Assembly: GCA_051294905.1 (NCBI GenBank)
Contig: CM119371.1
Span: 16,804,001 to 16,868,000 of the forward strand
Source: Botryllus schlosseri
Lineage: Eukaryota
Direction of reading: 5' to 3'
Length of the DNA stretch: 64,000 bases
The position numbers were made by a program, and so were the translations under genes. The notes under the pieces were generated by a model. The model worked only from the letters and a program-made list of their open reading frames with translations. It ran no database searches and was not told where the DNA came from. Positions 1 to 64,000 of this stretch are shown one piece after another; within the stretch, counting starts at the first letter, position 1, and each line of letters starts with the position of its first letter.

Positions 1-984
1 TCCAACAAAAACCAGGGTATGTGATTGTGCGTGGTTCGCATATTCGACTGTGAACGCTCTATTGGTATATGCTGTATAGTTCACTTTCACCGTCGTGCGA
101 ATAACCCATGTTACGGTTCCATGTTTGTGTGTCTGTATGTCATGCTTCAGATTGACTCAGAGTCATTGCAATGTGGCTTATTGGTATTGTTATCGGGTGT
201 GATGACATTCGATCTACATCAAAACTACCGGCTATGATAATGTCTGTGGATCGATGTTTGTATACCAACACATTGCATGCAATGTCACACACCTCCATTT
301 ACGCATATACTGGTGTGGGCAAACAAGCGCGACGTATGTCTGGATGGTATTTTTTCGTGGAAACACAGGGTGTAACATGTTTACTTTGAATATTGTTCAT
401 TGGTTTATCGATTCAGAGTTGATATCCGGATCCGGTTACGTACTTTATCAGAGTTTCCGATTTCAAACTGAATGTTGAGACATACATGACCAATAAAGAC
501 ACAATATAGTAAACATGCGGGGAAAACTCGACCTGGAATTGTTATCGCGATGGGTGACATAAATTCAACCGTTTTCCGAACACCGTTATCCACATACCAA
601 CCATCGTCGAGGAGGTGTTTTATTCAGACATTTTGACTCTGGAAAATCCAAAGCACGAACCCGGACATCACGGACATATCAGAAACCCCTTTATTCGCCA
701 ATTCCGAAAACATACATGTCGATGTACAACAGCACATTGTTATTGTATGTGAGTAACCAATGATTTTGATGGGATGCATCAGAGCAAGTGAATATTTGAT
801 TACACAAATGTATCGGAGTCGTTGTTGGTGTATATTTTGTCTCTGTCTGTTGTAACAATATACAAAAAATATCAAATTGACCGGTGTAGTTGTCAGTTTT
901 CAAAACGAAAATGGTATTGGTACTCAGGTAAATGATAGTTTTCCAAACGAAAAGGGTTTGTTGCCTGGGGAGAAAATGGTTTGT

Positions 985-1295
985 TGCTCAGTGAAAATGG
1001 TTTGTTGCTCGGGGAAAAAATATATTTCCAAGTGAAAAAGGTTTGTTGATCGGGGAAAAAATATATTCCCAAGTGAAAAAGGTTTGTTACCCAGAGAAAA
1101 AATATATTTCCAAGTGAAAAAAGGTTTGTTACCCAGGGAAAAATATATTTCCAAGTGAAAAAGGTTTGTTAACCAGAGAAAAAATATATTTCCAAGTGAA
1201 AAAGGTTTGTTAACCAGAGAAAAAATATATTTACAAGTGAAAAAAGGTTTGTTAGCCAAGGAAAAAATATATTTACAAGTGAAAATGGTTTCTTA
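985..1295. repeat. Minisatellite, about 7 copies of a ~40-bp unit (GAAAAAATATATTTCCAAGTGAAAAAGGTTTGTTAACCAGA-like)
   Basis: Unit repeats directly, with variable A-run lengths; it explains the repetitive ORF at 924-1259. Confidence 0.9.
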
Positions 1296-3744
1296 CTCCG
1301 GGTAAACGTCAGATCTCCAAAGGAAAATAATATGTTTAGTCAGGTAAACGATGGACTGGCAAGTGAAAGTGGTAATTTTACATAGGTAAACGTCGTGGGT
1401 TCAGTGTCGTTGGTCTTGTTAAACGTTATCGCTTGACGTTGGTATACTATTACGAGTGTGCAAAGGCTATGCACGTCTTGTGCGGAGTATCGCGACAGTG
1501 AACATATTTTTGGTGTGACGAAACAAGATCGTTGTTTACATGTTAATGCATTTCGATTACCGAGTAGCTGTACAACAGAGAGGAGTCTACAGTTAGTTCG
1601 TGCTGTATGTCCCGATGAAAACCACAAGACCGCATGTAAATCTATTAGCACAACTCGATGATGTTGATATAGTGTTACTTGAATAAATTATTACCTATTT
1701 ACACAACATAAAAATAAAAATTCATGTCGTAGTAAGTTTCTTGAACTCGTACTTGATGAAAACGATTGGCGACAAGTATGTTTTTGTGTTTGAGTGAAAA
1801 ATAATTATTTAGAGTAGTGACAGTTTGTGACCAACGAATGTAAATCGATCATGGTATTACAATATACGCTTTCGTCAACATAACGACTTGGTGTAGAAAT
1901 ACTTTCACGTTTTTTGAATAACTGGATGCTCGAGACTTGTTACTTGTACGATGTACCGTTGGTGTGCAAACTATAACGACCATTTTGTATGATAGTATGT
2001 TTTACTAGTGAGGATAACCATATGATGACTCACCACTTTTCGTTAGCATAGTAGATTGATTTGTGTGTAAGATGTAAGCACCGTAACTAGAAAACATATG
2101 CACTCTGTTGTTGGAGTAGCTGATTCATTGCTATGACATGGACATATCCTGAAGCCTTGGTTTGTTGTCTTACGAAAGATGACGCGACCTCGGTGTCGTA
2201 AATTGTGTTAACTAAACTCGTACACAATTGTGCTGGACTTACACATGGTATTCGTATACTGTACACATACAAACTTTTGTGTAAACAACTTTGGTGTTTC
2301 TGTTAATACTAGTTCTGTGTTGAATTACTTGATTATTATGATACATGAACAACCATTCAGACAATAAAGTTCTTGAGGTATCGAAACAGTTTGAAAGCAC
2401 CACCAATCATTGTACAGGTTTGTAGCATGAGTGAATATTTTCGTGTAACATGAATATATTTCATATGGCTTTGGTAAGAAATGAGTTATGCAGGATAACC
2501 CTACACAACCTACAAAAGTAAAACTTGTTGCGTTTGATTGTATACTTTGTATCGATGTCTTTGCGATGTTGAAAGACGGTTGTGTTTACATTTGCATTAA
2601 GCGGAGTAACTCAAGTAATAAATTTTACTCGTTTGAAAATACCGAACAATGGATAACAGTATGAATATGAGCGGTAATTATTTTTCGTAATATACAACCA
2701 ATCTTCCAAGCATAACTTGTCAAAAATTTATCATGTCATAGTCGACTGTTACGAATTCGACACAAATGTACTTCGATTATTACGATGATGGAAATTACGT
2801 TCAAGGGAGTATTTCGAAGTAGTATATTCAGCAATTACCAAATAACAAAAAATATCAAACTGTGCATACAACTCGGTTAGGTAAACGATACAGTTACAAG
2901 TCGGATGTAAGCTTGATTTACAGATTACAGTCTGCTGATGTAAAGCTCGACCACTCCAGTGTGTTTATTGCAAAGTATTTGACACAAACAAAATATCGAA
3001 TGGAGACTTCGGTTTCATTACCAAGCTAGTGAAAATTGTTTTCTGTTGGCCAGGTAGGACACATTTGACAAACATCGTACACGTTGTATCTTCGTGATGG
3101 TAACGACTTTCAGCGGCTTGGTTTCATGTCGGGAATTATTATTTGAGGGTTCAAAAAACAATTTCAATCAATGCTACAAATGAACAACAATGCAAAACAC
3201 GTTTAGTGAATTACAGTGTAGCAAGTACTTTTTGATATTACGAGTGTTGGGCACTAGACACTTCTAGTTGAATTGGATGCATCTAACAAACATATCACAA
3301 TTTACTTTTGTAATGATCAAAGTCTTAGAGTGTATAACCTCGCGATATTTTACATTTAGCACGCACAATGAGGAGTTACTGAAATGATTAGGAATTGATC
3401 GCTAGCTTCGAACGGTACTCGATACTCAAAGTGATATTTTCATACTCTGTAAAGTGCATATGTTTCAATTCTCTGTCACAAATTCCGACAATAAATCGTT
3501 GGATTCAATAGTAACGATATTGTGATATACTGATTATACACTTAGTCGTTTCAATCACCCGTTGGGAATCGGGTTAATAAAGCATTTTGCATCGGTTGTT
3601 CAATGTATGAATACTGGAACTATTACATCTTTAGTCTTGGGTACTGGAAACAATTACATTTGTAAAATATTTTCTGATATCATAACTTTGAATATAACAC
3701 CAGCGTTCGATTGTAAGAAATGAAGTCGCAACTACGTTGATCAG

Positions 3745-4640
3745 ACTTTCAAATCTCGTATATTCAAACATATTATGTTAATCTCAAGTCACCTGCAGCG
3801 GGTAGTAATTACTTTTGTCTTACAAAATATATCGAGTAATAATTACTTTGTCTTGCAGAATATACCGCGTAGTAATTTCTCTTTCTTACAGAATAGTAAC
3901 GACTTTTAAAGTTGAATAAAAATGAGGTGTCGTAGGGATATGAGTACAACCGAACTTGCTATGGATTTCAGGTTTTAGTGTTTGTATGGACTCGTGTATG
4001 CTTGGCTAACTGCTTGAGTTGGTCGGGTAAGTTACAAACGGATTTACTTGACAATGTTTTCGTGGTTGACTCTTTGAATATGGTAAGATGGTGATATGTC
4101 GAGACGTAATACTATTTCCGTACACTCAATTACAACAAAAAATAACCCGCATTCAAATAAGCCGTAAGCTACAAGTGGATTTAAAACTTGATGCTGTTTT
4201 GTGGTTAACTCAAGTCAGTGGTCACGTTTGTGTTGATTTCAGGAATGATCATGACGAGTTGGTCGGGTAAATTAGGTAATGTGGTAGTAACTACGACCTT
4301 ACAGAGGTGCTGACATTCCAATATCTTTTACGCTGTAATATTACGGATTTAATTGTGATAAATTATTTCTCAGTTATTGTTCAGACGTTCAAATCTCGTA
4401 TACTCAAAATATAATATGTCCAAGTCAAATCGTATATGCACCGATTAGTAAATAGTTTGTCTTCAGAATAGTAACAACCTTTACAATTGAATAAAAAAGA
4501 CCGAGCATATGAATACAACCAGGATGAATTAATTCAAATTTATGAGTTGCAGTGATATAATCAAGTAAGTGAAAACTAGATTTTTAACAATTGTTAATGT
4601 TGTGAATAATTCTTTTGAGTATGGTAAGATGTTAAAATAT
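3745..4640. repeat. Diverged direct duplication (3745-4100 versus 4385-4640)
   Basis: Shared blocks TTCAAATCTCGTATA, CAGAATAGTAAC..TTGAATAAAAA and TATGGTAAGATG occur in the same order in both copies. Confidence 0.7.
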
Positions 4641-5894
4641 CTCTTTGACAAACGGAAAGCACGATCGTGAATAGAGTTGTGATGTTTCATTACTTGTTTC
4701 AAATCAATGTGTGTATAATATCGAAACGGGACTGTGGGGAAGTTGGTAGTCATGTTTGTCAATCCTATTTCAAGTCACACTATGTCAAAGTCCAAATATT
4801 TCATTTTGGATTATCTGGATTTAGCTTTAGTACACCCCGCGAATGGATTCCGACACCGTACTATAACGTTTTTGATAATAAGGACTCGAGGATTTTCAAT
4901 CAACAATACTGGAATTTTTTGATAATGTTAGAGCTGACAAATGATTAGTTGCGTGATTTTGTTAAGAGTTTGATTTCGTGTTGATAAAGACAATAACTGT
5001 ATAATACACATACTTGTGATTCTTGATTCTTGTAGAGTTATAGTTGTATTGATTCTATAAGTGCGAAAACAGCGGCGCGGAATGTGCGAATAATTCGATG
5101 CGGCTGAAAGTCGGCGTCAGTAATATTCGGTTACGGTCGAATCAAAAGATTTCTCAAAATAATTAGAATTGTACCGAATTAACACATTCAAATACGAATC
5201 AACTTGGTTTGTGTAGTAAGTTTCATTTCAAGTTGACAAATTGATACATTACTTGTATATTCACATGATTCTTATCATACAACTAAAGTCAACCACGTTC
5301 CTAAGTGTCAAAACATATAGCAAGCACCAGAAAGTGTCAAATTGTTGGTTTTCGAATCACCGTCTGCGACGGCTCTGTGACAAACTAATTACCGAAATAT
5401 TACCTTGTGAGCGATCGGTATGTCTTTAACACCAAGTCACTAAAATGGTTATGCCCGAGACATTATCTTGTCAGCGATCGCGGGGTTTTGCAAACTATTT
5501 CACACATTTTTGAAGTGTTAGTTTGTGAACGAGGTTATTTGTTGATCGCTTTTCGTGTCGCTGTTGAATACTGAATACTCCTGAATGTAATAGTGCTGAC
5601 TGGATTAGTGTAATAATCGATAGTAGCACGCGGCTGGCCGTGAAACAATTCCACACACAGGTCATTCGAAATATAGGTCGCACTGCTTAATCCTCACAAC
5701 AAGCCGCGTTTCCGTTTGTGCGGCACGATATACAAATTAACAAAGATTCATTCACATGACTATTTACTTGATACATATTCAACACCGGTCGAGAGATGTA
5801 TATACCCGAAAGTACGAATCACCGCCACACCCATAAGAACGCATGGCGAATCACCAACACAACCTATACGCGAAAGCACGACATGCGAAAGTAC

Positions 5895-6210
5895 GACGTG
5901 CGAGAGATGCCAATACCCGAAAGGGCGATGTGCCACCACGAGTTTTCCATGCGATGTGCGAGAGATGCCTATACCGAAAAGGGTTACCGTGTGAGAGGTT
6001 CCATAAGACACAATGACACCATGCGAGAGATGCCTATACTTGGAAGTACGACTCACCAACACGAGTTTTCGAGGCACCGTGTGAGAGATGCCTATACCGA
6101 AAAGGGTTACCGTGTGAGAGGCTCCATAAGACACAATGGCACCGTGCGAGAGATAGGGGGGGTCAAAAGGGTCACCGTGCCAACACGAGTTTCGAGGCAC
6201 CGTGCGAGCG
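5895..6210. repeat. ~123-bp tandem duplication with nested GAGAGATGCCTATAC sub-repeats
   Basis: GAGAGATGCCTATACCGAAAAGGGTTACCGTGTGAGAGG..CCATAAGACACAATG occurs at about 5960 and about 6083; the shorter GAGAGATGCC motif recurs roughly every 60 bp. Confidence 0.85.
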
Positions 6211-6475
6211 GGCCCATAAGAACCCCTGCCAGGTCACGAGCGATCTATATAACTACTCTTCGATTCTGTGACCGTGTATTGTTTTAGCTCTCAGAAACAT
6301 AAGGATATTTAGCTAATCATTCTGTTCAGAAAACTTCAGACCATGTCTACAGTATACAATGGGCTCTCATTCTCAAAAGTGGTACATAGAACCACGCTTT
6401 CAAATGTCGATACGCAGTGGGCGGTGATTCGTATTGTCTTTTGTATTCAAGCCATCGTGCATCATGTAATCATTA

Positions 6476-6695
6476 CTTTTCTAATCATTAGTTTCCAATT
6501 CCTTAGTTACTTAAATCGCTACTGTTACTGTTGTATTGACGATGAGATTTAAGTTAGTAAAAGCCAACGAAACAAGGGCCTTCTGTTTACTGGTACCACA
6601 ATTTTACTAACTTAAATCTTGGCGTCAAATACATCAGTAACAGTAACAGTAGCGATTCAAGTAACAGAGGAATTGTAAATTAATGATTAGAAAAG
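6476..6695. repeat. Foldback / palindromic MITE-like element
   Basis: Arms of about 87 bp (6476-6562 and 6602-6695) are imperfect reverse complements around a ~40-bp spacer. Confidence 0.8.
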
Positions 6696-7095
6696 CAAAC
6701 TAGCAACTACTGGGATTCATAAATGGTCCAGATTTAAGTCAAAATAAATTTTGTCAAAGGGAAGTTTTTTAGGATCAAAATCTTCCGTTTCAAAATAGTC
6801 ATACTTATCACAGATTGTTCTAACGAATCGAGAGAACCACAACAGCGATTTGGGCCGTGGTCAGGGCTTATTTTCCATTCAATGCTGAATTGTGGAAATT
6901 AGATATTGTTTACGAAAGGCATCTAGTTATGCAATATCGACAGGCTTATTTTTAATAGCTTATTTTTGGCATGGTTAAGATGTTTCTTTTGCCAGTTTTG
7001 GCATCGCCTGGAATTCATATCTGTATACTCGATTAACGATGTAAAACGCTATATAGTCCAATCCACTCAAGTTCCAAATTTGTGTCATCAAAAAG

Positions 7096-7235
7096 CAGTG
7101 TTGGGATCAAGTCACTACCTTCGAGTCATGTGTCATCTCGAGTCATTTCACATTTTGACTCGAGTTAAGTCAAGTCAAATTGAATTTTAGGAGTATGAGT
7201 GATGATTCAAAGGCATTGCATTTTGCTCGCTGCGT
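7096..7235 (+). mobile_element. MITE end, GACTCGAGTC-rich family
   Basis: Starts CAGTGTTGGGATCAAGTCACTACCTTCGAGTCA; homologous to 58354-58605 and, in reverse, to 9536-9615. Confidence 0.75.
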
Positions 7236-7290
7236 GGAAGAACAATTAATTGGCCATTTATCTTGAATCAAATGACGAATATACCTATAT

Positions 7291-7471
7291 ACATGAAATA
7301 CAGGCAAACCGCGAGCGCAGCTAGTGGCAAATTTTTAGATTGGCTGATCCGTCTGCACTGGAATCGACTTATATTAAAATCCACCGACCGCGCTTGTGTC
7401 AGCAGAAGGAATATTTAGTCAATCTAAAAATTGTCCACTAGCTGTTCTCGCGGTTTGCCTGTATTTCATGT
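7291..7471. repeat. Palindromic MITE-like element
   Basis: ACATGAAATACAGGCAAACCGCGAG..CAGCTAGTGG is the reverse complement of CCACTAGCTG..CTCGCGGTTTGCCTGTATTTCATGT. Confidence 0.85.
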
Positions 7472-8239
7472 TGTTTGTTTCTATGACGTCATAATTGGTT
7501 GTATGGAGTGTAGCTATAGCTATCTATAGATGCATGTTTTTGAAATTCTCCATCAGCTGACGATTGCCCTTGAAGAGTGTCAGCTCGAAAAGATTCGAGT
7601 TTTAATAGATTCGAATGTTGTGTGATGGATGATGCTTTCCCAATGCCATCAGTATCGAGTTTAAGTCTAATCATGTTCAAATTAGGCAATTTCAAATCTT
7701 TTGTCAACTATCGTGATCACGACACTAAAATACGCAGCAGGACCGTAACTGCCGCACCCCAAAACCCCCAAATGGGGGGGGGGGCGAGCTCGAAGAGGGC
7801 CCAAAATTATTTCGTGAATTAGCATAAATTATAGAGTATTATTTGAAAATTCATGCAACTTTTTCAAAAGTTTTTCGCGCTACGCGCGATTTCAAGTTGC
7901 CTAATGTCTTGAATTTTGAGTACTCTTCCCTCAAGAAAAAATACGCAAGATTTATAGAAATGGACATGTCGGCATTGGCCATTACCGCGACACGATTTAC
8001 CAAGACATATAAAGTTTTAGGCCATGTAACATGCGACTCCAGGAAGTGGGCCAGGACGATCGGCAGCGAGAAAACTCACTCTGAAGCTCACAAGACAAAT
8101 ACCATCCCGCAGGGAAAAATTATATGCCAGTGAAGAAATACCAATTTGAAATCATGTGCGTCTTTTACTGTAGTAGCCTATACGTTTGGGCGATTCTATA
8201 TATTTTGATATAGCAGACAGGAGGTCAGTAAATAACATC

Positions 8240-8890
8240 ATGTTACAGAGTCATATCAAAGAGCCCTACAGTTTCCAAGACACCTCATTCAACTCTGCTG
8301 GTATGATTGCGTGAGCAGAGAGGACAAGAAATTGATAGCAATAGATATGCAATTCCCTATCTTTTTGACCGATTTTATCATGATTTATCGAAAAATTTTG
8401 CGCTTGGCGCTGGCTCAGTACACAGTGCGGCAAATTTCGTGGCAAAGGCGAACAACGTGATTGGGGGATGGTTTATCACCCTATGGTAGCCCAAGACCCA
8501 AGTTTTTTTGGGGGGCCTGAAGAAGTGTTGTTTTGATCCTGCCAACGGGTATATGCCCGAAGGTGTTTAATTATATTATTGAGGAGTCCTACCTTTCCAA
8601 ACACACCTCACCTGTAAATCTGATTACGTGAGCAGTGCGAGGATAAAAAATAACAGCAATGTATATGCAATTCCCGATCATATTGGCCGATTCAATCATT
8701 AATTATAAAAAAATTTCGCGCGTCTGGGCGGGATGAGCTGGCCCAGTCAAATGCGACCAATTTAGATGACAAGTATAACGGGAAACAGCGGATAGAATGA
8801 AGGGGTCTTGGGGGCGTAGTTCATCATCATTATGTGGGGGGCCCAAGACCAACGTTTGGGTGGGGGCTGACGAAGTGCTGTTATGGCTCT
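8240..8890. repeat. Diverged ~320-bp direct duplication
   Basis: GAG(C/T)CCTAC..CACCTCA..CGTGAGCAG..ATATGCAATTCCC..CCCAAGACC..GGGG(C)CTGA.GAAGTG occurs twice in the same order. Confidence 0.65.
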
Positions 8891-11614
8891 GATACGCAGT
8901 GCTTATTACTTGAATCGGTGCACATTGAGCAGTACTATACACGCTCTGTTAGGACACAAAAAATCAGTGACTAAATTTGTGCAAGGCAATTTTCCATCCT
9001 AAGCAATGTTACTTTCGTGTAGTGCAGTCGTATAGTTTCAAACGGTAATATTATCTTTCTGCAGGCGTTTAATTGCGTATGCTAAGGACTAGTAGGCTAG
9101 TCAATAGACCCCGCCTGCTGATAAATCTGTTTATTTATTGATTATTACCAGTCTGAAAAATTAATTTAAATATTTTCTCGTCAGTATTTTATAGTTCACA
9201 GTAGGCCTACCCCAAATGCCCAATTTGTAGCTTGCACTGGCTGTTACTGTGGGCAATTCCAGTTTCTTTAACGGAGTTCAATAATTTACGAGCTATATTT
9301 GGTATACGCCAGAGTGCGCGTTCTTGACTACATATCCTGGTCATGTCTAAGGAACATTTTGATGCAGCTGTCATAGGGTACTCTGTTTATCACGCAGGTC
9401 GATTGTTTTGCATGTAAGGAAAGATTCTGTCAGCATGTAATTGTGGACAAATTCACGGAGTGTAATCAGGGAATTATCATGGAAATTTTTCAAGTATTTT
9501 CGGTCACAGTGATCCATCGATACCACATCTCCCCCATTTGACTTGACTCGAGTCAAAATTTGCAATGACTCGGGATGACTCGTGACTCGAAGGTAGTAAC
9601 TCGATCTAAACACTGGTTCATTCAACCTCATTTTAAAAATGTGATCAATTCGATTATTATTTTCCAGTCATTCGTGCATTGACACTCGTTATATCTTAAA
9701 GCAGAATATGACAGGAAGACTGTGTTGCTCGAAGTGCAGCCTAACGGATCCACGTATAATAGGATGTACATGTTACAACATGGAATCTGAGGGTCTAGCT
9801 GCGGCAATTCTATGCCAAATACATATTTGAAAAACACGATCTATTTCCTAATAAATCTATTGAAATCCATTTTCGTATCCAACTTCACATGAATTTCAAA
9901 TGTAACCGACGTTGAGATAGGAGCGCTTAGTTCACCGATGTACGAAGTTTTGATATCAATGCCACGCTTCATGGTCGGTTAATTAGCGTTTTTGAGTACA
10001 GTAATATAGTAATCGGGACTCGCAGAAGTCAGGGCTGCATTTGAACTTTACGAGCAGGGATAAGACTGGTTTTGTTGAGACGCGTTGCCAGATTCAGTCT
10101 TGAAGGATTCGTTTTTTTATTCAGCGGTCTGTAGATCTACTGCAGTATATTTGATAAGTAGGCTACCACTGGAACACAGTCATTTTTTATTAAGATAAGT
10201 GCTCATTTGAATGAAATGGTGTCGCGTTCTTCGTCCTATTCTATCATCATGGCATATATAGTAAATCATCTAGAACAGTGTCTCCAAATCTTTTTGGATA
10301 TCGGAGCAGCATATCAAACTTCTGAGTACGTATGGAGCCGCATGGAAACAGTCGAGTGAGCTATACTCATAACGAAAATTTAAAGCTCGCTAGCCTATTT
10401 CTGGATCTCACCATCCAGCTAATTCGAGAGCATGCGCAATTTCACATAGGCATCTAAAGACTCTCTTTCGGTTATTTTAGCATTGATAGACGATGATTGG
10501 CGAGTGCTGCACATAGAAATAAGCTGAGAATTCATATCATTACTACAAAATACTGTTATGTGGTGTGACTGCTCTTCATACATTCCACCACTTGATGAAC
10601 GAATATGCGATGGATTGTACGCTCAGTAATATTGGACTAGCCATTTTTACATGATCACAAGGAGCAATTCTAAGATATTGAGCATAATCTGAGACGATCT
10701 ATCTCTGTTATAAATGACGGAGTAAATTTGTTCAATATCAGAACTGGTCAGAGTATTAAACTTGAGGTAAACATTTACATCGTCTTTGATCCGTTGGCCT
10801 TTGTTTCTGAAATAGCTAAAGGTAGCTACTGTTGGTGGGTACATGGAAGCAGGAGCATGTACATTGTGCAGTGAACACTGACAAGTATAGTCGTATTCGA
10901 CACAGTCCGGACATAACCCCGACATGATGTCCAACGCAACAGCAACGCAATCGAAAACAGTTTAAATTCGCAGAACTACTAATCCTCAGCGCGAACCTGA
11001 CGAATGTAATGAGTAGGAACAGCTCCGCAGCATGGCCGCTCGTCTTCATACCAGGCTGGTTCTGTATGATGTTCCCGCCAATAAGCCTTTTCATTCGGCT
11101 CGGAGATCTGCGGCCACGTTCACATAACTGGGTTCCTGTACCTGGCTACGGAAAACCTTATTCCCAAAACTCCAGTATAAAATCGGACCAAGACGATGGT
11201 AAATCTTGTTTTGATATACTAATGCCATTTTGGATACCCAAATCCAACCATTGCAAGAAAATCTTAAGATGAAAATGGCAACATTATTTGAATCAATTGA
11301 TAACATGAATGGAGCGAATTCCATGACTTATTCTGATTATATATAAACAGCTGATAATCCTTGATTTTCACGCCTCGTGGTGGGATGTGCATTCTACGAC
11401 CAAACAGCCAGTTCTTCGTGCCATGTGTCGTCTTGCAACCACTTCAAAACTTGATTTTTATTTGTCAATCTGCCCGAGTGTCACTGGCTTACAAACAAAA
11501 TCTGTTAATCCTTCGAGTAGCAATCGTTGCTCCTATCTAGGTACTCAACTGTGATTCACGTGTTCCGCATACGTCCGTAGGCTAGTTAATGTCTTAAGAA
11601 AAACAGTGGTCTAA

Positions 11615-12283
11615 TAATGATGATATGAACGTGAGGTTCGCGTATGTGTTCTGTGCGTTCATAAACGAACCGTGGTACGGTCTGCATTGTGAACATTTTT
11701 TGCCTAATAAAATCTGTCACGTCAATATAACACCTTTGGTTGAAATCCTTATTGCATTTCATCTTGGGACCAGTCTCTACATGCTGACAGCATACAGAAA
11801 TTCAACACTAAACGAGCATGCACCTTGCCAATTTCAAATGTTTGCTCGAAATATTTTGCTTTCCTTTTGCGAATACTGCTGAGAGCTTGACCCGTAATCG
11901 CACAACATCAAAAACGAAATACATCGCATGCACGTATAGTCAGCTAATTGTGCTTATTGATCCAATCAATGAAATTGGTATAAATAATACATCGTTGTCT
12001 AATGTAAAAAATCTAGCAGGCGTACGGGATCCATCCATGTGTTATGAACACCAAATAGTTGCGATTAGGTTGTTGACTATACTGTATAACTTGCTAATGA
12101 GGTAAATCGGTAACAAGTATAGCCTATAGAAACCCGTTTTACATTCTGATCAATATTATTGTAGCAATAATCGGACGCCGAGTACACCGTAAAGGTGTAA
12201 CCTTATGTTCTTTGCACATAGAACCTTCAAAAAGGGACGCGTTCACACGAACCTTAAGGTTTTAGTGTTTCGTACCATCCCTA
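11615..12283 (-). mobile_element. Degenerate inverted copy of the GTGAAC-rich MITE family
   Basis: Reverse-complement homology to 12473-13485; ends CCATCCCTA. Confidence 0.75.
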
Positions 12284-12472
12284 CTGCCAAACTATCGTTT
12301 ACGTAGGGCTATCTAACATGTACAAAAGGAATATAGGGATAGGCACGTGGTAGGCCTCCACATTCATTTTACTCGCTTCGACGTAGGGCTATCAGACCAA
12401 TATGTAGCTTCACCCACAGTTGCAATAGCTTTTATGGTTGTTTACATATGCGTTTTATTCATAACATATTAT

Positions 12473-13485
12473 TAGGGATGGTGTGAACCTCTGAAAGGTT
12501 CAGGTTCGTGTGAACGCGAACCTTTTTGAAAGGTTCTGTGTGAACGCGAACGTGAACCTCATGACGTCACGTGACGTCATACTGCTAATTCCAACCATAA
12601 AAATCAGAGAAGTGATAGCCTATATATTAATGAACACGATACCTAGCGACAGCGACGACTCGGCCGACATAATGCCACAATGTTGAAGTACATATTGACG
12701 TTTTAAACGTCACCCAATGTATCAACTGGGTCAATCATATGATATAATAATATCATAAAATCACCATCTTCCGTCGCTTTGCCAACAATTTCGACGAGGA
12801 CTTGTAAGGGAATACAAGCTTACTCTTACGCCTTAATGGTCTAGGCCAGACCGGACGGCGTCTGATTGCTACGTTGATATTGAGCAGAGTGTAAAACGGG
12901 TTTTCAAACTTGCTACCGAAATTAACCCATTACCTAGTTATACAGCAGTAGACAACACCCCAATTGCACGGATTTGATTTTTATGATACAATAAACATAT
13001 GAAATCAAGATTGACTCGTACGCCTGCTATATTTTTTACATCAGACAACAACATCAATTTCATTGATTGGTCAAATAAGCATCATTCGCTGACTACCTAC
13101 ATGAAGGCCTAGTGAATTTCGCTCTTGATGTTGTGTGATTGCGGGTTAAGCTCACAGCAGAGAGTCACTAAATATTCACGAACGGAAAGCTTGATATTTC
13201 GAGCAATCTTTTGTAACAAAGCAACTAAATCTTTTGAGATTATCAAGGTGCATGCTCGTTTAGTGTTTATTTTTTCATGCTGCCAGCGCAATCCATAGAG
13301 TGGCCAGCAGTTGAAATGCAATAAATTTCAACCGAAGATGCGGTTATAACGAAGTGAAAATTGCAATATATGAAAAAGGTTCACAGTGCAGAACATACCA
13401 AGGTTCGTTTGTGAACGTAAACCTCCAAATATCCGAGGTTCACACACAGAACGCGAACGTGAACCTCACGTTCACATCATCCCTA
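12473..13485 (+). mobile_element. hAT-type MITE (GTGAAC-rich)
   Basis: Terminal inverted repeats (TIRs) TAGGGATG(G/A)TGTGAAC; near-perfect 8-bp TSD CATATTAT/CTTATTAT. Further copies at about 54810-54998 (-), 63630-63835 (-) and 63846-64000 (+). Confidence 0.85.
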
Positions 13486-13757
13486 CTTATTATGATACAA
13501 ATATTGAACGATTTTTGTCAGGCAGAAATTCAAAATGCAACCTCTTTTAAAATGCGCCATGTTCCTAAATTAATATTCTTGGTCTAAAATCGAAATTCGT
13601 TTGATGACCCAGAAAGGGGCATTCATGCATTAACATTCGACGTATCCTGAAGTTAATTCTTAGTGGGCAACTGTTCTCCTGTCCGAGAATCCGACGGGAT
13701 CCATGTATCATCCTCATCTTATTACACGTTTTATAAAATATTTCTCCAATTCCATCA

Positions 13758-14230
13758 TTGCAGTCTGTTGACACATTGCGTGAATATGATCAAGTTATTG
13801 CTTTTAATTTAGCTATTGGACAGCGTCTCTCATCCCATCCAGAATGTGCTGATCATTACAATGGCAGTCAATTTTCTATAGTTACTCGTGGCCGTTCTCT
13901 TCTTCATTTGAAGGTCCTGGAATCTTCGATCATAAAGCTGCGAAAGCCGATTCTCTGTCACCAGAACGAACGCCTCTACAATCTTGGAATATTTCATTGA
14001 TGTTGTGTGTTGTTGTTCTCGGTTATTTATATATGTACTCTTAACGTTTGTTTTGTATCATTACTACCGTATCTTGCCAGTCTACTTGAAAACCAAAAGT
14101 TGTTTGTTTTTGTTATTATTACTCCATACAGACAAAATAGCTCCTACATTTTGAATTCGATTCCCCCTATCACTGACGTTCGCTGCTGATGAGAGTCAGT
14201 CGAATATCCTTTAGTAAAATAAATGTAATC
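13758..14230 (+). mobile_element. Penelope-like retroelement 3' fragment (C-terminus of the GIY-YIG region plus 3' UTR)
   Basis: AIGQRLSSHPECADHYNGSQFSIV..R..L.VLES.II...KPILC.Q resembles the Penelope endonuclease C-terminus and the copy near 50160; CTGATGAG..GAA follows at about 14186. Confidence 0.65.
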
Positions 14231-14672
14231 GTGAGTAATCGTGATACTTTTCTATGTAGCCTAGACGTAATCGCAATAGATTATGTGGATTAAGTATAAC
14301 CACCCCATGTCTGCTGGACATGCGGATGTCTCTAATTTCTCGAACATGATTATAAAGCTTTAGCTCATTTCCCCATATGTTGGCTAACAAGGACATGCAA
14401 CCGTTATAAGTTTATCAAGCATACGTTGCACATGTTCTAAAATTTGCGAAATTCGCTTGAATATTTTCTCATTATTCGAGGCTTCGGGACATCTTGAGAT
14501 TGTTCATAGTGATATTTCTTCGCAAAATTGGTGCTGGGTCGATGATGTGGTAGCAGTTCGTGCCGTGAAATGGCAATGCGTCATCAAGAAATTACAAAAA
14601 CAGACTACCCATTGAGAATGGCGTCATGAACTTTGAGTCCCTTGTGTAGTCAATCAGTTATTTTAATTTAGG

Positions 14673-14938
14673 CAGAGGTGGTCAGTAACGAAGTACTTCT
14701 ACTTTTTGAAGTACTTGAAGTAGATTTTGCCTACTCACCCTACTTTTTAAGTAGTTATGATTTTAGATTACTTCTACTTCTACTTGACAGTTTTCAGTTT
14801 TGTAGGCAAAAATAAGCGTAGAATACCTACTTACTTACTTACTTGTGAACCACCACTCCTACTTCTACTTGAGTAGAAATTCCAGCGTTACTTCTACTTC
14901 TACTTGAGTAGCGACGGTGACTACTTTGACCACCTCTG
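14673..14938. mobile_element. hAT-type MITE (CTACTT-rich)
   Basis: TIRs CAGAGGTGGTCA / TGACCACCTCTG; TSD AATTTAGG/ATTTTAGG. Related fragments at about 21920-22040 and 23817-23975. Confidence 0.85.
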
Positions 14939-16742
14939 ATTTTAGGCATAGAATAGCCCAAATGGAGCTTGATGTGATGACGTACCAGTCATCGGCTTCC
15001 AGGGTACGCGCAACCACCCACAAAATGTAAATGGGCCCGCGATCAAAAAAGCCTTAGAACCCGTCATATAATCGGAAGAATTGAGCCCTGTTAATTCATT
15101 CAAGTGTAATGTAATCCCTAAGATTTTTCAGACTCTCTTCTCCTGCTATCCTGGAACAGAAAATCTATCAACGCAACTAAACTCGGTAACGTGCAAATGT
15201 GAGGTGCACTGTGCATATATAATCCAGCCAAAAGTCGCATACTCCTTTTTGCTCATGTACAAGGTGCATATATATTATTAAGTTCTATATATAGTTGATA
15301 CATAGTATGTATATTGTATGCTTTGGCGTATCAGGGTTGGCCAAACCGCATCTCGGGATCCGCATATTGCTCTTTGTATGGTCTCCAGCAGAATTGAAAG
15401 GCCAATATCTCAATTATGTTTATCATCCATATTCATGTCGGAAATGCCTATATTAGAGTTCCTAGCCTCGGAGTCGCGACCCCAACGTGAGAAGGCATTG
15501 CGTATATAGTATATAATATTAATCGGTACCAACGGTGCACACTATCATAAAGTACTGTGACACGTTGAGGACACATAAAGTTGCCGTTCAAAGTTGTTCA
15601 GTGTCGGCAATGATATGGTAATAGTCATTTTGCCTATATATGTATCGTGCGTCTCTTTTTTGCAACACCGGACAATATGCAGCTCCTATGCCGTAACAGG
15701 TTGGCCACCCCGGTATACGGTATGCATACACACAGCGACTCGGCCAGGAAGCGAATAGCGAATTCCCCCCTTCAAATTTTTGATTTTGACTTATTGTCTC
15801 CAAATTTTCGAACGCCCATCCGAAGTTTTCATCTTGGCTTTGTCGGCGTTTATAGTATTGCATCAAGTAATGTAGGTTGAGATGTCGTTGGTAATGCTAG
15901 AATTTACATCGAATCTCAGAATATACATCAAAGAATGAATCCACATTGGGCGAATCACGAAGTCAGCGCCTTGGCTGCATTTCTCTTTTGCGACCACAAA
16001 TATCACAAGGGGTTTTATGAATAAATAGGGATTTGTAACTGTGTTTATCATATCATGATGATTATAACTGTCGAAATGGGAAGGGGCGAAAACGCCGATC
16101 GCTGCGCCGATTGTCGCTATATTTTCGGAATTATCGACTGACAGATACGAAAAATAGTAATCTATATATTTGACTTCAATTAAATTTTGTGTCGTATATA
16201 TCGTCGCTCTCTTCATTGTACACTTCTTCTGATAATTTACCACCTGTAGGTTGAAAATATAATTGTCAGTCAAAACCACATTGATTTGGGAAGGATTTCG
16301 GTATACATATATTCAAAGACACATCAATAATTTGGGTCAAGTATACTAAATGCCCGGAAAAAAAGCCGTGGTCAGTGGGGAACACGGGATTTGAGATGTG
16401 GTGTGATGCAGTATGTATTTATTTATGTTTCACATGGGATGGAATTTGGCCGGGCCTCAAGTGTGTTTGCAGTATATACGGAACAGATGAATTTAAAGCC
16501 CGGAATAGGAGAGAAGGTGCGCTGTCCAAAGAAGTTTATATGGGGTGGCTTTGAGTTTTGACCAATCACGAAGGAGATAATCACATACCTCTCCTCACAA
16601 GGGGCGATAATCATCTACATGAAATGACTACGCATATCCTGCAAATTTATTTACACAGATTTGGCGAGAAGAAGTTACAACATTTTGAAATTGGTGGATT
16701 CGGGAGCTCTTCAGAATGTAATAATTAAATCATAATACCACG

Positions 16743-17282
16743 GTGCAAAAGAATCGCAGGCCTATAACTGCGCTACACGGTCTCACGAGTCATCATATCG
16801 CTAGAACTAAGTTAACTAATTATACAGTAACAGGGAGGATGCGGAAAGTCACCGACTCCCGACCTCAGGTAAGGCTAAACATACCATCAAAAATACCAGC
16901 GAAAGACGACCTAACAAGTACGGACGATGTGGAAAGCCGGGCGGGATCATCAGCCAATTACGATGGACATGCCAAACTCATGGACAGCCAGAATGAAAAC
17001 AATTATACCCACCGGTTGCACGCACTCTGGATAATGGAAAGCTTGTATAAGGTAAGAGAAACAAACTTATCTGATCTGGACACAAGAACCGGACACCTCC
17101 TGATGACTATCATGGTAAACCTTATATTGATATTAGTAATAATCTTTCTTTGTACGCATTATTACCGTAAAAACAAATTTACAAGATATTCTAGGTCAAT
17201 TATACGGCGAAATGATAATAAAAAGTTAGCGACGGTGATTTCATTTCGTGTAAGATCAAATTCAGAAATGAAAGAAGATTAA
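16743..17282 (+). CDS. Possible fragment of a single-pass membrane protein (may be a pseudogene or spurious)
   Basis: 179-aa ORF with a GTG start and one hydrophobic stretch (LLMTIMVNLILILVIIFLC) followed by basic residues; no family recognised. Confidence 0.2.
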   Translation: MQKNRRPITALHGLTSHHIARTKLTNYTVTGRMRKVTDSRPQVRLNIPSKIPAKDDLTSTDDVESRAGSSANYDGHAKLMDSQNENNYTHRLHALWIMESLYKVRETNLSDLDTRTGHLLMTIMVNLILILVIIFLCTHYYRKNKFTRYSRSIIRRNDNKKLATVISFRVRSNSEMKED

Positions 17283-18519
17283 TTTCGACTGAATGCGTAT
17301 AGGCAGTAAGAATAACGCTCGCGGCCCCAGTCTGCCGATATTCCCCGCAAATTGCTCACTACGTCAAATTTTAGTGACAGTATGTTTTTATATGCGAGTA
17401 TGAGCACGTACAGGGCAGCGCTGCGTGAGTGGAACTTATGCGTATGTTTGTCAAAACGAGAAGAATTGCATTATCGACATTTGCGATTCGGTAAACCCTA
17501 GTGTCGCCTGTGGTAAAATCATGATTGTTGTTGGCCACAATGGTCGGTCATTCGCACCCGGCTGATATTTCTTGTTTTTGATTCCGTGACCGCCGATTGT
17601 AGCACGGTACACCACTAGGCTTCCTTTTAAAAGACATCGCTTACGCGGATCACATGGCGACAAGGAGCTTAGAGAAACCTCCAACGCATAGGCAGGGGTT
17701 CTGGAGTCGACCCAGGTCGGACTCGAGCCCTCAACCCGTTGGTGTTGCCGCTGTGGATCATACCACTACGTAATCACGTCACGCAATCAAGAACGTAGTA
17801 ACCATGACATTGTTTGTAATTGTTAACGACATTTCTGCAGCAGTTCATTTCGCGCCGTAGATCAGGAAGTCGATGTGTATATATATGTAGTAACTGCGTT
17901 GTCATTTATGGGCATCGCCGTGTCGGCGATTATCCTAGATCAGTTGACGTATAGTGCAATCCAAAATATCGGACTGGGTATATTGAATTCGCAAAGTGAT
18001 ATAGGTCGCCAGAGCAACAGTAACCTAAATTGGAAATTTTGAAAGGGGCTGTCCGAGCTTCTAAAGTTGAAAACGGCAATGTTTTTGCCTCTCGTAGACA
18101 TGTTTGTACGCTTCCATGAGGAATTGCTCTAATCGTGTAAAAAAAGGGTTACTAACAGCTTGTTGCAGTATTGATCAATTCAGTGAAAATAGACATACTT
18201 GGCAAGGAGGCATAACTTATACCCAGAAGAGCCATATATGGCTCGCGAACCATAGTTTCCCACCACTGTTATAGGCTATAGTGGAGGGATATTGGGGTCG
18301 CCCTGGCGTACCAGACAAATTTTGTTTGAATATGATGCGTATCATCTTCCCTGCCGATTGTATATGTGCGGAGGGCTCAGATGCTGGAAGAGGTTACTAT
18401 GTTGGATTCAACTAGGAAATGTGGCATTGAATCGCGCGCAGGATGAGGGGAGTTTGTAGGATAATAAAAAAAAAACTCTTAAGAAGATGGGCATAATGAA
18501 ATACTTATATGAGATGGGG

Positions 18520-19112
18520 CAGAGTTCTCAAGCACGCGGCCCGCGACGCCATTTTGTTCGACACGCGACGGCATTTTGGATTTCGAAGTAATCGAATAAA
18601 GTAGCCGTCGCCCACGCTTCACAGCTGTAACACAAGTGGATTCTTGGCCGATTATAAATTAGTATTGCTGTGGCCCAGTAATCATTATACTCAATATGTT
18701 ATTGGTCTGTTCAAATAGTCGAAGCTATCAATCTTTGCAAAATTTTAAAATTCTCCATATAATCGCGTCACGTCAAGATTCCGCTATCTGCGAAATTATA
18801 GGGTAACGGCTTTTACGATGTCCTAATGCATTTGTACTCTGGCGTGGTGTCTACAATTATTTTTGACAAACTATGCCAAGTGCAACAACAATTTTATCCA
18901 GACATCTAAAAGGCTTATTTTGTCGTGCCGGGTGTGAATTCACAATAATAAATCACATTTTTTCGAAGCGTGTGGAATGTCAGTTTGCGAGGTCCCGTAA
19001 AATAAGGCCTACTTGGAAATACATTGAATTCCCCTATTATTGATACTGCGGCCCGCGGCGCCATAAAAATTAGGAAATTGGCCCGCGAGCACATTTGAGT
19101 TTGAGACCTCTG
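18520..19112. mobile_element. Charlie-like hAT MITE
   Basis: Ends CAGAGTTCTCAA / TTGAGACCTCTG with GGCCCGCG subterminal motifs; TSD is poorly preserved. Confidence 0.65.
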
Positions 19113-22100
19113 ATATAGGGCATGGACCTAGCATACGGCCTGCGAGAGTGCTTATATTCAAGTGCCATATGCCTATTAAAATAAGCAAAATTATGTTTGG
19201 TGCAGAACCAATATTATTTGGATGTTTTGAGAAGTGATTCTTTTTCCCTGCCAAGCATACATAACAAAATGGTAGGCTAACCCGCAAACACGTTTGAGTT
19301 TGAAACCTCTAAAATGGGGAAGCTGTAGCTAGTATGAAGTTTTTTTTGGTCCAACTCGCTCGCGACTGACGTCTGCTATGAATAATTAATAAGAAAAAAA
19401 CGTGCACTGTGGCACCGCGAGGATCGTTAAATTCCTAGTAAGACTGCACAGATTGGTAATTGATGGTTTTATTAATCGCGAGCGAACTGGGATTCTCTAG
19501 GTACTATTGGGTCGTTGCGAACGGGCTCACAGAAAGTGCCATAAACCCCGGATGCCCTAATATGAAACATCAGTAACCGTGGTGGGCCGCAGCATAACCT
19601 CGGATTTTGTTCCGGGAATAGGTTAACCTGGGTTCGACGCGTTGACAGCCCCAAGGATCGGACACTAAGTTTTTGCACGCCTTCGAACATTGCGAAAAAC
19701 AAGTGGAACGTTTTCTTTGGTAACATTTATCAAAATTAAAAACCTTTTTCCGCTCCTTGCGTAGCAGGCTATCATTTCTTGCTGTTCGTGATGTTAACGA
19801 GAATCATCGTCCGGTGTGCGGCTTTGCATTTGTGCTCGCAGGAACATCTACAACGGCAAAACCAAGGGGCCAATTAGTTAAGTCATTGTGGCGGAGGCGT
19901 TCGGCATAGAGATGGGCAGATCAATTGCATTGGGCCTCGGTCCATGAAAATTGACCGTCATAAAGGGTTGGGCAGAAAAGGTTGCATGATTTTTTTGTCA
20001 TAATAATAACCATTTGCGGCGGAAAAATAAAGGACGATTGGCCTTATCTGGTGGCTCATATTCTGGGAATCGAACCAAAATTGCAACTATTTGTTACGAA
20101 ATCACGCAAGCCAAAATTGTGTGTCGATGATCTTTTGTTTCCTGTACTGGATATCGCTATGGATGGTTTGTGGACGTTTCGCTCGCAGTATCGATTGTGA
20201 CGCTCGTCGTGCTGCAAGATAGTGTTGGCTAATTCCCGGTTGTGCATTGGATTGAGGGTAGCCTTGTATTTGTCGCTTGCTACCAGCAGAACGCCCTGAA
20301 TAATTGATGAATGTACTCTTCACAGTAATGGTCGAAATTTTCTTTATATAAGCCCTACACGTATATAGCCTACTCACGCTGATTACGGAGTATGTTTCCC
20401 AAAATTCCTGGAGGCTTTTAATTCTACAATTTCCAGCCTATAGGATAGTTCCTTGTACAATTGAAAGCTAAATGTAGTGCGTTTACATGAATGAGGGAGT
20501 GACTGTGGCTTGTGCACAAGTTCGGGTGGCACCATACCATGGTATTTTGCGCTTTAAAAACCTTTTAGTATGTGAGTTGGTATGCATGCATTAAACGACT
20601 CACCGGTGCCCAATAACACGAGTCCTTGGTGCATGAGATAGTTTTCTGGGGAGAGATTCCAACAATGGAATGAGCTTTGAATTTCCAGAAGCTTTTGGAG
20701 CCCTGTCGCAGCGACACCTGAAAAGGATCCACAGACTGATTTGACCCGCTGCGCTAAGCAAGTTTAAGCTAAATCCACAAAAAATAACTAGATGTTGAGC
20801 TACACCTAATGACGTCTATTCGATATGAGTATGGCAACTTCACTCTATTCCAGGGTTCTCAGGAACGTGGCCCGCAAGCATATTTTGGGGCCCGCATGGG
20901 CACTTTGAAGTGTTCGACAATATTTGGCAGCGGCGAGTCCATCCCTACCTTTTCAAATTGAAATTCTTTCGAAATATATGGTCCTGTCTAATATTGTGGC
21001 ACCTTAAATGCAGGACATAATGACGAGAATCCCAGTAGGCCTACGCCATCGTGGGTGTGCAGGTTTTATTTTAACGATGAAGTGTGCGGTTGGAGTGAGA
21101 ACTTTGGAGAATTATCAGGATCTTACGTTAGACCAGAATTCTTCAACTTCTTATCTTAGTCTCAGCACACCTTTGGATGGAGCCTTGTTCAAAACTCGTA
21201 CACCCTTGACCACATAAGAAACCACCATGGTTCCGAAGTCTATCCAGTTCGGTCGGGTTACTGCATTGGCAACATTTTGGTCATATATATACCCACATAG
21301 CAGATGGCTGAGTCCCAGCGGGGAACCCTCGGTCTTCGTACCATCTGGAGCAAAATGACATGGTGACTTGCCATATGGTAAAATGCACTCGGATAACCCA
21401 TGTGGTGTGCGATAGAAAAAAGGTTGAGAAACAAAACGTTCTCGCAGGCTGGTTATGCAGTAAAGTCGCGGGGGTAATCATCCACAAAATATTGGGATAG
21501 GAACTATTGGAGTCTATATCCAGCCTCAATTATATATATAAAGCCGAGTATTGGGGTTTTACATTTTACTGTCCAATGGACGTGTTCTCAGGAATCAATA
21601 AGACAATGTTGGTGCGCGGGCAGGATATACAATAGTTAAACGCCTATTTTCTTATTTATTATTGAACGGTGTCGCGGTTTAAAATAGAAAAAAACATTCA
21701 TGCTCGGCGGAGGCCGCAGCGTTTCTGAACCTCTCCCTCTTGGGTTTCTTAATGCGACCAGTCTCTAACTAACCCTCAAATTCGACAGTGTGATCGGCAA
21801 ATGGCCTAAAGGAGGGAATTGTTCCCGTCCTTAGATTGTGAATGATCCAGGCCCGAGGTTTCAGTTCTTCCTGCATCAGTATTTGTAGTTTTGTTGGCAT
21901 GACCGGTACTACTGTGTGGATTATGGTCAATAGCGGAGTACTTCTAATTTTCCGGAGTACTCAAGTAGTTCCTCTACTTCAAGTGCTTACTTAGGAGAAC
22001 CTGAATTTCGCTACTACTTTGCTTTTCGCTATTTTCAGCTTGTCAGGTAGATGTAGTTCAATCTCCCAATCGGCAGGACAGCCCGGAAGATTTCGGGGCT

Positions 22101-22339
22101 GTTCCCACGAAGCATCTCATAAGAGTTGAGGAAAGCCGAAAATTTTCGTCGCGCATCGCGCGTGGTGAATGCGGAATTGCCAGTATGATATTACCGGTTA
22201 ATATTTGGATTATTGGAGTACTTCTACTCGTACTTGAGTAGATGTGTTCGTCGCTAGTTCTATTTCTGCTAGATTGGCCTTCTTGACTGAGTTGACCGCC
22301 TATGATAATAATCGATATAATAAGACGCACAGTAATTAT

Positions 22340-22847
22340 TGGGGCTGGGCAAAATGATTCGGGTGCTCGAATCTGAATCGAGTAGTAATTTTAATGATTC
22401 GAGTCGAGTAGTAAAAGACGATTTTTTCGAGTACTGAAATTATACGGTCCTCGCAACTGAAAGTTAATTTACTGGCGAGAATTATAGCTTTGATACTATT
22501 TTCCACTGAGGAAGCCGTGAAACCTTGATTGGCCGTGTTTCAGCGTACCAGGCACAGTTTAAAGCTACGAACGTTACTGGAAATAACACATTTCCGAAGT
22601 CATTATCATCCAACAAAATTGTTAAGAATAAGTGCAATGCAATCGGTATGGTCGAAAAAATACCGAAGCATCTTTAATGTGATGGATATCAGGAATTAAG
22701 TTCTTTGTGGTGGCAGAAAAGGTTCATATTTGGACTTGGACATAGTACATCATGTTGTGACGTCATAATGAGTGATACTCGATTACTCGAAGCATATTGC
22801 GTGATTCAGAGTCGAATCACTCAGGTACTCGATTTTGCCCATCCCTA
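22340..22847. mobile_element. hAT-type MITE
   Basis: TIRs TGGGGCTGGGCAAAAT / ATTTTGCCCATCCCTA; perfect 8-bp TSD GTAATTAT. A shorter relative lies at 24990-25127. Confidence 0.88.
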
Positions 22848-24503
22848 GTAATTATAAGGACTAATCCACTCGATTACGGATTCGGAAATGTACCACTACT
22901 TGAATTGACAACCATCCTTACAATAACAAAAAATGTTACGATACCAAACCGGAAGGTTTGAACTGAACTATATGGGAATGGTGAATGATTTTTTACTCCA
23001 AGGCAGCTCAAACCTCGCCAAAAGCGTTGCCATTATTTTGGTGCGCGGACGGCTCAGTCTTGTCGCGTTAACGAACATGCTTCAAAGTAAAATAATTTCT
23101 TGCTTGATTAATGCAGTTTTTGATATCAGACATACGACAATCCTCGGTTTCCGTTAGTGTATTGCTGGACAGACGCCGTATTCTGAGCAGATGTTGCGGC
23201 CTGAGCGGATGCCGTTGTTCCCATGCTCTACTCCCAAAGGAACAAAATCATCGGCATCTGTTAGGTGAATTGTCACTTGCAGCATCGAGAATGGGGGGTG
23301 TACGTCAAGAGCTAAATGTGATTTTTACACACCATGGTATATGGGACATCCGGTTGGGTGACCACGCTAATACAGTAGAAGCCCTATAGCGTAATGGTGG
23401 GCTAACTAGAAAATTTTCGGACAGCTTTCTGCCTGTCTGGTAATCGCGCCATTAAAGGTTTCCGTTCACTTCTTATTTGCCGTCCGACGGTCGGCTAGCA
23501 TGTCCATTGTCCGCGTTCAAGTCGAAATACGGGCAATTGAATGCAGTCCGTGCCCAATATTGCAGGACCACGACTGACCTATTCAATCAATCTCGCTCCC
23601 CATGACATATATATATAGTCGCTTTTTGTCCTGACATATATATATAGTCGCTTTTTGTCCTGTACTATCTTATTTACCCTAATTCAGTGTGCATTGTCTA
23701 GGCCGAGGTGGGAGTCTGATTCCCGAACCACTTCGACATACTCCTGTCCTACAAACCGATCACGTTTTCATGATGCATCGGACTTAGAGAGTTGCTGGTA
23801 AATCAATAATGATGACCAGAGATGGTCAATAACGCACTTTCTCCTCTTTATTGAGGGAATTTGAATTGGTTTTTGCCTGTTCGTGACTACTTTCTCTGGA
23901 CACCACTCTTATTTCTACTTGAGTAAAGGGCCCGACGTTGCTTCTACTCCAGTAGCGACTGTGACTTTACCACGAAAGACCTTGGAGACTTGTAAACTGA
24001 CCTCCAATAAATAACACAATGCCGAAAGAAATTATCATTACAAGAAATTCAGCAGGCATTGCTAAAGAGACACCTTTGATGACGTCACATTCTACGTGCT
24101 GCTCCCCGTGAAACATGCGACAAAGTCCCGACAATAAATCTGTTAAAACAACAGGAATTACGCGTCTGATATGATAACTAATTCCATTGCCCGACGGTAG
24201 TTGGAAACTGTGTGAAACTGTGTGCGGCAAACAATATTGACAAGGTGTGTTGGTTCTACTTTCACGTGACCTGTTGTTGCATGCAAACGGGGAACTCTGG
24301 CATACTATGCAGGGTGGGAGCAATGGGCTTAGTTGGCAGGGGTGCTTCGCGACTCAAATGGTGGAAATTGCTTTAAAGGGAATGTTTGGAGACGGAATTA
24401 TTGGCGTTTGGTGTAAAAAATCAAAACAAAACTCATTACATGGCTCAGCTTTATGTCTAAATTACATTAAAACCGCTAAAAGCCTTTTAGAGGGGCTTTT
24501 TAA

Positions 24504-24653
24504 TGACAGGTATGATTGAAAATTCAAATGAGGCCTGGGACTAATGTGGATAATGTGTTGAGATTTTGTTCCAAGTGACAGGTATGATTGAAAATTCAAA
24601 TGAGGCCTGGGACTAATGTGGATAATGTGTTGAGATTTTGTTCCAAGTGACAG
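24504..24653. repeat. Perfect 72-bp tandem duplication
   Basis: TGACAGGTATGATTGAAAATTC...GTTCCAAG starts at 24504 and again at 24576. Confidence 0.95.
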
Positions 24654-27086
24654 ATTTCCATTAATGGCCGTTGGTAGGACATCCATTTCCAGTAAATTAT
24701 TCATAGGGAATCCAAAAATAAAACTAGAATGCCTTGCCCTTAAAGAATAAAAAGGGAATAATTGATTTAACATCTACTTTGAAAAACCTCTATATAAGAC
24801 CACCGACTGTGGCGTTGTCACGACAGTACGCTGGAAGTATCTACGGGGGCAGGATGAAAGATAGCTATACGGGCTTACTTATGGTGTTAGGGCGAAGCTA
24901 TGCCCGAAGTTAGAGTGACTTTCTGAACACTAAACTGTAAGTCTATATTGCTGACGGGGGCCTTTGTTGTATTTAAGACATGCTATTAATGGGGCTGGGC
25001 ACCATGATTCAGGTACTCGAGACTGACTGTGACATCACAATGAGTGATGTTCAAACGCTCGTTCGACTTGAACATAATGCATGATTCTGAATTAAATCCC
25101 ACAGGTTTTCAATTTTGCCCAGCTTTAGCTAGTGGCTATTAGTGGGGATAACAATAAATAAATAGGATAACTGGTATCTGAATCATACAATAGGGACGGC
25201 CTAGCTAAGTAATAGGTGGGGCCATGCACGATAGGAACCATACTCCACATACCTTATCTGTGGTTTGGAGGGAACGCCACTCTCTGTAATAGTAAAGGCG
25301 TTCACGATCAATTGGGTTTTGTTTCCGCACCACGTACGAAGAAATATTGGCGTTTGACACAACAAAATGTTCCTCGAAGTTATCCAGGACTAAAATAACA
25401 GGGAGAGGGTGCCCCTTCACATCGCTCGGGTTTGTGAGATCGGCAAATGCATTCCAGGTTCACCAGTCCCGTCTTGTGAGGCCTGGAATCAGCGAGAATG
25501 CGCAATAGCCCAAACGGTGGGTTGGTGATTCTTCGCTAGGTTCCTGGTGCTGCAGATTTTTTTTCAGCATTGAAGTCGTGAGTGCGTTACGAAATTCCCG
25601 GATTGAGGCCACGCCTATCTGGAAGTGTTGGATCAGCGGGAGGCTATGTCCAGTTCTGAGATATCTAGTAAAGAGCACATGGTTGGGAACCGACTTGGAT
25701 AACTGGCTAATTCTAGTGGTCTAATTTCACTAAATTAGAGTAAAATACAAGTGATCTAATTCTGATCTAATTTAATATTTTACTGAAAATGCTTTGTCTG
25801 CAGCACTTTTGCGCTAAGTCAACAAGAATGTCCCTCTTGCATAAGTAAATCTGTTGCCAACTGCTACCGCATTACTTTAACGTTACATCGTCCATGCGAT
25901 CAGGGTGGTAATTGTGACGATGTTAGTACAACGCCGAAGCCGCTTCGGGTTTCTGCTAGTGCGGGATAAAAATGGTAAGACACATGCAAACAGGTGAGTG
26001 TAGAAGGGTCAAAGCTAGGTGTACAGACGTTGAGCGTACTCATGCTCATGGGAATGCACAGTAGTTTGATATCAATTGAACTCAGTAAAAAAAACTGCGA
26101 TGCCCCAATCCTAATACTAGCCTAATCTGAAAAGACTGAAAATTTTCTGGTTGGCCAAGCCTTGTTGAGGATTCAGTGATGCTCTTACAGTTGAACTGCT
26201 GGCCTAATCCGCACGTAAATAATAACACATTGAGAATTAATATCAGAGCGGAAGTTACCTAGGGGGAGTGCCATAGTAATTAACTTCTAATGAATTCCTT
26301 AGGGGTAAAGGAGTTTCTTTACCTAGCTACTTTACCTGCGTTTTTTTTTTTTTTTTTTTTCGGTAATGCCGGTGCGTTGGACAGGTAGTGTTTTACGGGG
26401 GTCTGAGAGTTGTAATTGTTTCCCAATAACTACGGTTGCAGGTAGCACTGAATGCATAGAATTTTTTTAGCCAAGCATACATAGTAGCAAGGTTATCAGT
26501 GCTCTGCGTTCGGACACCGTATTGATAGTATTTAAACCATTTCATGATAGCTGGTTAATGTGCTTTGGGAGCGCAATTTTCATAATAAAGAAAGGAACCT
26601 ATAACAAGTTCGTTACAGTTGATACCTCCACAGATGATAATAATTTACTTAGCACTTACTCGGAAATTATATTTCCTGCTATTATTAAAGTGGCATTGCA
26701 TTTCTGGACTGTTACCTGAAGAGAGCAGTATAAGTCAAACATAATTGCAATGATAATCCCTTATAATATTTGCCTTTTTTGTGCCAGAACATATTCTCGT
26801 TACAATTTTTGCTGTTACACTGGGGATCTGTATTGATGCGGCAGATGCGAATGAATGCTGACCCCTTGTGGATTAGATTTATGAGAGTGTCGAAGCAGTA
26901 TGTGGACTGATTTGGTTTATGTTTTCTTTTTATTTAACACTGTTCAGCGGAGGGCTCTGTTAAAGGGGTTGGATTGAGCATACACAACGCTTACATCAGT
27001 GAAGGTAAGAAATAGTGTCAATTGTCAGCAAATAATTGGACAAGCAGATTAGTACATATATGATACCTGGTATTGTTTCTCTAAGC

Positions 27087-28376
27087 CAGGGGTCGCCAAC
27101 TCAAAATGGGTTGCGGGCCACTTTTCAAAATTCCTAGAGGCCGCGGGCCGCATGACATCACTATCGAGATTAAAGTAGGCAACGCAGTTTAACAACCACG
27201 ACTGATAACTCTACGTTAGTACAATGCTGTGCTCTCTAGCATGGGCGACGGGCATAGTCTCCACAAAAGAAATAATATTTTATTGAGCAAACACAAATCC
27301 AACAAAAAATATCAAGATCATCAATTTCATTATATTTTGAACTATGAGCTGTGCACAACAACACTCTGTAGCGCAAATAAAACAGGGGTGGCCAACCTAT
27401 TTCCTATTCACGGCCGCATTTCAATTACTCAAATAGTCTGCGGCCGCATTCCGGTGCATAGTCGTAGTGAACTAACTGGGGCAAAATGGAAAATACCCAC
27501 GTTAGACTGTCCATGTCCATCGCCGGTACACTCCAGACTAATATATTTACGCATATCGATTTACTGTGCGCACCGAAATCGTCATAATAAAACGAGACAC
27601 GCGGATTAGACCTGCAGTCGCGCGAAGCGCGAAAAATTTTTCAGGTTCATGAGTGAATTTCGTCATTAGATATTGGTATAGTTTCATATATCGCGGTAAA
27701 ATATTTATCCTTTTTCGGCCAATGTGATCTGATTCAGCGGTAGAGATGATGCAGGGATTGTCTTCGAAAACGTAGGGAAGTTATTAATGCTGTGCTGCAT
27801 CTTGGTTGGGTCAATTCTTATTATTCCCCTCTGTTGCATGCAGTTATTTCTTGACCTCCCATCAGATTTGTCGAGAGTCAATTCGTAAATTCAAGTTGCA
27901 TATTGACGGCCGCCAACATACCTAATTGAATTAAATGTCGACAGCCGCCTAATTTTCCTTCTACTGTCGCAGATTGGCCACCACCGGATTAAAAAAAATC
28001 GATATTTGGGTTAGCTAGACACGGTAGTCTACTTGCTGGAAAACGATCTCTTCGTAAAGCATGGTCTTTTGGAGAGCCCGAAGTCGTTTTTCACGGGTCT
28101 AGATCTTGGCAGTGGTGGACCATTGCACGTCAAGGCAATATGCCCATTCATACCAGCTAATTGTCCCTCCATGGAATGATATTATCATGCCGAAGCCGTA
28201 TATCAGCAAGTGAGGAATAGTGATATTGGACACAGCAGAATGGCTTACTTTGAAGAACAACAAAAATATCAATTTCAGCATTTCAAAATGCTTCACTAAG
28301 CGTTCTTCGAAATTTTTCCAAATCAGGCCGCGGGCCGCAAAATATGACCTCGCGGGCCGCGTGTTGGTGACCCCTG
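27087..28376. mobile_element. Charlie-like hAT non-autonomous element with a nested second MITE (about 27383-27986)
   Basis: TIRs CAGGGGTCGCCAAC / GTTGGTGACCCCTG; perfect TSD CTCTAAGC. The inner element starts CAGGGGTGGCCAA. Confidence 0.9.
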
Positions 28377-28559
28377 CTCTAAGCTGTCATTGTACGTAAC
28401 GAAGTAGAATTTCACACTGCTTGACAATTGTAGTGGGTTTCTGATAGATTGGCATAATTAGTATTTGGAACAGAGCTAAGATAGTGATTACTTAATCTCA
28501 GTCATTAAAAAATGCCTATATTGGTAAGGATAGAGACTAATTGAAATTTTATTTGCCAT

Positions 28560-29520
28560 CGCTGAAAAGGCAGCTTGCGATATCTGTACCAAGTCGATTG
28601 TGGGCATAAAGCAAATGCATGTTCATCGTTCACGCATGGTCCTACTCAACATTGGAATCTATGGCCATAGTCCTCTGTGGTGAAAAAAACATTGTGAACT
28701 TGGCAAACTAGCTTATTACTTTCTTCTGAGGCTATATTGTAGTCTGGTGTATGTATATGGCTCGTGTTGTAAGTTGCAAAATAAATGTACTTGTAATTAC
28801 TTCTAAAGAAAAAGCACCATCTTGTAGGTGTATTAATCATCGCGATAGCGAAACTATAATTGATTGAATTTAATATTGATTGATTTTTGATATTAATTCT
28901 CGTTCTAGTAATTCATTTTGAAAAATTCACACGGGTCCAGCGGGTCGCTATACCTATGAATGTTGAATCATAGACAATACTAAATGTGTTTACTTTTCAA
29001 TGAACGACACTATTCGTTATGGCAGAATTACAGGTTCACTAATTAAGCAATGATCAGTGAGCCGGTATGATCACCGTAACGGGGTTAGCCAACCTAGCTA
29101 TTTCTCAAGAATGATAAACAGTATTTTGTATCGCGATAAGAATAGCTATTTCTAACTGCTGGTATAAGTTGTACAAAGTTTGAATAGATGTAATACTTCG
29201 ATGCTTCTTACCTTGTGGTATTAACGCATCCACATCATTGGTACATTAATTGAAATTGCCCAGGCCAGTATACCAGACAGATTTATAAGTTTTATGGCAT
29301 CTACCACAGAACGATTCCAAATAGTTAAGCCACTATAGAGACTGTGAGGTTGAAATTTACCTGAATTCTTTTTTGCCAATCAAGTAGACCGTCATAAGGA
29401 TTCCGCCCAATCCAAGCAACGTTTCAGCAACAGTGATCTATGCTGGTAAGTGGTATCACACACTCGGTGAACTTTGGATATTAGAACCAGTTGGCAATCC
29501 CGGCTCTTTGAAAATCTGCA
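28560..29520 (-). pseudogene. Possible decayed, spliced class-A GPCR-like gene
   Basis: Minus-strand segments next to GTAA donor-like sites translate to ITVAETLLGLGGILMTVYLIGKKEF (TM1-like), IWNRSVVDAIKLINLSGILAW (TM2-like) and KLVCQVHNVFF...TMAID (TM3-like). Stops and frameshifts are present. More exon-like pieces lie between about 26.4 and 31.15 kb. Confidence 0.3.
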
Positions 29521-31967
29521 ACGCCACGAAGTTATATACCATTAAGCATTGATTAATTACTGAGGAAGGTTAAATTTACGCTGAAACTGCGTCACGGTGA
29601 TTGATTGCTTCATACCAATACCGGGGTTTATATATTATCAATGGTATCACCAACCATGACTTACCCGGCGTGAGGTTTCGAAAATCAAGTCCGGCCACTG
29701 TTTTTCAGCTGCATTGAAACTCACTCCTAATTGGTAAATATAGAGCCATTTTCTTTGCCTGAATGCCAGTAGATGCAAGCTCACGCTGAATAGACGTCCA
29801 TACTGTGGTATCTATCTGGATTAAACCGTAACAAGACCTTTATAGGCTTAAAAATAAACTGTATTGACAAACTCCAACTCATCAGCAGTTTATAACCCTT
29901 CTGAACAGCATGCTGCAGCCTGTTGATAACTGTCAGTTTTCTGCACTATTATAAGGTAATTTGCATATTAGGTCTTAAATTCTAAACAATAAGGTAGCCT
30001 CATCTCATTTTTAGTAAATTCAGTGTTACCGGTGATTTTACCTATTTGTAGAGGGCATTTTTACCTACGTTTGTTCAAAGCTCTGTGTTTTTGAGGGAGG
30101 AGAGAGTATTTTATTTTTAACTCAGTCTGGACTAGGCAGCAGATAAGACAGCAATAATGGCGATACAGAGTACACTGCATGATATTTGTTATGATAAGAT
30201 GCGATCTCACAATATTCTCATGCAGATTACTGAGCCTTTGATAGTGGAAAAACACAATATTATGAGCATATGATGTTCCACCGATGGTCATAAATCACAC
30301 GTCTTTGCATTTAAGCCAAAAAATATGCTTAACAATATTCAGAACTGACGAAAGATTGCAGATAACTGGATAATTTTGCTAATTGCTGAATATTCTTGTT
30401 ACGTTATGGTTGGTAGTCAGTTCATTTCAATTGTATAGATCTTAAATCACTCATGGGCCCAAACTCCAAAAACTAAAGCAATGAGATCTGGATCTTCAAG
30501 TATTACGAGTTTTGAAATCACCAGAGTACTTTAATTGTTGAACCCTAGTGGCCTTCTGAGTTGTAGGTATATAAGCATTAGGGCCAATTCTAACTTGGCT
30601 GAGTATAGTTCAATAGTGTGAGGCTACTTTTGAAGACATGATATACACAAATAATAGATAGTCACCGTTTTGTTGAAAACCTTTCATTAAGATGATATTG
30701 AGTGTGTATGAGAGAGAGAGTAAGTACTGAAAGTAGAAGTAGAACTAAACGGGTGTGAAGACCAACTCCAAACAACGACCACCTATGTTGTAAGAGAACC
30801 ACCGTGTGTTCATTATGAATAGGTATGGTAATCATCTTGAAATAATACGCCATTTATTTATTTATTCATTTATTTATAAAAACTTGTTCGATATGATGAA
30901 GTATTGTTGAAGCATTTCTTTTTATTGTATAAATATATTTCTTGAGCTTGGGCATAGAGCCGATATTACGGTGTTCGCTGCTTGGGGGTAGTGCCTGGTG
31001 TCGGCTAGCGGAACCGTCTATGGCGCGACCCAATAGCTCACAACAATGAGATAAGTAACCCTTTTTCATTAAAACCGTAGAACATCTTAAGAATCACCTA
31101 TGAAAATGAATTCTTACCTTGTTGGACTGCATCCAACCGCAAAGTGATGTGAAATTGTAATGATGTATATAAGGTATATTTTTGTGTGAGTCGTACGTTT
31201 GTCCCTACCCTATGGGGTTGGTAATGTAGTAATGAGGTATATATGAAGTAGATTGTGAGGAAATCTCACTTTTTGACACCCATGGTTACGCGAGTAGACG
31301 CTGCATTTCAGCCACGATAGGGAGGAAGGAGGGACAAATATATTGTCGCAAACTATGTATATAAAGTGTTACAGTATGTATATATATAAGCTTAAGCACC
31401 CACGAATAAAATTGATAAAAGAATTTTAAAATTAAATAAAAACTTGTGGCGGATAAAACATACAATAAGAAAATTTGCCATGTGAAAACATAGTATTCAA
31501 AAATCAAAGAAAAAATTCATAAAATATCTAAAACGAATATCTAATGATAAAATGCCCTTGTGGGTTACCAAAATGTTATCTAATATAACTTAGATAGGAT
31601 ATGAAGTTGGAGTCGGACTTGGGATTGGATTTGGGCTCGGAATCGAATTCAGACCCCGACGTGAACCATGTGATCTGAAAACTTTTCGTGTATAAATTTA
31701 TGATTAATTTACACCAATTATGAAATATTAGTAGTGATAACATGTGTCCACGATTACGCTGCAAGGAATCCGAGATCGAGCACTCAGTCTGGGTACCACA
31801 AAAATATATGTCTCTCGATCAAGGCTGAAATCGCTGAGATCACTGAGATTCCTGATGATGACACATACGTTATCAGGAATATCAGAGTATCTATGTGACA
31901 TTGGCCGATGAGTCTAATTTAAGGCTCCGCCATTGGAAACAATGGTATGACTTCGCCACGAGTGACA

Positions 31968-32301
31968 GCACAGGACTGGAAATGATAGATTATCCAGAGA
32001 AGCCTGGAAGACTAAATTAATAGGCACAGGACTGGAAATGCTAGATTATCCAGAGAAGCCTGGAAGACTAAATTAATAGGCACAGGACTGGAATGCTAGA
32101 TTAACAAGAGAAGCCTGGAAAACTAAATTAATAGGCACAGGACTGGAATGCTAGATTAACAAGATAAGCCTGGAAAACTAAATTAATAGGCACAGGACTG
32201 GAAATGCTAGATTATCCAGAGAAGCCTGGAAGACTAAGTTAATAGGCACAGGACTGAAAATGCTAGATTTTTCAGAGAAGCATAGAAAACTAAATTGATA
32301 G
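31968..32301. repeat. Six tandem copies of a 55-56-bp unit (GCACAGGACTGGAAATGCTAGATTATCCAGAGAAGCCTGGAAGACTAAATTAATAG)
   Basis: Copies start at 31968, 32024, 32080, 32135, 32190 and 32246. Confidence 0.95.
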
Positions 32302-33004
32302 CTATGACTGATAAAGTCTTAGGGTACACTCAATGATTTTGCATCCCTATCTGGTTTAATTAAACTATGTTTAATGAAGAAATAATATATAACCTGAATA
32401 AATAGATATATATGATAGCCTATATGTGTAGTAATAGGGATGTATATATAATCGGAATAAAATAGTATGGTAATTAGGTTAGAAAAGACCCTAGAACACA
32501 TAGGAAAGTGTACTACAAACAATATGAACTTGAAAATGGCAAATAAACTGGCCCCATCCACACATTTGTTTTCCGAAACAGATGTGTCGATGATCAAGAA
32601 CCACGTTAGTCATATGTCCGACCTGTCGACACATGCGTTTTACGAAGCGGGTGTGTCGACCGATTGTTATATCGATATCTGTACAAGATTTATGACAATG
32701 TTATTTTAACGAGTTAATTTTTGTGCTATAGACGTAGGCATAAATTGCGTCATGAAGCACAAGTGCCATTCTCATTTTCGAAATTATAAAACAGATCAAA
32801 TACGATATCAAGATATTCTACACACCCGTGTAGTTAAGCTATCGAATGAATCGATGACGGGACATATTAATTCATTCCGCACGAGTTTTTCGAAAGCTTG
32901 TTCCGTCAAGCACTAATGTACCGAGAGGACAACTAGTTATACAAGAAGATGGAATCACCACTCCATGATATCGCGATTCTCCCGGACAAAACGGCAGCTA
33001 TATT

Positions 33005-33690
33005 CCACCTTGCAATCGCCGAGCTGAATTTTATAGATTGGTGACATTTTCGTCCATATCAAAAGAAGCTTCAGTATTGCCAACTGATATGACGGCCGCG
33101 AGATTTTATTGGTCTGGATACAAAGATAGAGTGAAGTGTTCCAGCTGCGGTGTAAACATGGACTACGCCTGAAAAGCGAGCAAAAAAACCCTCACCGGCC
33201 GCCGAAATAGGAACGCAAATACGCGTCGCTCGAACCAGATTGTCAGAGGAAGATGCCAAGAAGATGCAGTTGGACAGCATAAGATTTAGCAGAAGGCACA
33301 CAGAAAAGAGCCACCAGCAGACGATCAAATATTCATTTTACTGTGAACGATGTCGTACAAGACCCTTTGATACTACTCGATATAGTGCCAGTCGATTGAA
33401 ATACACAAACTGCGCAACAGTCAAAGAGTAGACTGGGCAACTCTGTTTATGCTAGAAACAGAATGGGGACGCCATCAATAATAGAAATTGCATGTGTTGG
33501 AGAAATTGCTGAGAATCTGATGGTTATACAAGAAACCATACTTTGCCAACAATGCAAGAATAATAGGAGTGAAATTACCCTGATCCCCTGTGGACATCTG
33601 GGTCTGTGTCAAGAATGTTCGTCCGATGCTGAGCGCTGCATATTCTGCAATGGGAAAATATCGCAAAAGATCAAAGTGTATGGAGCTTGA
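33005..33690 (+). pseudogene. Intronless inhibitor-of-apoptosis (IAP)-like gene: BIR domain plus C-terminal RING, disrupted
   Basis: 33026-33172 translates EFYRLVTFSSISKEASVLPTDMTAARFYWSGYKDRVKCSSCGVNMDYA*, matching the BIR pattern E..RL.TF/GFY/D.VKC..C; the TGA sits where Trp is expected. 33541-33690 translates LCQQCKNNRSEITLIPCGHLGLCQECSSDAERCIFCNGKISQKIKVYGA, an IAP-type C3HC4 RING. The BIR part is absent from the supplied ORF track. Confidence 0.85.
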
Positions 33691-33923
33691 CGGTGCAGGC
33701 AAGACAAACGTATTTCTGTCTAGTGGACTGGAAACAAAGTTGTGTAGTGAAGCTAGTTCGCTTTATTATGTTCAAATACTATAATTACTATGTTCTTGAT
33801 AATTACTATCAGGTTGCTTTAAATGGCGCTAACATTTTCATGACCTGAACATAGTTAAGACTTAATGGACATTTATTATATGAATAGTAAGTTGTCGCTG
33901 CATAATTGCATTTGTAGTTGACT

Positions 33924-33933
33924 GAGGGGGAGG
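33924..33933 (+). other. Candidate polypurine tract (GAGGGGGAGG)
   Basis: 10-nt purine run downstream of the IAP stop and about 1.1 kb upstream of the PBS. Confidence 0.35.
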
Positions 33934-34577
33934 TCATATTACTACGTATTGAATCATTGCGTGATATACTGGTATGTGTATTGTTGTTCACACACATATT
34001 TGGGTCGCCGTTTAATCGAGTGGTACATGATTAATCGATATTTGTTTGTTTTGTGTTAACCGTATTGATGTAAACTATTAATAATAGTGCATGACGATAG
34101 CAGGGTTTGACTAAGTGAGATTTGTGACTAACTACCGTATATGTAAATAGCTGGGCCCTTTAGGGATAACTAGGGTGTATGTGTAAACGACATTAAATTA
34201 GGAAATTACTTGTCCTTGACAAGTTGTTTAATGTCACAAGTAACTAAAATAAATACCCCTTCCTATAATAACGTCACAGATTCTCCACAAAGTCAAACCT
34301 GTTACAATGAGTGTTTATATTATTTTCTGTTGTGCCGTCTCGTACAGTAAGGCGTCATAACCGACCACGCCTTATGTTAGTGTCGGGACCCTTCACCCTA
34401 ACGGGATAGAAGTTTAGGATTCGTGGTATATCAGATCTATGATCTGTGAGACACGGTGCATACGAATGAATAAAAAGCTTAAAACACCAGTACCATCGAA
34501 CCCAGAGATATAGTAGATTGTGATCAAAATACTATTGTAATTGAGTGTTGTGTAATGACACAATATTTCATGAATGA

Positions 34578-34691
34578 ATTTTTCGGCAGGATAGGCCGTC
34601 ACATGAACTATATGTGTAAACCAACCTTGGAGCTGCTTTTCGGCAGGACAGGCCGTCGCATGAATTATATGCGTAAACAGACCTTGGAGTA
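34578..34691. repeat. Two copies of a ~57-bp unit in the putative LTR
   Basis: TTTTCGGCAGGA(T/C)AGGCCGTC(A/G)CATGAA.TATATG.GTAAAC..ACCTTGGAG occurs twice. Confidence 0.85.
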
Positions 34692-35072
34692 TTGAAAATG
34701 TTTATTAATCGTGCATGTTGATGAATAGGTTTAGATAAAACTTGTAATATAATTGAAGCATGTTTACCAATTTTATAAGGTTTTACTCATAGGAACCTCA
34801 TTCCTCTTTGCATGGTTATAATTGGAGTATTTGGTTGTATTAAGGTTTAGCTTACTAGTTATACCAGTGTAGTTTTAAGTTCTGGACCTGAAGGTCATTG
34901 ACTGATTGGATCCAGCTGCTGCTACCCTTACCACTGCTTCGATCACCATTTGTGGATGCTACAAGGTCACAACATCAACACAGATAAGGAAAACCAACAC
35001 TGTGAAGTAAAATCGAACCAAGTGTAGACTCTCGCAGTAACAAGCGTTATTGGAGCTGCACTATAAACGTAT

Positions 35073-35093
35073 TGGAGGCACCAAGCTGGGATT
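35073..35093 (+). promoter_or_regulatory. Primer-binding site complementary to the tRNA-Thr(AGU) 3' end
   Basis: TGGAGGCACC-AA-GCTGGGATT versus TGGAGGCACCGCTGGGATT expected from a metazoan tRNA-Thr (tRNA sequence recalled from memory); 2-nt insertion; lies 440 bp upstream of the gag ATG. Confidence 0.75.
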
Positions 35094-35124
35094 ATTACTT
35101 CCGGTGTAGCACGTTGACCTATAA

Positions 35125-35493
35125 ATGTGTTCAAAGACGACCATCGTTAAAACTGCATTGGTCGTGGCCCTGATTGCGTCTGTAATTTCATTGTTAGTTA
35201 CGTTGTCACCAGTATATCTACATTTGGTACCGGGGTTTTCTTCAACTACAGTTCCGATTGGAAACGGAAGACCTAACAACGGAGTTACAACATCGTCCCC
35301 AACTCTTATTGGCTCGCAAAACATATCTGCATGACGCCAATTTATCATTACTAAAGACTCGCTTTCTAAACTTTTGGAGTTCGAGACTAACGACCACAAC
35401 TCATCACTCGGAACAACACCGCGGCCTACCTTGGACGACCCGACCATCTCCAGCGTAAAGCTGGCCCTCGAAAACTCTACTACGGGTCTATAA
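35125..35493 (+). CDS. Leader ORF with an N-terminal signal/anchor helix and Ser/Thr-rich tail, in frame with gag; internal TGA at 35332
   Basis: Hydrophobic helix ALVVALIASVISLLVTL; the frame stays open after the TGA until TAA at 35491-35493; NIS, NSS and NST sequons. Confidence 0.55.
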
Positions 35494-35514
35494 ATCAAAT
35501 CTATTACTATTGCC

Positions 35515-38457
35515 ATGCGAAGAATCTTGAAACTATTTAAAAAGAAGAAATCAACGGAGGCATCGGCGGAGCTAAAGCAGGGAATCCGACTGCTTAAATA
35601 TACCCAAAAGCGTCACGAAGATGTGCGAGACCAAGAGAGGCAATACGCTAAAGATGTGGCCGACCAGACAAGAGTCCTACAGGAGGTCAAAACGACCCTG
35701 CCTGAGGCAGTGAAGGAGCTGGAAAAAGCAAGAAAAGACGTCCGGCGGGCTCAAGCTGACCTGAAGGCCGTTTGTGACGCCACTTCAAAAATTACTGGAA
35801 AGGTTTCCCCTGACGTATTAAACGAGATCTTGCAGACTGAATTCGAGCTGGGTAAAGCCTATACGCAGGTGGTAGGAGAGAAACCGCCTCCTCCTCCCGC
35901 CCTGGCTGTAGTACCCTCAGCGCCTCCTCCGGCCTATGATCCACCAGCTATCCGTATGGTCAAGGAGACTCAACCTATGCCCACCTTCACCGTGAAAAAG
36001 GGGTTGCATTGTCATACAGTAACGGCGGTCTACCCTACGCACCCAGACGCGAAGGCTGATGCCCCATCTCGACCGACACCGGTTGCCCGTTCACTGATGG
36101 CTCCAACCTTTAGAAAAAAAGGGAATATGCACCCGGCGATGAAGACCAAAGATGCTGCTAACACGCCCATGGCATATTGGACACCTACGGGAGTGGCGAC
36201 AGGAGGACCGATGAGACTGGAACGCGAAACAGACTCCGAATTGGACAGTAAACATCTGCCCTCATTCCGGAAACTGGTGTCGAGACCTCGAGATGCGAAG
36301 GGTCAGCGGCGGGACATTGACAAGTTGGGTGATGTTGGGACACGAAGTAGTCGGGCAAGAAAGTCGCCGAGCGACGATAAGCACGTCATTTTCCGTGGAG
36401 AAGGGGAGGAGTATGATGAAGGAGACTCGGAGGGTCAACCAGAAGATTCTGATTCTGAAAGTTCGACGACATCCCGACTGCAGAGGCTTGTACAGCAAAT
36501 GGAATCCACACAGGACACCCTCCTGGAAGCTACTCGAAATGCTTTCCTTGAAGATAGTGGCGCTTCCCGAGAAATTCTCCGTGGTCCCGAGTATTACGAT
36601 GCGCGCTATCTTCCAAATGGCCGGGGGAATCCTGGAATGCCGCGTTTCGCATCTACTCCAGATGACAGTGATGATGGCCGCCCAATTCAGCCGCTCTCGC
36701 GACAGATGGAGGTAATAGTAAACCCAACGCTAACTACACCTGTTAGATTTCAGTCCGAAAAGGAAATGATACAGTTGATAATGGATCCGGGGGACATGCC
36801 TCTTCTCAAATGGATGGAGAACACAATGAGGCGAATTCACCACGGTGAAGGTAATACTGATGCTGATGTAATATTGATGAATGCAATGCAAAAGAAATTG
36901 AAGAATGCGGGGCGTTACAAACAAGCTGATCATCTTGGAAACTTCTTCAACACAAACTCAGGAAACGCCAGCTGGGAATCCGTTATGAGGTCGCTATCAC
37001 TTTCCAACCCGCAAGGAATTGTAAACAAGGAAAGAATTCTCAACGATTTCCGAAGAAATTATCATTGGGAAGATGAACCCCTTCCTCTACTTAACAGCGC
37101 CCTGAAACAACTAGAGATAGACATGGACGATCTAGTTTTGGATAATCCGGACGGGCTGCGACTCTTCCGCAATTTGAGACAGCAGCTGCCGGAAGCGCTC
37201 AGGTTGATTATTCGAGGGTGGGAAGAACACACCTGGCGGAAAGTCGCAGAAGAACTACAACTGTTCTGGAATTCGGAATTCCAAGATGAACAGGAATCGA
37301 GTCCGACGTCTCAGAGAACCCGAAGAACGCAGAAGAACGAGTCGGCCTTGCCGCCTGTACATATCTATAATGTACAGCCAGCTGGGCCTGTGGTACATAG
37401 CTATCCGACTCACCCTAACGGAGATGGACAACGGGAAATACCTCTACAGCCTACTTCCTCGTCATCACATCTTCCGCCGGAATTCGACGCAACGCCACCT
37501 CGACCTCCCAGAATCATCCCTTTACAGCCTATTAAGAATATAGGACAGGTTACACAACTACGCCGAAATCCTGTTCGCAACGCAAGATTAAACCGGCCTC
37601 CTACTAACGTATCGAGTGGTATCGGGCCAGGCAGACGAGCGCAAACTACTAGGAGAATGCTGGAACGAACACAGAATGTACAAGGCGCCTCTGCTGGACC
37701 CGATACCCAGCCTCTACATATTTCAGGGTCAGCACAATCCGGTCAACAACCAGGAACTTCAAGCCAAAGAAGCCCACGGACAGAAGGAACACAAGATTCT
37801 GGAGTGGGACCAGATAATACGCAAATCACTCCGTCAAACAGTCAGGAGGCTCGCCACATCGCGGAAAGCCAAGGTGAGAGGTACAATTTCCTTAGAAATG
37901 ATAATATATTTGCCCCATTAGGTTTGTATTTGAATCCTTCCCAGGGCCAGGCCCTTTCGGTATGTTATTATTGTAAGGCTCCCGGACACCAATCCCGGAA
38001 TTGCATTGCCAAGTTTATCCTTTGGCTAAACAATGAGGTACTCTCTAGAGTTAGCGAATTGGGGTGGGCAATCCATAAACGGGTCCGACCGGTACCGCAG
38101 CGTATTAAGGAATCCGCTGAACGCAACTGGCGTCCGTTCCTTACTACCCATGGATTATTGACGATTTCAGACCTTGATCGGTATCTCATATCCCATGGTT
38201 CTCCCCCGTTGGCAGAAAGAACGAATCTATGTGAGGCCTATTATGATAGTAGACCTAAAAACAGAGATAGAACCCACTGGCACGATAGGGGCCAATGGGG
38301 TCCCAGGGGGCCACCCGCGAATCCAATTCCTAATAACGGCCAAGTAAACTGGATTGCGCCTTCATATAGACAAGAGCCGCACCAATATGCCACCTCTTAC
38401 TGGACAGATGAGGAATTAGAACGCTTACGCGTTTCAAAAAACGGTTGGGGGCGCTGA
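35515..38457 (+). CDS. gag: Gag-like polyprotein, 980 aa
   Basis: Intact ORF with a GCCATG start, basic N-terminus, coiled-coil-like region, PSAPPPAY (35914-35937), a helical capsid-like middle, and the CX2CX4HX4C knuckle CYYCKAPGHQSRNC (37963-38004). Confidence 0.88.
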   Translation: MRRILKLFKKKKSTEASAELKQGIRLLKYTQKRHEDVRDQERQYAKDVADQTRVLQEVKTTLPEAVKELEKARKDVRRAQADLKAVCDATSKITGKVSPDVLNEILQTEFELGKAYTQVVGEKPPPPPALAVVPSAPPPAYDPPAIRMVKETQPMPTFTVKKGLHCHTVTAVYPTHPDAKADAPSRPTPVARSLMAPTFRKKGNMHPAMKTKDAANTPMAYWTPTGVATGGPMRLERETDSELDSKHLPSFRKLVSRPRDAKGQRRDIDKLGDVGTRSSRARKSPSDDKHVIFRGEGEEYDEGDSEGQPEDSDSESSTTSRLQRLVQQMESTQDTLLEATRNAFLEDSGASREILRGPEYYDARYLPNGRGNPGMPRFASTPDDSDDGRPIQPLSRQMEVIVNPTLTTPVRFQSEKEMIQLIMDPGDMPLLKWMENTMRRIHHGEGNTDADVILMNAMQKKLKNAGRYKQADHLGNFFNTNSGNASWESVMRSLSLSNPQGIVNKERILNDFRRNYHWEDEPLPLLNSALKQLEIDMDDLVLDNPDGLRLFRNLRQQLPEALRLIIRGWEEHTWRKVAEELQLFWNSEFQDEQESSPTSQRTRRTQKNESALPPVHIYNVQPAGPVVHSYPTHPNGDGQREIPLQPTSSSSHLPPEFDATPPRPPRIIPLQPIKNIGQVTQLRRNPVRNARLNRPPTNVSSGIGPGRRAQTTRRMLERTQNVQGASAGPDTQPLHISGSAQSGQQPGTSSQRSPRTEGTQDSGVGPDNTQITPSNSQEARHIAESQGERYNFLRNDNIFAPLGLYLNPSQGQALSVCYYCKAPGHQSRNCIAKFILWLNNEVLSRVSELGWAIHKRVRPVPQRIKESAERNWRPFLTTHGLLTISDLDRYLISHGSPPLAERTNLCEAYYDSRPKNRDRTHWHDRGQWGPRGPPANPIPNNGQVNWIAPSYRQEPHQYATSYWTDEELERLRVSKNGWGR

Positions 38458-38479
38458 TTGATCCGGTAAATCAGCTCCC
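38436..38479 (+). promoter_or_regulatory. -1 programmed ribosomal frameshift signal (gag-pro)
   Basis: In-frame A_AAA_AAC heptamer at 38436-38442, a 5-nt spacer, then the stem GGGG(C)GCTGATT / AATCAGCTCCC; the protease ORF is in the -1 frame. Confidence 0.85.
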
Positions 38480-38954
38480 TGACACAATATTACCCAAACA
38501 TGTTAAAACTGTACATAATGCTTCGTTACCTTTATTTACATTCCTTGATTCACCGGACAAATCGCTACAACCGGATTTCGCGGAATTATTCGGTGGACAA
38601 CTTTTATACCTAGTGGATACAAACACAGACACTAAATTTCTTGCCGATACTGGCAGTATTCCCAATTTGATTATGAAAAGCGTAGTAAAAAATAAATATC
38701 CAAAAAGCTGGGCTGAACGACAGCCACTTGATATGAAATTGCGCGGAATAGGAGGGTCGTCCCGAGTCGACTCCCTAGTAATAGTACCTCTTGACGGACT
38801 GCAAGTTCCATTTGCAACTGGCAAAGGAGTTCCTCTTAATATAGTGGGGCTAAAATGGATTGACAAAGTACAACAATTACCGAGTATAGATTCTGAATTT
38901 AAAACTCCGTCTACTGATAATGAAGGATTGTCATTGGCAACACTACATGTATGA
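38445..38954 (+). CDS. pro: Retropepsin-type aspartic protease, expressed by frameshift
   Basis: FLADTGS active site, LRGIGG flap and NIVGLKWI helix motif. Confidence 0.88.
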   Translation: MGALIDPVNQLPDTILPKHVKTVHNASLPLFTFLDSPDKSLQPDFAELFGGQLLYLVDTNTDTKFLADTGSIPNLIMKSVVKNKYPKSWAERQPLDMKLRGIGGSSRVDSLVIVPLDGLQVPFATGKGVPLNIVGLKWIDKVQQLPSIDSEFKTPSTDNEGLSLATLHV

Positions 38955-40999
38955 CTTTACGCGATAAAAAGGACGGAACCGGAATTGGAAACAGTCCTTG
39001 CAAAACTGTGACCAAGGATGGGTTGGTGAAAGCTGCAGAACAGCAGAGCGTCGAGACGGCAAGGGCCGCTGGCGCTGGCGTCGAAGTGGCAGGGGCTGCT
39101 GACGCAAACGTTGGGTCGGTAAACACCGCTGACGTTACAATAGAAAAGAGAGACTCTTTGGGTGCCGAGCAAGGAAGGCCTGCTGACACCTGCCAAAATC
39201 GCGCCGAGCGAGGAAGTCCCGCTGACGCAAATGGAGTTCAAACTAATGAAGGAGGCTCCAATGATGTAGGCAATATGAGCGTCGAGTTGGCAAGGGCCGC
39301 TGACGCACACGTTGGGTCGGTTAACACCGCTGGCGTTACAAGAAATCAAAGAGACTCTTTAGGTGCCGAGCAAGGAAGTCCTGCTGACACCAGTCTAATT
39401 CGTGCCGAGCGAGGAAGTCCCGCTGACGCGAATGGGGGTCAAACTAATCAAGCAGACCCCGAGGATGTAGGCAAAGCTGCTTGTCCAGATGACGGTAAGG
39501 CATCAGTGCGGAATGATCCCACGACAGCTGCCGTCATGCCTACTTCACTCAACAATAGTTCCAACGCAGCTACTACATATTTTCCGGATATGAGTCCGGA
39601 GGAGACTAAAGAGGAGTCTGGAGATTTTAGGATGCAAGTCTCTCCAGAACAAGGACCCCCGTCGAATCAAAGTTCCGGCGGCGTGACGTTAGGCGTGGGC
39701 ACGCGCCGAGATCAGAGGTTAACACGAATAGGTAGGGAAGTCCCGCTGACGGAAAAAAACCTCGTCCTCTCCCCACCAACTAAAAAATCCCGATTATCGC
39801 ATAAGCTAAACAGAAGGATGAACGGTTTGGTAACCACGTACGTTCTACAAGAGGGAACCAGTGCTGAGGTAAATACTGAACTTGAGGTCCTGCGCCCACA
39901 ATCAATTGAGCTAGCAAAATTGCCATATACGCCCCTTGATTTGACTACGCCAGAAAATACCATTATCGCTGACAACGTATGGTCAGAGGACTATAAACCT
40001 TTTGCGACTGAGCTGGAAGATCTGCGATGCCATCTTAGCGTGCCCCATTCTATGAAGTACAAGTACGACAGCGAACTAAAAGACCCATCAACTAAGCCAT
40101 TTGTCTCTGGCCCATCTAATGTGAAAGGTGAAAGCCATACCAAGTATTTACATGAAGCTGTAACCATGTGGTCAGCAAATATAGAGTCATGCGCGGTAAA
40201 ACCAATAACGGAGAAGTACCAGCAGCACATAAAAGAACATGGCCAGGCTGATAGAAAAAATACAATAGCTATGGAAGCCTACATTTCTCTCAGCACAAAG
40301 ACGGCCGAAGATAACTTACTTCTCTTACGAGTTGGGTTTAAAATAAAGGAAGTGATTTATCTCAGCACGATGCAAGTATTCGCGTCAGATGGATTGTCCC
40401 GATCCTATTGGATAGGAATGGCAGTAGGAGATGACGATCCCCGTGCTGCTACTCCGAAAAGGGAAGAAGTAACCCATATTTTGAGTGCATATCAACAAGA
40501 AGGGGTGCAACGAACATTAATGTACCAATTCGGGCATGCAGAGTGCCAAGACTCGACAAATGGATACCACCGATTGGAATACATACATGCGATTGTACAA
40601 GGCAAACTGAAATCAATTGTTGAAATGACCGAAATAAAAAACGTCATGATAAGTTACGATAGGGCTGTAGTCACGAACTACGGTTTGGCCGCGACACACG
40701 AACATACGAAAGGGTCGATTCCCCGCTACCGGGAGTACGGAGGTGACGGTATGTTATGTCACATGACGACTGAATTGAACACAAAAGTTCTCATGAACGA
40801 GGGGATCAAAATGATAAACAGAAAGTTTGTTCATCCTAGTAAGTCAAAGACGACAAAGATGCTAGGCCTGAAGATTGTTATCAGCATGAATGCGGCGGAC
40901 CTGATTACTGAAGGTGTGAAATTGCTACAATCTCCAAATCCCGATGTTGTGCTGTGTACAGGGCCAATACCGGTGAAACCAGTGCAATTGGGAAATTGA
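38951..40999 (+). CDS. 682-aa ORF: repetitive disordered N-terminus, unassigned middle, C-terminal Tpt1/KptA-like domain (about aa 519-678)
   Basis: Motif order LMYQFGH / NGYHRL / YDR / LAATHEHT / LCHMT / EGIKMINRKFVHPS / ISMNAADLITEGVKLLQSPNPDVVLCTGPIP parallels Tpt1 LS..LRH / DGWV / K.R / IRA.QGHS / .YHGT / EGL..M.R..VHLS / ID......G......S.N.V.L....P. Confidence 0.75.
   Translation: MTLRDKKDGTGIGNSPCKTVTKDGLVKAAEQQSVETARAAGAGVEVAGAADANVGSVNTADVTIEKRDSLGAEQGRPADTCQNRAERGSPADANGVQTNEGGSNDVGNMSVELARAADAHVGSVNTAGVTRNQRDSLGAEQGSPADTSLIRAERGSPADANGGQTNQADPEDVGKAACPDDGKASVRNDPTTAAVMPTSLNNSSNAATTYFPDMSPEETKEESGDFRMQVSPEQGPPSNQSSGGVTLGVGTRRDQRLTRIGREVPLTEKNLVLSPPTKKSRLSHKLNRRMNGLVTTYVLQEGTSAEVNTELEVLRPQSIELAKLPYTPLDLTTPENTIIADNVWSEDYKPFATELEDLRCHLSVPHSMKYKYDSELKDPSTKPFVSGPSNVKGESHTKYLHEAVTMWSANIESCAVKPITEKYQQHIKEHGQADRKNTIAMEAYISLSTKTAEDNLLLLRVGFKIKEVIYLSTMQVFASDGLSRSYWIGMAVGDDDPRAATPKREEVTHILSAYQQEGVQRTLMYQFGHAECQDSTNGYHRLEYIHAIVQGKLKSIVEMTEIKNVMISYDRAVVTNYGLAATHEHTKGSIPRYREYGGDGMLCHMTTELNTKVLMNEGIKMINRKFVHPSKSKTTKMLGLKIVISMNAADLITEGVKLLQSPNPDVVLCTGPIPVKPVQLGN
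39080..39472 (+). repeat. In-frame 201-bp (67-aa) tandem duplication inside ORF3
   Basis: VEVAGAADANVGSVNTAD... starts at 39080 and VELARAADAHVGSVNTAG... at 39281. Confidence 0.92.
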
Positions 41000-42445
41000 A
41001 AATACTGCAGGGGGTCCGTCATTTGTGCACAGAATGATTAGTTTGTACTTCCCAGGAATTTGGCTGCACAATGAATTCAAACGGACAAAACCTAAACCCC
41101 GTAATTAGATATATGCTGAATCAGCAGGAGTGCATTTAATACAAGAGAATAATTGATGAGAAAAAAAGGATTCAAGTTAGAGTGTTTCACATGAAAGAAA
41201 TCGATTATTTCATGGGTAAACATGAAATGGGACGTGTTGCACATGTTCCGGGAAACCAGGTGAATAGTATATGTGTTCCAATAATTTAATCATTTCGAAC
41301 TCAATCACAGCTTAGCCGTATAATTCCCAAGTGAGATCAATTCTAAAATCCTTTAAAATATGTTTGCTATTTTAAAGATAATTTCAAGTGAAATTTATAT
41401 GTTTGATTCATGATATAGTCGTTTGTTAGAGAGACTCATCAAGTTTATTTATATGCATGAAACAGTGTAGATCTCGAAAAAGCTACTTTTTGAATGGATT
41501 CTTAACGATTTCATCTACAGCTGGCAGATTGCATCGTGTCTTATATCACCTAATCAACCTTCTGATTGGAATGATGAATAGTATGATGTTTGCGAAAATT
41601 TACACAACTTTAAAATTGCAATTCCAGCCGTTTTTCGGATTTGTTTCTTATAGGCGAAAAAAAGTGCAGAAACCTGCGAAAGTGTTTTTAGTAATCATGC
41701 TCTAAGACACCACAAAATAATTATTTGTATACCGTAAATGCCATATCATTTATGAATTCCAAATATATCATAAAACAGCATCAAATAATCAAATAATCTG
41801 TTTTTCATTGATTGATAACATGATATCGACTTTTAGATTAATACGCACAACGCACTATGTACAAATACTCGAAATCGATGGTCTGTAAGTACCCAATTAC
41901 AATTCCAAACGCACATCCTATTTGCATCATATCCTTACCACTTCTAGGCAGAAATACTGGAAATGGCGGTGGCGGTGGAGGTGGAGGTGGATGTGGTAGA
42001 ATACGTGGAGATGGATTTTCTTCACTGAAGCCTGTTACATACGGATATGGATATTTACAGCATCCAAAATGGTAAACCTACGGTCATTATATAACCACCA
42101 TTTGTTATCTCACTCGCAATGTAACCGATGCCTGGTTACACAATATTAGCGACACCTTTATCAGTTTCATGACCTTACTCTGATGTCGTAGACTTTGGCT
42201 TAACATGAACAGCCCTTTTACGACGAGAGAAGCTACTCCAGTATATAAAACATACCACTAATATATATGTATACATCTGGCGTACGGAAATGTCAATGTC
42301 TATTATCCCGGCACATAAAAAGTGGTCCATAAAAACAGCAAGCTGTAGTTTAACAACGATTCGGCTTAAGTGATATTCTCTTTGGTGTACTGTTGGACTC
42401 CTTTTAGCAGGATCGGATGAGGCGGAGGAGATGGGATATCGACAT

Positions 42446-43544
42446 CAGAGTTGGATAAATTAAAATAATTCAGTTCAATTACAATTACAATGCCTCCCTT
42501 GCATGTTTCAAATACATTATATTCACAAATAATCCGAGCTAAAATATCAAATTACAATTAAAATTACTGTTAAACGTGTAATTGATTAATCATAAATTCA
42601 ACTTCGGTAGAGAGGTGCTCTTTGACTACTGTATTGACGTAATTAGCAACAATCACCAGGTATTCGAACTTCATCCCTGATACGTAGAATAGCCTACCCT
42701 TTGATTAAAAAAAAAACTTGAACGATTCCGAACTATTTCTAATCGTGAGTACTGAAAAATCAAAAACACATGAAAACTTCAGTAAAGCGTCGGTGATAAG
42801 GATGATAGAGAAAAGGTCTGTAAAATTACAATAAATGCAAAAGGAAAGAAGCTCCTGATAACTACAAATTACAAAATTTGGATGGGGTTACAGTTGGGGT
42901 TTGAGTATCCTTAGATTAGGTTAGCCGGTGAGAGAATATTAATCTTGGAGGTGCATTAGGGTTAGGAGTTGGGGATATTAGGGTTGGCGATGGGCTAGGG
43001 TATCCCAAGATTAGGGCTGTGCGGAAGTGATGTTAGGGTTGAGGGTGGGATCGGGTTACGGGTGGCGGATATTAGAATTGGTGGTGAGGGATACGACACT
43101 CCCAACCCTAATCTTAGGATACCCGAACCCTAATACCACCCCACCCAAAACTTGGGATACCCTACGGCACCGACTACCCACACACGTAACGCTATTATCC
43201 TCCCAATCGTAACTCTAATTCCCCGCACCCACAACACGAATCCCAAAGCCAAAATCAATTTATTTTAACATTTATAAATTATGACATGTTCGTGGGAAAC
43301 AGTTATTGGTGTCACTGGGAGCACGGGTTGGTAGTTGATCGTAAAACGAAGAAGAGTTAATTATGTTATGTTGTGCTTGTCAGGTCTTCATAGCAATGCA
43401 CTGTAATTGCAATTGCAAATAAGCATTTTTTTATATAGAATTACAATTACAATTACACAAAATTGAAATGCTCCAATTACAATTACATGAAAAATCTAAT
43501 TATTACCTCCAGCTCAATTAAAAATTACAATTGATCCAACTATG
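42446..43544. mobile_element. hAT-type MITE (CAATTA-rich) with an internal G-rich/C-rich foldback
   Basis: TIRs CAGAGTTGGAT / ATCCAACTATG; perfect TSD ATCGACAT. Confidence 0.85.
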
Positions 43545-45559
43545 ATCGACATACGGTTCTGAACCATCATGAAATAGATGTTAAGCTCCAATAAACCAGA
43601 TATCCTTGTTAAAACACAAATTTTGGGTTGAGAGAAGTAATTTCAGTAGGCTATCAAATACCTTCTAAGTCAATATATACATTTGAAGTTCTCAGATGTA
43701 AATGTCATTATCCCATCACCTTAAAAGTGTGCTACGAAAATAGAAAATTGCAGTTTAAAAAGGTTCAGCTGTAAGTAATACCCTACTTTCAATGCTGTCT
43801 CACTGACATGTTATTGGAATGGTCGAGCGAAGTGGAGGATATGAGCTGTCTATATCGTATTCTGGAATATTAGAAAGTATTAGCCTTCTGAAAGTTAAAC
43901 TCATATAAACTGGATATCATAACAGAATTGCCATAGAGCAATGGTTCCCAAGGCATGGGCCGCGACCCAAATATACGTCGCCCGATATTATTTAAGTCAC
44001 ATGCTTTGAGGAATATTATATGAGAGATGTAACAATAACAATACAGCTACATTAATTGAAAACGTAAAGAGATCAGAAAACTTGTTAATATACACACAAG
44101 TAATGAATCGTCGTTTAAACACATATACCCAATTGATTCTGCTGGTGTCCACTTTTGCTCTTCCATGAACTACGTGTATCACAAAGTTTCAAAATATGGT
44201 ATGTGAAAGCCTTTCTCATTCAAAACTACATGTCTTTTTGAGACTGGATTAAAGTGCAATGTGTGCGGTTTCTCTATGCAACTGAATTGCAATTTGCAAA
44301 TAATATGTGCAAGTTTTTTTCATAATATCAATAAAATCAATAATAATAGTTGCTACATACAAATCCTAATTTATTTACAATTGGCAATTTTGAGAGGCCT
44401 TTGATAATACTTTGCTTCATATTAAAGTACATGTAGTCGGATTCGGAGTCAGAAGTAATTTTACAAACTCCTACCCCGACTCCAGTCAGTATTTTGTCCC
44501 GACTCCGACTTCAAGGAACGTTAACAAATTTTTGTGACTCCAACTCCAACTCCACAGCCTTGTCGGGAATCTCACACGTAATGTGACCAAGGCATATGTT
44601 TACACATTATTATCGACGCCTTGATCGGTTCAACGAGTTTACTGTTATGTCGCAGACGTCGATTTAACAAAAACAGACATTTTGGGTTGATAAAAGCTAC
44701 TATAGTATCTAATAAATAGTCAATTAAAATATGCATCCGAAGTCCGGATCACTGTCTATTAGACCTGCTCATAACATGTACGTCGCAAAAATAGCAAGTT
44801 CTATTTTAACGACGTCCATGTGTACGTTGTATTCTCACCGGTGTCCATTTGTACTCTTGGATGTCTTGGAAGGATTGCAGGAGGTCGACCAGATGAGATA
44901 GCACCATGTAGTCCTGAGACATAATTAAATATATGCTAACTCTTATAAACCGGATATCCTTGTTCAATCACAAGTTTTGGGTTGTGAGAAGCTACCCCAG
45001 TTGGCTATCAATTAACGTTTACTTTTCGATTCATTTTCTATTCAGTCGATTACAGCCTTTACCGGTCATTAGATGATTGGGAACAACAGATACTCTTTTG
45101 GATCAGTACGGACAAGGATTCTACATCGATGGTGTCTAAGTACTACTTACAATTTCAAATGCACATCCTATATATATCATGTTCTTACCGCCGCTAGGTA
45201 GACTTTCTCGCGGTAATGGCAATGGAGCTTGATGACGTGGCGGAGGAGAATGGTTTTCGTCATGGCACACTGTTACATATACGGAGATAAATATTTACGG
45301 TTTCCTAAATGTTAAACCAACATGCAACACTTGTTAATTTCCAGCATCGGGAATTACATGCGCAATGTAACCAGTACATAGATAGCCTACGCGTTATCAT
45401 CGACACCTTTATCAGATTAACGAATTTACTCAGATGTCATAGAGTAGACTGTAATGCAAAGATACCTTCTTTCTTTAAAAAAACTACTCCAGTATCTAGT
45501 AAATACTCAACTAACATATGCATCAGAAGTTCGGAAAAGCCAATGTCATTAGTCCATTA

Positions 45560-46164
45560 CAGGGTTGTAATGACTCGAGTCATGACTCGACTCGAGTCAG
45601 ACTCGAGTCGCGATGTTTTGGTGACTCGACTTGACTCGAGTCATTTTGTTAGAATTAAAAATGACTCGACTCGACTCGAGTCAATTTGTGTATTGACTCG
45701 ACTTGTACTCGAGTCATTACGCATGACTCGGACCAAGTCATATGACTCGAGACTGGGTCTACCAAGACAGGCATTTCATTGTAATTTCGAAGATTAGTCA
45801 AGCTATCACACTATTATTATTTTGTCTATCAGTACTGGTACTTGAAAATTCAATCAGAAACTGTTAAAAGTGTAGGAAAACCAATATATATATATTATGA
45901 TTGCGAAGCTATCAATATATCACCGCGCAGAGTTGTAAAAAGTTGGTTTCACTTAACATTATCTCGGAACAGAACAGTCAACACAATGACTTGGACTCGG
46001 ACTCGAGTCAAAATACTGTGACTCGGACTTGACACTCTACTCCGTGACTTGGACTCTGACTTGACTCGGTGGTGAATTTAAAATGACTCGACTTGACTCG
46101 AGTCAAAACTATAAAAGTGAGATTGACTTATGACTCGGAACCTTGTGACTTGGTTACAACCCTG
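45560..46164. mobile_element. hAT-type MITE (GACTCGAGTC-rich)
   Basis: TIRs CAGGGTTGTAA / TTACAACCCTG; perfect TSD GTCCATTA. Confidence 0.92.
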
Positions 46165-47765
46165 GTCCATTATATAAAAAGTGTGCAACAAAGAGCGAAA
46201 ATACAGGAAGTCCAGGAATCCGGTTCCCCGCTAGAGTCTGTTTAGGGATCGGTGGTGGAAATGAGATATCGTCATACGGTTTTAAAGCATTATGAATGTG
46301 TTAAACTACCATCAACCTGATTATCCTTATCCAAGCAGAAATCTTGGGCTGAGAGATAGAGTGAGAGAGAGAAGGGGATATTCATTGTCGCTTGCACCAT
46401 CAAGATGCTTTGACGACGGAGATGCGATACGACCGTAAGGTCACCTAGTCCGCACCCCGGTTTTGATCTCCTTCACGCTATCCGAGGAGGCTGAGCGTCT
46501 AGCAGTATAGCCGCAAATAACAGTTTTCGACCTACCCATCGAGGCACCGGACGCAAAACTATAACACTATCTCGCTCGCTCGCGAAGCTATCAGGTATCC
46601 GCTCAGCTAATCTATACATTTGCAGTTCGGAAATATTAGTGTCATTAGCCAATAACATAAAAAGTTTGCAACAAAATAGCACATTGTAGTTTAAAAAAGT
46701 CCAGATGTAAGTTGCAAGCGCCATTCTGTATCGCTAAATCTTCTTGTAACGGATTGGCGAGGCGAAAGATATGAGCTCTCACTCATGTGTTCCGGAATAT
46801 TAGGAAAAATATATGCCTTCTGAATGTTGATCTCATACAAACTGAATATCCTTGTTCATAACAAGATTGCCATCATAGAGCATTCGCTTCCCCGGCATGG
46901 GTCGTGACCCAAATATGCGTCGCCTGTTATTATGATTTTACGTATAGTATATGTGAGGTGAAAAAAAAAACAATAAACTGCAATAATTGAGAACGTGAAG
47001 AGATCAGAAAACATGTAAATATTGAGTCGACACCGATTCATGAGTTGTTTCATGACGATACCGGGAGTGACACAACAAAAACATACGATAAATCGGAATC
47101 CGCACAATCTGGAATTAACCCTCTTGAATGTAATTACCGCATGGTAAAAACACTGGTACTATGGTCTTTTTGAGACGGGATCCGAATACTATGTGTGCAG
47201 TTACAACTAAACAGCGAGACCAGCCGTAAGTTGAAGACGACATGTGGTATAACTGTCTGACACGGATATAGCATGAGTTTTGCTGGTCATAGACATTTAT
47301 TGATCTTCTCGGTGAAGAGTAGCCTAAATTTCGCCACAATTTTACGAACATCGATATAAGAGCTCATATTCAAGTATTAGTCAAGTCCAATATTGCTCAA
47401 CGTATAATCCCACGCAAACTTGTGCATTAGGTGCCGGAATGTATGAAGAGCTGTCATACAACGACACAATATTATATTGTAGTAATTATATGCATTTTCA
47501 GTTTATTTCAAGGTATATCACTGGCCAATCTGCGTCTGTCAATGCTAAAATAACCGATATAGAATCTGTAGAACTCTATTTATAGCTTTCACAACTACAT
47601 TGAATATTGCAGTACAGAATTTATTAACTCGAAGACTTTTCGTGTACCCCTAGCTTATCGAGTGTTAACGGCACAATAACAAGCATACAGAAAGAGATTC
47701 AAAGGAAAACCAAATTGGCGAAGTTTGACGTAATAATGCAACAATAAAAAAATGAACGCTATAGG

Positions 47766-49587
47766 CAGGGGTCTATAAATGGTACTTAAGTACAATTTAG
47801 CAAAAATAGCTTATTTTATACTCAAACAGAATTTTAAATTATACTAAATTATACTTTTATGAAAAATGGCTCTTTCCTGGCATAGGAGGGTACCATACTG
47901 CGACTTTTATGTGAAAACAAGCTCGTGTTTTGCGTTACTCCACCTGCCGGTGTTTCAAGTTTAATGATCTAACCAAAAATCACACAAGTTTCTGCAGCTC
48001 TTGAAACTGTTTTGCATGAAGGCAGTCTTCGAGCGAGAAATCGGTCAGGCTCTCCCGGTAGTCATCCTTTTCAATTCCGATGGCGAAAAAATCCGCCTCC
48101 ACTGGTGCCGTCGTTGGAAACACGGTCGAGAGCGTTCCTCAGAAGTCTTTTAGGGTGGGCAGGTGTATGTTCATACCCTCGAGGACACCCCAAGCGTCCC
48201 TGAAGCTGCTGTCAGGGCCCTCCTCCTCCAACGTAATGCGGAAATTGTCATGGTCTCTGTAAAAGTCCCGCAGTTGAGCGTGCTCCGTCTCGACATCCTC
48301 GAGTTTTTCTTCGGCCCACCCAGCTGCTCGAAGCCGTCCTGACTGTTCGCGAACCAAGTCAGAGACAGCTGAACGACGCAACTTAACCAGTTCCTTTGGG
48401 AGCGTCGGTGGTATCTCGTTGTTTTTGATGTCCGCGTTGTTTGCCAGGAGATCACAGACGCCATGAAGTAGGGTGCAAACCAGAAGGCCGATTCCCCTTT
48501 GAACAGTTTTCCTTGTAGCCTCCAAGATTTCATCAAGTTTTGCCTGCACAAAAAGTCCTAAGTCGAGGATGAATTCCTGAACATTTGTCATGGAAACAGA
48601 AACTGATTCCACTCTGACGTATTCTAATTCACCCTGGAAGCCATCCTCCTCACAAAGCTCTGTAGTTACTGAACACAAGTCCTTCAGGTCGTCACGCAAC
48701 TTCATCAGCTTGTCGTGCTGCTCGGTGACCAGAGTTTTCTTGCCTTGCAGGGACTTGACCACTTTCAGGACCTCTCCGGCGATTACAACGACAGGGTGTT
48801 TGGTGACAATTTTGAGCTAGTTAAAAAAAATTGGGGGGGGGGGATTCTCGATTTTTCACGAAAATGAGAGATTTTAAATGGAATTTTAACCTACTTATTG
48901 CTTGAAATCATGTAAGATGAATATATTTTATGAAACAGTCAGTCTCATACTTTGTAATTCTGCCATAAAAAAGTATGAAACATTTTGATGATCTTGGTGG
49001 ACCTTCCCCCCTTAAGAACTGATTCAACCTACTGCCGTTATATACACTGCAACAGTATATTCCGGTTTTGTCCAGTTCAGCAGGGATCGTCAGCCTTGCC
49101 AAGTTACAACCTATAGTTCAGATAATTCACTCACTCACTAGAGTTTAGATTATAGCGAGCGAGAAAGATGAAATTTGGAAGCCTATTATGGCAATTTAAT
49201 TTGAGCTGCGATAGATCACAAAACGGAAAAAAAATGAACAAAGGAAGAGGAAAATGAGCTGAGCGTGGAATGAAATGAAGCGGAAATCAATCCAACCGTG
49301 CGAGTAAAGCCACACACACAGCACTGCGCAGGAAGAACCCCAGTGCAGTGCGGCATCTGCACGCCGCCGCTGCGGTCTCCCCACCTAACCGCCAGGCAGC
49401 ACCTGTGGGAGCCAGCAGGGCCCGAACGGAAGCGATAAACCCGCCAGTGCGTTTCTTAGAGACTCCGGTGAACTGACAAACACCGAAAAATGGTAAACAA
49501 AAAAATCCCTATTTTATACTCGACAGAAATTTTATTTTATACTAAATTGTACTTTTGAGACCCAAAAGTACAATTTAAAGTGGCCTG
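47766..49587 (-). mobile_element. Internally deleted hAT transposon
   Basis: Imperfect TIRs CAGG....TAAAT.GTACTT; perfect TSD GCTATAGG; carries a transposase C-terminal fragment. Confidence 0.88.
47980..48820 (-). pseudogene. hAT transposase C-terminal part, including the dimerization motif
   Basis: The ORF at 48139-48762 continues past one TGA as GTLSTVFPTTAPVEADFFAIGIEKDDYRESLTDFSLEDCLHAKQF. Confidence 0.75.
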
Positions 49588-50597
49588 GCTATAGGCAAAG
49601 TCAGCTGTACCGATAGTCATAACAAGAGAGAGGGAAAATCAAATTATATAATAATGTACGGAAGACAACACTCATCAATTGATAAAATCAAATCAATATT
49701 GATCGACAATGGATATCCTGATTACGCATTTGAATCTGCCATCACAAAGAAAATGTGGCAATTCAAACAGCAGCGGATTCATGGACCAGACGAATGCCCT
49801 ATACATCTCCTATGGCTTAGGTCAGTGTCAGACGGCTTTTCTAATCAGATCCGGTCATTAGTGCAATCGTACTATTTTATGCTGATTAACCGAGTGGTGT
49901 TCATGACTAGACCGTTCATGCCTCAAACCCGCAAGGATTTTCTTCCTGCTTGACAAACAAGTAATATTGTGTATAAATTCCAATGCCACTGTGATTGATT
50001 GTATGTGGGTCGCACTTCTTTGCGGTTGGCAGAACGAGTGAACCAACATGTGCCTAAATCGATTAGGTCAGCAAACAAACCTATCGATCGTTCTGCACTT
50101 CTTCGTTGGTGTAGGGAAGCGGTTGACTTTACTTCCAATAACCAGGTCTCGCGTTTAACTCTGCAATCGGTCAACATTTAATGAACTACCCGGTGTGTGC
50201 CAGTCATTACAGTGACAGTATGTTTGTTCACTGTGATTGCTAAATGCAGATCTGCCTTCCATCTGTCTGTCTTGGAATTCTATATAAAGAGTTTCTATGT
50301 AATCTTATATTTTCCCATTAATTTATACTGCTAATTGTCTTTGTGTTGTCTTCCGTGTATTGTTGTATAATTTGATTTTCTCTCTCTCTTGTTATGACTA
50401 TCGGGATCGGTACCGCTGACTTTGCCTAGCGTACATTCTTTTAAATATTGCATTATTACGTCGTACTTTGCCAATTTGGTTTACGTTTGAATCTCTTTCT
50501 GTATGCTTGTTATTGTGTCGTTAACTCTCGATTACGGGCACACGAAAGGTCTTGGAGTTAATAAATTATTTACTGCAATGAATGTAGTTGTGAAGGC
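49588..50597 (+). mobile_element. 5'-truncated Penelope-like element (RT thumb/linker plus GIY-YIG endonuclease) with inverted pLTRs
   Basis: IKSILIDNGYP...SNIVYKFQCHCD*LYVGRTSLRLAERVNQH...SAIGQHL. The 3' region 50366-50597 is mirrored by 49588-49650 plus about 47585-47765. Confidence 0.85.
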
Positions 50598-52735
50598 AAT
50601 ACTCAAGTTTAGTACCGCCAACCATATTTTCAAGAACTCTATGTGCATGCTTTTGAATTAGCTTGACGGTCAGATCCAGAGGTAGTCCAGCTACCATTAA
50701 ATTTTCTTTAAAAGTATCCTATACTGGGATGTTTTCATGCGGCTCCATACGTACTCTGAAGTTTGAAAAGCAGCTACGACTTCCAAAACGGCCGAGAACC
50801 ACTGGTTTAGAGACATCATGGTTCACCTGAGACATCGCAAAACTGAATGTCAAATTGCTGCTAACAGATTTCAACGTACCTAATTGATTTAAATACTAAA
50901 ACATAACCCATTCCTGGTAACTTATCATAAGCGCAAGTTATTCGACACAAGACGCTTGTATAATCGGCATTTACGCATGTAGCCTACTATGTAATTACGG
51001 ACTTGTGTAAGAGTTAACATTTGGGTACGTATTATACATGGTAAATTACAGTATAGTGTAAAATACCTATCTCTACTAATATTATTTAACATGTTGACTT
51101 TTAGGTTATATGCATTACTGAGGCGCGAGTTGACTTTTAGATTTATTTTCTATCCTGTTGCTAACGGTCACTAGAAAGAATCAGTTTACGACCATCGAGA
51201 ATAATGCATAAATGTTAGATCCAGGGTCGGATTTATGTCTCGCGAGCCGTATATGTCTCTCTTGAGGATATGGTATGGCTCTTTGATCAATTCATAATTT
51301 GCCACTAATTCGTATCTCATTCATCAATATTGCTGAATCTCTTCGTGAATTTTCATAACGACTGAAATTATTATGCTTGTGGTAGCTGAGACAAAAACAT
51401 CTTTGTAGGGATAAAAAGTGGCATATATGCAGGGCATTTTATGGTTGCGGAAACCTCCTTTTTTAAATTAGAAAAAATCCGCTGGCAATCGCTGATTTAC
51501 CAGTCCAATAAGCTGTACTGGATTTTTTCTGGATATGGATCAGAGAAATCTTATCCGTCGAGCTGGATGCAAAATTCGCATATAGTTGCAGAAACAAAGA
51601 TGACATCGTACATGTAATCTTGCTATATCATAATTCGCTGTACGCAACTGTCGCAACATCGTACGACTTGAAATTAGGGTTGACCATGGACCGGAGCCGG
51701 ATTGGATATCCAACCGGACTTTTTGACTTTTCGCCGGAACCGGGTCAGAGTCGGATCAGTACTTTTTGGATACGAACAGAATCTCAATTGATAAGCATCA
51801 CTTTTGTAACTAAATAACTGCCAACCACACCCTAATAACCGCCAAGTCAGTGCAAGCATAAACGAGACATATTTAAAAATTCACGGAACAACCGTACCGT
51901 ACGGAATTTGTGTCTGGTCATCACAACACTCATTTTCTGACTAGGCATTTTCCCTCCTAATATTCTATTTTCGTTGTGCAGTGAAATGGCTTGTGTTATC
52001 AAAGACAGCAAATGCTCTTTATGCAGAAGAGAAACTGAAAGTGGAGGATATAAAGGTCAGTGAAAGTGAAGTACTGAATAATAATTTTACCTTAATCAAT
52101 AGCACCTGGAAAGGTAACTACTCTAGATTTGTTTCGAGTCGGCAGTGTAACGGATGGCTCATTCAAATTTCAAACAACAGAAAGCTGAGTGGCACATCAC
52201 ATTTATGAACGCATATTCAAGATAGATGCATTGTATCCGAATAGGGCATCATGGCAATGTTCGATGTCTTACTTTGTGAGAAACAAAATTATCTGCTCCG
52301 TTGCAAAGTAATGCCACGGTCCAATTACTTGAAGCAGAGAAGTCATATATTGTGACGGATTTTATACCATCATGTCATCCAGATTATGCTGTTGGAATAG
52401 AACTACTAAGTGGTGATGCTGGAGAGAATAAAAGAAATTCCCGCATTTTGAAATAGGCTATCAACGAATATGGTGTGATTGCGTTCACCAAGGACATGTG
52501 GACTAATATCACTGACTGAAAGGAAAGGAAGCAGGATAGACCGGCTTTCTGGTCACCTTTTATAAAGAAGCAAGCTCTCAAGATATGGAAAATAAAGATC
52601 CCATACCTTTCCCCAAAAAAACAAATAACTGGTAATTTCAGTCGGGCGAAAAAATATTTCTCTACTTATACCGATCAACATTGAGCTTTTCTTCAATACA
52701 AGCATCTGATGCTGCCAGTGAGTGACTATTTAGTA

Positions 52736-53587
52736 CAGTGGTTCTCAACCGGGGGTCCGCGAACCCCTGGGGGTCAACGAAGCATTTTCAGGGGGGTCGA
52801 GAAAAGTTGCAAAATGACTGATAGCAAATTTGTAACACTTTTAAATTAGGGAAATCACGAAACAGTTTTGTTTCAAGACCGCTAATGCTTCAGTAAGCAT
52901 ATCAACAGAATGGTCGCATGAGTTTTAATATCATACTGTGTAAACTCATTTTAATTGCCAATAGCCTACTGACACAAACATACTGGTGTTTAAAGATGTT
53001 TTTTGCAGTTTGTTGAAAATATCTTTTCTAGTCTGTGTAAAAAAAGGGATTAAAACCTCATCACGAAATCTCTTTTGTCCTGTGATATGCATATTTGCTA
53101 TTTTAGAATATATTGAAGATGAGCTACTATATAGAAATACCTAGTTTGGACGTATTAACTTCATTGAAAAAATCAGTTTCTCAATTTTGGTGACATATGT
53201 TTCGATTGTGCTCAAATGTGTCGTCGGAAGCGTCAGGCAGTAATATTACATTCGCTGCCTCTATGGAAATGGATTTTCGGCAATCGTTCATGTCAAATCG
53301 AAGGCGTGAATTTTTAAGACGCGGCTATATAATTCAAGAAATAGGAAGTTCAGCTGCAGAATTCCCTTCGAGATAATAACAGTTCACCCATATTATAGCC
53401 TATAGCCTTACTTTCATGAACAGTCATTTTGTTCCCGTTTACCACTAGCTTTGAGTTGGTATTTACACCACACAGATGGCGGTTACACGATAATTGAGCT
53501 AAATCTGAACTAAAACTTGAGGGGGTCTGCCGGGCTCCGTCATGGTCCAAAAGGGGTCCGCAAGGACAAAAAGGATGAGAACCGCTG
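52736..53587. mobile_element. Charlie/SPIN-like hAT non-autonomous element
   Basis: TIRs CAGTGGTTCTCA / TGAGAACCGCTG; perfect TSD ATTTAGTA. A related piece at about 55775-56205 encodes FTYLCENGFSA (hAT C-terminal motif). Confidence 0.9.
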
Positions 53588-56500
53588 ATTTAGTACTCGT
53601 GGCAACGTCATTACAAAGAAAAGGGTAGCCTTGTCCTCTTTCACCCTGGAATCAATAGTTACATTTAACAACAGTTCATGGAAATAAACCACTCGCCCAG
53701 TCCAAGTTGGTATTATTAATTAAGATAAGGGTTGGTAGTTTAGTTTTTAATTTCTTGTTTGTTTTGTGTCATTCAATCTTCAACACCAACATGTGAACTT
53801 TTTATTGTCATGTAGTTTTGTTTCAATTTTCAATAACAAAATGCGAGTTTTTAATGTCATGCTTATTTTTTTGCAATATCACCTGGATCCACATCGTATA
53901 AATCACTGTTTATGTAGTTGAATAAAGATAGGTAGTCGCAGTCGCAGATGATTATTATCGGATTTTGCCAGACAGGATATGGCTCATTTTCAGAATCCGG
54001 CCTCGCAGTCGAAACAGAGAATTTGTCGATCCGTTCCGCCTTACTTGAAATGTTATATTACGGGATCGGTTGATTAGTCAGAAAGTAAGGATAACTTTGC
54101 GACGTCTTCGCTACAATGCAGTTTTCGAAGACAAATGATCTTTCTGGTAATTGGCGATAAATCGACTCCTTAAGAAGTGACATTCCTAATTACAAATTCA
54201 ACGTACAAATATAGTCACCCAAAAGCGAAATGCCGTTAAACGTAGGCTATTAGCTAAACGTTATGTTACCGTCAAAGAATTTGAGAATTGTGTGGTAAGT
54301 TAACCAAATGATATCGCTTCGATTATCCCCGCCGCTGAATTTTTTTGACTGCTTGAAACAACTGATTGAACTGCGCATCACTACACTACCAGTAGAGCAA
54401 TTGAGGGATGGCTTCCCTCGCGAGTGCTGCACTGATTCCTTGGAGAGCCGTGTTTAGGGTTGCATTTAAAATAAAAATCAATTTAAAACAAACATGTTTA
54501 AAACAAGGCCTTTAATAAAAACATGTTTTTTAAGCCATGACGTCCCCAATATTCAACTGTGACGTCATAGTGGATTAACATTTACAATTGAAAATATAGG
54601 GTAAATATAGCTCTTTTGAGGAAATATCTACGTACTACAGCTGTTGAACCGACTATTTTAAGGTTTCCAACCATTATCCCATATCGTATACGTCGCCTAT
54701 ATCATGTGGTAGTCGTCCGTAAGCTCATACAACAAGTTTTTCGGAAAGTATTTACACAATTATGGCATAATTATACAAATTAAAAAAAAGAAAACAATTT
54801 CGAAATCGAGTCGTCGCTAGGTATCGTGTATACAACTGTACATTAATATAGGCTATCACTTCACTGAAATGTAGGGTTGGAATTAGCAACATGACTTCAC
54901 GTGACGTCATGAGGTTCACGTTCGCGTTCACACAGACCCTTTCAAAAAAGGTAGCGTTCACACGAATCTGAACCTTTCAGACGTTCACACCCTCCCTAAA
55001 TTACGTTGTATACTAACCGATGTCCTGTTGGTATCTTCTTGGAAGGGGCATAGCATCTCGAGAAGATAAGTTATCATCATTCGGTTCTAGGACATTATGA
55101 AGTATATGTTAAACTCATATAGTTCGAATATCCTTGATCAAACACAAGTTTTGATTTGGGAGAATCTATACCCGAGTTTCAAATAATTTCCCAGCTACTA
55201 TATAGGCCTACATCCGAAGTTCGAAAATGTCAGTGTCCATTATCCCTCCATACAAAAAGTGTAGGCCTACCACGAAATAGCAAGTTATAGTATATTTAAG
55301 TCAGTGTACGTTGTATCCTCACCAGTGTCCTGTTGGACTCTTGGTATAATCGGCGGAGCTCGAGGAGATGTGATATCGTCATTCGGTCCTGGAACATAAC
55401 GAAATGTATGTTAAACTCACATATATCGGATATCCTTGTTCGAACACAAATTTTGGGTAGAGAGATGCTATATCAGTTGTCTATCAATCAAAGTTTACTT
55501 TTTGATGTATTTTCTTTTTCGTAAAGAACGCCTGTTACAAAGAATTTGTTTTTCGAGGATTGAGAACAACTGACACACTTTTAGATCAATACGAACAGAA
55601 AAGAAATCGATGCTCTCTAAATAGTGTACCATAATTACAATTCCAAACGCACATCCTATATCGATCATATTTGTACCGTTACTCTAAGAGGATCTTAGTT
55701 CTGTTGGTCGAACTGGACGAAGTAAAGTGTTCTACTGTTCAAACACAATTTTTGAGTTGAGACAGCCTACATAAAAAATCAGTTTCTCAATTTTGGTGTC
55801 GTATATGTTGCGATCATCCCTTAAGATGTTTTCGGGACCGGTACGCGTTGTAATTACATTAGCTTTCACATATCTTTGTGAAAATGGATTTTCGGCACCA
55901 CTCGTTCATATCAAATCGACGGCGCAGATTTTCAAGGCATTACCACATATGTCAAGCAATGAAGCTGCAAAATTCACGTTAAAATAATAAAAGCCCGCCA
56001 AAATTGTACAAACAGTATATAATGTTATCTACAAAAAACGTCATGGTGTTGCTGTTTATCACTATATGCTAGAGTTAATATTTGCACAAGACTGATGACG
56101 ATTTCAGGATAATTGAGCTGAATTTTTCCCAACGGCTGTGGGGTTAACGGGACTCTGTAGCGGTACAAGATGTGTCAGGCACGACAAAAAGGTTGAGAAC
56201 GACTGGATACCGTATCTGGTGAAACGCTTGGAATCGAAATACTGTACAATACAACTCACCTGTAGATTGTACGTTTGTGCGATCACTGCCAATTACTGCA
56301 GCATATGACAGCTGTACTTTATTTATTACTCGAAAGCACGGTAATTTTACTGCATTGCCTGCCTTTATCCATGACAATGGAACGAATAATTAAGTTTTCG
56401 CTTAATTCGGACAACGAGGGTACTCCACTTAATTCAGCCAAAAGTGAGTATACAAAATTTTATCACTGTTATTAGAGCTCCATCATATATTTTGATACTT

Positions 56501-57655
56501 CGCAAGGTTGGCGTGATATTATGAAGTGTTGTCTTAACTGTGATGTTTTTTAACAGAGGGGCACAAAACGTTTGAAACTAACAGGCTAAAATTTACTGAA
56601 ACTTTGAAGTATATAACTGCAGTCTTACACTCTTAGCGAAAACACACAAATGGCCGAAAAGGGTGGTAAAGGAAAACCGAATTACATCGTGGTCATAAAT
56701 CCTTCTTGCATACGTAATTATTATTATTATTATTGATGAAAATGGGACTGACGCTTTTTGCCTGCAGGGCCCTGTGTGTCACCGACTAGAACCGTGGTTC
56801 TCAACCGATGTGTTGCGGCACACAAGTGTGTTATTTACGTCTCGAAAGTGTGTCACGAGATATGTCTTCGAAATTTTGAAATCATGCGTAAAATAATTCT
56901 AGCTATAGCAAACGATCAAAAATCCAAATCGGGCTCGATATGAAGTTTGTACATTTGACGAATGAAATCACCGTTATGCCCACAATCGAAGTATCGCGTG
57001 AATTCGCTTTACCCGACATATTGCGTGCCTTGAAGGCTGAATTCAGTTTTACACAATACGTTGATTGATCGCAGAGAAGAGCAGACAAGGAGGCGGCTGT
57101 GTGATGATGCAGTTTTTAAATCCGTATTTTCTTCCTAATCACCAGCGAGAAATGATTTCATTTTGAAGTGATGTTCGCGCCTACAAATTCGAATTACGAA
57201 TTACAAACATAGCCATCACATTGCGTTTGTTAGGTAGCGTGCCGGCACTGCCGTTAAAATGTGGGCTCGGAACGCAACGTTGTGTTTCAGTGCAGGAGAC
57301 GAATTTGAGAATTGAGAAGAGTTTGAAGGTATTATCCCTGTTTGTTGGAACTATTGAACTGCGGGTAACTGCCCCTGCCAATAGAACTATTAAGGTTTTG
57401 CTATCCTCAATAGTGCTACACGGTCTGCGTAGAAATGCGTTTGGCATCCACCCATGTATATTAGAGCTCTTCAAAAATGACTTTTTTTCTCAAATCGTAC
57501 TGGCTACTTGATAAAATTGTTAGGTTACCTAATTTAAACCTACACACAAAATTTGGATCAATTCCAGCCAGTCACCGCTTTGCTACAGGAGAAGAAAGAA
57601 GAAACTAGAGAAAAAACTACGATTTTTTTCCTATCAAGTGAAATATTAAAGGGCA

Positions 57656-59324
57656 CAGAGATGGAAGTCGGGCCGGGCTTTTCGGGTTCGGGCCGGGTTC
57701 GGGCCGGGCTCGGGCCGGGTTCGGGCCCAAAGTTATAAAAATTATCGGGATTGAATCGGGCCGAATAGTCACTACGAAAAGCATTGACTTCATATACAAA
57801 TTTGATTTGCAATTTTGTTCGAATGTGGCACAACTACATATAAGATACACCAATACCTTATCACGTATAAGTATGGCAATATCTGTGAATAAATTTTATA
57901 CGAAGTACGAACCCAGATAAACTTCATTATAAGACGGCCCGAAGACTATGATTGAATAATGAAACAATGTCAGCTAAATAGTAAACAAGTGTCCCAAATA
58001 CGCCAGACATTGATCATTGTTCAGGCAATCAGGCCACATTGTGACGAAAACATGACTTACGGATGGATGGATTACCATGCTGGAGCCTGGATTACTACCA
58101 ATTTAGTTTTAATTTCGATGAGGCATGCTGATTGCTGAACTGAACAGCTAGAAGCAGGTGATGAGACGACGGCTTCCGTTGTGGCACAGCAGAATTGATC
58201 GATAGATGTGTTACGGCGGTGTTAATATTTATTAAAGAAAGCTTTTAGATGCGCCATAGTGATTTTGTCGTCCATGGTGAATTGCTTTAGGTCTATACGG
58301 AAACTAACTTATATTGTATTAGGCTATGTGACAGCGGTAGTATTGTTATATAGCAGTGTTGGGATCAAGTCACTACCTTCGAGTCACGAGTCATTTCGAG
58401 TCATTGCGCATTTTGACTCGAGTCAAGTCAAGTCAATCGATTTTCAAAGCTGACTCGAGTCTAGTCAAGTCACTCGATTTTTGGAGGTGACTCGAGTCAA
58501 GTCGAGTCAAGTCAAGTCAAGTCACGAGTCAACTCACAATTCAAGTCAAGTTGCCATTTCGAAGTATGAGGCATGATTGCATCATTGCATTTTGCTAGCT
58601 GTCTGAAATACATATTGAGTGGTCCCTGATTCTGAACCGCTAAACGGATATAGAGTTGAATATACACGCAAGAAGGCGCTGTATCGCTCACATATACGTA
58701 GAACTGGTAAACTACGTTGATAGTGACCAGCCAAAATAGAGAATAGAGAATTGATTGAGAACGAATTGATAAGATGCAATACATTACCCATTTACAAATT
58801 GAGAGACGAACCCGACTGTATCCAGTAACTGTTGAGGCTATTGAAATAATCAATTCTTCGTATAACGTGTGAATGCAACGCCCTTTGTATGGATGACAGT
58901 TGACTTGTATTTTGAACACACTATTTTTTTCTGATCTTGGCCAATTTCATTCCTTTATTTCTTTAATTTAGTTTAATATTGAACCATTTAATACAGTTCA
59001 CATTTTGCAAAAAGGATGGTGGAACTAAGTTAACAGTGGGGCTGTTTGCAGCGTATTCTCATTCAGATATATTAAGTTCTCTTGCCATATGCAAGATTGC
59101 TATCGAAAGAAAACAAAGTGAGAGCATTGAAAGCGTTGAAAAGCTCGAAATTTGAATCGTATATCAGCTTATTTGCTCGCAACAGTTGAAAATTGCTATT
59201 TGAACTTGGTATCGGGCCGAAACGGGCTCAAAACTCGACCGTCGGGTTCGGGCCGGGTTCGGGCTGAACTTGTCGGGTTCGGGCCGGGTTCGGGTCCGGC
59301 TCACCCGGCCCGCTTCCATCTCTG
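57656..59324. mobile_element. MITE with TCGGGCCGGG subterminal repeats; nested GACTCGAGTC-family fragment at 58354-58605
   Basis: TIRs CAGAGATGGAAG / CTTCCATCTCTG; no matching TSD, so possibly chimeric. Confidence 0.7.
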
Positions 59325-59329
59325 GACCT

Positions 59330-60700
59330 GCAAAGTAACAGTTTTCTCGTTGTTCTCGCCGTCGGTGAAGCATCTCAAAATTTCATTGTATTTTCTCTCG
59401 TGCTCACATGGTAGGTGGAGTCTCTCCAATTGAATGGATTTTACATTGAGGAGAGGTAGCAAACTTCTATAAAACACGTCAAATTCATCCACTGTCATTT
59501 CTGGGAAGGTAATATCGTCACTCTGAAAACATGAAAGTAACAGTTGATACTTTGTCCAGTTCGAATATTGGAATACTGAAAAAATATTAAAATGACGACA
59601 AGCATTCACCTTATTCTTATCGATAACGATATGCTGAAGACCATGATATAGAGTGAGTTTAATCCAATTTATCCCTTCAATCATTTTGGGTAAATCGACT
59701 AATTTGCTGAGGATCCCGACAACCAAATGCAAATCATCGATCTGATAATTTAAACAAATGATAGTTCAAAATCCTTGTCTTTTTCGTAGTGAAAACGTAT
59801 ACAACCTGAAATATTTTTGATGCCAATTTGCGCAATGAAGATATCTCACTAAGATTCAATGAACACCGATCAACTCTAATTGGTGGCGTATCCAATAGTG
59901 ATTGAAGTTCTTCGACAAAATTGAATCCATCGCATTCGAGATCCAATACCTTATAGTTCCATTGATTTACTGGCTGCAAGAATCAATCATATTATACTGT
60001 TGGGTAATATGCTATTTACGTGAGTACTATAGTTACCGAATCCTGATCAGTAGAGTTCCATTGCAACGTTATATCGTTGATCTGAATCATGCGCAGACCG
60101 GGCGTTTTAAACATGGATATCAACATCTCCATGTATTGCTTTCCTGTATTGAAGCGTAAATCGCGGTATACTTCTTGACTGTAGATTGTTGAAGTTGGAG
60201 ACAGTGTTATTTTATCCACCTTTCATGAATAGAATGATGAATCGACGAAGTGATATATCTTATTCTTGAAAACACTCACGTTTTTCTCTCCATTTTCAAA
60301 GATATATTGTGCAGTAAATTCCATATCGGAAAATTTCAGTGTTTCGCATCCCACTTTGATCATGAAAGGAACGATTTGATCATATGCTTCGCGATCTCGG
60401 TCTCTCTCGTAACTACGTTGCACTCGCAATAAAGCTGGATATCTTTGATTATCCTGATCATGATCAAAGAATGCTTTAGTGGATAAAACTATACATTCAT
60501 TGTTAATGATGATGAACAAACTTGCTATGGGTGGAAGATGATAACGCAATGGTAAGGAATAATAATTCATACAAAAACGGATATTACGTCATCAATTCCG
60601 AATTCAACGAAGATGTTAAATTCTCTTGTACGAACTTCATTCCAAGCTCCGCTTTTAATCAGTGATACCAAAGACGAAGAAGCCGTCAACACCTTGTCCG
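59330..60700 (-). pseudogene. Intronless disrupted gene of unknown family (about 450 codons)
   Basis: Four consecutive minus-strand ORFs (60223-60570, 60016-60219, 59734-59979, 59301-59732) abut one another, separated only by stops or frameshifts, and have protein-like composition. Confidence 0.5.
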
Positions 60701-60882
60701 TGATGAGACAAGACGTGTTGTTGGCATATTCTCTCTGAAAGATACGGTAACTTCATGCTACGTCGATACGAGTATAATCAGCATATGCAGCACTCGGATA
60801 TTTGTAACAATGAAAACAAAACAATCAATTGCTTTTTGGAGATACCGCAGAGCTGTAATATACAATTGAATTATATAATCAT

Positions 60883-61762
60883 CAGGGCAATTTTTTTTTG
60901 ACATGTCAAAAAAAGTCAAAATTAGGTCAAAATTGTAGCGTTAGGTCAAAATTTGTCAAAATTGTTTACAAAGTCAAACATTTTTTGACCTCTGCATTTC
61001 GTTTGTATCGTAGATTTTGCGCTATCGGTGAACTTATCATTTGATATTTTACAGCTTGTAGCCTACTTTATAGGCCTACCGTTGTAAACGGACCATCGTC
61101 TGCTCATTGTGAATCATAAATGGTCAAATGAAACAAATAGTGACATGGTTTTATGGTCAACGTACCGCAATATCCTAGCTGAAGCAAGACTGCTTGGACA
61201 TTGCATGGTTCTTATATCAAGAAGCGCAAGCTGAAAAATTGTGATATAGACAACATTGTCAGAATGAAGCAACACGGTTTGTCACCAGCAGTGTGCACAC
61301 AACTTGAGTGTTGTCAGCCAACAAATGCTGCTGTTGAACGTTCTTTCTCCGTTCTTGGCAAGCTACGTAGTAAGGACAGACACTTTCTACCCGAGAATGT
61401 AGGAAAGGATCTTTCGTTGTACTACAACAAATTTAAATTATTTCCACCAGAATACGTAATGTAACTACTGGAATTCTTCATAGGGCCAGATTTCGTTAAA
61501 ATATTAGTTTTTCATGTAAAAATCTGTCAGTTTTTGAGCCAAAAACGTTTTTTGAGGCCAATCTACTTTGTAAGGACAGACAGTTCCAACCAGAAATGAA
61601 GATAAGTAGTACAATTTTAACATTATATGCGAAAACACCTAATTTGCATACGTGAGGTCAAAATTTGGTCAAATTTCAGTTTTTTTAGGTCAAAAAAGGT
61701 CAAAATTTAGATTTTTTAGGTCAAAATCTTCCGTTTTTTAGGTCAAAAAAAAAATTGCCCTA
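60883..61762 (+). mobile_element. hAT deletion derivative with a transposase C-terminal remnant
   Basis: TIRs CAGGGCAATTTTTTTTTGAC / GTCAAAAAAAAAATTGCCCTA; perfect TSD ATAATCAT; AGGTCAAAA sub-repeats; PTNAAVERSFS...DR.F..EN at about 61310-61430. Confidence 0.9.
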
Positions 61763-63404
61763 ATAATCATATTGAAATGATCCCGGATAGCTTCGGGATG
61801 ACACTCGCCAGGGGTATGCCAAATCGTAAGCAACTAGTAGAGAATTCGTCGTTTCCGGGCGGTATACAGCAGAACCGCAATATACTAAAGTGATAATATT
61901 ATTGACCTAGTTCATTTATAAACTTTGAAAATTTTACGCCCTTGGCACGGCTACGTGGACCTCGCATTCGTTCGTCAATTGCATGTGGCCCTTTAGCCGA
62001 AAAGGTTGGCCACCCCTGATCTATATAGATTACTAATCTACCCGTAGGGTAATTATCTATACTAATCTAGCTAGAGTCTGTCAGCCATCAGTAACATCGG
62101 ATGCAGCAACGAAGACATAGATGCCGCCGTGTGACGTCATAATGAATACTTGTCAATTGTCGATAACATCATAGTTGCACTAGACCGCACTTTACGCCAT
62201 GCCATTGCTGTGTACAGCATTAAATATCTGACGCGGCGTTTTTTCACACTGGCACTGTACTCATTAACATTAAGCCATACAGCTGAATTAAATCTTTAAA
62301 TGTGCGATTATTTTTCAACTGTAACTGCAGTAAGAGCAATATGAGCGCATATCACGTCCTGATCAATAGAAATCCGATTTGTACCAAATAGCCATTGGTT
62401 TGACATTCGATATTGGTGCACTCGTTACCAGCCCATCTGGTGTCGATCAAGTTTATCGGAATATAATATTTTCCCGTACAAACGAATAGAATAAAATCTG
62501 AATTGGTGCCACGGAGAATCGGATGTTTCATTAATATTGCAACCTAATTAAACACTGTGCCATGCACATTGCGCTGTGCCCGTAAGGAATTAAACTATGC
62601 ACATTTACAAGTCACAGTGCGCGATAATTCGAGAATACTAGAGTATCAAGCATACATCAATAATGAATACACGGAACAGAGGATTATAAATTGGAAATCG
62701 TGTATCATATCAGTAATTTGTCTCCAACAAAAAATACCATGGGGTTCTGACATGGCGTTGAGTAGCCTAGCTCGCACCGCGAAAATTGTTCCCTGAGTGT
62801 AACGGCGTTTTGGGCTACTCTTCTGGCATCCCCTAGATACACCTGAAATCCTTGCAGAAGGGAATGACGACCATGCGCAGTGATGAATTCCAATTCACAT
62901 GCATAGTTGCATATGCATGCACAATAACACTGTCCAATTTCGCGCTCCTACTAAACAACTAACACGAAAGAACGAGAACGAGTATTTGCTCATTCGATTC
63001 ATAGCAACGATGAGATAGAATTTCTCGGCGCGTGCTCGTCATGTCGACATGTGCAACGAAATCACGTTTTTATTGTCCGTCCCATTTCGCGTAATAGGCC
63101 TACATAGTGATCATTATTTTCGAACCGTACAATTGGTCAACAAGGTTGTGCTGATGATGAAATTGCGGGTATGCCGAATACCCATAATATTCATAAGCAT
63201 AGCATACCGAGGTTCGGCACTCATTATGAAAATTGAGCATTAAACATATGACTGCTCTGCTGCTATATCCCCAGGAACATGGTTAGTCGAAAAAGGTAGC
63301 GCCAAAGAGGCAAATATTCTCAATTTCGTGAAGTCCTGCTGCTGAATTATATGTGAAATCAGCAGATATGGTTGTTGCATATATATAATAGCATCATATG
63401 AAAT

Positions 63405-63578
63405 ACGTCGGAGCTGGAGGTACTCCTAAAATAACTGGCTCCAGCTTCGGCCCCAGCTGAATTTTATGTACAGCTCCGTCTCCGTCTCCAGCTCCGGTGA
63501 AAATGCACGCCTCTGGGCTCCGCCTCCGGAGCTCCGGCTCAGGGCTCCTGCTCCGGGCTCCGACTCTAAAGCCCTGGT
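63405..63578 (-). mobile_element. MITE end of a GGAGCC/GGAGTC-rich family
   Basis: Reads CAGGGCTTTAGAGTCGGAGCCCGGAGC on the minus strand; a similar end occurs at about 44435-44562. Confidence 0.55.
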
Positions 63579-64000
63579 AAAAAATATAGCAAGCGCATGA
63601 TGTCCATCTCGATTTCATATGTTTATTGTATCATAATAACCAAATCTGTGTGACTACTCCTGTATAACTTGTCAATGGGGTAAAACGCGTTTTACACATT
63701 GCTCAATATCATCGTACCCACACTAAGACGCCGAATACATTGTGCGGCCAAGACCGTTAAGGCGTAAGCTTGTATATTCCCTTGCAAGTCCTCTTCTAAA
63801 GTGTTTGCAAAGCGACGGAAGATATTGATTATATGGGATTATTATTAGGGATCGTGTAAACCTCCGAAAGGTTCAGGCTCGTGTGAACGCGAACCTTTTT
63901 CAAAGGTTTTGTGTGAACGTGAACGTGAACCTCATGACGTCACGTAACGTCATATTGTTAATTCTAACCCCCACATACACGATACCTAGCGACGACTCGG

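Follow-up and report, generated by a model that had tools for sequence, protein, structure and literature searches.

A block of retrovirus-like genes in Botryllus schlosseri is the 3' part of a 24.9-kb mobile unit with inverted-repeat ends

What kind of element encodes Gag, a protease and a Tpt1-like domain in one compact block, where does it end, and how would it enter a genome? The question is raised by a 64,000-nt stretch of Botryllus schlosseri DNA (the window; assembly GCA_051294905.1, contig CM119371.1, positions 16,804,001-16,868,000, forward strand), in which three long + strand frames, 35494-38457 (987 aa), 38412-38954 (180 aa) and 38924-40999 (691 aa), lie in surroundings otherwise poor in long ORFs. 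A reading of the letters alone, here called the sequence-only reading, had placed a virus-like retroelement at 31156-41005, either the 5' portion of an element cut off near 41 kb or a non-autonomous partner supplying particles and counter-defence functions. The ORF block that it described is real; its limits and its place in the element are others.

Boundaries of the unit

The block proved to be the 3' part of a 24.9-kb mobile unit at window positions 16334-41279, bounded by the following features:

16326-16333, left 8-bp target-site duplication, AATAATTT; an identical 8-mer stands at 41280-41287
16334-16348, + strand, 5' terminal inverted repeat, GGGTCAAGTATACTA; 11 of 15 bases pair with the 3' end
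41265-41279, + strand, 3' terminal inverted repeat, ...TAGTATATGTGTTCC; counterpart of the 5' repeat
41280-41287, right 8-bp target-site duplication, AATAATTT, directly after the 3' end at 41279

Comparison of copies, all within one assembly, revealed that both ends are shared. Eleven of 13 genomic matches to 16334-16720 (window copy counted) begin precisely at 16334, and at the other end likeness stops at 41279 in 10/10 aligned close copies, with unrelated flanks beyond; a distant copy in the same alignment, C12, is poorly aligned at its own end. A perfect 8-bp duplication, with a different 8-mer at each locus, was found in 10 of 11 copies, the remaining copy having no matching duplication. 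The inverted repeats are short and imperfect (11/15 terminal bases match the reverse complement), and the ungapped score over 30 bases of the ends was reached by 48 of 10,000 random 30-mer pairs. Because the ends are short inverted repeats accompanied by 8-bp target duplications, the enzyme that inserts the units must cut its target with an 8-bp stagger. Ends of this kind had not been foreseen by the sequence-only reading.

The earlier limits of 31156-41005 therefore give way to 16334-41279, as set by the shared ends and the target-site duplication. Truncation near 41 kb was rejected: 41279 is a natural 3' end, sharp, common to 10/10 close copies and followed by the duplication, and the block makes up the 3' and not the 5' part of the unit. 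Self-comparison detected no terminal direct repeats in window 26000-50000 and no LTR candidates in 20-kb stretches of three copies, and there were no direct repeats of at least 100 bp lying at least 1 kb apart in the 40 kb around two fuller copies. No terminal redundancy able to let reverse transcription restore both ends was found. No tRNA genes to set beside the putative primer-binding site of the sequence-only reading were present in the window or in 22 loci.

Genes of the fuller relatives

In the same genome, fuller relatives of the unit have all their genes on one strand: a DDE transposase of the IS1595/Merlin type, two envelope-like glycoproteins paralogous to each other (env1 and env2), a small membrane protein, gag, and a Pro-RT-RNaseH-Tpt1 polyprotein. 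The transposase matches DDE_Tnp_IS1595 (PF12762) at E 3.6e-13 (50.2 bits; the cut-off is 27), and the 1165-aa Pol matches RVT_1, RT_RNaseH_2 and PTS_2-RNA together. In the most compact copy (14.0 kb, of which ~11.8 kb was read) the order is terminal inverted repeat, transposase, env1, env2, membrane ORF, gag, pol, with frames open where read and gaps below ~300 bp; across the family, units range from 14 kb to more than 30 kb. The transposase gene lies directly upstream of env1 in 41/41 full-length env1 loci, and internal stops are absent from 47 of the 51 best transposase matches and 31 of 41 env1 matches. One envelope-like glycoprotein has a furin-type site followed by a hydrophobic peptide, a heptad-rich region and a membrane anchor. 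The nearest entries to env1 in the ESM Atlas were class I fusion glycoproteins (0.88-0.90), which we take as a lead only.

In most sub-groups the transposase and envelope genes stand upstream of gag. In one sub-group, however, the transposase follows pol in the same frame with a single stop codon between, the place normally held by integrase. A search of the 27-30 kb upstream of two copies did not reveal the 5' end of this gag-pol-transposase-env sub-group, and neither did one of the 800 bases preceding a second transposase paralogue in a third copy. There are also sub-groups with two transposase paralogues, 22-25 kb apart. The sequence-only reading had pointed beyond the block for missing genes; RT, RNase H and env do exist in the relatives, but an rve integrase found no Pfam match in the window ORFs, two full relative Pols or five Pol-like proteins from other assemblies, and a tyrosine recombinase none in the ORFs scanned. 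Judged by gene content, an IS1595-type transposase appears to take the place of a retroviral integrase or tyrosine recombinase in this family.

Pol of the integrase-less Pro-RT-RNaseH-Tpt1 type is found again in several clusters at 50% identity and in several other assemblies. Two marine metagenome contigs hold Pol relatives as well, at 4.7 kb each too short to show transposase or env, and a viral contig collection held none. After the family's own members, the best Pol matches are Ty3/gypsy-type polyproteins at 22-29% identity. In a mosaic copy the RT protein is 92% identical to one group and the gag DNA 86% to another, and copy C4 contains an 18-kb insertion.

What the window copy retains

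Upstream of its long frames, the window copy shows the following:

16628-16720, + strand, IS1595-type transposase remnant, first 31 codons (tblastn with the transposase of locus L028)
16721-31924, variable interior in which no coding content could be recognised; the other sub-family copies are colinear with it
27087-28377, nested 1.3-kb high-copy repeat, missing in other copies
31925-32315, + strand, 56-bp tandem repeats, six copies (repeat search)
32467-32709, + strand, small upstream ORF, 80 aa, weakly conserved (tblastn)
32969-33690, + strand, fragmented IAP remnant, with BIR fragment at 33035-33163 and RING at 33541-33666 in different frames

The transposase remnant is 81% identical to the L028 protein over 31 aa (E 2e-10, tblastn); the rest of this gene, env1 and env2 are absent from the window. 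No convincing Pfam match was found in the 63 ORFs of 14000-27100 or in the ORFs of 28400-34000, and two matches in 14000-27100 that fall below the curated cut-off, DUF6377 and PHD, are presumably chance. In distant relatives the homologous 5' region opens with repeats of 76-78 bp, and the 56-bp repeats stand at the corresponding place. The 80-aa ORF is similar at the DNA level to several distant copies and at the protein level shares 33-48% identity with distant copies (E 2e-6 and 9e-6, tblastn).

The IAP piece is a fragmented passenger, found only in the sub-family of the window copy. Its BIR matches Pfam at E 6e-6 over model positions 1-47 of 70, and its RING is complete (zf-C3HC4_3, E 3.5e-11) in another frame; the IAP of the sequence-only reading is thus a BIR fragment and a RING, not an intact gene, and nothing IAP-like was found in 31156-32968. 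The two domains are split over frames in 11/11 copies that hold the region (12 loci examined, one without it), and IAP is absent from the three distant copies tested, C12, C7 and C5, which leaves the proposed counter-defence role unsupported. BIR and RING fall within ~630 bases with no intron-sized gap, as expected of a captured processed copy. We read the piece as a decayed captured host gene.

The coding block itself comprises the following:

34821, + strand, 5' end of an RNA, an internal start that precedes both the membrane ORF and gag
35125-35334, + strand, ORF for a small membrane protein of 69 aa with a single hydrophobic span (hydropathy 2.57 across 19 aa)
35515-38457, + strand, gag, 980 aa from the first Met, with CCHC knuckle, PSAP and PPAY
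38436-38483, + strand, -1 frameshift signal: slippery A_AAA_AAC at 38436-38442, stem-loop at 38444-38483
38412-38954, + strand, retropepsin (Pro) with DTGS active-site motif; 79% identity with the N-terminus of Pol in the relatives
38924-40999, + strand, Pol remnant: linker, RT N-terminal part, palm fragment, Tpt1/KptA-like domain
40334-40996, + strand, Tpt1/KptA-like domain (family profile)

The membrane ORF, named already by the sequence-only reading, is conserved at 78-100% in 12/12 close copies and at 50-58% in 3/3 distant copies tested. The large Gag with late domains is likewise borne out: a basic N-terminus, PSAP and PPAY motifs, an all-helical core and a CCHC knuckle (Pfam E 5e-4). The model of Gag residues 400-700 is poor (pLDDT 43) and shows just the all-helical pattern, and the Gag profile matched nothing in the PDB better than E 0.78. 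In the ESM Atlas the nearest clusters to Gag were CCHC, Retrotrans_gag and PNMA (0.89-0.93), again a lead only. Among five copies sharing the RT deletion, gag dN/dS was 0.27-0.38 in 9/10 pairs; a ratio of ~0.3 suggests that gag is under purifying selection in these RT-deleted copies.

The slippery site lies in the gag frame, one nucleotide ahead of the stem-loop in the predicted fold (-20.2 kcal/mol, z -3.5), and both parts of this cassette, described earlier, are kept in two distant relatives (-17.2 and -16.7 kcal/mol). By contrast, the frame change between Pro and ORF3 (the 38924-40999 frame) appears to be a break specific to the window copy, not a second programmed shift, because the break near 38.95 kb is absent from four other copies.

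In RNA run X24, 43 reads carry a loose end at 34821, whose consensus we take to be a template-switch oligo; the reads, at a likeness of at least 93%, may stem from any copy of the family. Since this start is internal, the RNA that it marks cannot carry the 5' repeat or the transposase and envelope genes. Two more runs, X4 and X11, cover gag-pol at a depth of ~2-45 per bin; their RNA nature is a guess, and we do not count them as expression.

Pro has no sequence-level match in Pfam or the PDB. Its DTGS is invariant in 5/5 Pro sequences, and for a model of residues 60-165 (pLDDT 62-94 per 10-residue block, most 81-94) the matches listed by a Foldseek search of the PDB are all HIV-1 or EIAV proteases (best E 4e-4). 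The confident model core thus agrees with the earlier protease call and predicts a retropepsin fold.

Downstream, the Pol remnant begins with a variable linker that includes a 201-bp tandem duplication at 39078-39474. Compared by blastp with the relatives' 1165-aa Pol, it lacks residues 526-641 and 710-947 in frame: the RT core and RNase H are deleted, and YIDD is destroyed at ~40280-40288. The sequence-only reading was therefore right that a working RT motif is missing, but the N-terminal part of RT and a piece of the palm survive in ORF3.

The C-terminus of the remnant matches Tpt1 weakly when the window sequence is used alone (E 0.014, Pfam); the family profile, however, retrieves the solved Tpt1 structure 8tfi_A at E 1.9e-16 and ten further Tpt1 sequences in the PDB at E ≤ 1.1e-3, and PF01885 reaches E 9.6e-11 in relative P0019, confirming the Tpt1-like ORF. 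Of the catalytic tetrad, which we take to be Arg-His-Arg-Arg, His and the last Arg never vary; 4/5 sequences have the first Arg (Gly in the window), and the third position is Ala or Val in 4/5 and Ser in the fifth. Of the cargo pieces once grouped together, then, the membrane ORF and Tpt1-like domain are family-wide, but IAP is missing in the three distant copies. We found no description of an RT-Tpt1/KptA fusion in the literature, and Pol with Tpt1 is very rare among predicted proteins (17 matches at E ≤ 1e-10 in 1.84 billion representatives). The fusion suggests that replication involves an undescribed chemistry at RNA or DNA ends. Self-cleaving ribozymes, a route to circular RNA that could account for the Tpt1 domain, were sought in window 16000-41700 and five related loci, with no Rfam match at E ≤ 1.

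By its gene content, then, the window copy is a non-autonomous derivative that has lost the transposase (31 codons left), both envelope genes and the RT/RNase H core, and would have to be mobilised in trans. The RT-deleted form occurs at no fewer than 10 loci, in units of 22-25 kb of which ~18 kb is apparently non-coding, and copies on several contigs have long colinear stretches of 15-25 kb in common. The earlier alternative of a non-autonomous partner came close to the truth in this respect, but not in its IAP-based counter-defence.

A proposed life cycle and its relation to known systems

Taken together, we think it probable that this family joins a complete retrovirus-like gene set with Merlin/IS1595-type ends and integration enzyme, that it passes through an RNA and particle cycle, and that the window holds a non-autonomous copy. 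Gag, with its polybasic N-terminus and PSAP/PPAY motifs, would build budding particles that package element RNA; RT would copy this RNA into DNA bearing both repeat ends; and the transposase would insert that DNA in place of an integrase. We infer both that the inserting enzyme is the family's own transposase, which is well supported, and that the cycle includes RNA and reverse transcription. Consistent with an RNA/particle stage are the gag dN/dS in copies that all share the RT deletion, the conserved frameshift signal, the recurrence of integrase-less Pol in several clusters and two marine metagenome contigs, the transposase in integrase position in one sub-group, an IAP remnant that looks like a captured processed copy, and the RNA 5' end at 34821. 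Less easily accommodated are the want of terminal redundancy for regenerating both ends, the internal position of the sole RNA start seen, and units that at 22-25 kb are large for packaged retroviral RNA and more simply moved as DNA. The transposase gene adjoins the 5' repeat, the arrangement of ordinary DNA transposons; recombination with autonomous copies is another possible source of the low gag dN/dS, and a mosaic copy exists; one of 11 copies is without a matching duplication; the gag-pol-transposase-env sub-group yielded no 5' end in the stretches searched; the third Arg of the Tpt1 tetrad is not conserved; and every copy comparison comes from one assembly.

Several of these points would suit a pure DNA transposon with viral cargo, moved by cut-and-paste through a Merlin-type transposase, its captured gag, pol and env idle in transposition and perhaps serving cell-to-cell transfer or decaying. 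Inverted-repeat ends, 8-bp duplications and a transposase gene near the 5' end are exactly the Merlin-type pattern, the transposase-less 22-25-kb copies at ten or more loci behave like non-autonomous DNA transposons, LTRs or other terminal redundancy are lacking, and the RNA start is internal. We nonetheless hold this to be unlikely. Gag appears to be under purifying selection in copies that have neither transposase nor RT, env1 and the transposase have open frames at the majority of more than 40 loci, and the 14-kb copy is too tight for separate element boundaries; the presence of the Tpt1-bearing, integrase-less Pol lineage in several other assemblies argues for long co-adaptation, not inert cargo.

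That compact copy, with all genes on one strand and short gaps, also speaks against an LTR or other retroelement nested inside a Merlin transposon and then copied with it. Nesting is common here, as the repeat at 27087-28377 and the insertion in C4 illustrate, but the retrovirus-like part has no LTRs, integrase, second boundaries or duplications, and the association persists in sub-groups 30-40% apart in sequence; we consider such a composite very improbable. Segmental duplication of a host region holding a dead retroelement truncated near 41 kb would account for the colinear 15-25-kb stretches on several contigs, but hardly for ends that are sharp at the same bases, for unrelated flanks, or for perfect 8-bp duplications that differ from locus to locus (10 of 11 loci). 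These locus-specific duplications led us to reject it, barring assembly error at all these loci, and we give it next to no credence.

The preferred reading, a retrovirus-like gene set inserted by a Merlin/IS1595-type transposase, allows a bolder extension that we put forward tentatively. The family may represent a new class of enveloped retrovirus-like agents of marine animals in which LTRs and integrase have been replaced by inverted repeats and a Merlin/IS1595 transposase. RNA would be copied to DNA, possibly from a circular or longer-than-unit template as in pararetroviruses, followed by transposase-mediated excision and insertion, and the Tpt1-like domain might process RNA or DNA ends or 2'-phosphates.

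Known retroelements integrate by LTRs with integrase, by target-primed reverse transcription or by tyrosine recombinase. Errantiviruses/Metaviridae and retroviruses share with the family a CCHC and late-domain Gag, a -1 frameshift, Pro-RT-RNase H and a class I fusion-like env, and the LTR-retroelement hallmark of gag followed by Pro-RT-RNase H is seen in the relatives, with RT core and RNase H deleted in the window. Unlike Ty3/gypsy elements and retroviruses, the family is without LTRs or rve; its ends are inverted repeats flanked by 8-bp duplications, its transposase is of the DDE_Tnp_IS1595 type, its Pol bears a Tpt1-like domain, and env is present as two paralogues. DIRS elements, which rely on a tyrosine recombinase and are not known to duplicate their target, likewise lack ordinary LTRs and have another recombinase in place of integrase; here, by contrast, that recombinase is a DDE transposase with 8-bp duplications, tyrosine recombinase being absent from the scanned ORFs. 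In the accessible part of an eLife 2026 survey of env-carrying Ty3/gypsy elements, the terms 'transposase', 'Tpt1' and 'IS1595' do not occur (PMC13524379).

Caulimoviridae resemble the family in a Pro-RT-RNase H Pol without integrase, a CCHC capsid protein and the lack of LTRs. A circular DNA transcribed past one round, on their analogy, would explain the internal RNA start upstream of gag; they are, however, plant viruses with no envelope, transposase or regular integration, and the circle here is a supposition. Merlin elements have target-site duplications of 8-9 bp, are small and are not known to encode more than a transposase. The family shares with Merlin/IS1595 (IS1016) the PF12762 transposase, short inverted repeats starting GG, the 8-bp duplication and internally deleted non-autonomous derivatives that still move, but its units, 14 kb to more than 30 kb long, also contain gag, Pro-RT-RNaseH-Tpt1 and a pair of envelope-like genes. 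According to a 2021 survey of DDE transposons, these have no envelope genes (bioRxiv 10.1101/2021.09.26.461848).

We found no description in the literature of an element that combines retrovirus-like genes, inverted-repeat ends and 8-bp duplications. If our reading is right, Gag, Pro-RT-RNase H and env with Merlin-type ends and transposase would constitute a fourth mode of integration, and the gain of envelope genes would give DDE transposons a direct route for horizontal spread. Units of 14 kb to more than 30 kb would be missed or split by LTR-based or transposase-based annotation pipelines. In logic, the closest known analogue appears to be Teratorn of medaka, a fusion of piggyBac and a herpesvirus in which virus-like genes are likewise bounded by DDE transposon ends and inserted by transposase; in the accessible part of a review, no retrovirus-like counterpart is named (PMC10175614). 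Whereas Teratorn, at 180 kb, joins a DNA virus to piggyBac, the present family would join a reverse-transcribing viral part to a Merlin-type transposase, making it the reverse-transcribing counterpart of Teratorn and extending the fusion of viruses and DNA transposons to the RNA side.

Limits and ends of the unit

The gag DNA of the window has 69 matches in this 495-Mb eukaryotic assembly, 13 loci being 86-100% identical and many more 70-73%. Similarity among 10 close copies ends at a single base, window 41279, and the element is therefore not truncated at ~41 kb, as one of the two alternatives of the sequence-only reading had it. Its limits of 31156..41005 must also be redrawn: close copies remain colinear far upstream of 31156, and comparison with the most compact copy places the 5' boundary at 16334, making the unit 16334-41279. 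Genomic matches to the unit's first 387 bases number 13, one per close locus, and 11 of them begin at the first base. A perfect 8-bp direct repeat flanks both ends in 10 of the 11 copies whose junctions were read, with a different 8-mer at each locus (AATAATTT in the window, at 16326-16333 and 41280-41287), and the unit ends form an imperfect inverted repeat (11/15 bases matching). The units are discrete insertions with inverted-repeat ends and 8-bp staggered-cut duplications. Searches of the window and of the surroundings of two fuller copies detected no LTRs. Unit length varies from 14.0 kb to ~60 kb (24.9 kb in the window), the longest units containing nested insertions.

The sole copy with unequal flanking 8-mers among the 11 (C15:5849995 / C15:5873976, C15 being a contig of the assembly) may have arisen by recombination of two copies or have been rearranged afterwards. 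A 1.3-kb repeat with many genomic copies (87-93% identity) is nested at window 27087-28377 and is missing from other copies of the unit. Another high-copy repeat of ~1 kb lies at 12471-13489, adjoined by a partial inverted copy at 11656-12186; its copies are 84-97% identical and occur on many contigs.

Coding content of the window copy

Frames longer than 110 aa are scarce in the window outside a block at 35.5-41.0 kb. The features of the unit's 3' part are as follows.

33035-33163, + strand: BIR fragment, model positions 1-47 of 70
33541-33666, + strand: RING, in a different frame from the BIR fragment
35125-35331, + strand: membrane ORF, 69 aa, one hydrophobic span
35494-38457, + strand: ORF1, gag, 987 aa
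38412-38954, + strand: ORF2, Pro, 180 aa
38436-38442, + strand: slippery A_AAA_AAC in the gag/Pro overlap, in the X_XXY_YYZ register of the gag frame
38444-38483, + strand: stem-loop 3' of the slippery site, -20.2 kcal/mol, z -3.5
38924-40999, + strand: ORF3, Pol remnant, 691 aa

The large Gag with a late domain, the frameshift cassette and the protease recognised from the sequence were each supported. ORF1 encodes a Gag with its first Met at 35515, a polybasic N-terminus, a CCHC knuckle, and PSAP and PPAY motifs at residues 141 and 145. The stem-loop fold was equalled by 1 of 200 shuffles, and both it and the slippery site are retained in two relatives only ~72% identical in DNA. DTGS is invariant in the five Pro sequences compared. 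In the predicted Pro structure, residues 60-165 are modelled with pLDDT 62-94 by 10-residue block, 81-94 in most of them, and every PDB match listed by Foldseek is a protease of HIV-1 or EIAV (best E 4e-4), consistent with a protease fold.

Co-conservation of the accessory cargo holds in part. The membrane ORF, ~180 bases upstream of the gag start codon, is kept in 12/12 close and 3/3 distant copies, while the IAP remnant is absent from the three distant copies. The proposed IAP gene itself is reduced to a BIR fragment and a RING in different frames: nothing IAP-like was found at 31156-32968, and the remnant is broken up in each of the 11 copies with this region (of 12 loci examined, one is without it). 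One sub-family carries the remnant as a decayed passenger.

Relatives in the same genome, 70-73% identical in DNA, encode a full Pol of 1165 aa, in which Pfam detects RVT_1, RT_RNaseH_2 and the Tpt1/KptA family PF01885 (E 2e-5 and 4e-6). Of this Pol, ORF3 retains residues 186-525, which comprise a variable linker and the N-terminal part of the RT, a palm fragment at 642-709, and the Tpt1-like domain at 948-1163; the segments 526-641 and 710-947 have been deleted in frame, and a 3-residue gap destroys the YIDD box. The earlier statement that a YxDD RT is lacking is thus right for this box, and RNase H is gone, but parts of the RT persist. The Tpt1-like assignment was strengthened: a profile of the C-terminal domain from five sequences matched solved Tpt1 structures with E 1.9e-16. 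At what we take to be the catalytic tetrad, the His and last Arg are invariant and the third Arg is not conserved. The Pro/ORF3 frame change near 38.95 kb is specific to the window copy, four other copies having a single frame of at least 516 aa. The Pol linker contains a tandem duplication of 201 bp (86% identical; 39078-39474), which makes it ~67 residues longer than in distant relatives.

Across both deletion junctions, an unbroken alignment was obtained for at least 7 of the 9 other RT-deleted copies, indicating that the deleted form itself spread. Among five RT-deleted copies, gag dN/dS is 0.27-0.38 in 9/10 pairs (0.80 in the closest), and 0.49-1.35 in the Pro-linker part. Over gag, 98% identity is shared with the nearest copy; together with the perfect duplication, this fits a fairly recent insertion of the window copy. 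Only the first 31 codons of a transposase are left in it (16628-16720), and nothing of the envelope-like genes env1 and env2 was found there.

Genes of the fuller copies, and transcripts

The 14.0-kb copy, of which ~11.8 kb was read, carries a 5' repeat, frames of 327, 842 and 853 aa, the membrane ORF, gag and a Pol with YIDD intact, in this order, all genes on the same strand with short gaps. A homologue of the 327-aa frame in another copy matches PF12762 (DDE_Tnp_IS1595, E 3.6e-13); this IS1595/Merlin-type transposase gene (tnp) is the family's sole recombinase gene. The 842-aa and 853-aa frames, env1 and env2 in this order, encode envelope-like paralogues, 22% identical across ~300-400 N-terminal residues. 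As read from sequence, env1 has a basic furin-type site directly followed by a hydrophobic stretch, and further on a heptad-rich region and an anchor at the C-terminus; env2 of the copy on contig C12 has a Ser/Thr-rich stretch and an anchor. The closest ESM Atlas neighbours of env1 are class I fusion glycoproteins (0.88-0.90), which is only a lead. Genome-wide, tnp lies directly upstream of env1 in 41/41 full-length env1 loci, and 47/51 best transposase and 31/41 env1 matches are free of internal stops.

One sub-group of six copies has the order gag-pol-tnp-env1-env2, with tnp in the pol frame past a single stop codon; its 5' end was looked for and not found. The C12 copy (L011:6227-9721 with L019:725-1771, local coordinates of stretches read around it) and likewise the C7 copy (L009/L010) have no Met near the tnp start. 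Read-through would thus allow a Pol-transposase fusion, placing the transposase where an integrase usually lies. An unrelated LTR-type retroelement fragment with a protease motif and RT-like frames interrupted by frameshifts (L019:8214-9955) adjoins the C12 copy's 3' end. The RT-RNase H of another copy (L041; C13:16470801-16472500) shares 92% protein identity with the C12 group. In gag DNA this copy is 86% identical to the window, against only ~72% between the C12 gag and the window, which suggests a mosaic produced by recombination between sub-families.

At more than 20 loci, two transposase paralogues lie on one strand, separated by 17-32 kb (22-25 kb in most cases); they are ~61% and 42% identical to the query, and the first is followed by env1. 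Examples are C5:27008043 with C5:27032535 and C4:22817613 with C4:22842086. This arrangement suggests even larger units with two transposase genes. In the 64-70% group of env1 (for example C12:7425362-7427977 and C16:20636260-20638881), 7/9 copies have a TGA within an otherwise open ~870-aa frame, two of the seven also a TAG; the TGA may be a mutation that these copies share or a stop that is recoded.

In the single-cell RNA run X24, which carries an organism label other than that of the best DNA run and whose reads, placed at ≥ 93% likeness, may stem from any family copy, 43 reads have a loose end at 34821. We take its consensus to be a template-switch oligo, in which case a + strand RNA has its 5' end at 34821, ~300 bases ahead of the membrane ORF. 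Almost no X24 reads cover gag-pol (0 in seven of nine bins, <0.3 in the last three). Window 24139 is joined to 25253 by 43 X24 reads and by contigs from X4 and X11 (presumably RNA runs). The segment left out has CT..AC at its ends, corresponding to a GT..AG intron of the - strand, so that a spliced antisense transcript runs within the unit's variable region. At 22067-23400 summed contig depth reaches thousands in X4 and X11, compared with tens elsewhere, and internal joints are numerous; the cause is probably a repeat or RNA of very high abundance.

Insertion, replication and known elements

We infer that the family's IS1595/Merlin-type transposase inserts the units. The inserted DNA may be made by reverse transcription, given that gag is under selection in copies without transposase and RT, the frameshift signal is conserved, late domains are present and env genes are open. 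Moreover, the integrase-less Pro-RT-RNaseH-Tpt1 Pol recurs in other assemblies and on two marine metagenome contigs, which also encode the C-terminal end of Gag and a Pro in a shifted frame, and in the six-copy sub-group tnp occupies the integrase's position. Yet the units have no terminal redundancy, the RNA start is internal and the spreading derivatives are 22-25 kb long. A pararetrovirus-like route, in which a circular or tandem form would be transcribed past one round and the transposase would then cut at the repeats, would reconcile these points. The idea of a circular RNA formed via a ribozyme gained no support, Rfam giving no self-cleaving ribozyme match at E 1 or better in window 16000-41700 or in five related loci.

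Env-carrying Ty3/gypsy elements have a similar gene set, but the LTRs and integrase that define them were looked for in this family and are absent, in line with the sequence-only reading as to integrase. Merlin/IS1595 transposons fit in ends, duplication and transposase, and are small. A 2021 survey of DDE transposons (bioRxiv 10.1101/2021.09.26.461848) states that these are without envelope genes. Only a few relatives, all unnamed, are present in protein databases, and full-text literature searches retrieved no account of a retroelement that carries a Tpt1 domain or an IS1595/Merlin transposase. The nearest analogue in logic is Teratorn (PMC10175614).

Follow-up and report, generated by a model that had tools for sequence, protein, structure and literature searches.

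An inhibitor-of-apoptosis pseudogene in Botryllus schlosseri lies within a Merlin-ended, integrase-less gag-pol element

What carries a decayed inhibitor of apoptosis (IAP) gene that sits on the strand of a gag gene, a short distance upstream of a possible primer-binding site? The question arises in a 64,000-nucleotide stretch of Botryllus schlosseri DNA (the window: contig CM119371.1 of assembly GCA_051294905.1, positions 16,804,001 to 16,868,000, forward strand). A first-pass annotation had read the gene as an intronless BIR-RING relic and proposed an anti-apoptosis accessory gene carried by a retroelement, in U3 or at the 3' end, or alternatively an older, independent retrocopy. As found, the relic is a pseudogene with one misread motif, and it leads to an unusual element family.

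The BIR overlooked by the open-reading-frame track is real: PF00653 matches window 33,035-33,163 on the + strand with a score above cut-off (E 6.1e-6), over profile positions 1-47 of 70 only. The matched stretch covers just the first half of BIR1 and is without the zinc-binding His and Cys residues. The IAP-type RING is likewise real (PF13920, E 3.5e-11; 33,541-33,666, with a stop at 33,688-33,690) and lies in a different frame; both domains were recovered from three-frame translations, and both share the + strand of gag. The relic probably begins at an ATG at 32,949. Compared with an open IAP relative from sister subfamilies, the half BIR1 is 42% identical and the linker plus RING 40% (E 1e-24 for the latter). 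The relic is too short for introns, and the open relative is one uninterrupted frame, in agreement with the intronless reading. The primer-site-like stretch at 35,073-35,093 begins 1.38 kb past the RING stop, close to the ~1.4 kb annotated. A supposed second, degenerate RING (CERCRTR...TNCATV, 33,342-33,422) matches no Pfam family at E<=0.1 and was rejected, since it is an off-frame reading of linker DNA that, in another frame, belongs to the alignment with the open IAP linker and RING.

The IAP region is not single-copy. It recurs at at least 13 loci with 90-100% identity (best 40 of 107 candidates scored), and the same gag lies downstream at 12 of them, as linkage to gag and protease would predict; at the 13th, the retro module is diverged and decayed and the right end is again the same. 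At 6 of the 13 loci the BIR half has also been lost by a common deletion. A 20-kb region was examined at 10 of the 12 other IAP loci, and neither the window nor any of these 10 subfamily copies holds a complete zinc-ligand BIR in frame with the RING. The relic is more decayed than gag, as had been noted, with pairwise pN/pS values of 0.35 to 2.7 (pooled 0.66, the pairs not being independent) against 0.15 for the capsid region. Alone, it is an ordinary pseudogene. The IAP does travel with gag and protease as mobile cargo, but it is broken in 11/11 subfamily copies examined and is therefore no working accessory gene in the window subfamily.

The carrier of the relic is a 24,946-bp element (window 16,334-41,279) whose inverted ends start with GG and which is flanked by an 8-bp target duplication. 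Its features, in window coordinates, are as follows.

16326..16333, no strand: left 8-bp target-site duplication (AATAATTT), read from the sequence of the element flanks.
16334..16357, + strand: left imperfect terminal inverted repeat with GG start; boundary common to copies E, G and X, aligned to the right end.
16628..16720, + strand: Merlin transposase remnant, first 31 codons, the rest deleted; 87% identity to the open Merlin frame of copy E.
16,658, + strand: putative splice acceptor CAG/A within the Merlin remnant, from sequence.
16725..17282, + strand: C-terminal relic of a Thr-rich, membrane-anchored cargo protein; the frame is longer in copy H.
22340..22850, no strand: nested insertion of another high-copy repeat, by repeat comparison.
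27080..28378, no strand: nested insertion of another high-copy repeat, missing from the other copies examined.
31968..32301, + strand: 56-bp tandem array whose copy number varies among elements.
32949..33690, + strand: IAP pseudogene in three frames, by Pfam and alignment: half BIR1 (33,035-33,163), remaining BIRs deleted, linker and RING (33,283-33,690).
33342..33422, + strand: the supposed second RING, an off-frame reading of the IAP linker with no domain, by Pfam and alignment.
34543..34953, + strand: RNA pile-up in which an adapter marks a cDNA end before 34,821; candidate R-like region with promoter/poly(A) function, from RNA reads.
35073..35093, + strand: primer-binding site for tRNA-Thr(AGT), with a 2-base insertion in the window copy; copies A, B, E and H pair with the tRNA end over 19 bases.
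35125..35334, + strand: short frame ahead of gag and in phase with it, beginning with a hydrophobic, signal-anchor-like segment; no family match.
35515..38457, + strand: gag, open frame, with a capsid-like domain (~36,712-37,314) and a CCHC zinc knuckle from 37,963, by Pfam and fold.
38412..38954, + strand: aspartic-protease-like frame, DTG at 38,646, split from the remaining pol by a frameshift in the window copy, where it has no Pfam match; the relative P0033 has PF00077.
38924..40999, + strand: pol remnant in the third frame; deletions near 40,137-40,169 and 40,329-40,341 took most of the reverse transcriptase (RT), the YIDD motif and RNase H.
~40,505-40,996, + strand: degenerate Tpt1/KptA domain ending the pol remnant, from sequence.
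41256..41279, - strand: right imperfect terminal inverted repeat with CC end; same sharp end in 10/10 other copies.
41280..41287, no strand: right 8-bp target-site duplication, from sequence.

Similarity among copies stops at a single base on the right (41,279, in 10/10 other copies) and at 16,334 on the left. The inverted repeats are imperfect, with 14 of the first 24 bases paired in the window and 17/23 in a sister element, and all four elements with both ends determined (the window element, copies E and G, and a 40,140-bp sister) have their own 8-bp target duplications. Merlin transposons are described in PMC8101967 as having inverted repeats of at least 24 bp that start with GG and 8- or 9-bp target duplications, with one family whose ends are very imperfect. 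The elements here share the GG-starting (imperfect) ends of ~24 bp, the 8-bp duplication and a DDE_Tnp_IS1595 transposase with D, D and E. In copy E this enzyme is an open 327-aa frame just inside the left end (PF12762, E 8e-15); the three motifs are found in copies E and C12, and the enzyme is deleted in the window copy. A direct repeat of more than 100 bases, local tandem arrays aside, is absent from window 14-44 kb, and no LTR pair was found in 10/10 other copies over the 20 kb examined in each. The carrier is thus a Merlin-bounded element and not an LTR retrotransposon. With neither an LTR pair nor an integrase it has no U3 in the usual sense, and the proposed placement of the IAP in U3 or at the 3' end of an LTR element becomes improbable. 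The window copy, without transposase, RT or RNase H, is non-autonomous and moved in trans.

The family departs from the Merlins of PMC8101967 in its size of 14-40 kb, its one or two transposase genes, its gag-pol module with a primer site and its host-type cargo; the term 'reverse transcriptase' is absent from the main text of that paper. Its transposase has two N-terminal CxxC pairs, with no Pfam match to a zinc finger domain at the N-terminus, whereas the Merlins described in PMC8101967 are without such a finger.

The retro module is best preserved outside the window. In copies E and H and in the sister element, pol consists of protease, RT and RNase H followed by a Tpt1/KptA domain, and the right end lies within ~300 bases. 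RT and RNase H domains are recognized in copy E and the sister and are mostly deleted in the window; a protein search with the window's deleted pol tail gave no match, and its single-sequence fold reached a pLDDT of 30. A genome search with RT-RNase H yielded at least 92 matches (89 of 1,420 candidates scored), of which 68 covering at least 339 of 479 residues were kept and 24 shorter ones dropped. Most copies have open pol frames of 1,066-1,324 aa. A Tpt1 match stands directly behind pol in 65/68 kept matches, as judged by eye. This domain matches PF01885 (E 4e-11 and 1.2e-8) as well as PDB entries, and the motifs Arg-His...Arg...Arg-x-x-x-His, which we take to be its catalytic residues, are invariant in 5/5 open domains and altered in the window. 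No integrase was found in the full pol of copy E or between pol and the right end, and in a weak test, judged by eye, 0 of the best 150 of 1,389 integrase candidates lay <=10 kb from the 68 pol matches; one short pol match outside the 68 (C94) has an integrase match 6.3 kb downstream. The pol frames scanned contain no tyrosine recombinase. Two ENA proteins and one metagenome contig carry the same integrase-less, Tpt1-ended pol at 38-56% identity, and six integrase-less rows form one group in an RT tree of 15 rows with long branches and without named references. Searches of viral contigs returned no RT relatives. The best solved-structure match of RT-RNase H, in a PDB ranking that is not a phylogeny, is 8r0s, 'Enzymatic polyprotein' (E 4.5e-17), presumably the cauliflower mosaic virus enzyme.

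The gag zinc knuckle falls just under the cut-off (E 5e-4). The capsid region is predicted to fold with a pLDDT of 85, and the top 8 of 48,161 chains matched by the model are all retroviral or retrotransposon capsid domains, at Z 5.8-6.6, below the tool's secure level; Foldseek gave no match at E<=0.001. These results are suggestive of a capsid-like fold. Two of the 10 gag relatives looked at carry the name Styela clava. Between copy E and the sister, dN/dS is 0.026 for RT (dS 1.55), 0.06 for RNase H and 0.26 for Tpt1, while the protease gives 0.04-0.12 and the capsid 0.05-0.19 in diverged pairs. Over whole gag the ratio is 0.15-0.48 in 27/28 pairs and 0.84 in the closest pair, the window and copy I. 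By these substitution ratios RT, protease and capsid are under purifying selection. The gag-frame reading upstream of gag (window 35,125-35,493) is open in copy H up to a single stop before gag, and its signal-anchor-like start can be likened to that of glyco-Gag.

The primer site pairs with the 3' end of host tRNA-Thr(AGT) plus CCA as a 19-base complement in copies A, B, E and H. An exact 17-base site occurs at 36 loci, against 1 for a reversed control, and at 16/36 a full RT-RNase H follows 4.5-4.9 kb downstream. In the largest subfamily (95-100% to the query) no such site turned up within one mismatch, a pattern with a G variant gave 0 matches, and no purine tract stands out as a plus-strand primer. 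Four-fold sites display no strand bias. The 20 exact sites without a full RT-RNase H behind them point to a large non-autonomous class.

Merlin and pol are linked well beyond this subfamily. A same-strand Merlin match lies <=45 kb upstream or <=3 kb downstream of 57/68 kept pol matches, compared with 0.6% of random places; the linkage is seen in 8/10 pol matches only 56-63% identical to the query and is kept down to 57% identity. Among the 11 pol matches without Merlin, two are on small contigs, one is copy H and four are the most distant copies (45-47%). In the most distant pol family (45%; L055 200-904, - strand, and L056), Tpt1 is followed by an open 235-aa frame without a Pfam match in both cases examined. 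Elements range from 14 to 40 kb, and less damaged relatives carry the Merlin transposase, an open IAP, gag and pol. In 7/68 kept matches Merlin stands 1.2-1.3 kb behind RT-RNase H. In the one such copy examined, the Merlin frame starts straight after pol ends, and next to it comes the cargo frame found behind the left-end Merlin in copy E (77.6% nucleotide identity); set against the left end of copy E, this gene order is therefore a circular permutation. Copies are also mosaics, their identity to the window alternating between ~66% and ~99% along one copy. In a single case, copy D (C13:14.22 Mb) switches at window 34,844, beside the adapter-marked RNA end, to a diverged, decayed retro module.

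Three Merlin frames 54-61% alike have CAG/A exactly 17 bases before the same codon, a common position which suggests that Merlin is expressed by splicing; a long pol-Merlin fusion protein was sought and not found, which is weak evidence. A 40-kb subfamily has two Merlin transposases ~42% alike (C5:27,008,043 and 27,032,535), the second just upstream of the IAP. The first cargo gene after Merlin (L052 1,423-2,199; L044) has a hydrophobic, signal-like start and no Pfam or Atlas match, and a Thr-rich, membrane-anchored frame lies further on; this cargo is a candidate surface glycoprotein.

RNA reads came from one single-cell run sampled at ~3%, with 1,461 reads mapped over window 29,200-41,500. 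Depth reaches its maximum, 214 on the + strand, within 34,543-34,953; across the IAP relic it is 0.7-1.6, and across gag 0. Contig runs X2 and X17, which may represent DNA, were left out of the expression evidence. Only 85/1,461 reads are >=99% like the window copy, and most stem from related copies. RNA ends cluster at ~34.8-34.95 kb, just upstream of the primer site, and 53 reads carry an adapter before 34,821, which may be a library artefact. The pattern fits, without proving, transcripts that both begin and are polyadenylated within a single region upstream of the primer site. With one such region and a conserved primer site, full cDNA could come only from a circle or a head-to-tail pair, which favors copying through a circle.

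We therefore consider a reverse-transcribing element that is copied through a circle and inserted by Merlin, to which we assign a probability of about 0.5. From the anatomy, linkage, selection, primer match and permutation, all seen directly, we infer each step of its cycle. The retro module would be a working part of this cycle. The Merlin enzyme would excise the element, whose ends would join into a circle; transcription from just upstream of the primer site would go round the circle and stop in the region where it began, so that the RNA would be terminally redundant, like that of caulimoviruses. This RNA would be packaged by Gag, RT primed by tRNA-Thr would make DNA, and Merlin would insert the DNA at the joined ends, replacing an integrase. 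An open IAP would keep the host cell alive meanwhile, like viral IAPs, and phosphate ends of nucleic acids may, speculatively, be processed or capped by the Tpt1 domain. Copying in this way would place the IAP close to the RNA's 3' end, which would partly rescue the idea of a 3'-terminal accessory gene. Several observations count against the circle: no primer site was found in the largest subfamily, the four most distant pol copies have no Merlin match, four-fold sites lack strand bias, a plus-strand primer tract of purines does not stand out, the capsid Z-scores stay below the secure level, the single-cell run has no depth over gag, the adapter-marked end may be artefactual, and 40-kb elements far exceed usual RT templates (PMC6431247). 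The permutation could equally come from head-to-tail insertions at the DNA level. No circle, end-to-end junction or end-spanning RNA was seen in the mapping, which covered 29,200-41,500 and not both ends.

The most serious alternative to weigh is movement at the DNA level only, by Merlin cut-and-paste, with the retro module kept for a side role such as particles that move element RNA or DNA between cells, recombination of cDNA into resident copies with exchange of modules, or capture of host mRNAs like that of the IAP. We regard it as possible, if rather unlikely. The ends and duplications are purely of Merlin type, sizes up to 40 kb suit DNA transposition, and the cargo IAP has no introns, in contrast to chordate XIAP-like genes, in which the last BIR is split (PMC13159474); the mosaic copies, including the switch in copy D, agree with it and fit a circle too. 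Yet where there is a single primer site without a second repeat, priming by tRNA would give short DNA only, which makes it hard to explain why the site is exact at 36 loci and why RT and RNase H are under strong selection. A different DNA-borne history, in which a Merlin element received an insertion of a Ty3/gypsy-type retrotransposon that shed its LTRs and integrase and became a passive rider, is largely refuted and very improbable. Nested insertions are common in the window, gag dN/dS reaches 0.84 in the closest pair, and the most distant pol copies lack a Merlin match; against this stand the long open pol frames in most copies, the RT ratio of 0.026 between Merlin-bounded subfamilies, the Merlin linkage down to 57% identity, and the decay of a true passenger, the IAP relic, at pN/pS 0.66 versus 0.15 for the capsid.

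An LTR retroelement whose U3 or 3' end contains the IAP would account for the real primer site downstream of the IAP, for the RNA ends between them and, by analogy, for the BIR domains borne by planarian Burro LTR elements (PMC6431247). The missing direct repeats and integrase, together with 8-bp duplications at inverted ends, make it improbable; a version of it would survive if the permuted subfamily had long LTRs that span the IAP position. That an older, independent IAP retrocopy stood beside a later landing of the element was suggested by the greater decay of the IAP relative to gag. This idea is refuted by the copy analysis and keeps a negligible probability: the relic lies inside the target duplication and has the same neighbors at at least 13 loci, and its open relative is cargo of sister subfamilies.

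In those sister subfamilies the IAP is an open, intronless frame with three BIRs and a RING, in which, as read from its sequence, a complete zinc-ligand BIR stands in frame with the RING. At least 25 full-length matches were found at 65-100% identity, 23 of them stop-free (best 81 of 556 candidates scored), and in 25/25 among the matches listed pol follows downstream of the IAP in the same orientation. The clusters closest to this IAP consist of eukaryotic XIAP/cIAP-like proteins, and the viral contigs searched held no relatives. It resembles XIAP/cIAP-type IAPs in its three BIRs and C-terminal RING and differs in being intronless and element-borne and, in the window, a pseudogene. Chordate XIAP-like genes divide the last BIR across three exons (PMC13159474); because the cargo copy is intronless while these counterparts have last-BIR introns, it is likely a retroposed host gene. 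The IAP is dispensable, since a 14-kb copy has Merlin, a primer site and pol but no IAP match. At the IAP position, sister copies L046 and L047 have another decayed frame with weak likeness (E 0.014) to the BIR1 end.

The Merlin-ended, integrase-less gag-pol family is real and unusual. Ty3/gypsy elements, especially planarian Burro (PMC6431247), share the order gag-protease-RT-RNase H, the tRNA primer site, giant size and, in Burro, BIR cargo. In the family here gag, protease-RT-RNase H and the tRNA primer site are present, whereas an integrase is missing, as is an LTR pair in the window and 10 copies, pol ends in Tpt1, and the ends and 8-bp duplication are those of Merlin. Caulimoviridae (PMC11363490, PMC8256270) have an RT-RNase H without integrase, and the proposed cycle is modelled on theirs; the differences are the animal host, precise transposase-made insertions and the lack of a movement protein. 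Teratorn of medaka, a piggyBac-herpesvirus fusion for which circle excision has likewise been proposed (PMC5601938, PMC6431247), is also a transposase-carried, virus-like gene set that includes an apoptosis inhibitor, but its transposase belongs to a different superfamily and its partner is a large DNA virus rather than a reverse-transcribing module. A search by title and start of abstract, with Repbase and subscription journals, which may contain such elements, outside its scope, found no Merlin-bounded gag-pol element and no Tpt1-bearing pol. DIRS and Ngaro are gag-RT-RNase H elements in which a non-integrase enzyme, a tyrosine recombinase, acts on circular DNA without making an 8-bp duplication; the element here has that duplication and a Merlin transposase.

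The split between retrotransposons and DNA transposons rests on the integrating enzyme, and here a Gag-RT module under strong selection is tied to Merlin. If copying through a circle is true, it would add a further route of retroelement integration beside integrase and tyrosine recombinase, and an animal parallel to pararetroviruses with an RT template far larger than usual. The family also shows one way in which IAP genes multiply in this genome, and it places a Tpt1 domain in a retroelement polymerase. More tentatively, and with less than even odds, it may be a new animal reverse-transcribing class, possibly an endogenous pararetrovirus-like tunicate virus of up to 40 kb that would be Gag-packaged, circle-copied and Merlin-integrated, with Tpt1 on its polymerase and a membrane glycoprotein and IAP as accessories.

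Three further observations concern related sequences. Many Tpt1/KptA matches, including the genome's two best, cluster at C3:19.31-19.43 Mb, which may be a host locus that expanded or the place from which the pol domain came. Nested inverted repeats at window 11,600-13,500 form a foldback structure of ~1.9 kb. A second IAP-bearing repeat occurs at dozens of loci as uninterrupted BIR frames of 382-419 aa, arranged in inverted pairs with 1-15 kb between the members (for example C7:5,234,135-5,241,096 and C4:18,247,137-18,249,761, from a BIR search with 663 candidates), and these pairs look as if an IAP occupied both arms of a foldback element.

Follow-up and report, generated by a model that had tools for sequence, protein, structure and literature searches.

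A Tpt1/KptA-like domain at the C-terminus of Pol in giant virus-like mobile elements of Botryllus schlosseri, with a decayed copy in a non-autonomous derivative

Results

A Tpt1/KptA-like domain in the window and in its uninterrupted relatives

A segment near the 3' end of a mobile element in the Botryllus schlosseri genome is a true Tpt1/KptA domain in degenerate form, and in uninterrupted relatives of this element the same domain forms the C-terminal part of a 1,205-aa Pol consisting of protease, reverse transcriptase (RT), RNase H and Tpt1. There it occupies the position where retroviruses and LTR retrotransposons have their integrase. We are highly confident that the domain is real and that it is part of Pol. 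Tpt1/KptA enzymes use NAD+ to remove 2'-phosphates from RNA by means of an Arg-His-Arg-Arg tetrad. The window referred to below is the whole stretch of 64,000 nucleotides that was analysed, and positions are counted from its first letter.

40505..40999, + strand: Tpt1/KptA-like domain, decayed (Pfam, PDB, alignment, dN/dS)
40532..40534, + strand: GGG codon, encoding Gly where the first catalytic Arg is expected (alignment)

A first-pass annotation made from the letters of the window had reported Tpt1 motifs in this segment, and they are indeed present in Tpt1 order. Its assignment of the segment to a Tpt1/KptA (ART-fold) domain within a retroelement-type gag-pol unit is borne out by Pfam and PDB comparisons, by a profile of genomic copies and by Foldseek. 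The sole Pfam match in the translation of positions 40448-40996 is PF01885 (PTS_2-RNA; E = 1e-3, model positions 47-176 of 177), and its score of 19.6 bits lies below the gathering score of 26 bits. The three best PDB sequence matches of the window domain are all Tpt1/KptA chains (8tfi, E = 3.6e-3; 7kw8, E = 9e-3; and 8tfz). In the alignment, H529, R571 and R624 (ORF3 numbering, counted from its first Met) fall on the three invariant residues His, Arg and Arg of the Tpt1 family, and the earlier reading of Gly at the first Arg is likewise correct. Of the 16 distinct element-type sequences compared, 14 have Arg at this first position; the window copy and its sister copy L002 both have Gly there, and in these two the tetrad is incomplete. 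Compared with six sister copies, the window domain has dN/dS ratios of 0.86-1.39, which correspond to neutral drift. Given this drift and the Gly at the first Arg, the domain in this non-autonomous derivative is better explained as a decaying relic than as the "catalytically dead decoy" that had been suggested.

The resemblance is stronger in the uninterrupted relatives. In the Pols of four divergent lineages PF01885 scores 45.9, 40.8, 38.9 and 31.1 bits (cut-off 26), with a match that spans nearly the whole model in three lineages and model positions 73-175 of 177 in the lineage with 31.1 bits. A profile of 11 genomic copies yielded eight matches in the PDB, all of them to Tpt1/KptA chains (best E = 8.4e-14). 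An AlphaFold model of the uninterrupted copy L009:7751-8368 (pLDDT 74.7) has the predicted two-lobe fold of Tpt1, and Foldseek ranks 1-22 for this model were all Tpt1/KptA structures, with E down to 1.9e-11 and best TM-scores of 0.73-0.80 on the target; the fold evidence refers to this one uninterrupted copy. KptA-DNA complexes rank best among the structural matches. Since the genomic-copy profile matches only Tpt1/KptA in the PDB and the 22 top Foldseek matches are of the same family, the resemblance is not due to chance.

In the numbering of L009:7751-8368, R53, H54, R96 and R149 align with invariant residues of nine canonical Tpt1 proteins of ~180 aa, and 10 of 10 element-type sequences, among them relatives from other assemblies, keep the tetrad unchanged. 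In the Runella enzyme the residue aligned with R149 is Arg119, and Arg16, His17, Arg64 and Arg119 of that enzyme are described as essential (PMC6097658). The motifs GH(S/T), YH.T and R..(V/I)H are also invariant across lineages with 24-40% identity of the domain.

Pol architecture, selection and lineage

Comparison of four pairs of the 1,205-aa family gave dN/dS ratios of 0.14-0.24 for Tpt1, 0.19-0.26 for the protease, 0.02-0.12 for RT, 0.04-0.05 for RNase H and 0.35-0.49 for the linker. These ratios indicate that the Tpt1 domain of this family is under purifying selection, as opposed to the drift found in the window copy.

The uninterrupted elements contain gag and a PR-RT-RNaseH Pol (RVT_1, RT_RNaseH/RT_RNaseH_2), and Pfam finds no match to the rve integrase (PF00665) in this Pol. 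All seven of the seven Tpt1-bearing Pols fall into one clade (support 100/100, branch 1.28), apart from the 17 nearest other Pols. In a search of 5.8 billion proteins, the closest two RT-RNaseH relatives both carry PF01885 and lack an integrase domain; more distant Pols in the same search carry integrase, and the RT-RNaseH identity to the nearest integrase-bearing Pols is 22-27%. By this phylogenetic and domain evidence the RT-RNaseH-Tpt1 fusion defines a lineage.

The domain had been placed downstream of the protease in the first-pass annotation. The description holds for the window copy and fails for the intact Pol, in which RT and RNase H intervene; the two appear adjacent in the window because RT and RNase H were lost from that copy by internal deletions.

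The giant host element

The full element is ~39.8 kb long and coded on a single strand, with the gag-pol unit at its 3' end. The ends of the element family start with GG and are imperfectly inverted (about 8 of 10 and 13 of 20 positions match in the 39.8-kb family, 9 of 13 in the window copy), and perfect 8-bp target-site duplications flank seven of seven copies; the window copy likewise has a GG start and an 8-bp duplication of its own. The cargo comprises two IS1595/Merlin-type DDE proteins, two envelope-like glycoproteins, an IAP (three BIR domains and a RING in the full ORF), a ubiquitin E2 (UQ_con in Pfam), an LRR protein and gag. The DDE_Tnp_IS1595 matches reach 39-63 bits, and the DDE triad is kept in all three DDE ORFs of the uninterrupted elements. 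In two lineages that differ in gene order, DDE and envelope-like genes are linked with the gag-pol-Tpt1 unit, and one of the two has the retroviral order gag-pol-DDE-env.

Contrary to its initial description, the host is not an LTR element. LTRs are absent: the 3'-terminal 264 bp occur once per copy, and no long direct repeats flank the gag-pol unit in the window or in the composite. Long terminal inverted repeats (at least 24 bp) were also ruled out, as the 3' end was not recovered anywhere in inverted orientation. Pfam gave no match to a tyrosine recombinase, a trait of DIRS/Ngaro elements, in the 21 upstream ORFs of the full element, gag and Pol, although several of these ORFs match nothing and could conceal a recombinase of very divergent sequence. 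The host belongs to an undescribed family of giant virus-like mobile elements without a retroviral integrase. A bolder reading, which we offer as possible rather than probable, is that of a novel class of mobile element or endogenous virus: enveloped, retrovirus-like, ~40 kb long, with an IS1595/Merlin-type DDE protein in place of integrase and with Tpt1 essential for replication, which would proceed through RNA without LTRs, perhaps via a circular or terminally healed intermediate.

The copy in the window

The copy in the window has the following features.

16334..41279, + strand: the window copy of the giant element in its full extent (24,946 bp); non-autonomous, with unrelated repeats nested in it
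16326..16333, no strand: 5' target-site duplication, 8 bp, AATAATTT; the same octamer adjoins both element ends
16334..16346, + strand: 5' terminus, GGGTCAAGTATAC, read directly; matches the inverted 3' terminus imperfectly, at 9 of 13 positions
31742..32014, + strand: accessory ORF remnant (tblastn E = 1e-8, with 29% identity over 112 aa, for a 171-aa ORF that the full element carries)
32900..33687, + strand: degenerate IAP (BIR/RING) remnant (E = 1e-23 and 5e-20 in tblastn with the full element's IAP-like ORF of 580 aa)
34821..34844, + strand: 24-nt sequence like the host spliced leader, upstream of gag, conserved
35494..38457, + strand: gag-like ORF of 987 aa (from stop to stop), with its CCHC zinc knuckle spanning residues 823-837
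38412..38954, + strand: ORF2, 180 aa, protease-like N-terminal part of Pol (weak Pfam RVP match, E = 0.12)
38436..38442, + strand: A AAA AAC heptamer in the gag/pol overlap, candidate -1 frameshift site, read directly
38924..40999, + strand: ORF3, 691 aa, with the Pol linker, an RT remnant and the Tpt1-like domain
39078..39474, + strand: two tandem repeats of ~200 nt within the Pol linker (repeat family D2, 86% identity)
40148..40342, + strand: RT remnant, the sole surviving piece (tblastn, 59% over 68 aa; aligns to Pol residues 678-745)
41267..41279, + strand: 3' terminus, ...GTATATGTGTTCC; similarity to eight sister loci ends at 41279-41295
41280..41287, no strand: 3' target-site duplication, 8 bp, AATAATTT, identical to the 5' octamer

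Similarity to sister copies sets in at ~16326, continues across 22001-32000 and stops at 41279-41295, the 3' limit against eight sister loci. The 5' terminus resembles GGTACTTGTG..., the 5' terminus of the 39.8-kb family, and the 3' terminus resembles the family terminus ...CACTAGTTCC; the termini of the window subfamily are slightly different, and the pattern GGWACTWGTG has no match in the window. With the ORFs of an uninterrupted copy as queries, tblastn found no DDE gene, envelope-like gene or full RT in the window copy. RT is gone except for the remnant listed above and RNase H is gone entirely, while gag (Pfam zf-CCHC, E = 5e-4; 52% identical across 1,021 aa to its counterpart in the uninterrupted family) and the protease part (70% identity of ORF2 to Pol residues 1-186 of that family) are kept.

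The same A AAA AAC heptamer, a candidate slippery site, is present at L009:4800-4806. The reading frame of pol is shifted by -1 with respect to that of gag, and Gag and Pol are probably joined by a -1 frameshift. A second programmed frameshift, between ORF2 and ORF3, was ruled out: the frame change is particular to the window copy, and in the sister copies the region is one unbroken frame of 853-907 aa. The spliced-leader-like 24-mer is identical in five of five aligned copies from four divergent lineages, and among all loci collected one sister copy, L015, departs from it at a single position. In RNA reads the 24-mer directly follows the template-switch oligo and is then followed by many different sequences.

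Copies, distribution and expression

The first-pass annotation had allowed for a one-off capture of the domain, which is refuted by at least 128 related stretches in the B. schlosseri genome and by relatives in other assemblies. By our own count, 44 of the 128 matches lie within uninterrupted frames of at least 1,150 aa. The window subfamily has ~10 copies, 92-94% identical to each other, that have lost RT and RNase H. The multiplication of such RT- and RNase H-deleted subfamilies indicates that copying requires neither an RT encoded in cis nor a good Tpt1 domain. ORFs of 162 aa with a Tpt1 domain, considered as a separate stand-alone family, proved to be RT/RNase H-deleted copies of the same element.

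Relatives with the RT-RNaseH-Tpt1 arrangement were found in other public assemblies (P0005, P0011, P0017 and P0152). Word-indexed protein searches with residues 330-691 of the window ORF3 or with the Tpt1 part of the 1,205-aa Pol returned no relative; the protein relatives surfaced only in an exhaustive profile search and through the RT-RNaseH region. No relative was found among the IMG/VR viral contigs. The sole usefully named protein among 20 checked is P0006 (198 aa; XP_039263204.1 of Styela clava, "probable RNA 2'-phosphotransferase"). One sequence in the P0152 cluster, 53 aa long, is named "hypothetical protein".

In four bulk RNA-seq runs the depth over gag-pol-Tpt1 is at most 2.3, which corresponds to nil or very low expression in those samples.

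In line with the earlier remark that the domain is not known as standard cargo of animal LTR elements, a search of openly accessible literature found no paper describing a fusion of Tpt1 with a retroelement or RT, or an element combining Merlin/IS1595 features with gag and RT. A 2019 review of giant transposons mentions none of tunicate, ascidian, Merlin, IS1595 and phosphotransferase.

Discussion

Relation to known systems

The element domain shares its two-lobe fold, motif order and tetrad with the stand-alone Tpt1/KptA/TRPT1 proteins (PF01885; 8tfi, 9ld3-9ldi, 7kw8, 1wfx), to whose canonical members it is 20-30% identical. Canonical Tpt1 is a free protein of ~180 aa, whereas the element domain is the C-terminus of a retroelement Pol of 1,067-1,205 aa and longer. 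A CCHC gag, an aspartic-protease-like region, RT with RNase H, the heptamer in the gag/pol overlap and, in one lineage, envelope-like genes after pol are shared with Ty3/gypsy-type LTR retrotransposons and retroviruses. The element differs from these in having no LTRs and no rve domain, in the separate clade of its RT-RNaseH, in its size of ~40 kb and in its 8-bp target duplications, those of LTR retroelements and retroviruses being 4-6 bp.

The element's DDE_Tnp_IS1595 domain, its 5'-GG termini and its 8-bp duplications are in turn those of Merlin/IS1595 transposons. Terminal GG and duplications of 8-9 bp are given as hallmarks of Merlin, a superfamily reported in ascidians (PMC8101967). Unlike these transposons, which have terminal inverted repeats of 24-462 bp, the element has short, imperfect ends, ~37 kb of cargo including a complete gag-pol, and two DDE paralogues per element. 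Teratorn-type fusions of piggyBac with a herpesvirus (PMC10175614) are likewise giant and likewise combine a DDE transposase with viral genes; here the transposase belongs to another superfamily and the viral part is retrovirus-like (gag, RT and class-I-like envelope proteins). Homologues of KptA/Tpt1, with a putative function, are also reported in gammabaculoviruses, large insect DNA viruses (PMC3230848), where they are separate genes, in contrast to the fusion with RT-RNaseH seen here.

Possible roles of the domain

These results lead us to propose that the domain of the uninterrupted elements may be an active NAD+-dependent phosphotransferase, that, as a part of Gag-Pol, it would be packaged together with RT, and that its substrate could be the nucleic acids of the element itself. 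An end-healing or capping role, as suggested in the first-pass annotation, is plausible for these uninterrupted members. We prefer a scheme in which a blocking phosphate, either an internal or terminal 2'-phosphate or a terminal 3'-phosphate, would be stripped from the RNA template or primer, allowing RT to prime on this RNA and to copy through it. The resulting DNA would then be inserted by the DDE protein and not by a retroviral integrase, a step suggested by the 8-bp duplications, the GG ends, the conserved DDE triad and the hallmarks of Merlin. Phosphate removal is possible in that Tpt1 enzymes are described as removing internal 2'-phosphates (PMC6097658) and some of them terminal 2'- or 3'-phosphates (PMC6573784).

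Some considerations count against phosphate removal as the specific mechanism. We found no source of 2'-phosphorylated RNA: Rfam returned nothing in the window at the gathering threshold, and nothing in seven loci or in the five loci spanning a full element at E up to 0.1, which leaves a ribozyme source of cyclic-phosphate ends without support, and RNA ligase, kinase and cyclic phosphodiesterase domains are absent among the ORFs scanned. Furthermore, tRNA ligation by RtcB in animals is not known to leave a 2'-phosphate. We advance the specific mechanism only tentatively. Taken together, the identity of the domain and its proposed role in phosphate removal constitute the explanation toward which we lean slightly, the low RNA depth, the multiplication of RT-less subfamilies and the lack of LTRs in a terminus-defined element that would have to replicate through RNA counting against it.

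The same conserved catalytic residues also serve the first step of the reaction, and it is conceivable, if somewhat doubtful, that the domain ADP-ribosylates 5'-monophosphate ends of the element RNA or cDNA, such as those left by RNase H, and that the ends would thereby be shielded from exonucleases, ligation and sensing until DDE-mediated insertion. RNase H leaves 5'-phosphate ends, and the domain directly follows RNase H in Pol. This notion is also consistent with the KptA-DNA complexes among the best structural matches and with the 5'-phospho-ADP-ribose caps that Tpt1 enzymes are described as building on RNA and DNA (PMC6182162). The sequence fits phosphate removal equally, however, and all four residues needed for the two-step removal are kept.

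Could Tpt1 be irrelevant to mobility, gag-pol-Tpt1 having been captured by a giant Merlin-type transposon that moves purely as DNA? In its ends, 8-bp duplications and DDE genes the element is of the DNA-transposon type, RT-less derivatives have multiplied and LTRs are absent. We nevertheless regard capture as improbable in view of the strong purifying selection on RT, RNase H and Tpt1 among copies, the linkage of gag-pol-Tpt1 with DDE genes and envelope-like genes under two different gene orders, and the 44 of 128 matches in long uninterrupted frames.

A little less likely still is a role outside the chemistry of reverse transcription, in which the domain would serve counter-defence or host manipulation by repairing nuclease-damaged RNAs of host or element or by acting on NAD+-linked host signalling. 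The element does carry other genes of the host-manipulation type (the IAP with its three BIR domains and RING, and the UQ_con E2), and the KptA/Tpt1 homologues reported in gammabaculoviruses (PMC3230848) offer a viral precedent. Unlike this other cargo, however, Tpt1 forms an in-frame fusion with RT-RNaseH in all lineages observed, distant ones from other assemblies included, which points to action beside RT inside the particle rather than to a free cytoplasmic role. Finally, that the domain is non-catalytic throughout the family, a nucleic-acid-binding or structural module filling the space of integrase, is very improbable: the window copy and its subfamily persist despite damaged motifs, but their neutral evolution reflects decay and not a new constraint, and elsewhere the tetrad and motifs are invariant at 24-40% identity with dN/dS of 0.14-0.24.

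Implications

The standard set of retroelement Pol domains consists of protease, RT, RNase H and integrase, with an occasional dUTPase or chromodomain, and to our knowledge an NAD+-dependent nucleic-acid phosphotransferase is outside it. A conserved and selected RT-RNaseH-Tpt1 fusion implies that some reverse-transcribing elements have a step that needs phosphate removal or ADP-ribosyl capping, and it would offer a concrete biological setting for Tpt1, whose role in animals is obscure. In uniting Merlin-type ends, duplications and DDE genes with a retrovirus-like gag-pol-env at ~40 kb, the element bears on the exchange of integration modules between viruses and transposons and on how large RT-associated elements can become. 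Stand-alone gene models that such genomes list as RNA 2'-phosphotransferase, P0006 with its 198 aa being one example, may be pieces of elements of this kind. If the reading of the host as a new class is true, the fusion would be the first case of NAD+-dependent RNA/DNA end chemistry in reverse-transcribing elements.

Identity of the Tpt1 domain

The first-pass annotation had proposed that the last of three overlapping forward-strand frames, found by reading the open frames of window 35494–40999, ends in a Tpt1/KptA-like RNA 2'-phosphotransferase domain. The frames, in window 35494–40999 (+), are:

gag-like frame, 987 aa, with a CCHC knuckle
protease-like frame, 180 aa
ORF3, 691 aa

PTS_2-RNA (PF01885) is the sole Pfam match in the C-terminal 183 aa of ORF3 (window 40448–40996), with an E-value of 1e-3 and 19.6 bits against a cut-off of 26 bits, covering model positions 47–176 of 177, and the best three PDB sequence matches to the same 183 aa are Tpt1/KptA enzymes. 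This sub-threshold match is by itself suggestive of a Tpt1 identity, which is settled by relatives in the same genome. A six-frame search of the 495-Mb assembly with the 183 aa gave 128 matches, 44 of them, by our count, in uninterrupted frames of 1,150–1,324 aa. One uninterrupted copy (L009) encodes a gag of 954 aa and a Pol of 1,205 aa, the latter with the following Pfam domains and, in the same scan, no integrase:

residues 599–773, RVT_1
residues 843–985, RT_RNaseH/RT_RNaseH_2
residues 1046–1195, PTS_2-RNA

The PTS_2-RNA match reaches 41.1 bits within the whole Pol and 45.9 bits when the domain is scored by itself (model positions 8–177 of 177), and 40.8, 38.9 and 31.1 bits in three other, divergent lineages. 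All eight PDB matches of a profile built from 11 copies are Tpt1/KptA chains (best E 8.4e-14), and Tpt1/KptA occupies Foldseek ranks 1–22 for an AlphaFold model of the uninterrupted-copy domain (pLDDT 74.7, residues 1–36 disordered).

When the element domains are aligned with nine canonical Tpt1 proteins of ~180 aa, H54, G63, R96, H110, H129, R149 and H153 (numbering of L009:7751-8368) are invariant, and R53 is found in all sequences except the window copy. There, the GGG codon reported earlier in place of the first catalytic Arg is confirmed at window 40532–40534, and the ORF3 residue numbers of that annotation are right when counted from the first Met; the GH(S/T), YH.T and HLS motifs are also altered in this copy. 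R53, H54, R96 and R149 are invariant in ten element-type sequences, relatives from other assemblies included. Arg16, His17, Arg64 and Arg119 are described as essential in the Runella enzyme (PMC6097658); element R149 pairs with Arg119 in the alignment, and R96 lies at most two residues from Arg64 in the HMMER alignment. What the elements carry is a genuine Tpt1 domain, catalytic residues included, fused to RT–RNase H.

Selection on the domain

Nei–Gojobori dN/dS was computed for four copy pairs of the 1,205-aa family (domain dS 0.17–0.33), a fifth pair being too alike to inform.

dN/dS by region in the 1,205-aa family
Tpt1, 0.14–0.24
protease, 0.19–0.26
RT, 0.02–0.12
RNase H, 0.04–0.05
linker, 0.35–0.49

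The Tpt1 domain is under purifying selection in this family. Within the window subfamily, its dN/dS is 0.86–1.39 between the window copy and six sister copies, and 0.44–1.10 among those six. Together with the motif changes in the window copy, the pattern of dN/dS therefore means that constraint acts on the domain in autonomous elements, and that the window copy's version of it is in decay. A further locus, L002 (dN/dS 0.20–0.27 in the Tpt1 domain), was left out of the window-subfamily ranges because it looks recombinant, with dS of ~0.45–0.66. The N-terminal half of L002:1438-2040 (on C15) is of the window type, with Gly at the first Arg, and the C-terminal half is like another lineage, with intact motifs; the locus looks like a recombinant between subfamilies.

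Distribution of the fusion

A profile search run exhaustively over 1.84 billion representatives found 569 matches at E ≤1e-3, 19 of them at E ≤1e-10. The long matches that were scanned (database proteins P0005, P0011, P0017 and the cluster-mate P0151) combine RT, RNase H and PTS_2-RNA, and the remaining matches inspected are short fragments or canonical enzymes of ~180 aa. The only close matches to an RT–RNase H query are P0005 (51% identity) and P0152 (43%; its cluster has 31 members, on contigs of up to 1.47 Mb), both with PF01885 and without integrase. The next matches are Pols at 22–27% identity, mostly of Ty3/gypsy type with integrase, one being caulimovirus-like and one retrovirus-like by appearance. 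In a maximum-likelihood tree of 24 RT–RNase H regions (midpoint-rooted for drawing only, with a long-branch warning for P0167), all seven Pols with Tpt1 fall in one clade (support 100/100; branch length 1.28). The distribution of the Tpt1 fusion is lineage-defining.

In P0017 and P0151, which are ENA proteins from another assembly, the Tpt1-bearing Pol runs on into Exo_endo_phos, a LINE-type endonuclease; an adjacent insertion may have been merged into the gene model, or this may be another combination of domains. The sole named relative, a 198-aa Styela clava protein (P0006) annotated as 'probable RNA 2'-phosphotransferase', begins within the conserved segment that comes ahead of the domain in the element Pol, and is therefore probably an element fragment and not the host's own Tpt1 gene. 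This relative and the leader-like signal described below both point to a probable tunicate host. Our literature searches, made mostly outside subscription journals, returned nothing that describes a retroelement Pol with a Tpt1 domain or a gag-pol-env element with Merlin-type ends.

Possible function and expression

An A AAA AAC heptamer in the −1 overlap of gag and pol suggests that the Tpt1 domain would be produced as part of Gag-Pol; if so, it would be packaged with RT, and its substrate would be nucleic acid of the element itself. One chemistry available to Tpt1 is the removal of internal 2'-phosphates. Two others are described, namely removal of terminal 2'/3'-phosphates (PMC6573784) and ADP-ribosyl capping of 5'-phosphates (PMC6182162, PMC12678800). 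We tentatively favour, at less than even odds, phosphate removal, which would render the template or primer usable by RT; capping of 5'-phosphates is nearly as likely. Any RNA-based model, the favoured one included, has to face that the searches turned up neither a ribozyme nor a ligase or kinase, that RT-less derivatives have multiplied, and that no expression was seen in four bulk RNA-seq runs.

Those runs carry the same species label and were used as raw reads (1.1–1.9 billion letters each). Depth over gag-pol-Tpt1 of L009 was at most 2.3 in every bin, giving no evidence of transcription there. A single spike at L009:1438-1467 stood at 53–144 per strand in three runs and ~5 in the fourth. 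Its reads consist of the template-switch oligo, then a short sequence, then many different continuations, so the sequence behaves as a host trans-spliced leader would. The leader-like 24-mer is found at:

window 34821–34844
L009:1439-1462
L013:2491, L014:2563 and L015:3272 (other loci)

It lies ~500–650 bp upstream of gag and is identical in five of five aligned copies representing four divergent lineages, with one mismatch in the sister copy L015. GT mostly follows, and 40–55 nt on there is a conserved (A)ATT(C/T)TGGACC...GGTCATTG block, Sm-site-like, with a 4-bp hairpin and no covariation. The 24-mer could be an element-borne SL-RNA-like gene or promoter, or the trace of a trans-spliced RNA copied into DNA.

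The window copy

Set against the uninterrupted Pol, ORF3 still has the linker (45% identity), 68 aa of RT (Pol residues 678–745) and the Tpt1 domain (51% identity); the remainder of RT and the whole RNase H are gone. Sister copies at 92–94% nucleotide identity have the same deletions and hold the protease and the rest within a single frame of 853–907 aa, so the ORF2/ORF3 split is private to the window copy. Sister-copy homology spans window ~16326 to 41279–41295, with these features:

window 16334, 5' terminus, 5'-GGGTCAAGTATAC
window 41279, end of the 3' terminus, ...GTATATGTGTTCC-3'
window 32900–33687, IAP remnant (tblastn)

Given these homology limits and termini, and AATAATTT adjoining both ends, the window copy is an insertion of 24,946 bp whose 8-bp target-site duplication is intact. 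DDE, envelope-like and full RT genes were undetected in it by tblastn. A 56-bp tandem repeat array lies inside the element (window 31925–32315), and three high-copy short repeats with dozens of genome-wide matches are nested in or near it (window 12471–13487, 22337–22847 and 27087–28376).

Loci L034, L035 and L036 (on C7, C5 and C13) and the window subfamily represent several independent deletion derivatives that have lost RT and RNase H. What survives in them is parts of gag, the 3' end and a Tpt1 frame that stays open for 162 aa. The pattern has two readings: a cis requirement for the 3' region, or repeated deletion at identical sites.

The complete element and its gene order

In the 1,205-aa family, six copies share a 3' end 268 bp past the Pol stop codon, and homology among copies extends tens of kilobases upstream, breaking at a single point (L037:2030-2046 in a full-length copy) in all 17 other copies that reach there. 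One full copy measures 39,763 bp. All seven copies examined have the termini 5'-GGTACTTGTG...CACTAGTTCC-3', flanked by perfect 8-bp duplications whose sequence differs from copy to copy; the ends are imperfectly inverted (13/20). The 3'-terminal 264 bp are present once per copy, and there is therefore no LTR. This untranslated segment contains a conserved palindrome of ~26–30 nt (L017:1635-1664); several copies show it matching itself on the other strand. All scanned ORFs of at least 90 aa are on one strand.

Order of ORFs in the full element, 5' to 3'
1, DDE_Tnp_IS1595 protein, 327 aa, 39 bits
2, ORFs of 859 aa and 1,165 aa, Pfam-negative
3, few-ORF stretch with nested repeats
4, LRR protein
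5, second DDE_Tnp_IS1595 protein, 63 bits
6, IAP with three BIR domains and a RING
7, UQ_con ubiquitin E2
8, several small ORFs without assignment
9, gag, then Pol

Asp, Asp and Glu are invariant among the DDE paralogues, which also share a Cys cluster at the N-terminus. The 8-bp duplications and DDE_Tnp_IS1595 genes resemble Merlin/IS1595 transposons, whose hallmarks are a terminal GG and 8–9-bp duplications and which are reported in ascidians (PMC8101967). The element lacks LTRs and a retroviral integrase, yet has Merlin-type insertion signatures.

The two large ORFs near the 5' end are paralogous, Pfam-negative and envelope-like, each with a signal-like N-terminus and a C-terminal membrane anchor:

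L037:3351-5927 and L037:6003-9497, envelope-like pair of the full-length copy
L012:4348-6792 and L012:362-4282, homologues in a divergent lineage

The 859-aa ORF shows these terminal features together with 11 N-x-S/T sites and an R-x-K/R-R (furin-like) site at residue 480, directly followed by a hydrophobic stretch (485–511). By language-model features it comes closest to class I viral fusion proteins (score 0.90, 188/256 features), a likeness that, by the tool's own caveats, may serve as a lead only.

In L012 (C1:8881000-8890999, minus strand), a DDE_Tnp_IS1595 ORF that shares 56% identity with the 39.8-kb family's 5' DDE directly follows Pol-Tpt1, and the envelope-like homologues come after it (29% and 23% identity to the 39.8-kb family). 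The layout matches that of retroviruses, gag-pol-'integrase'-env, with an IS1595-type DDE standing where integrase would be. In the 39.8-kb family these three genes, the DDE and the envelope-like pair, sit at the opposite (5') end, an arrangement that looks like a circular permutation of the L012 order. The permuted gene orders hint at a circular intermediate.
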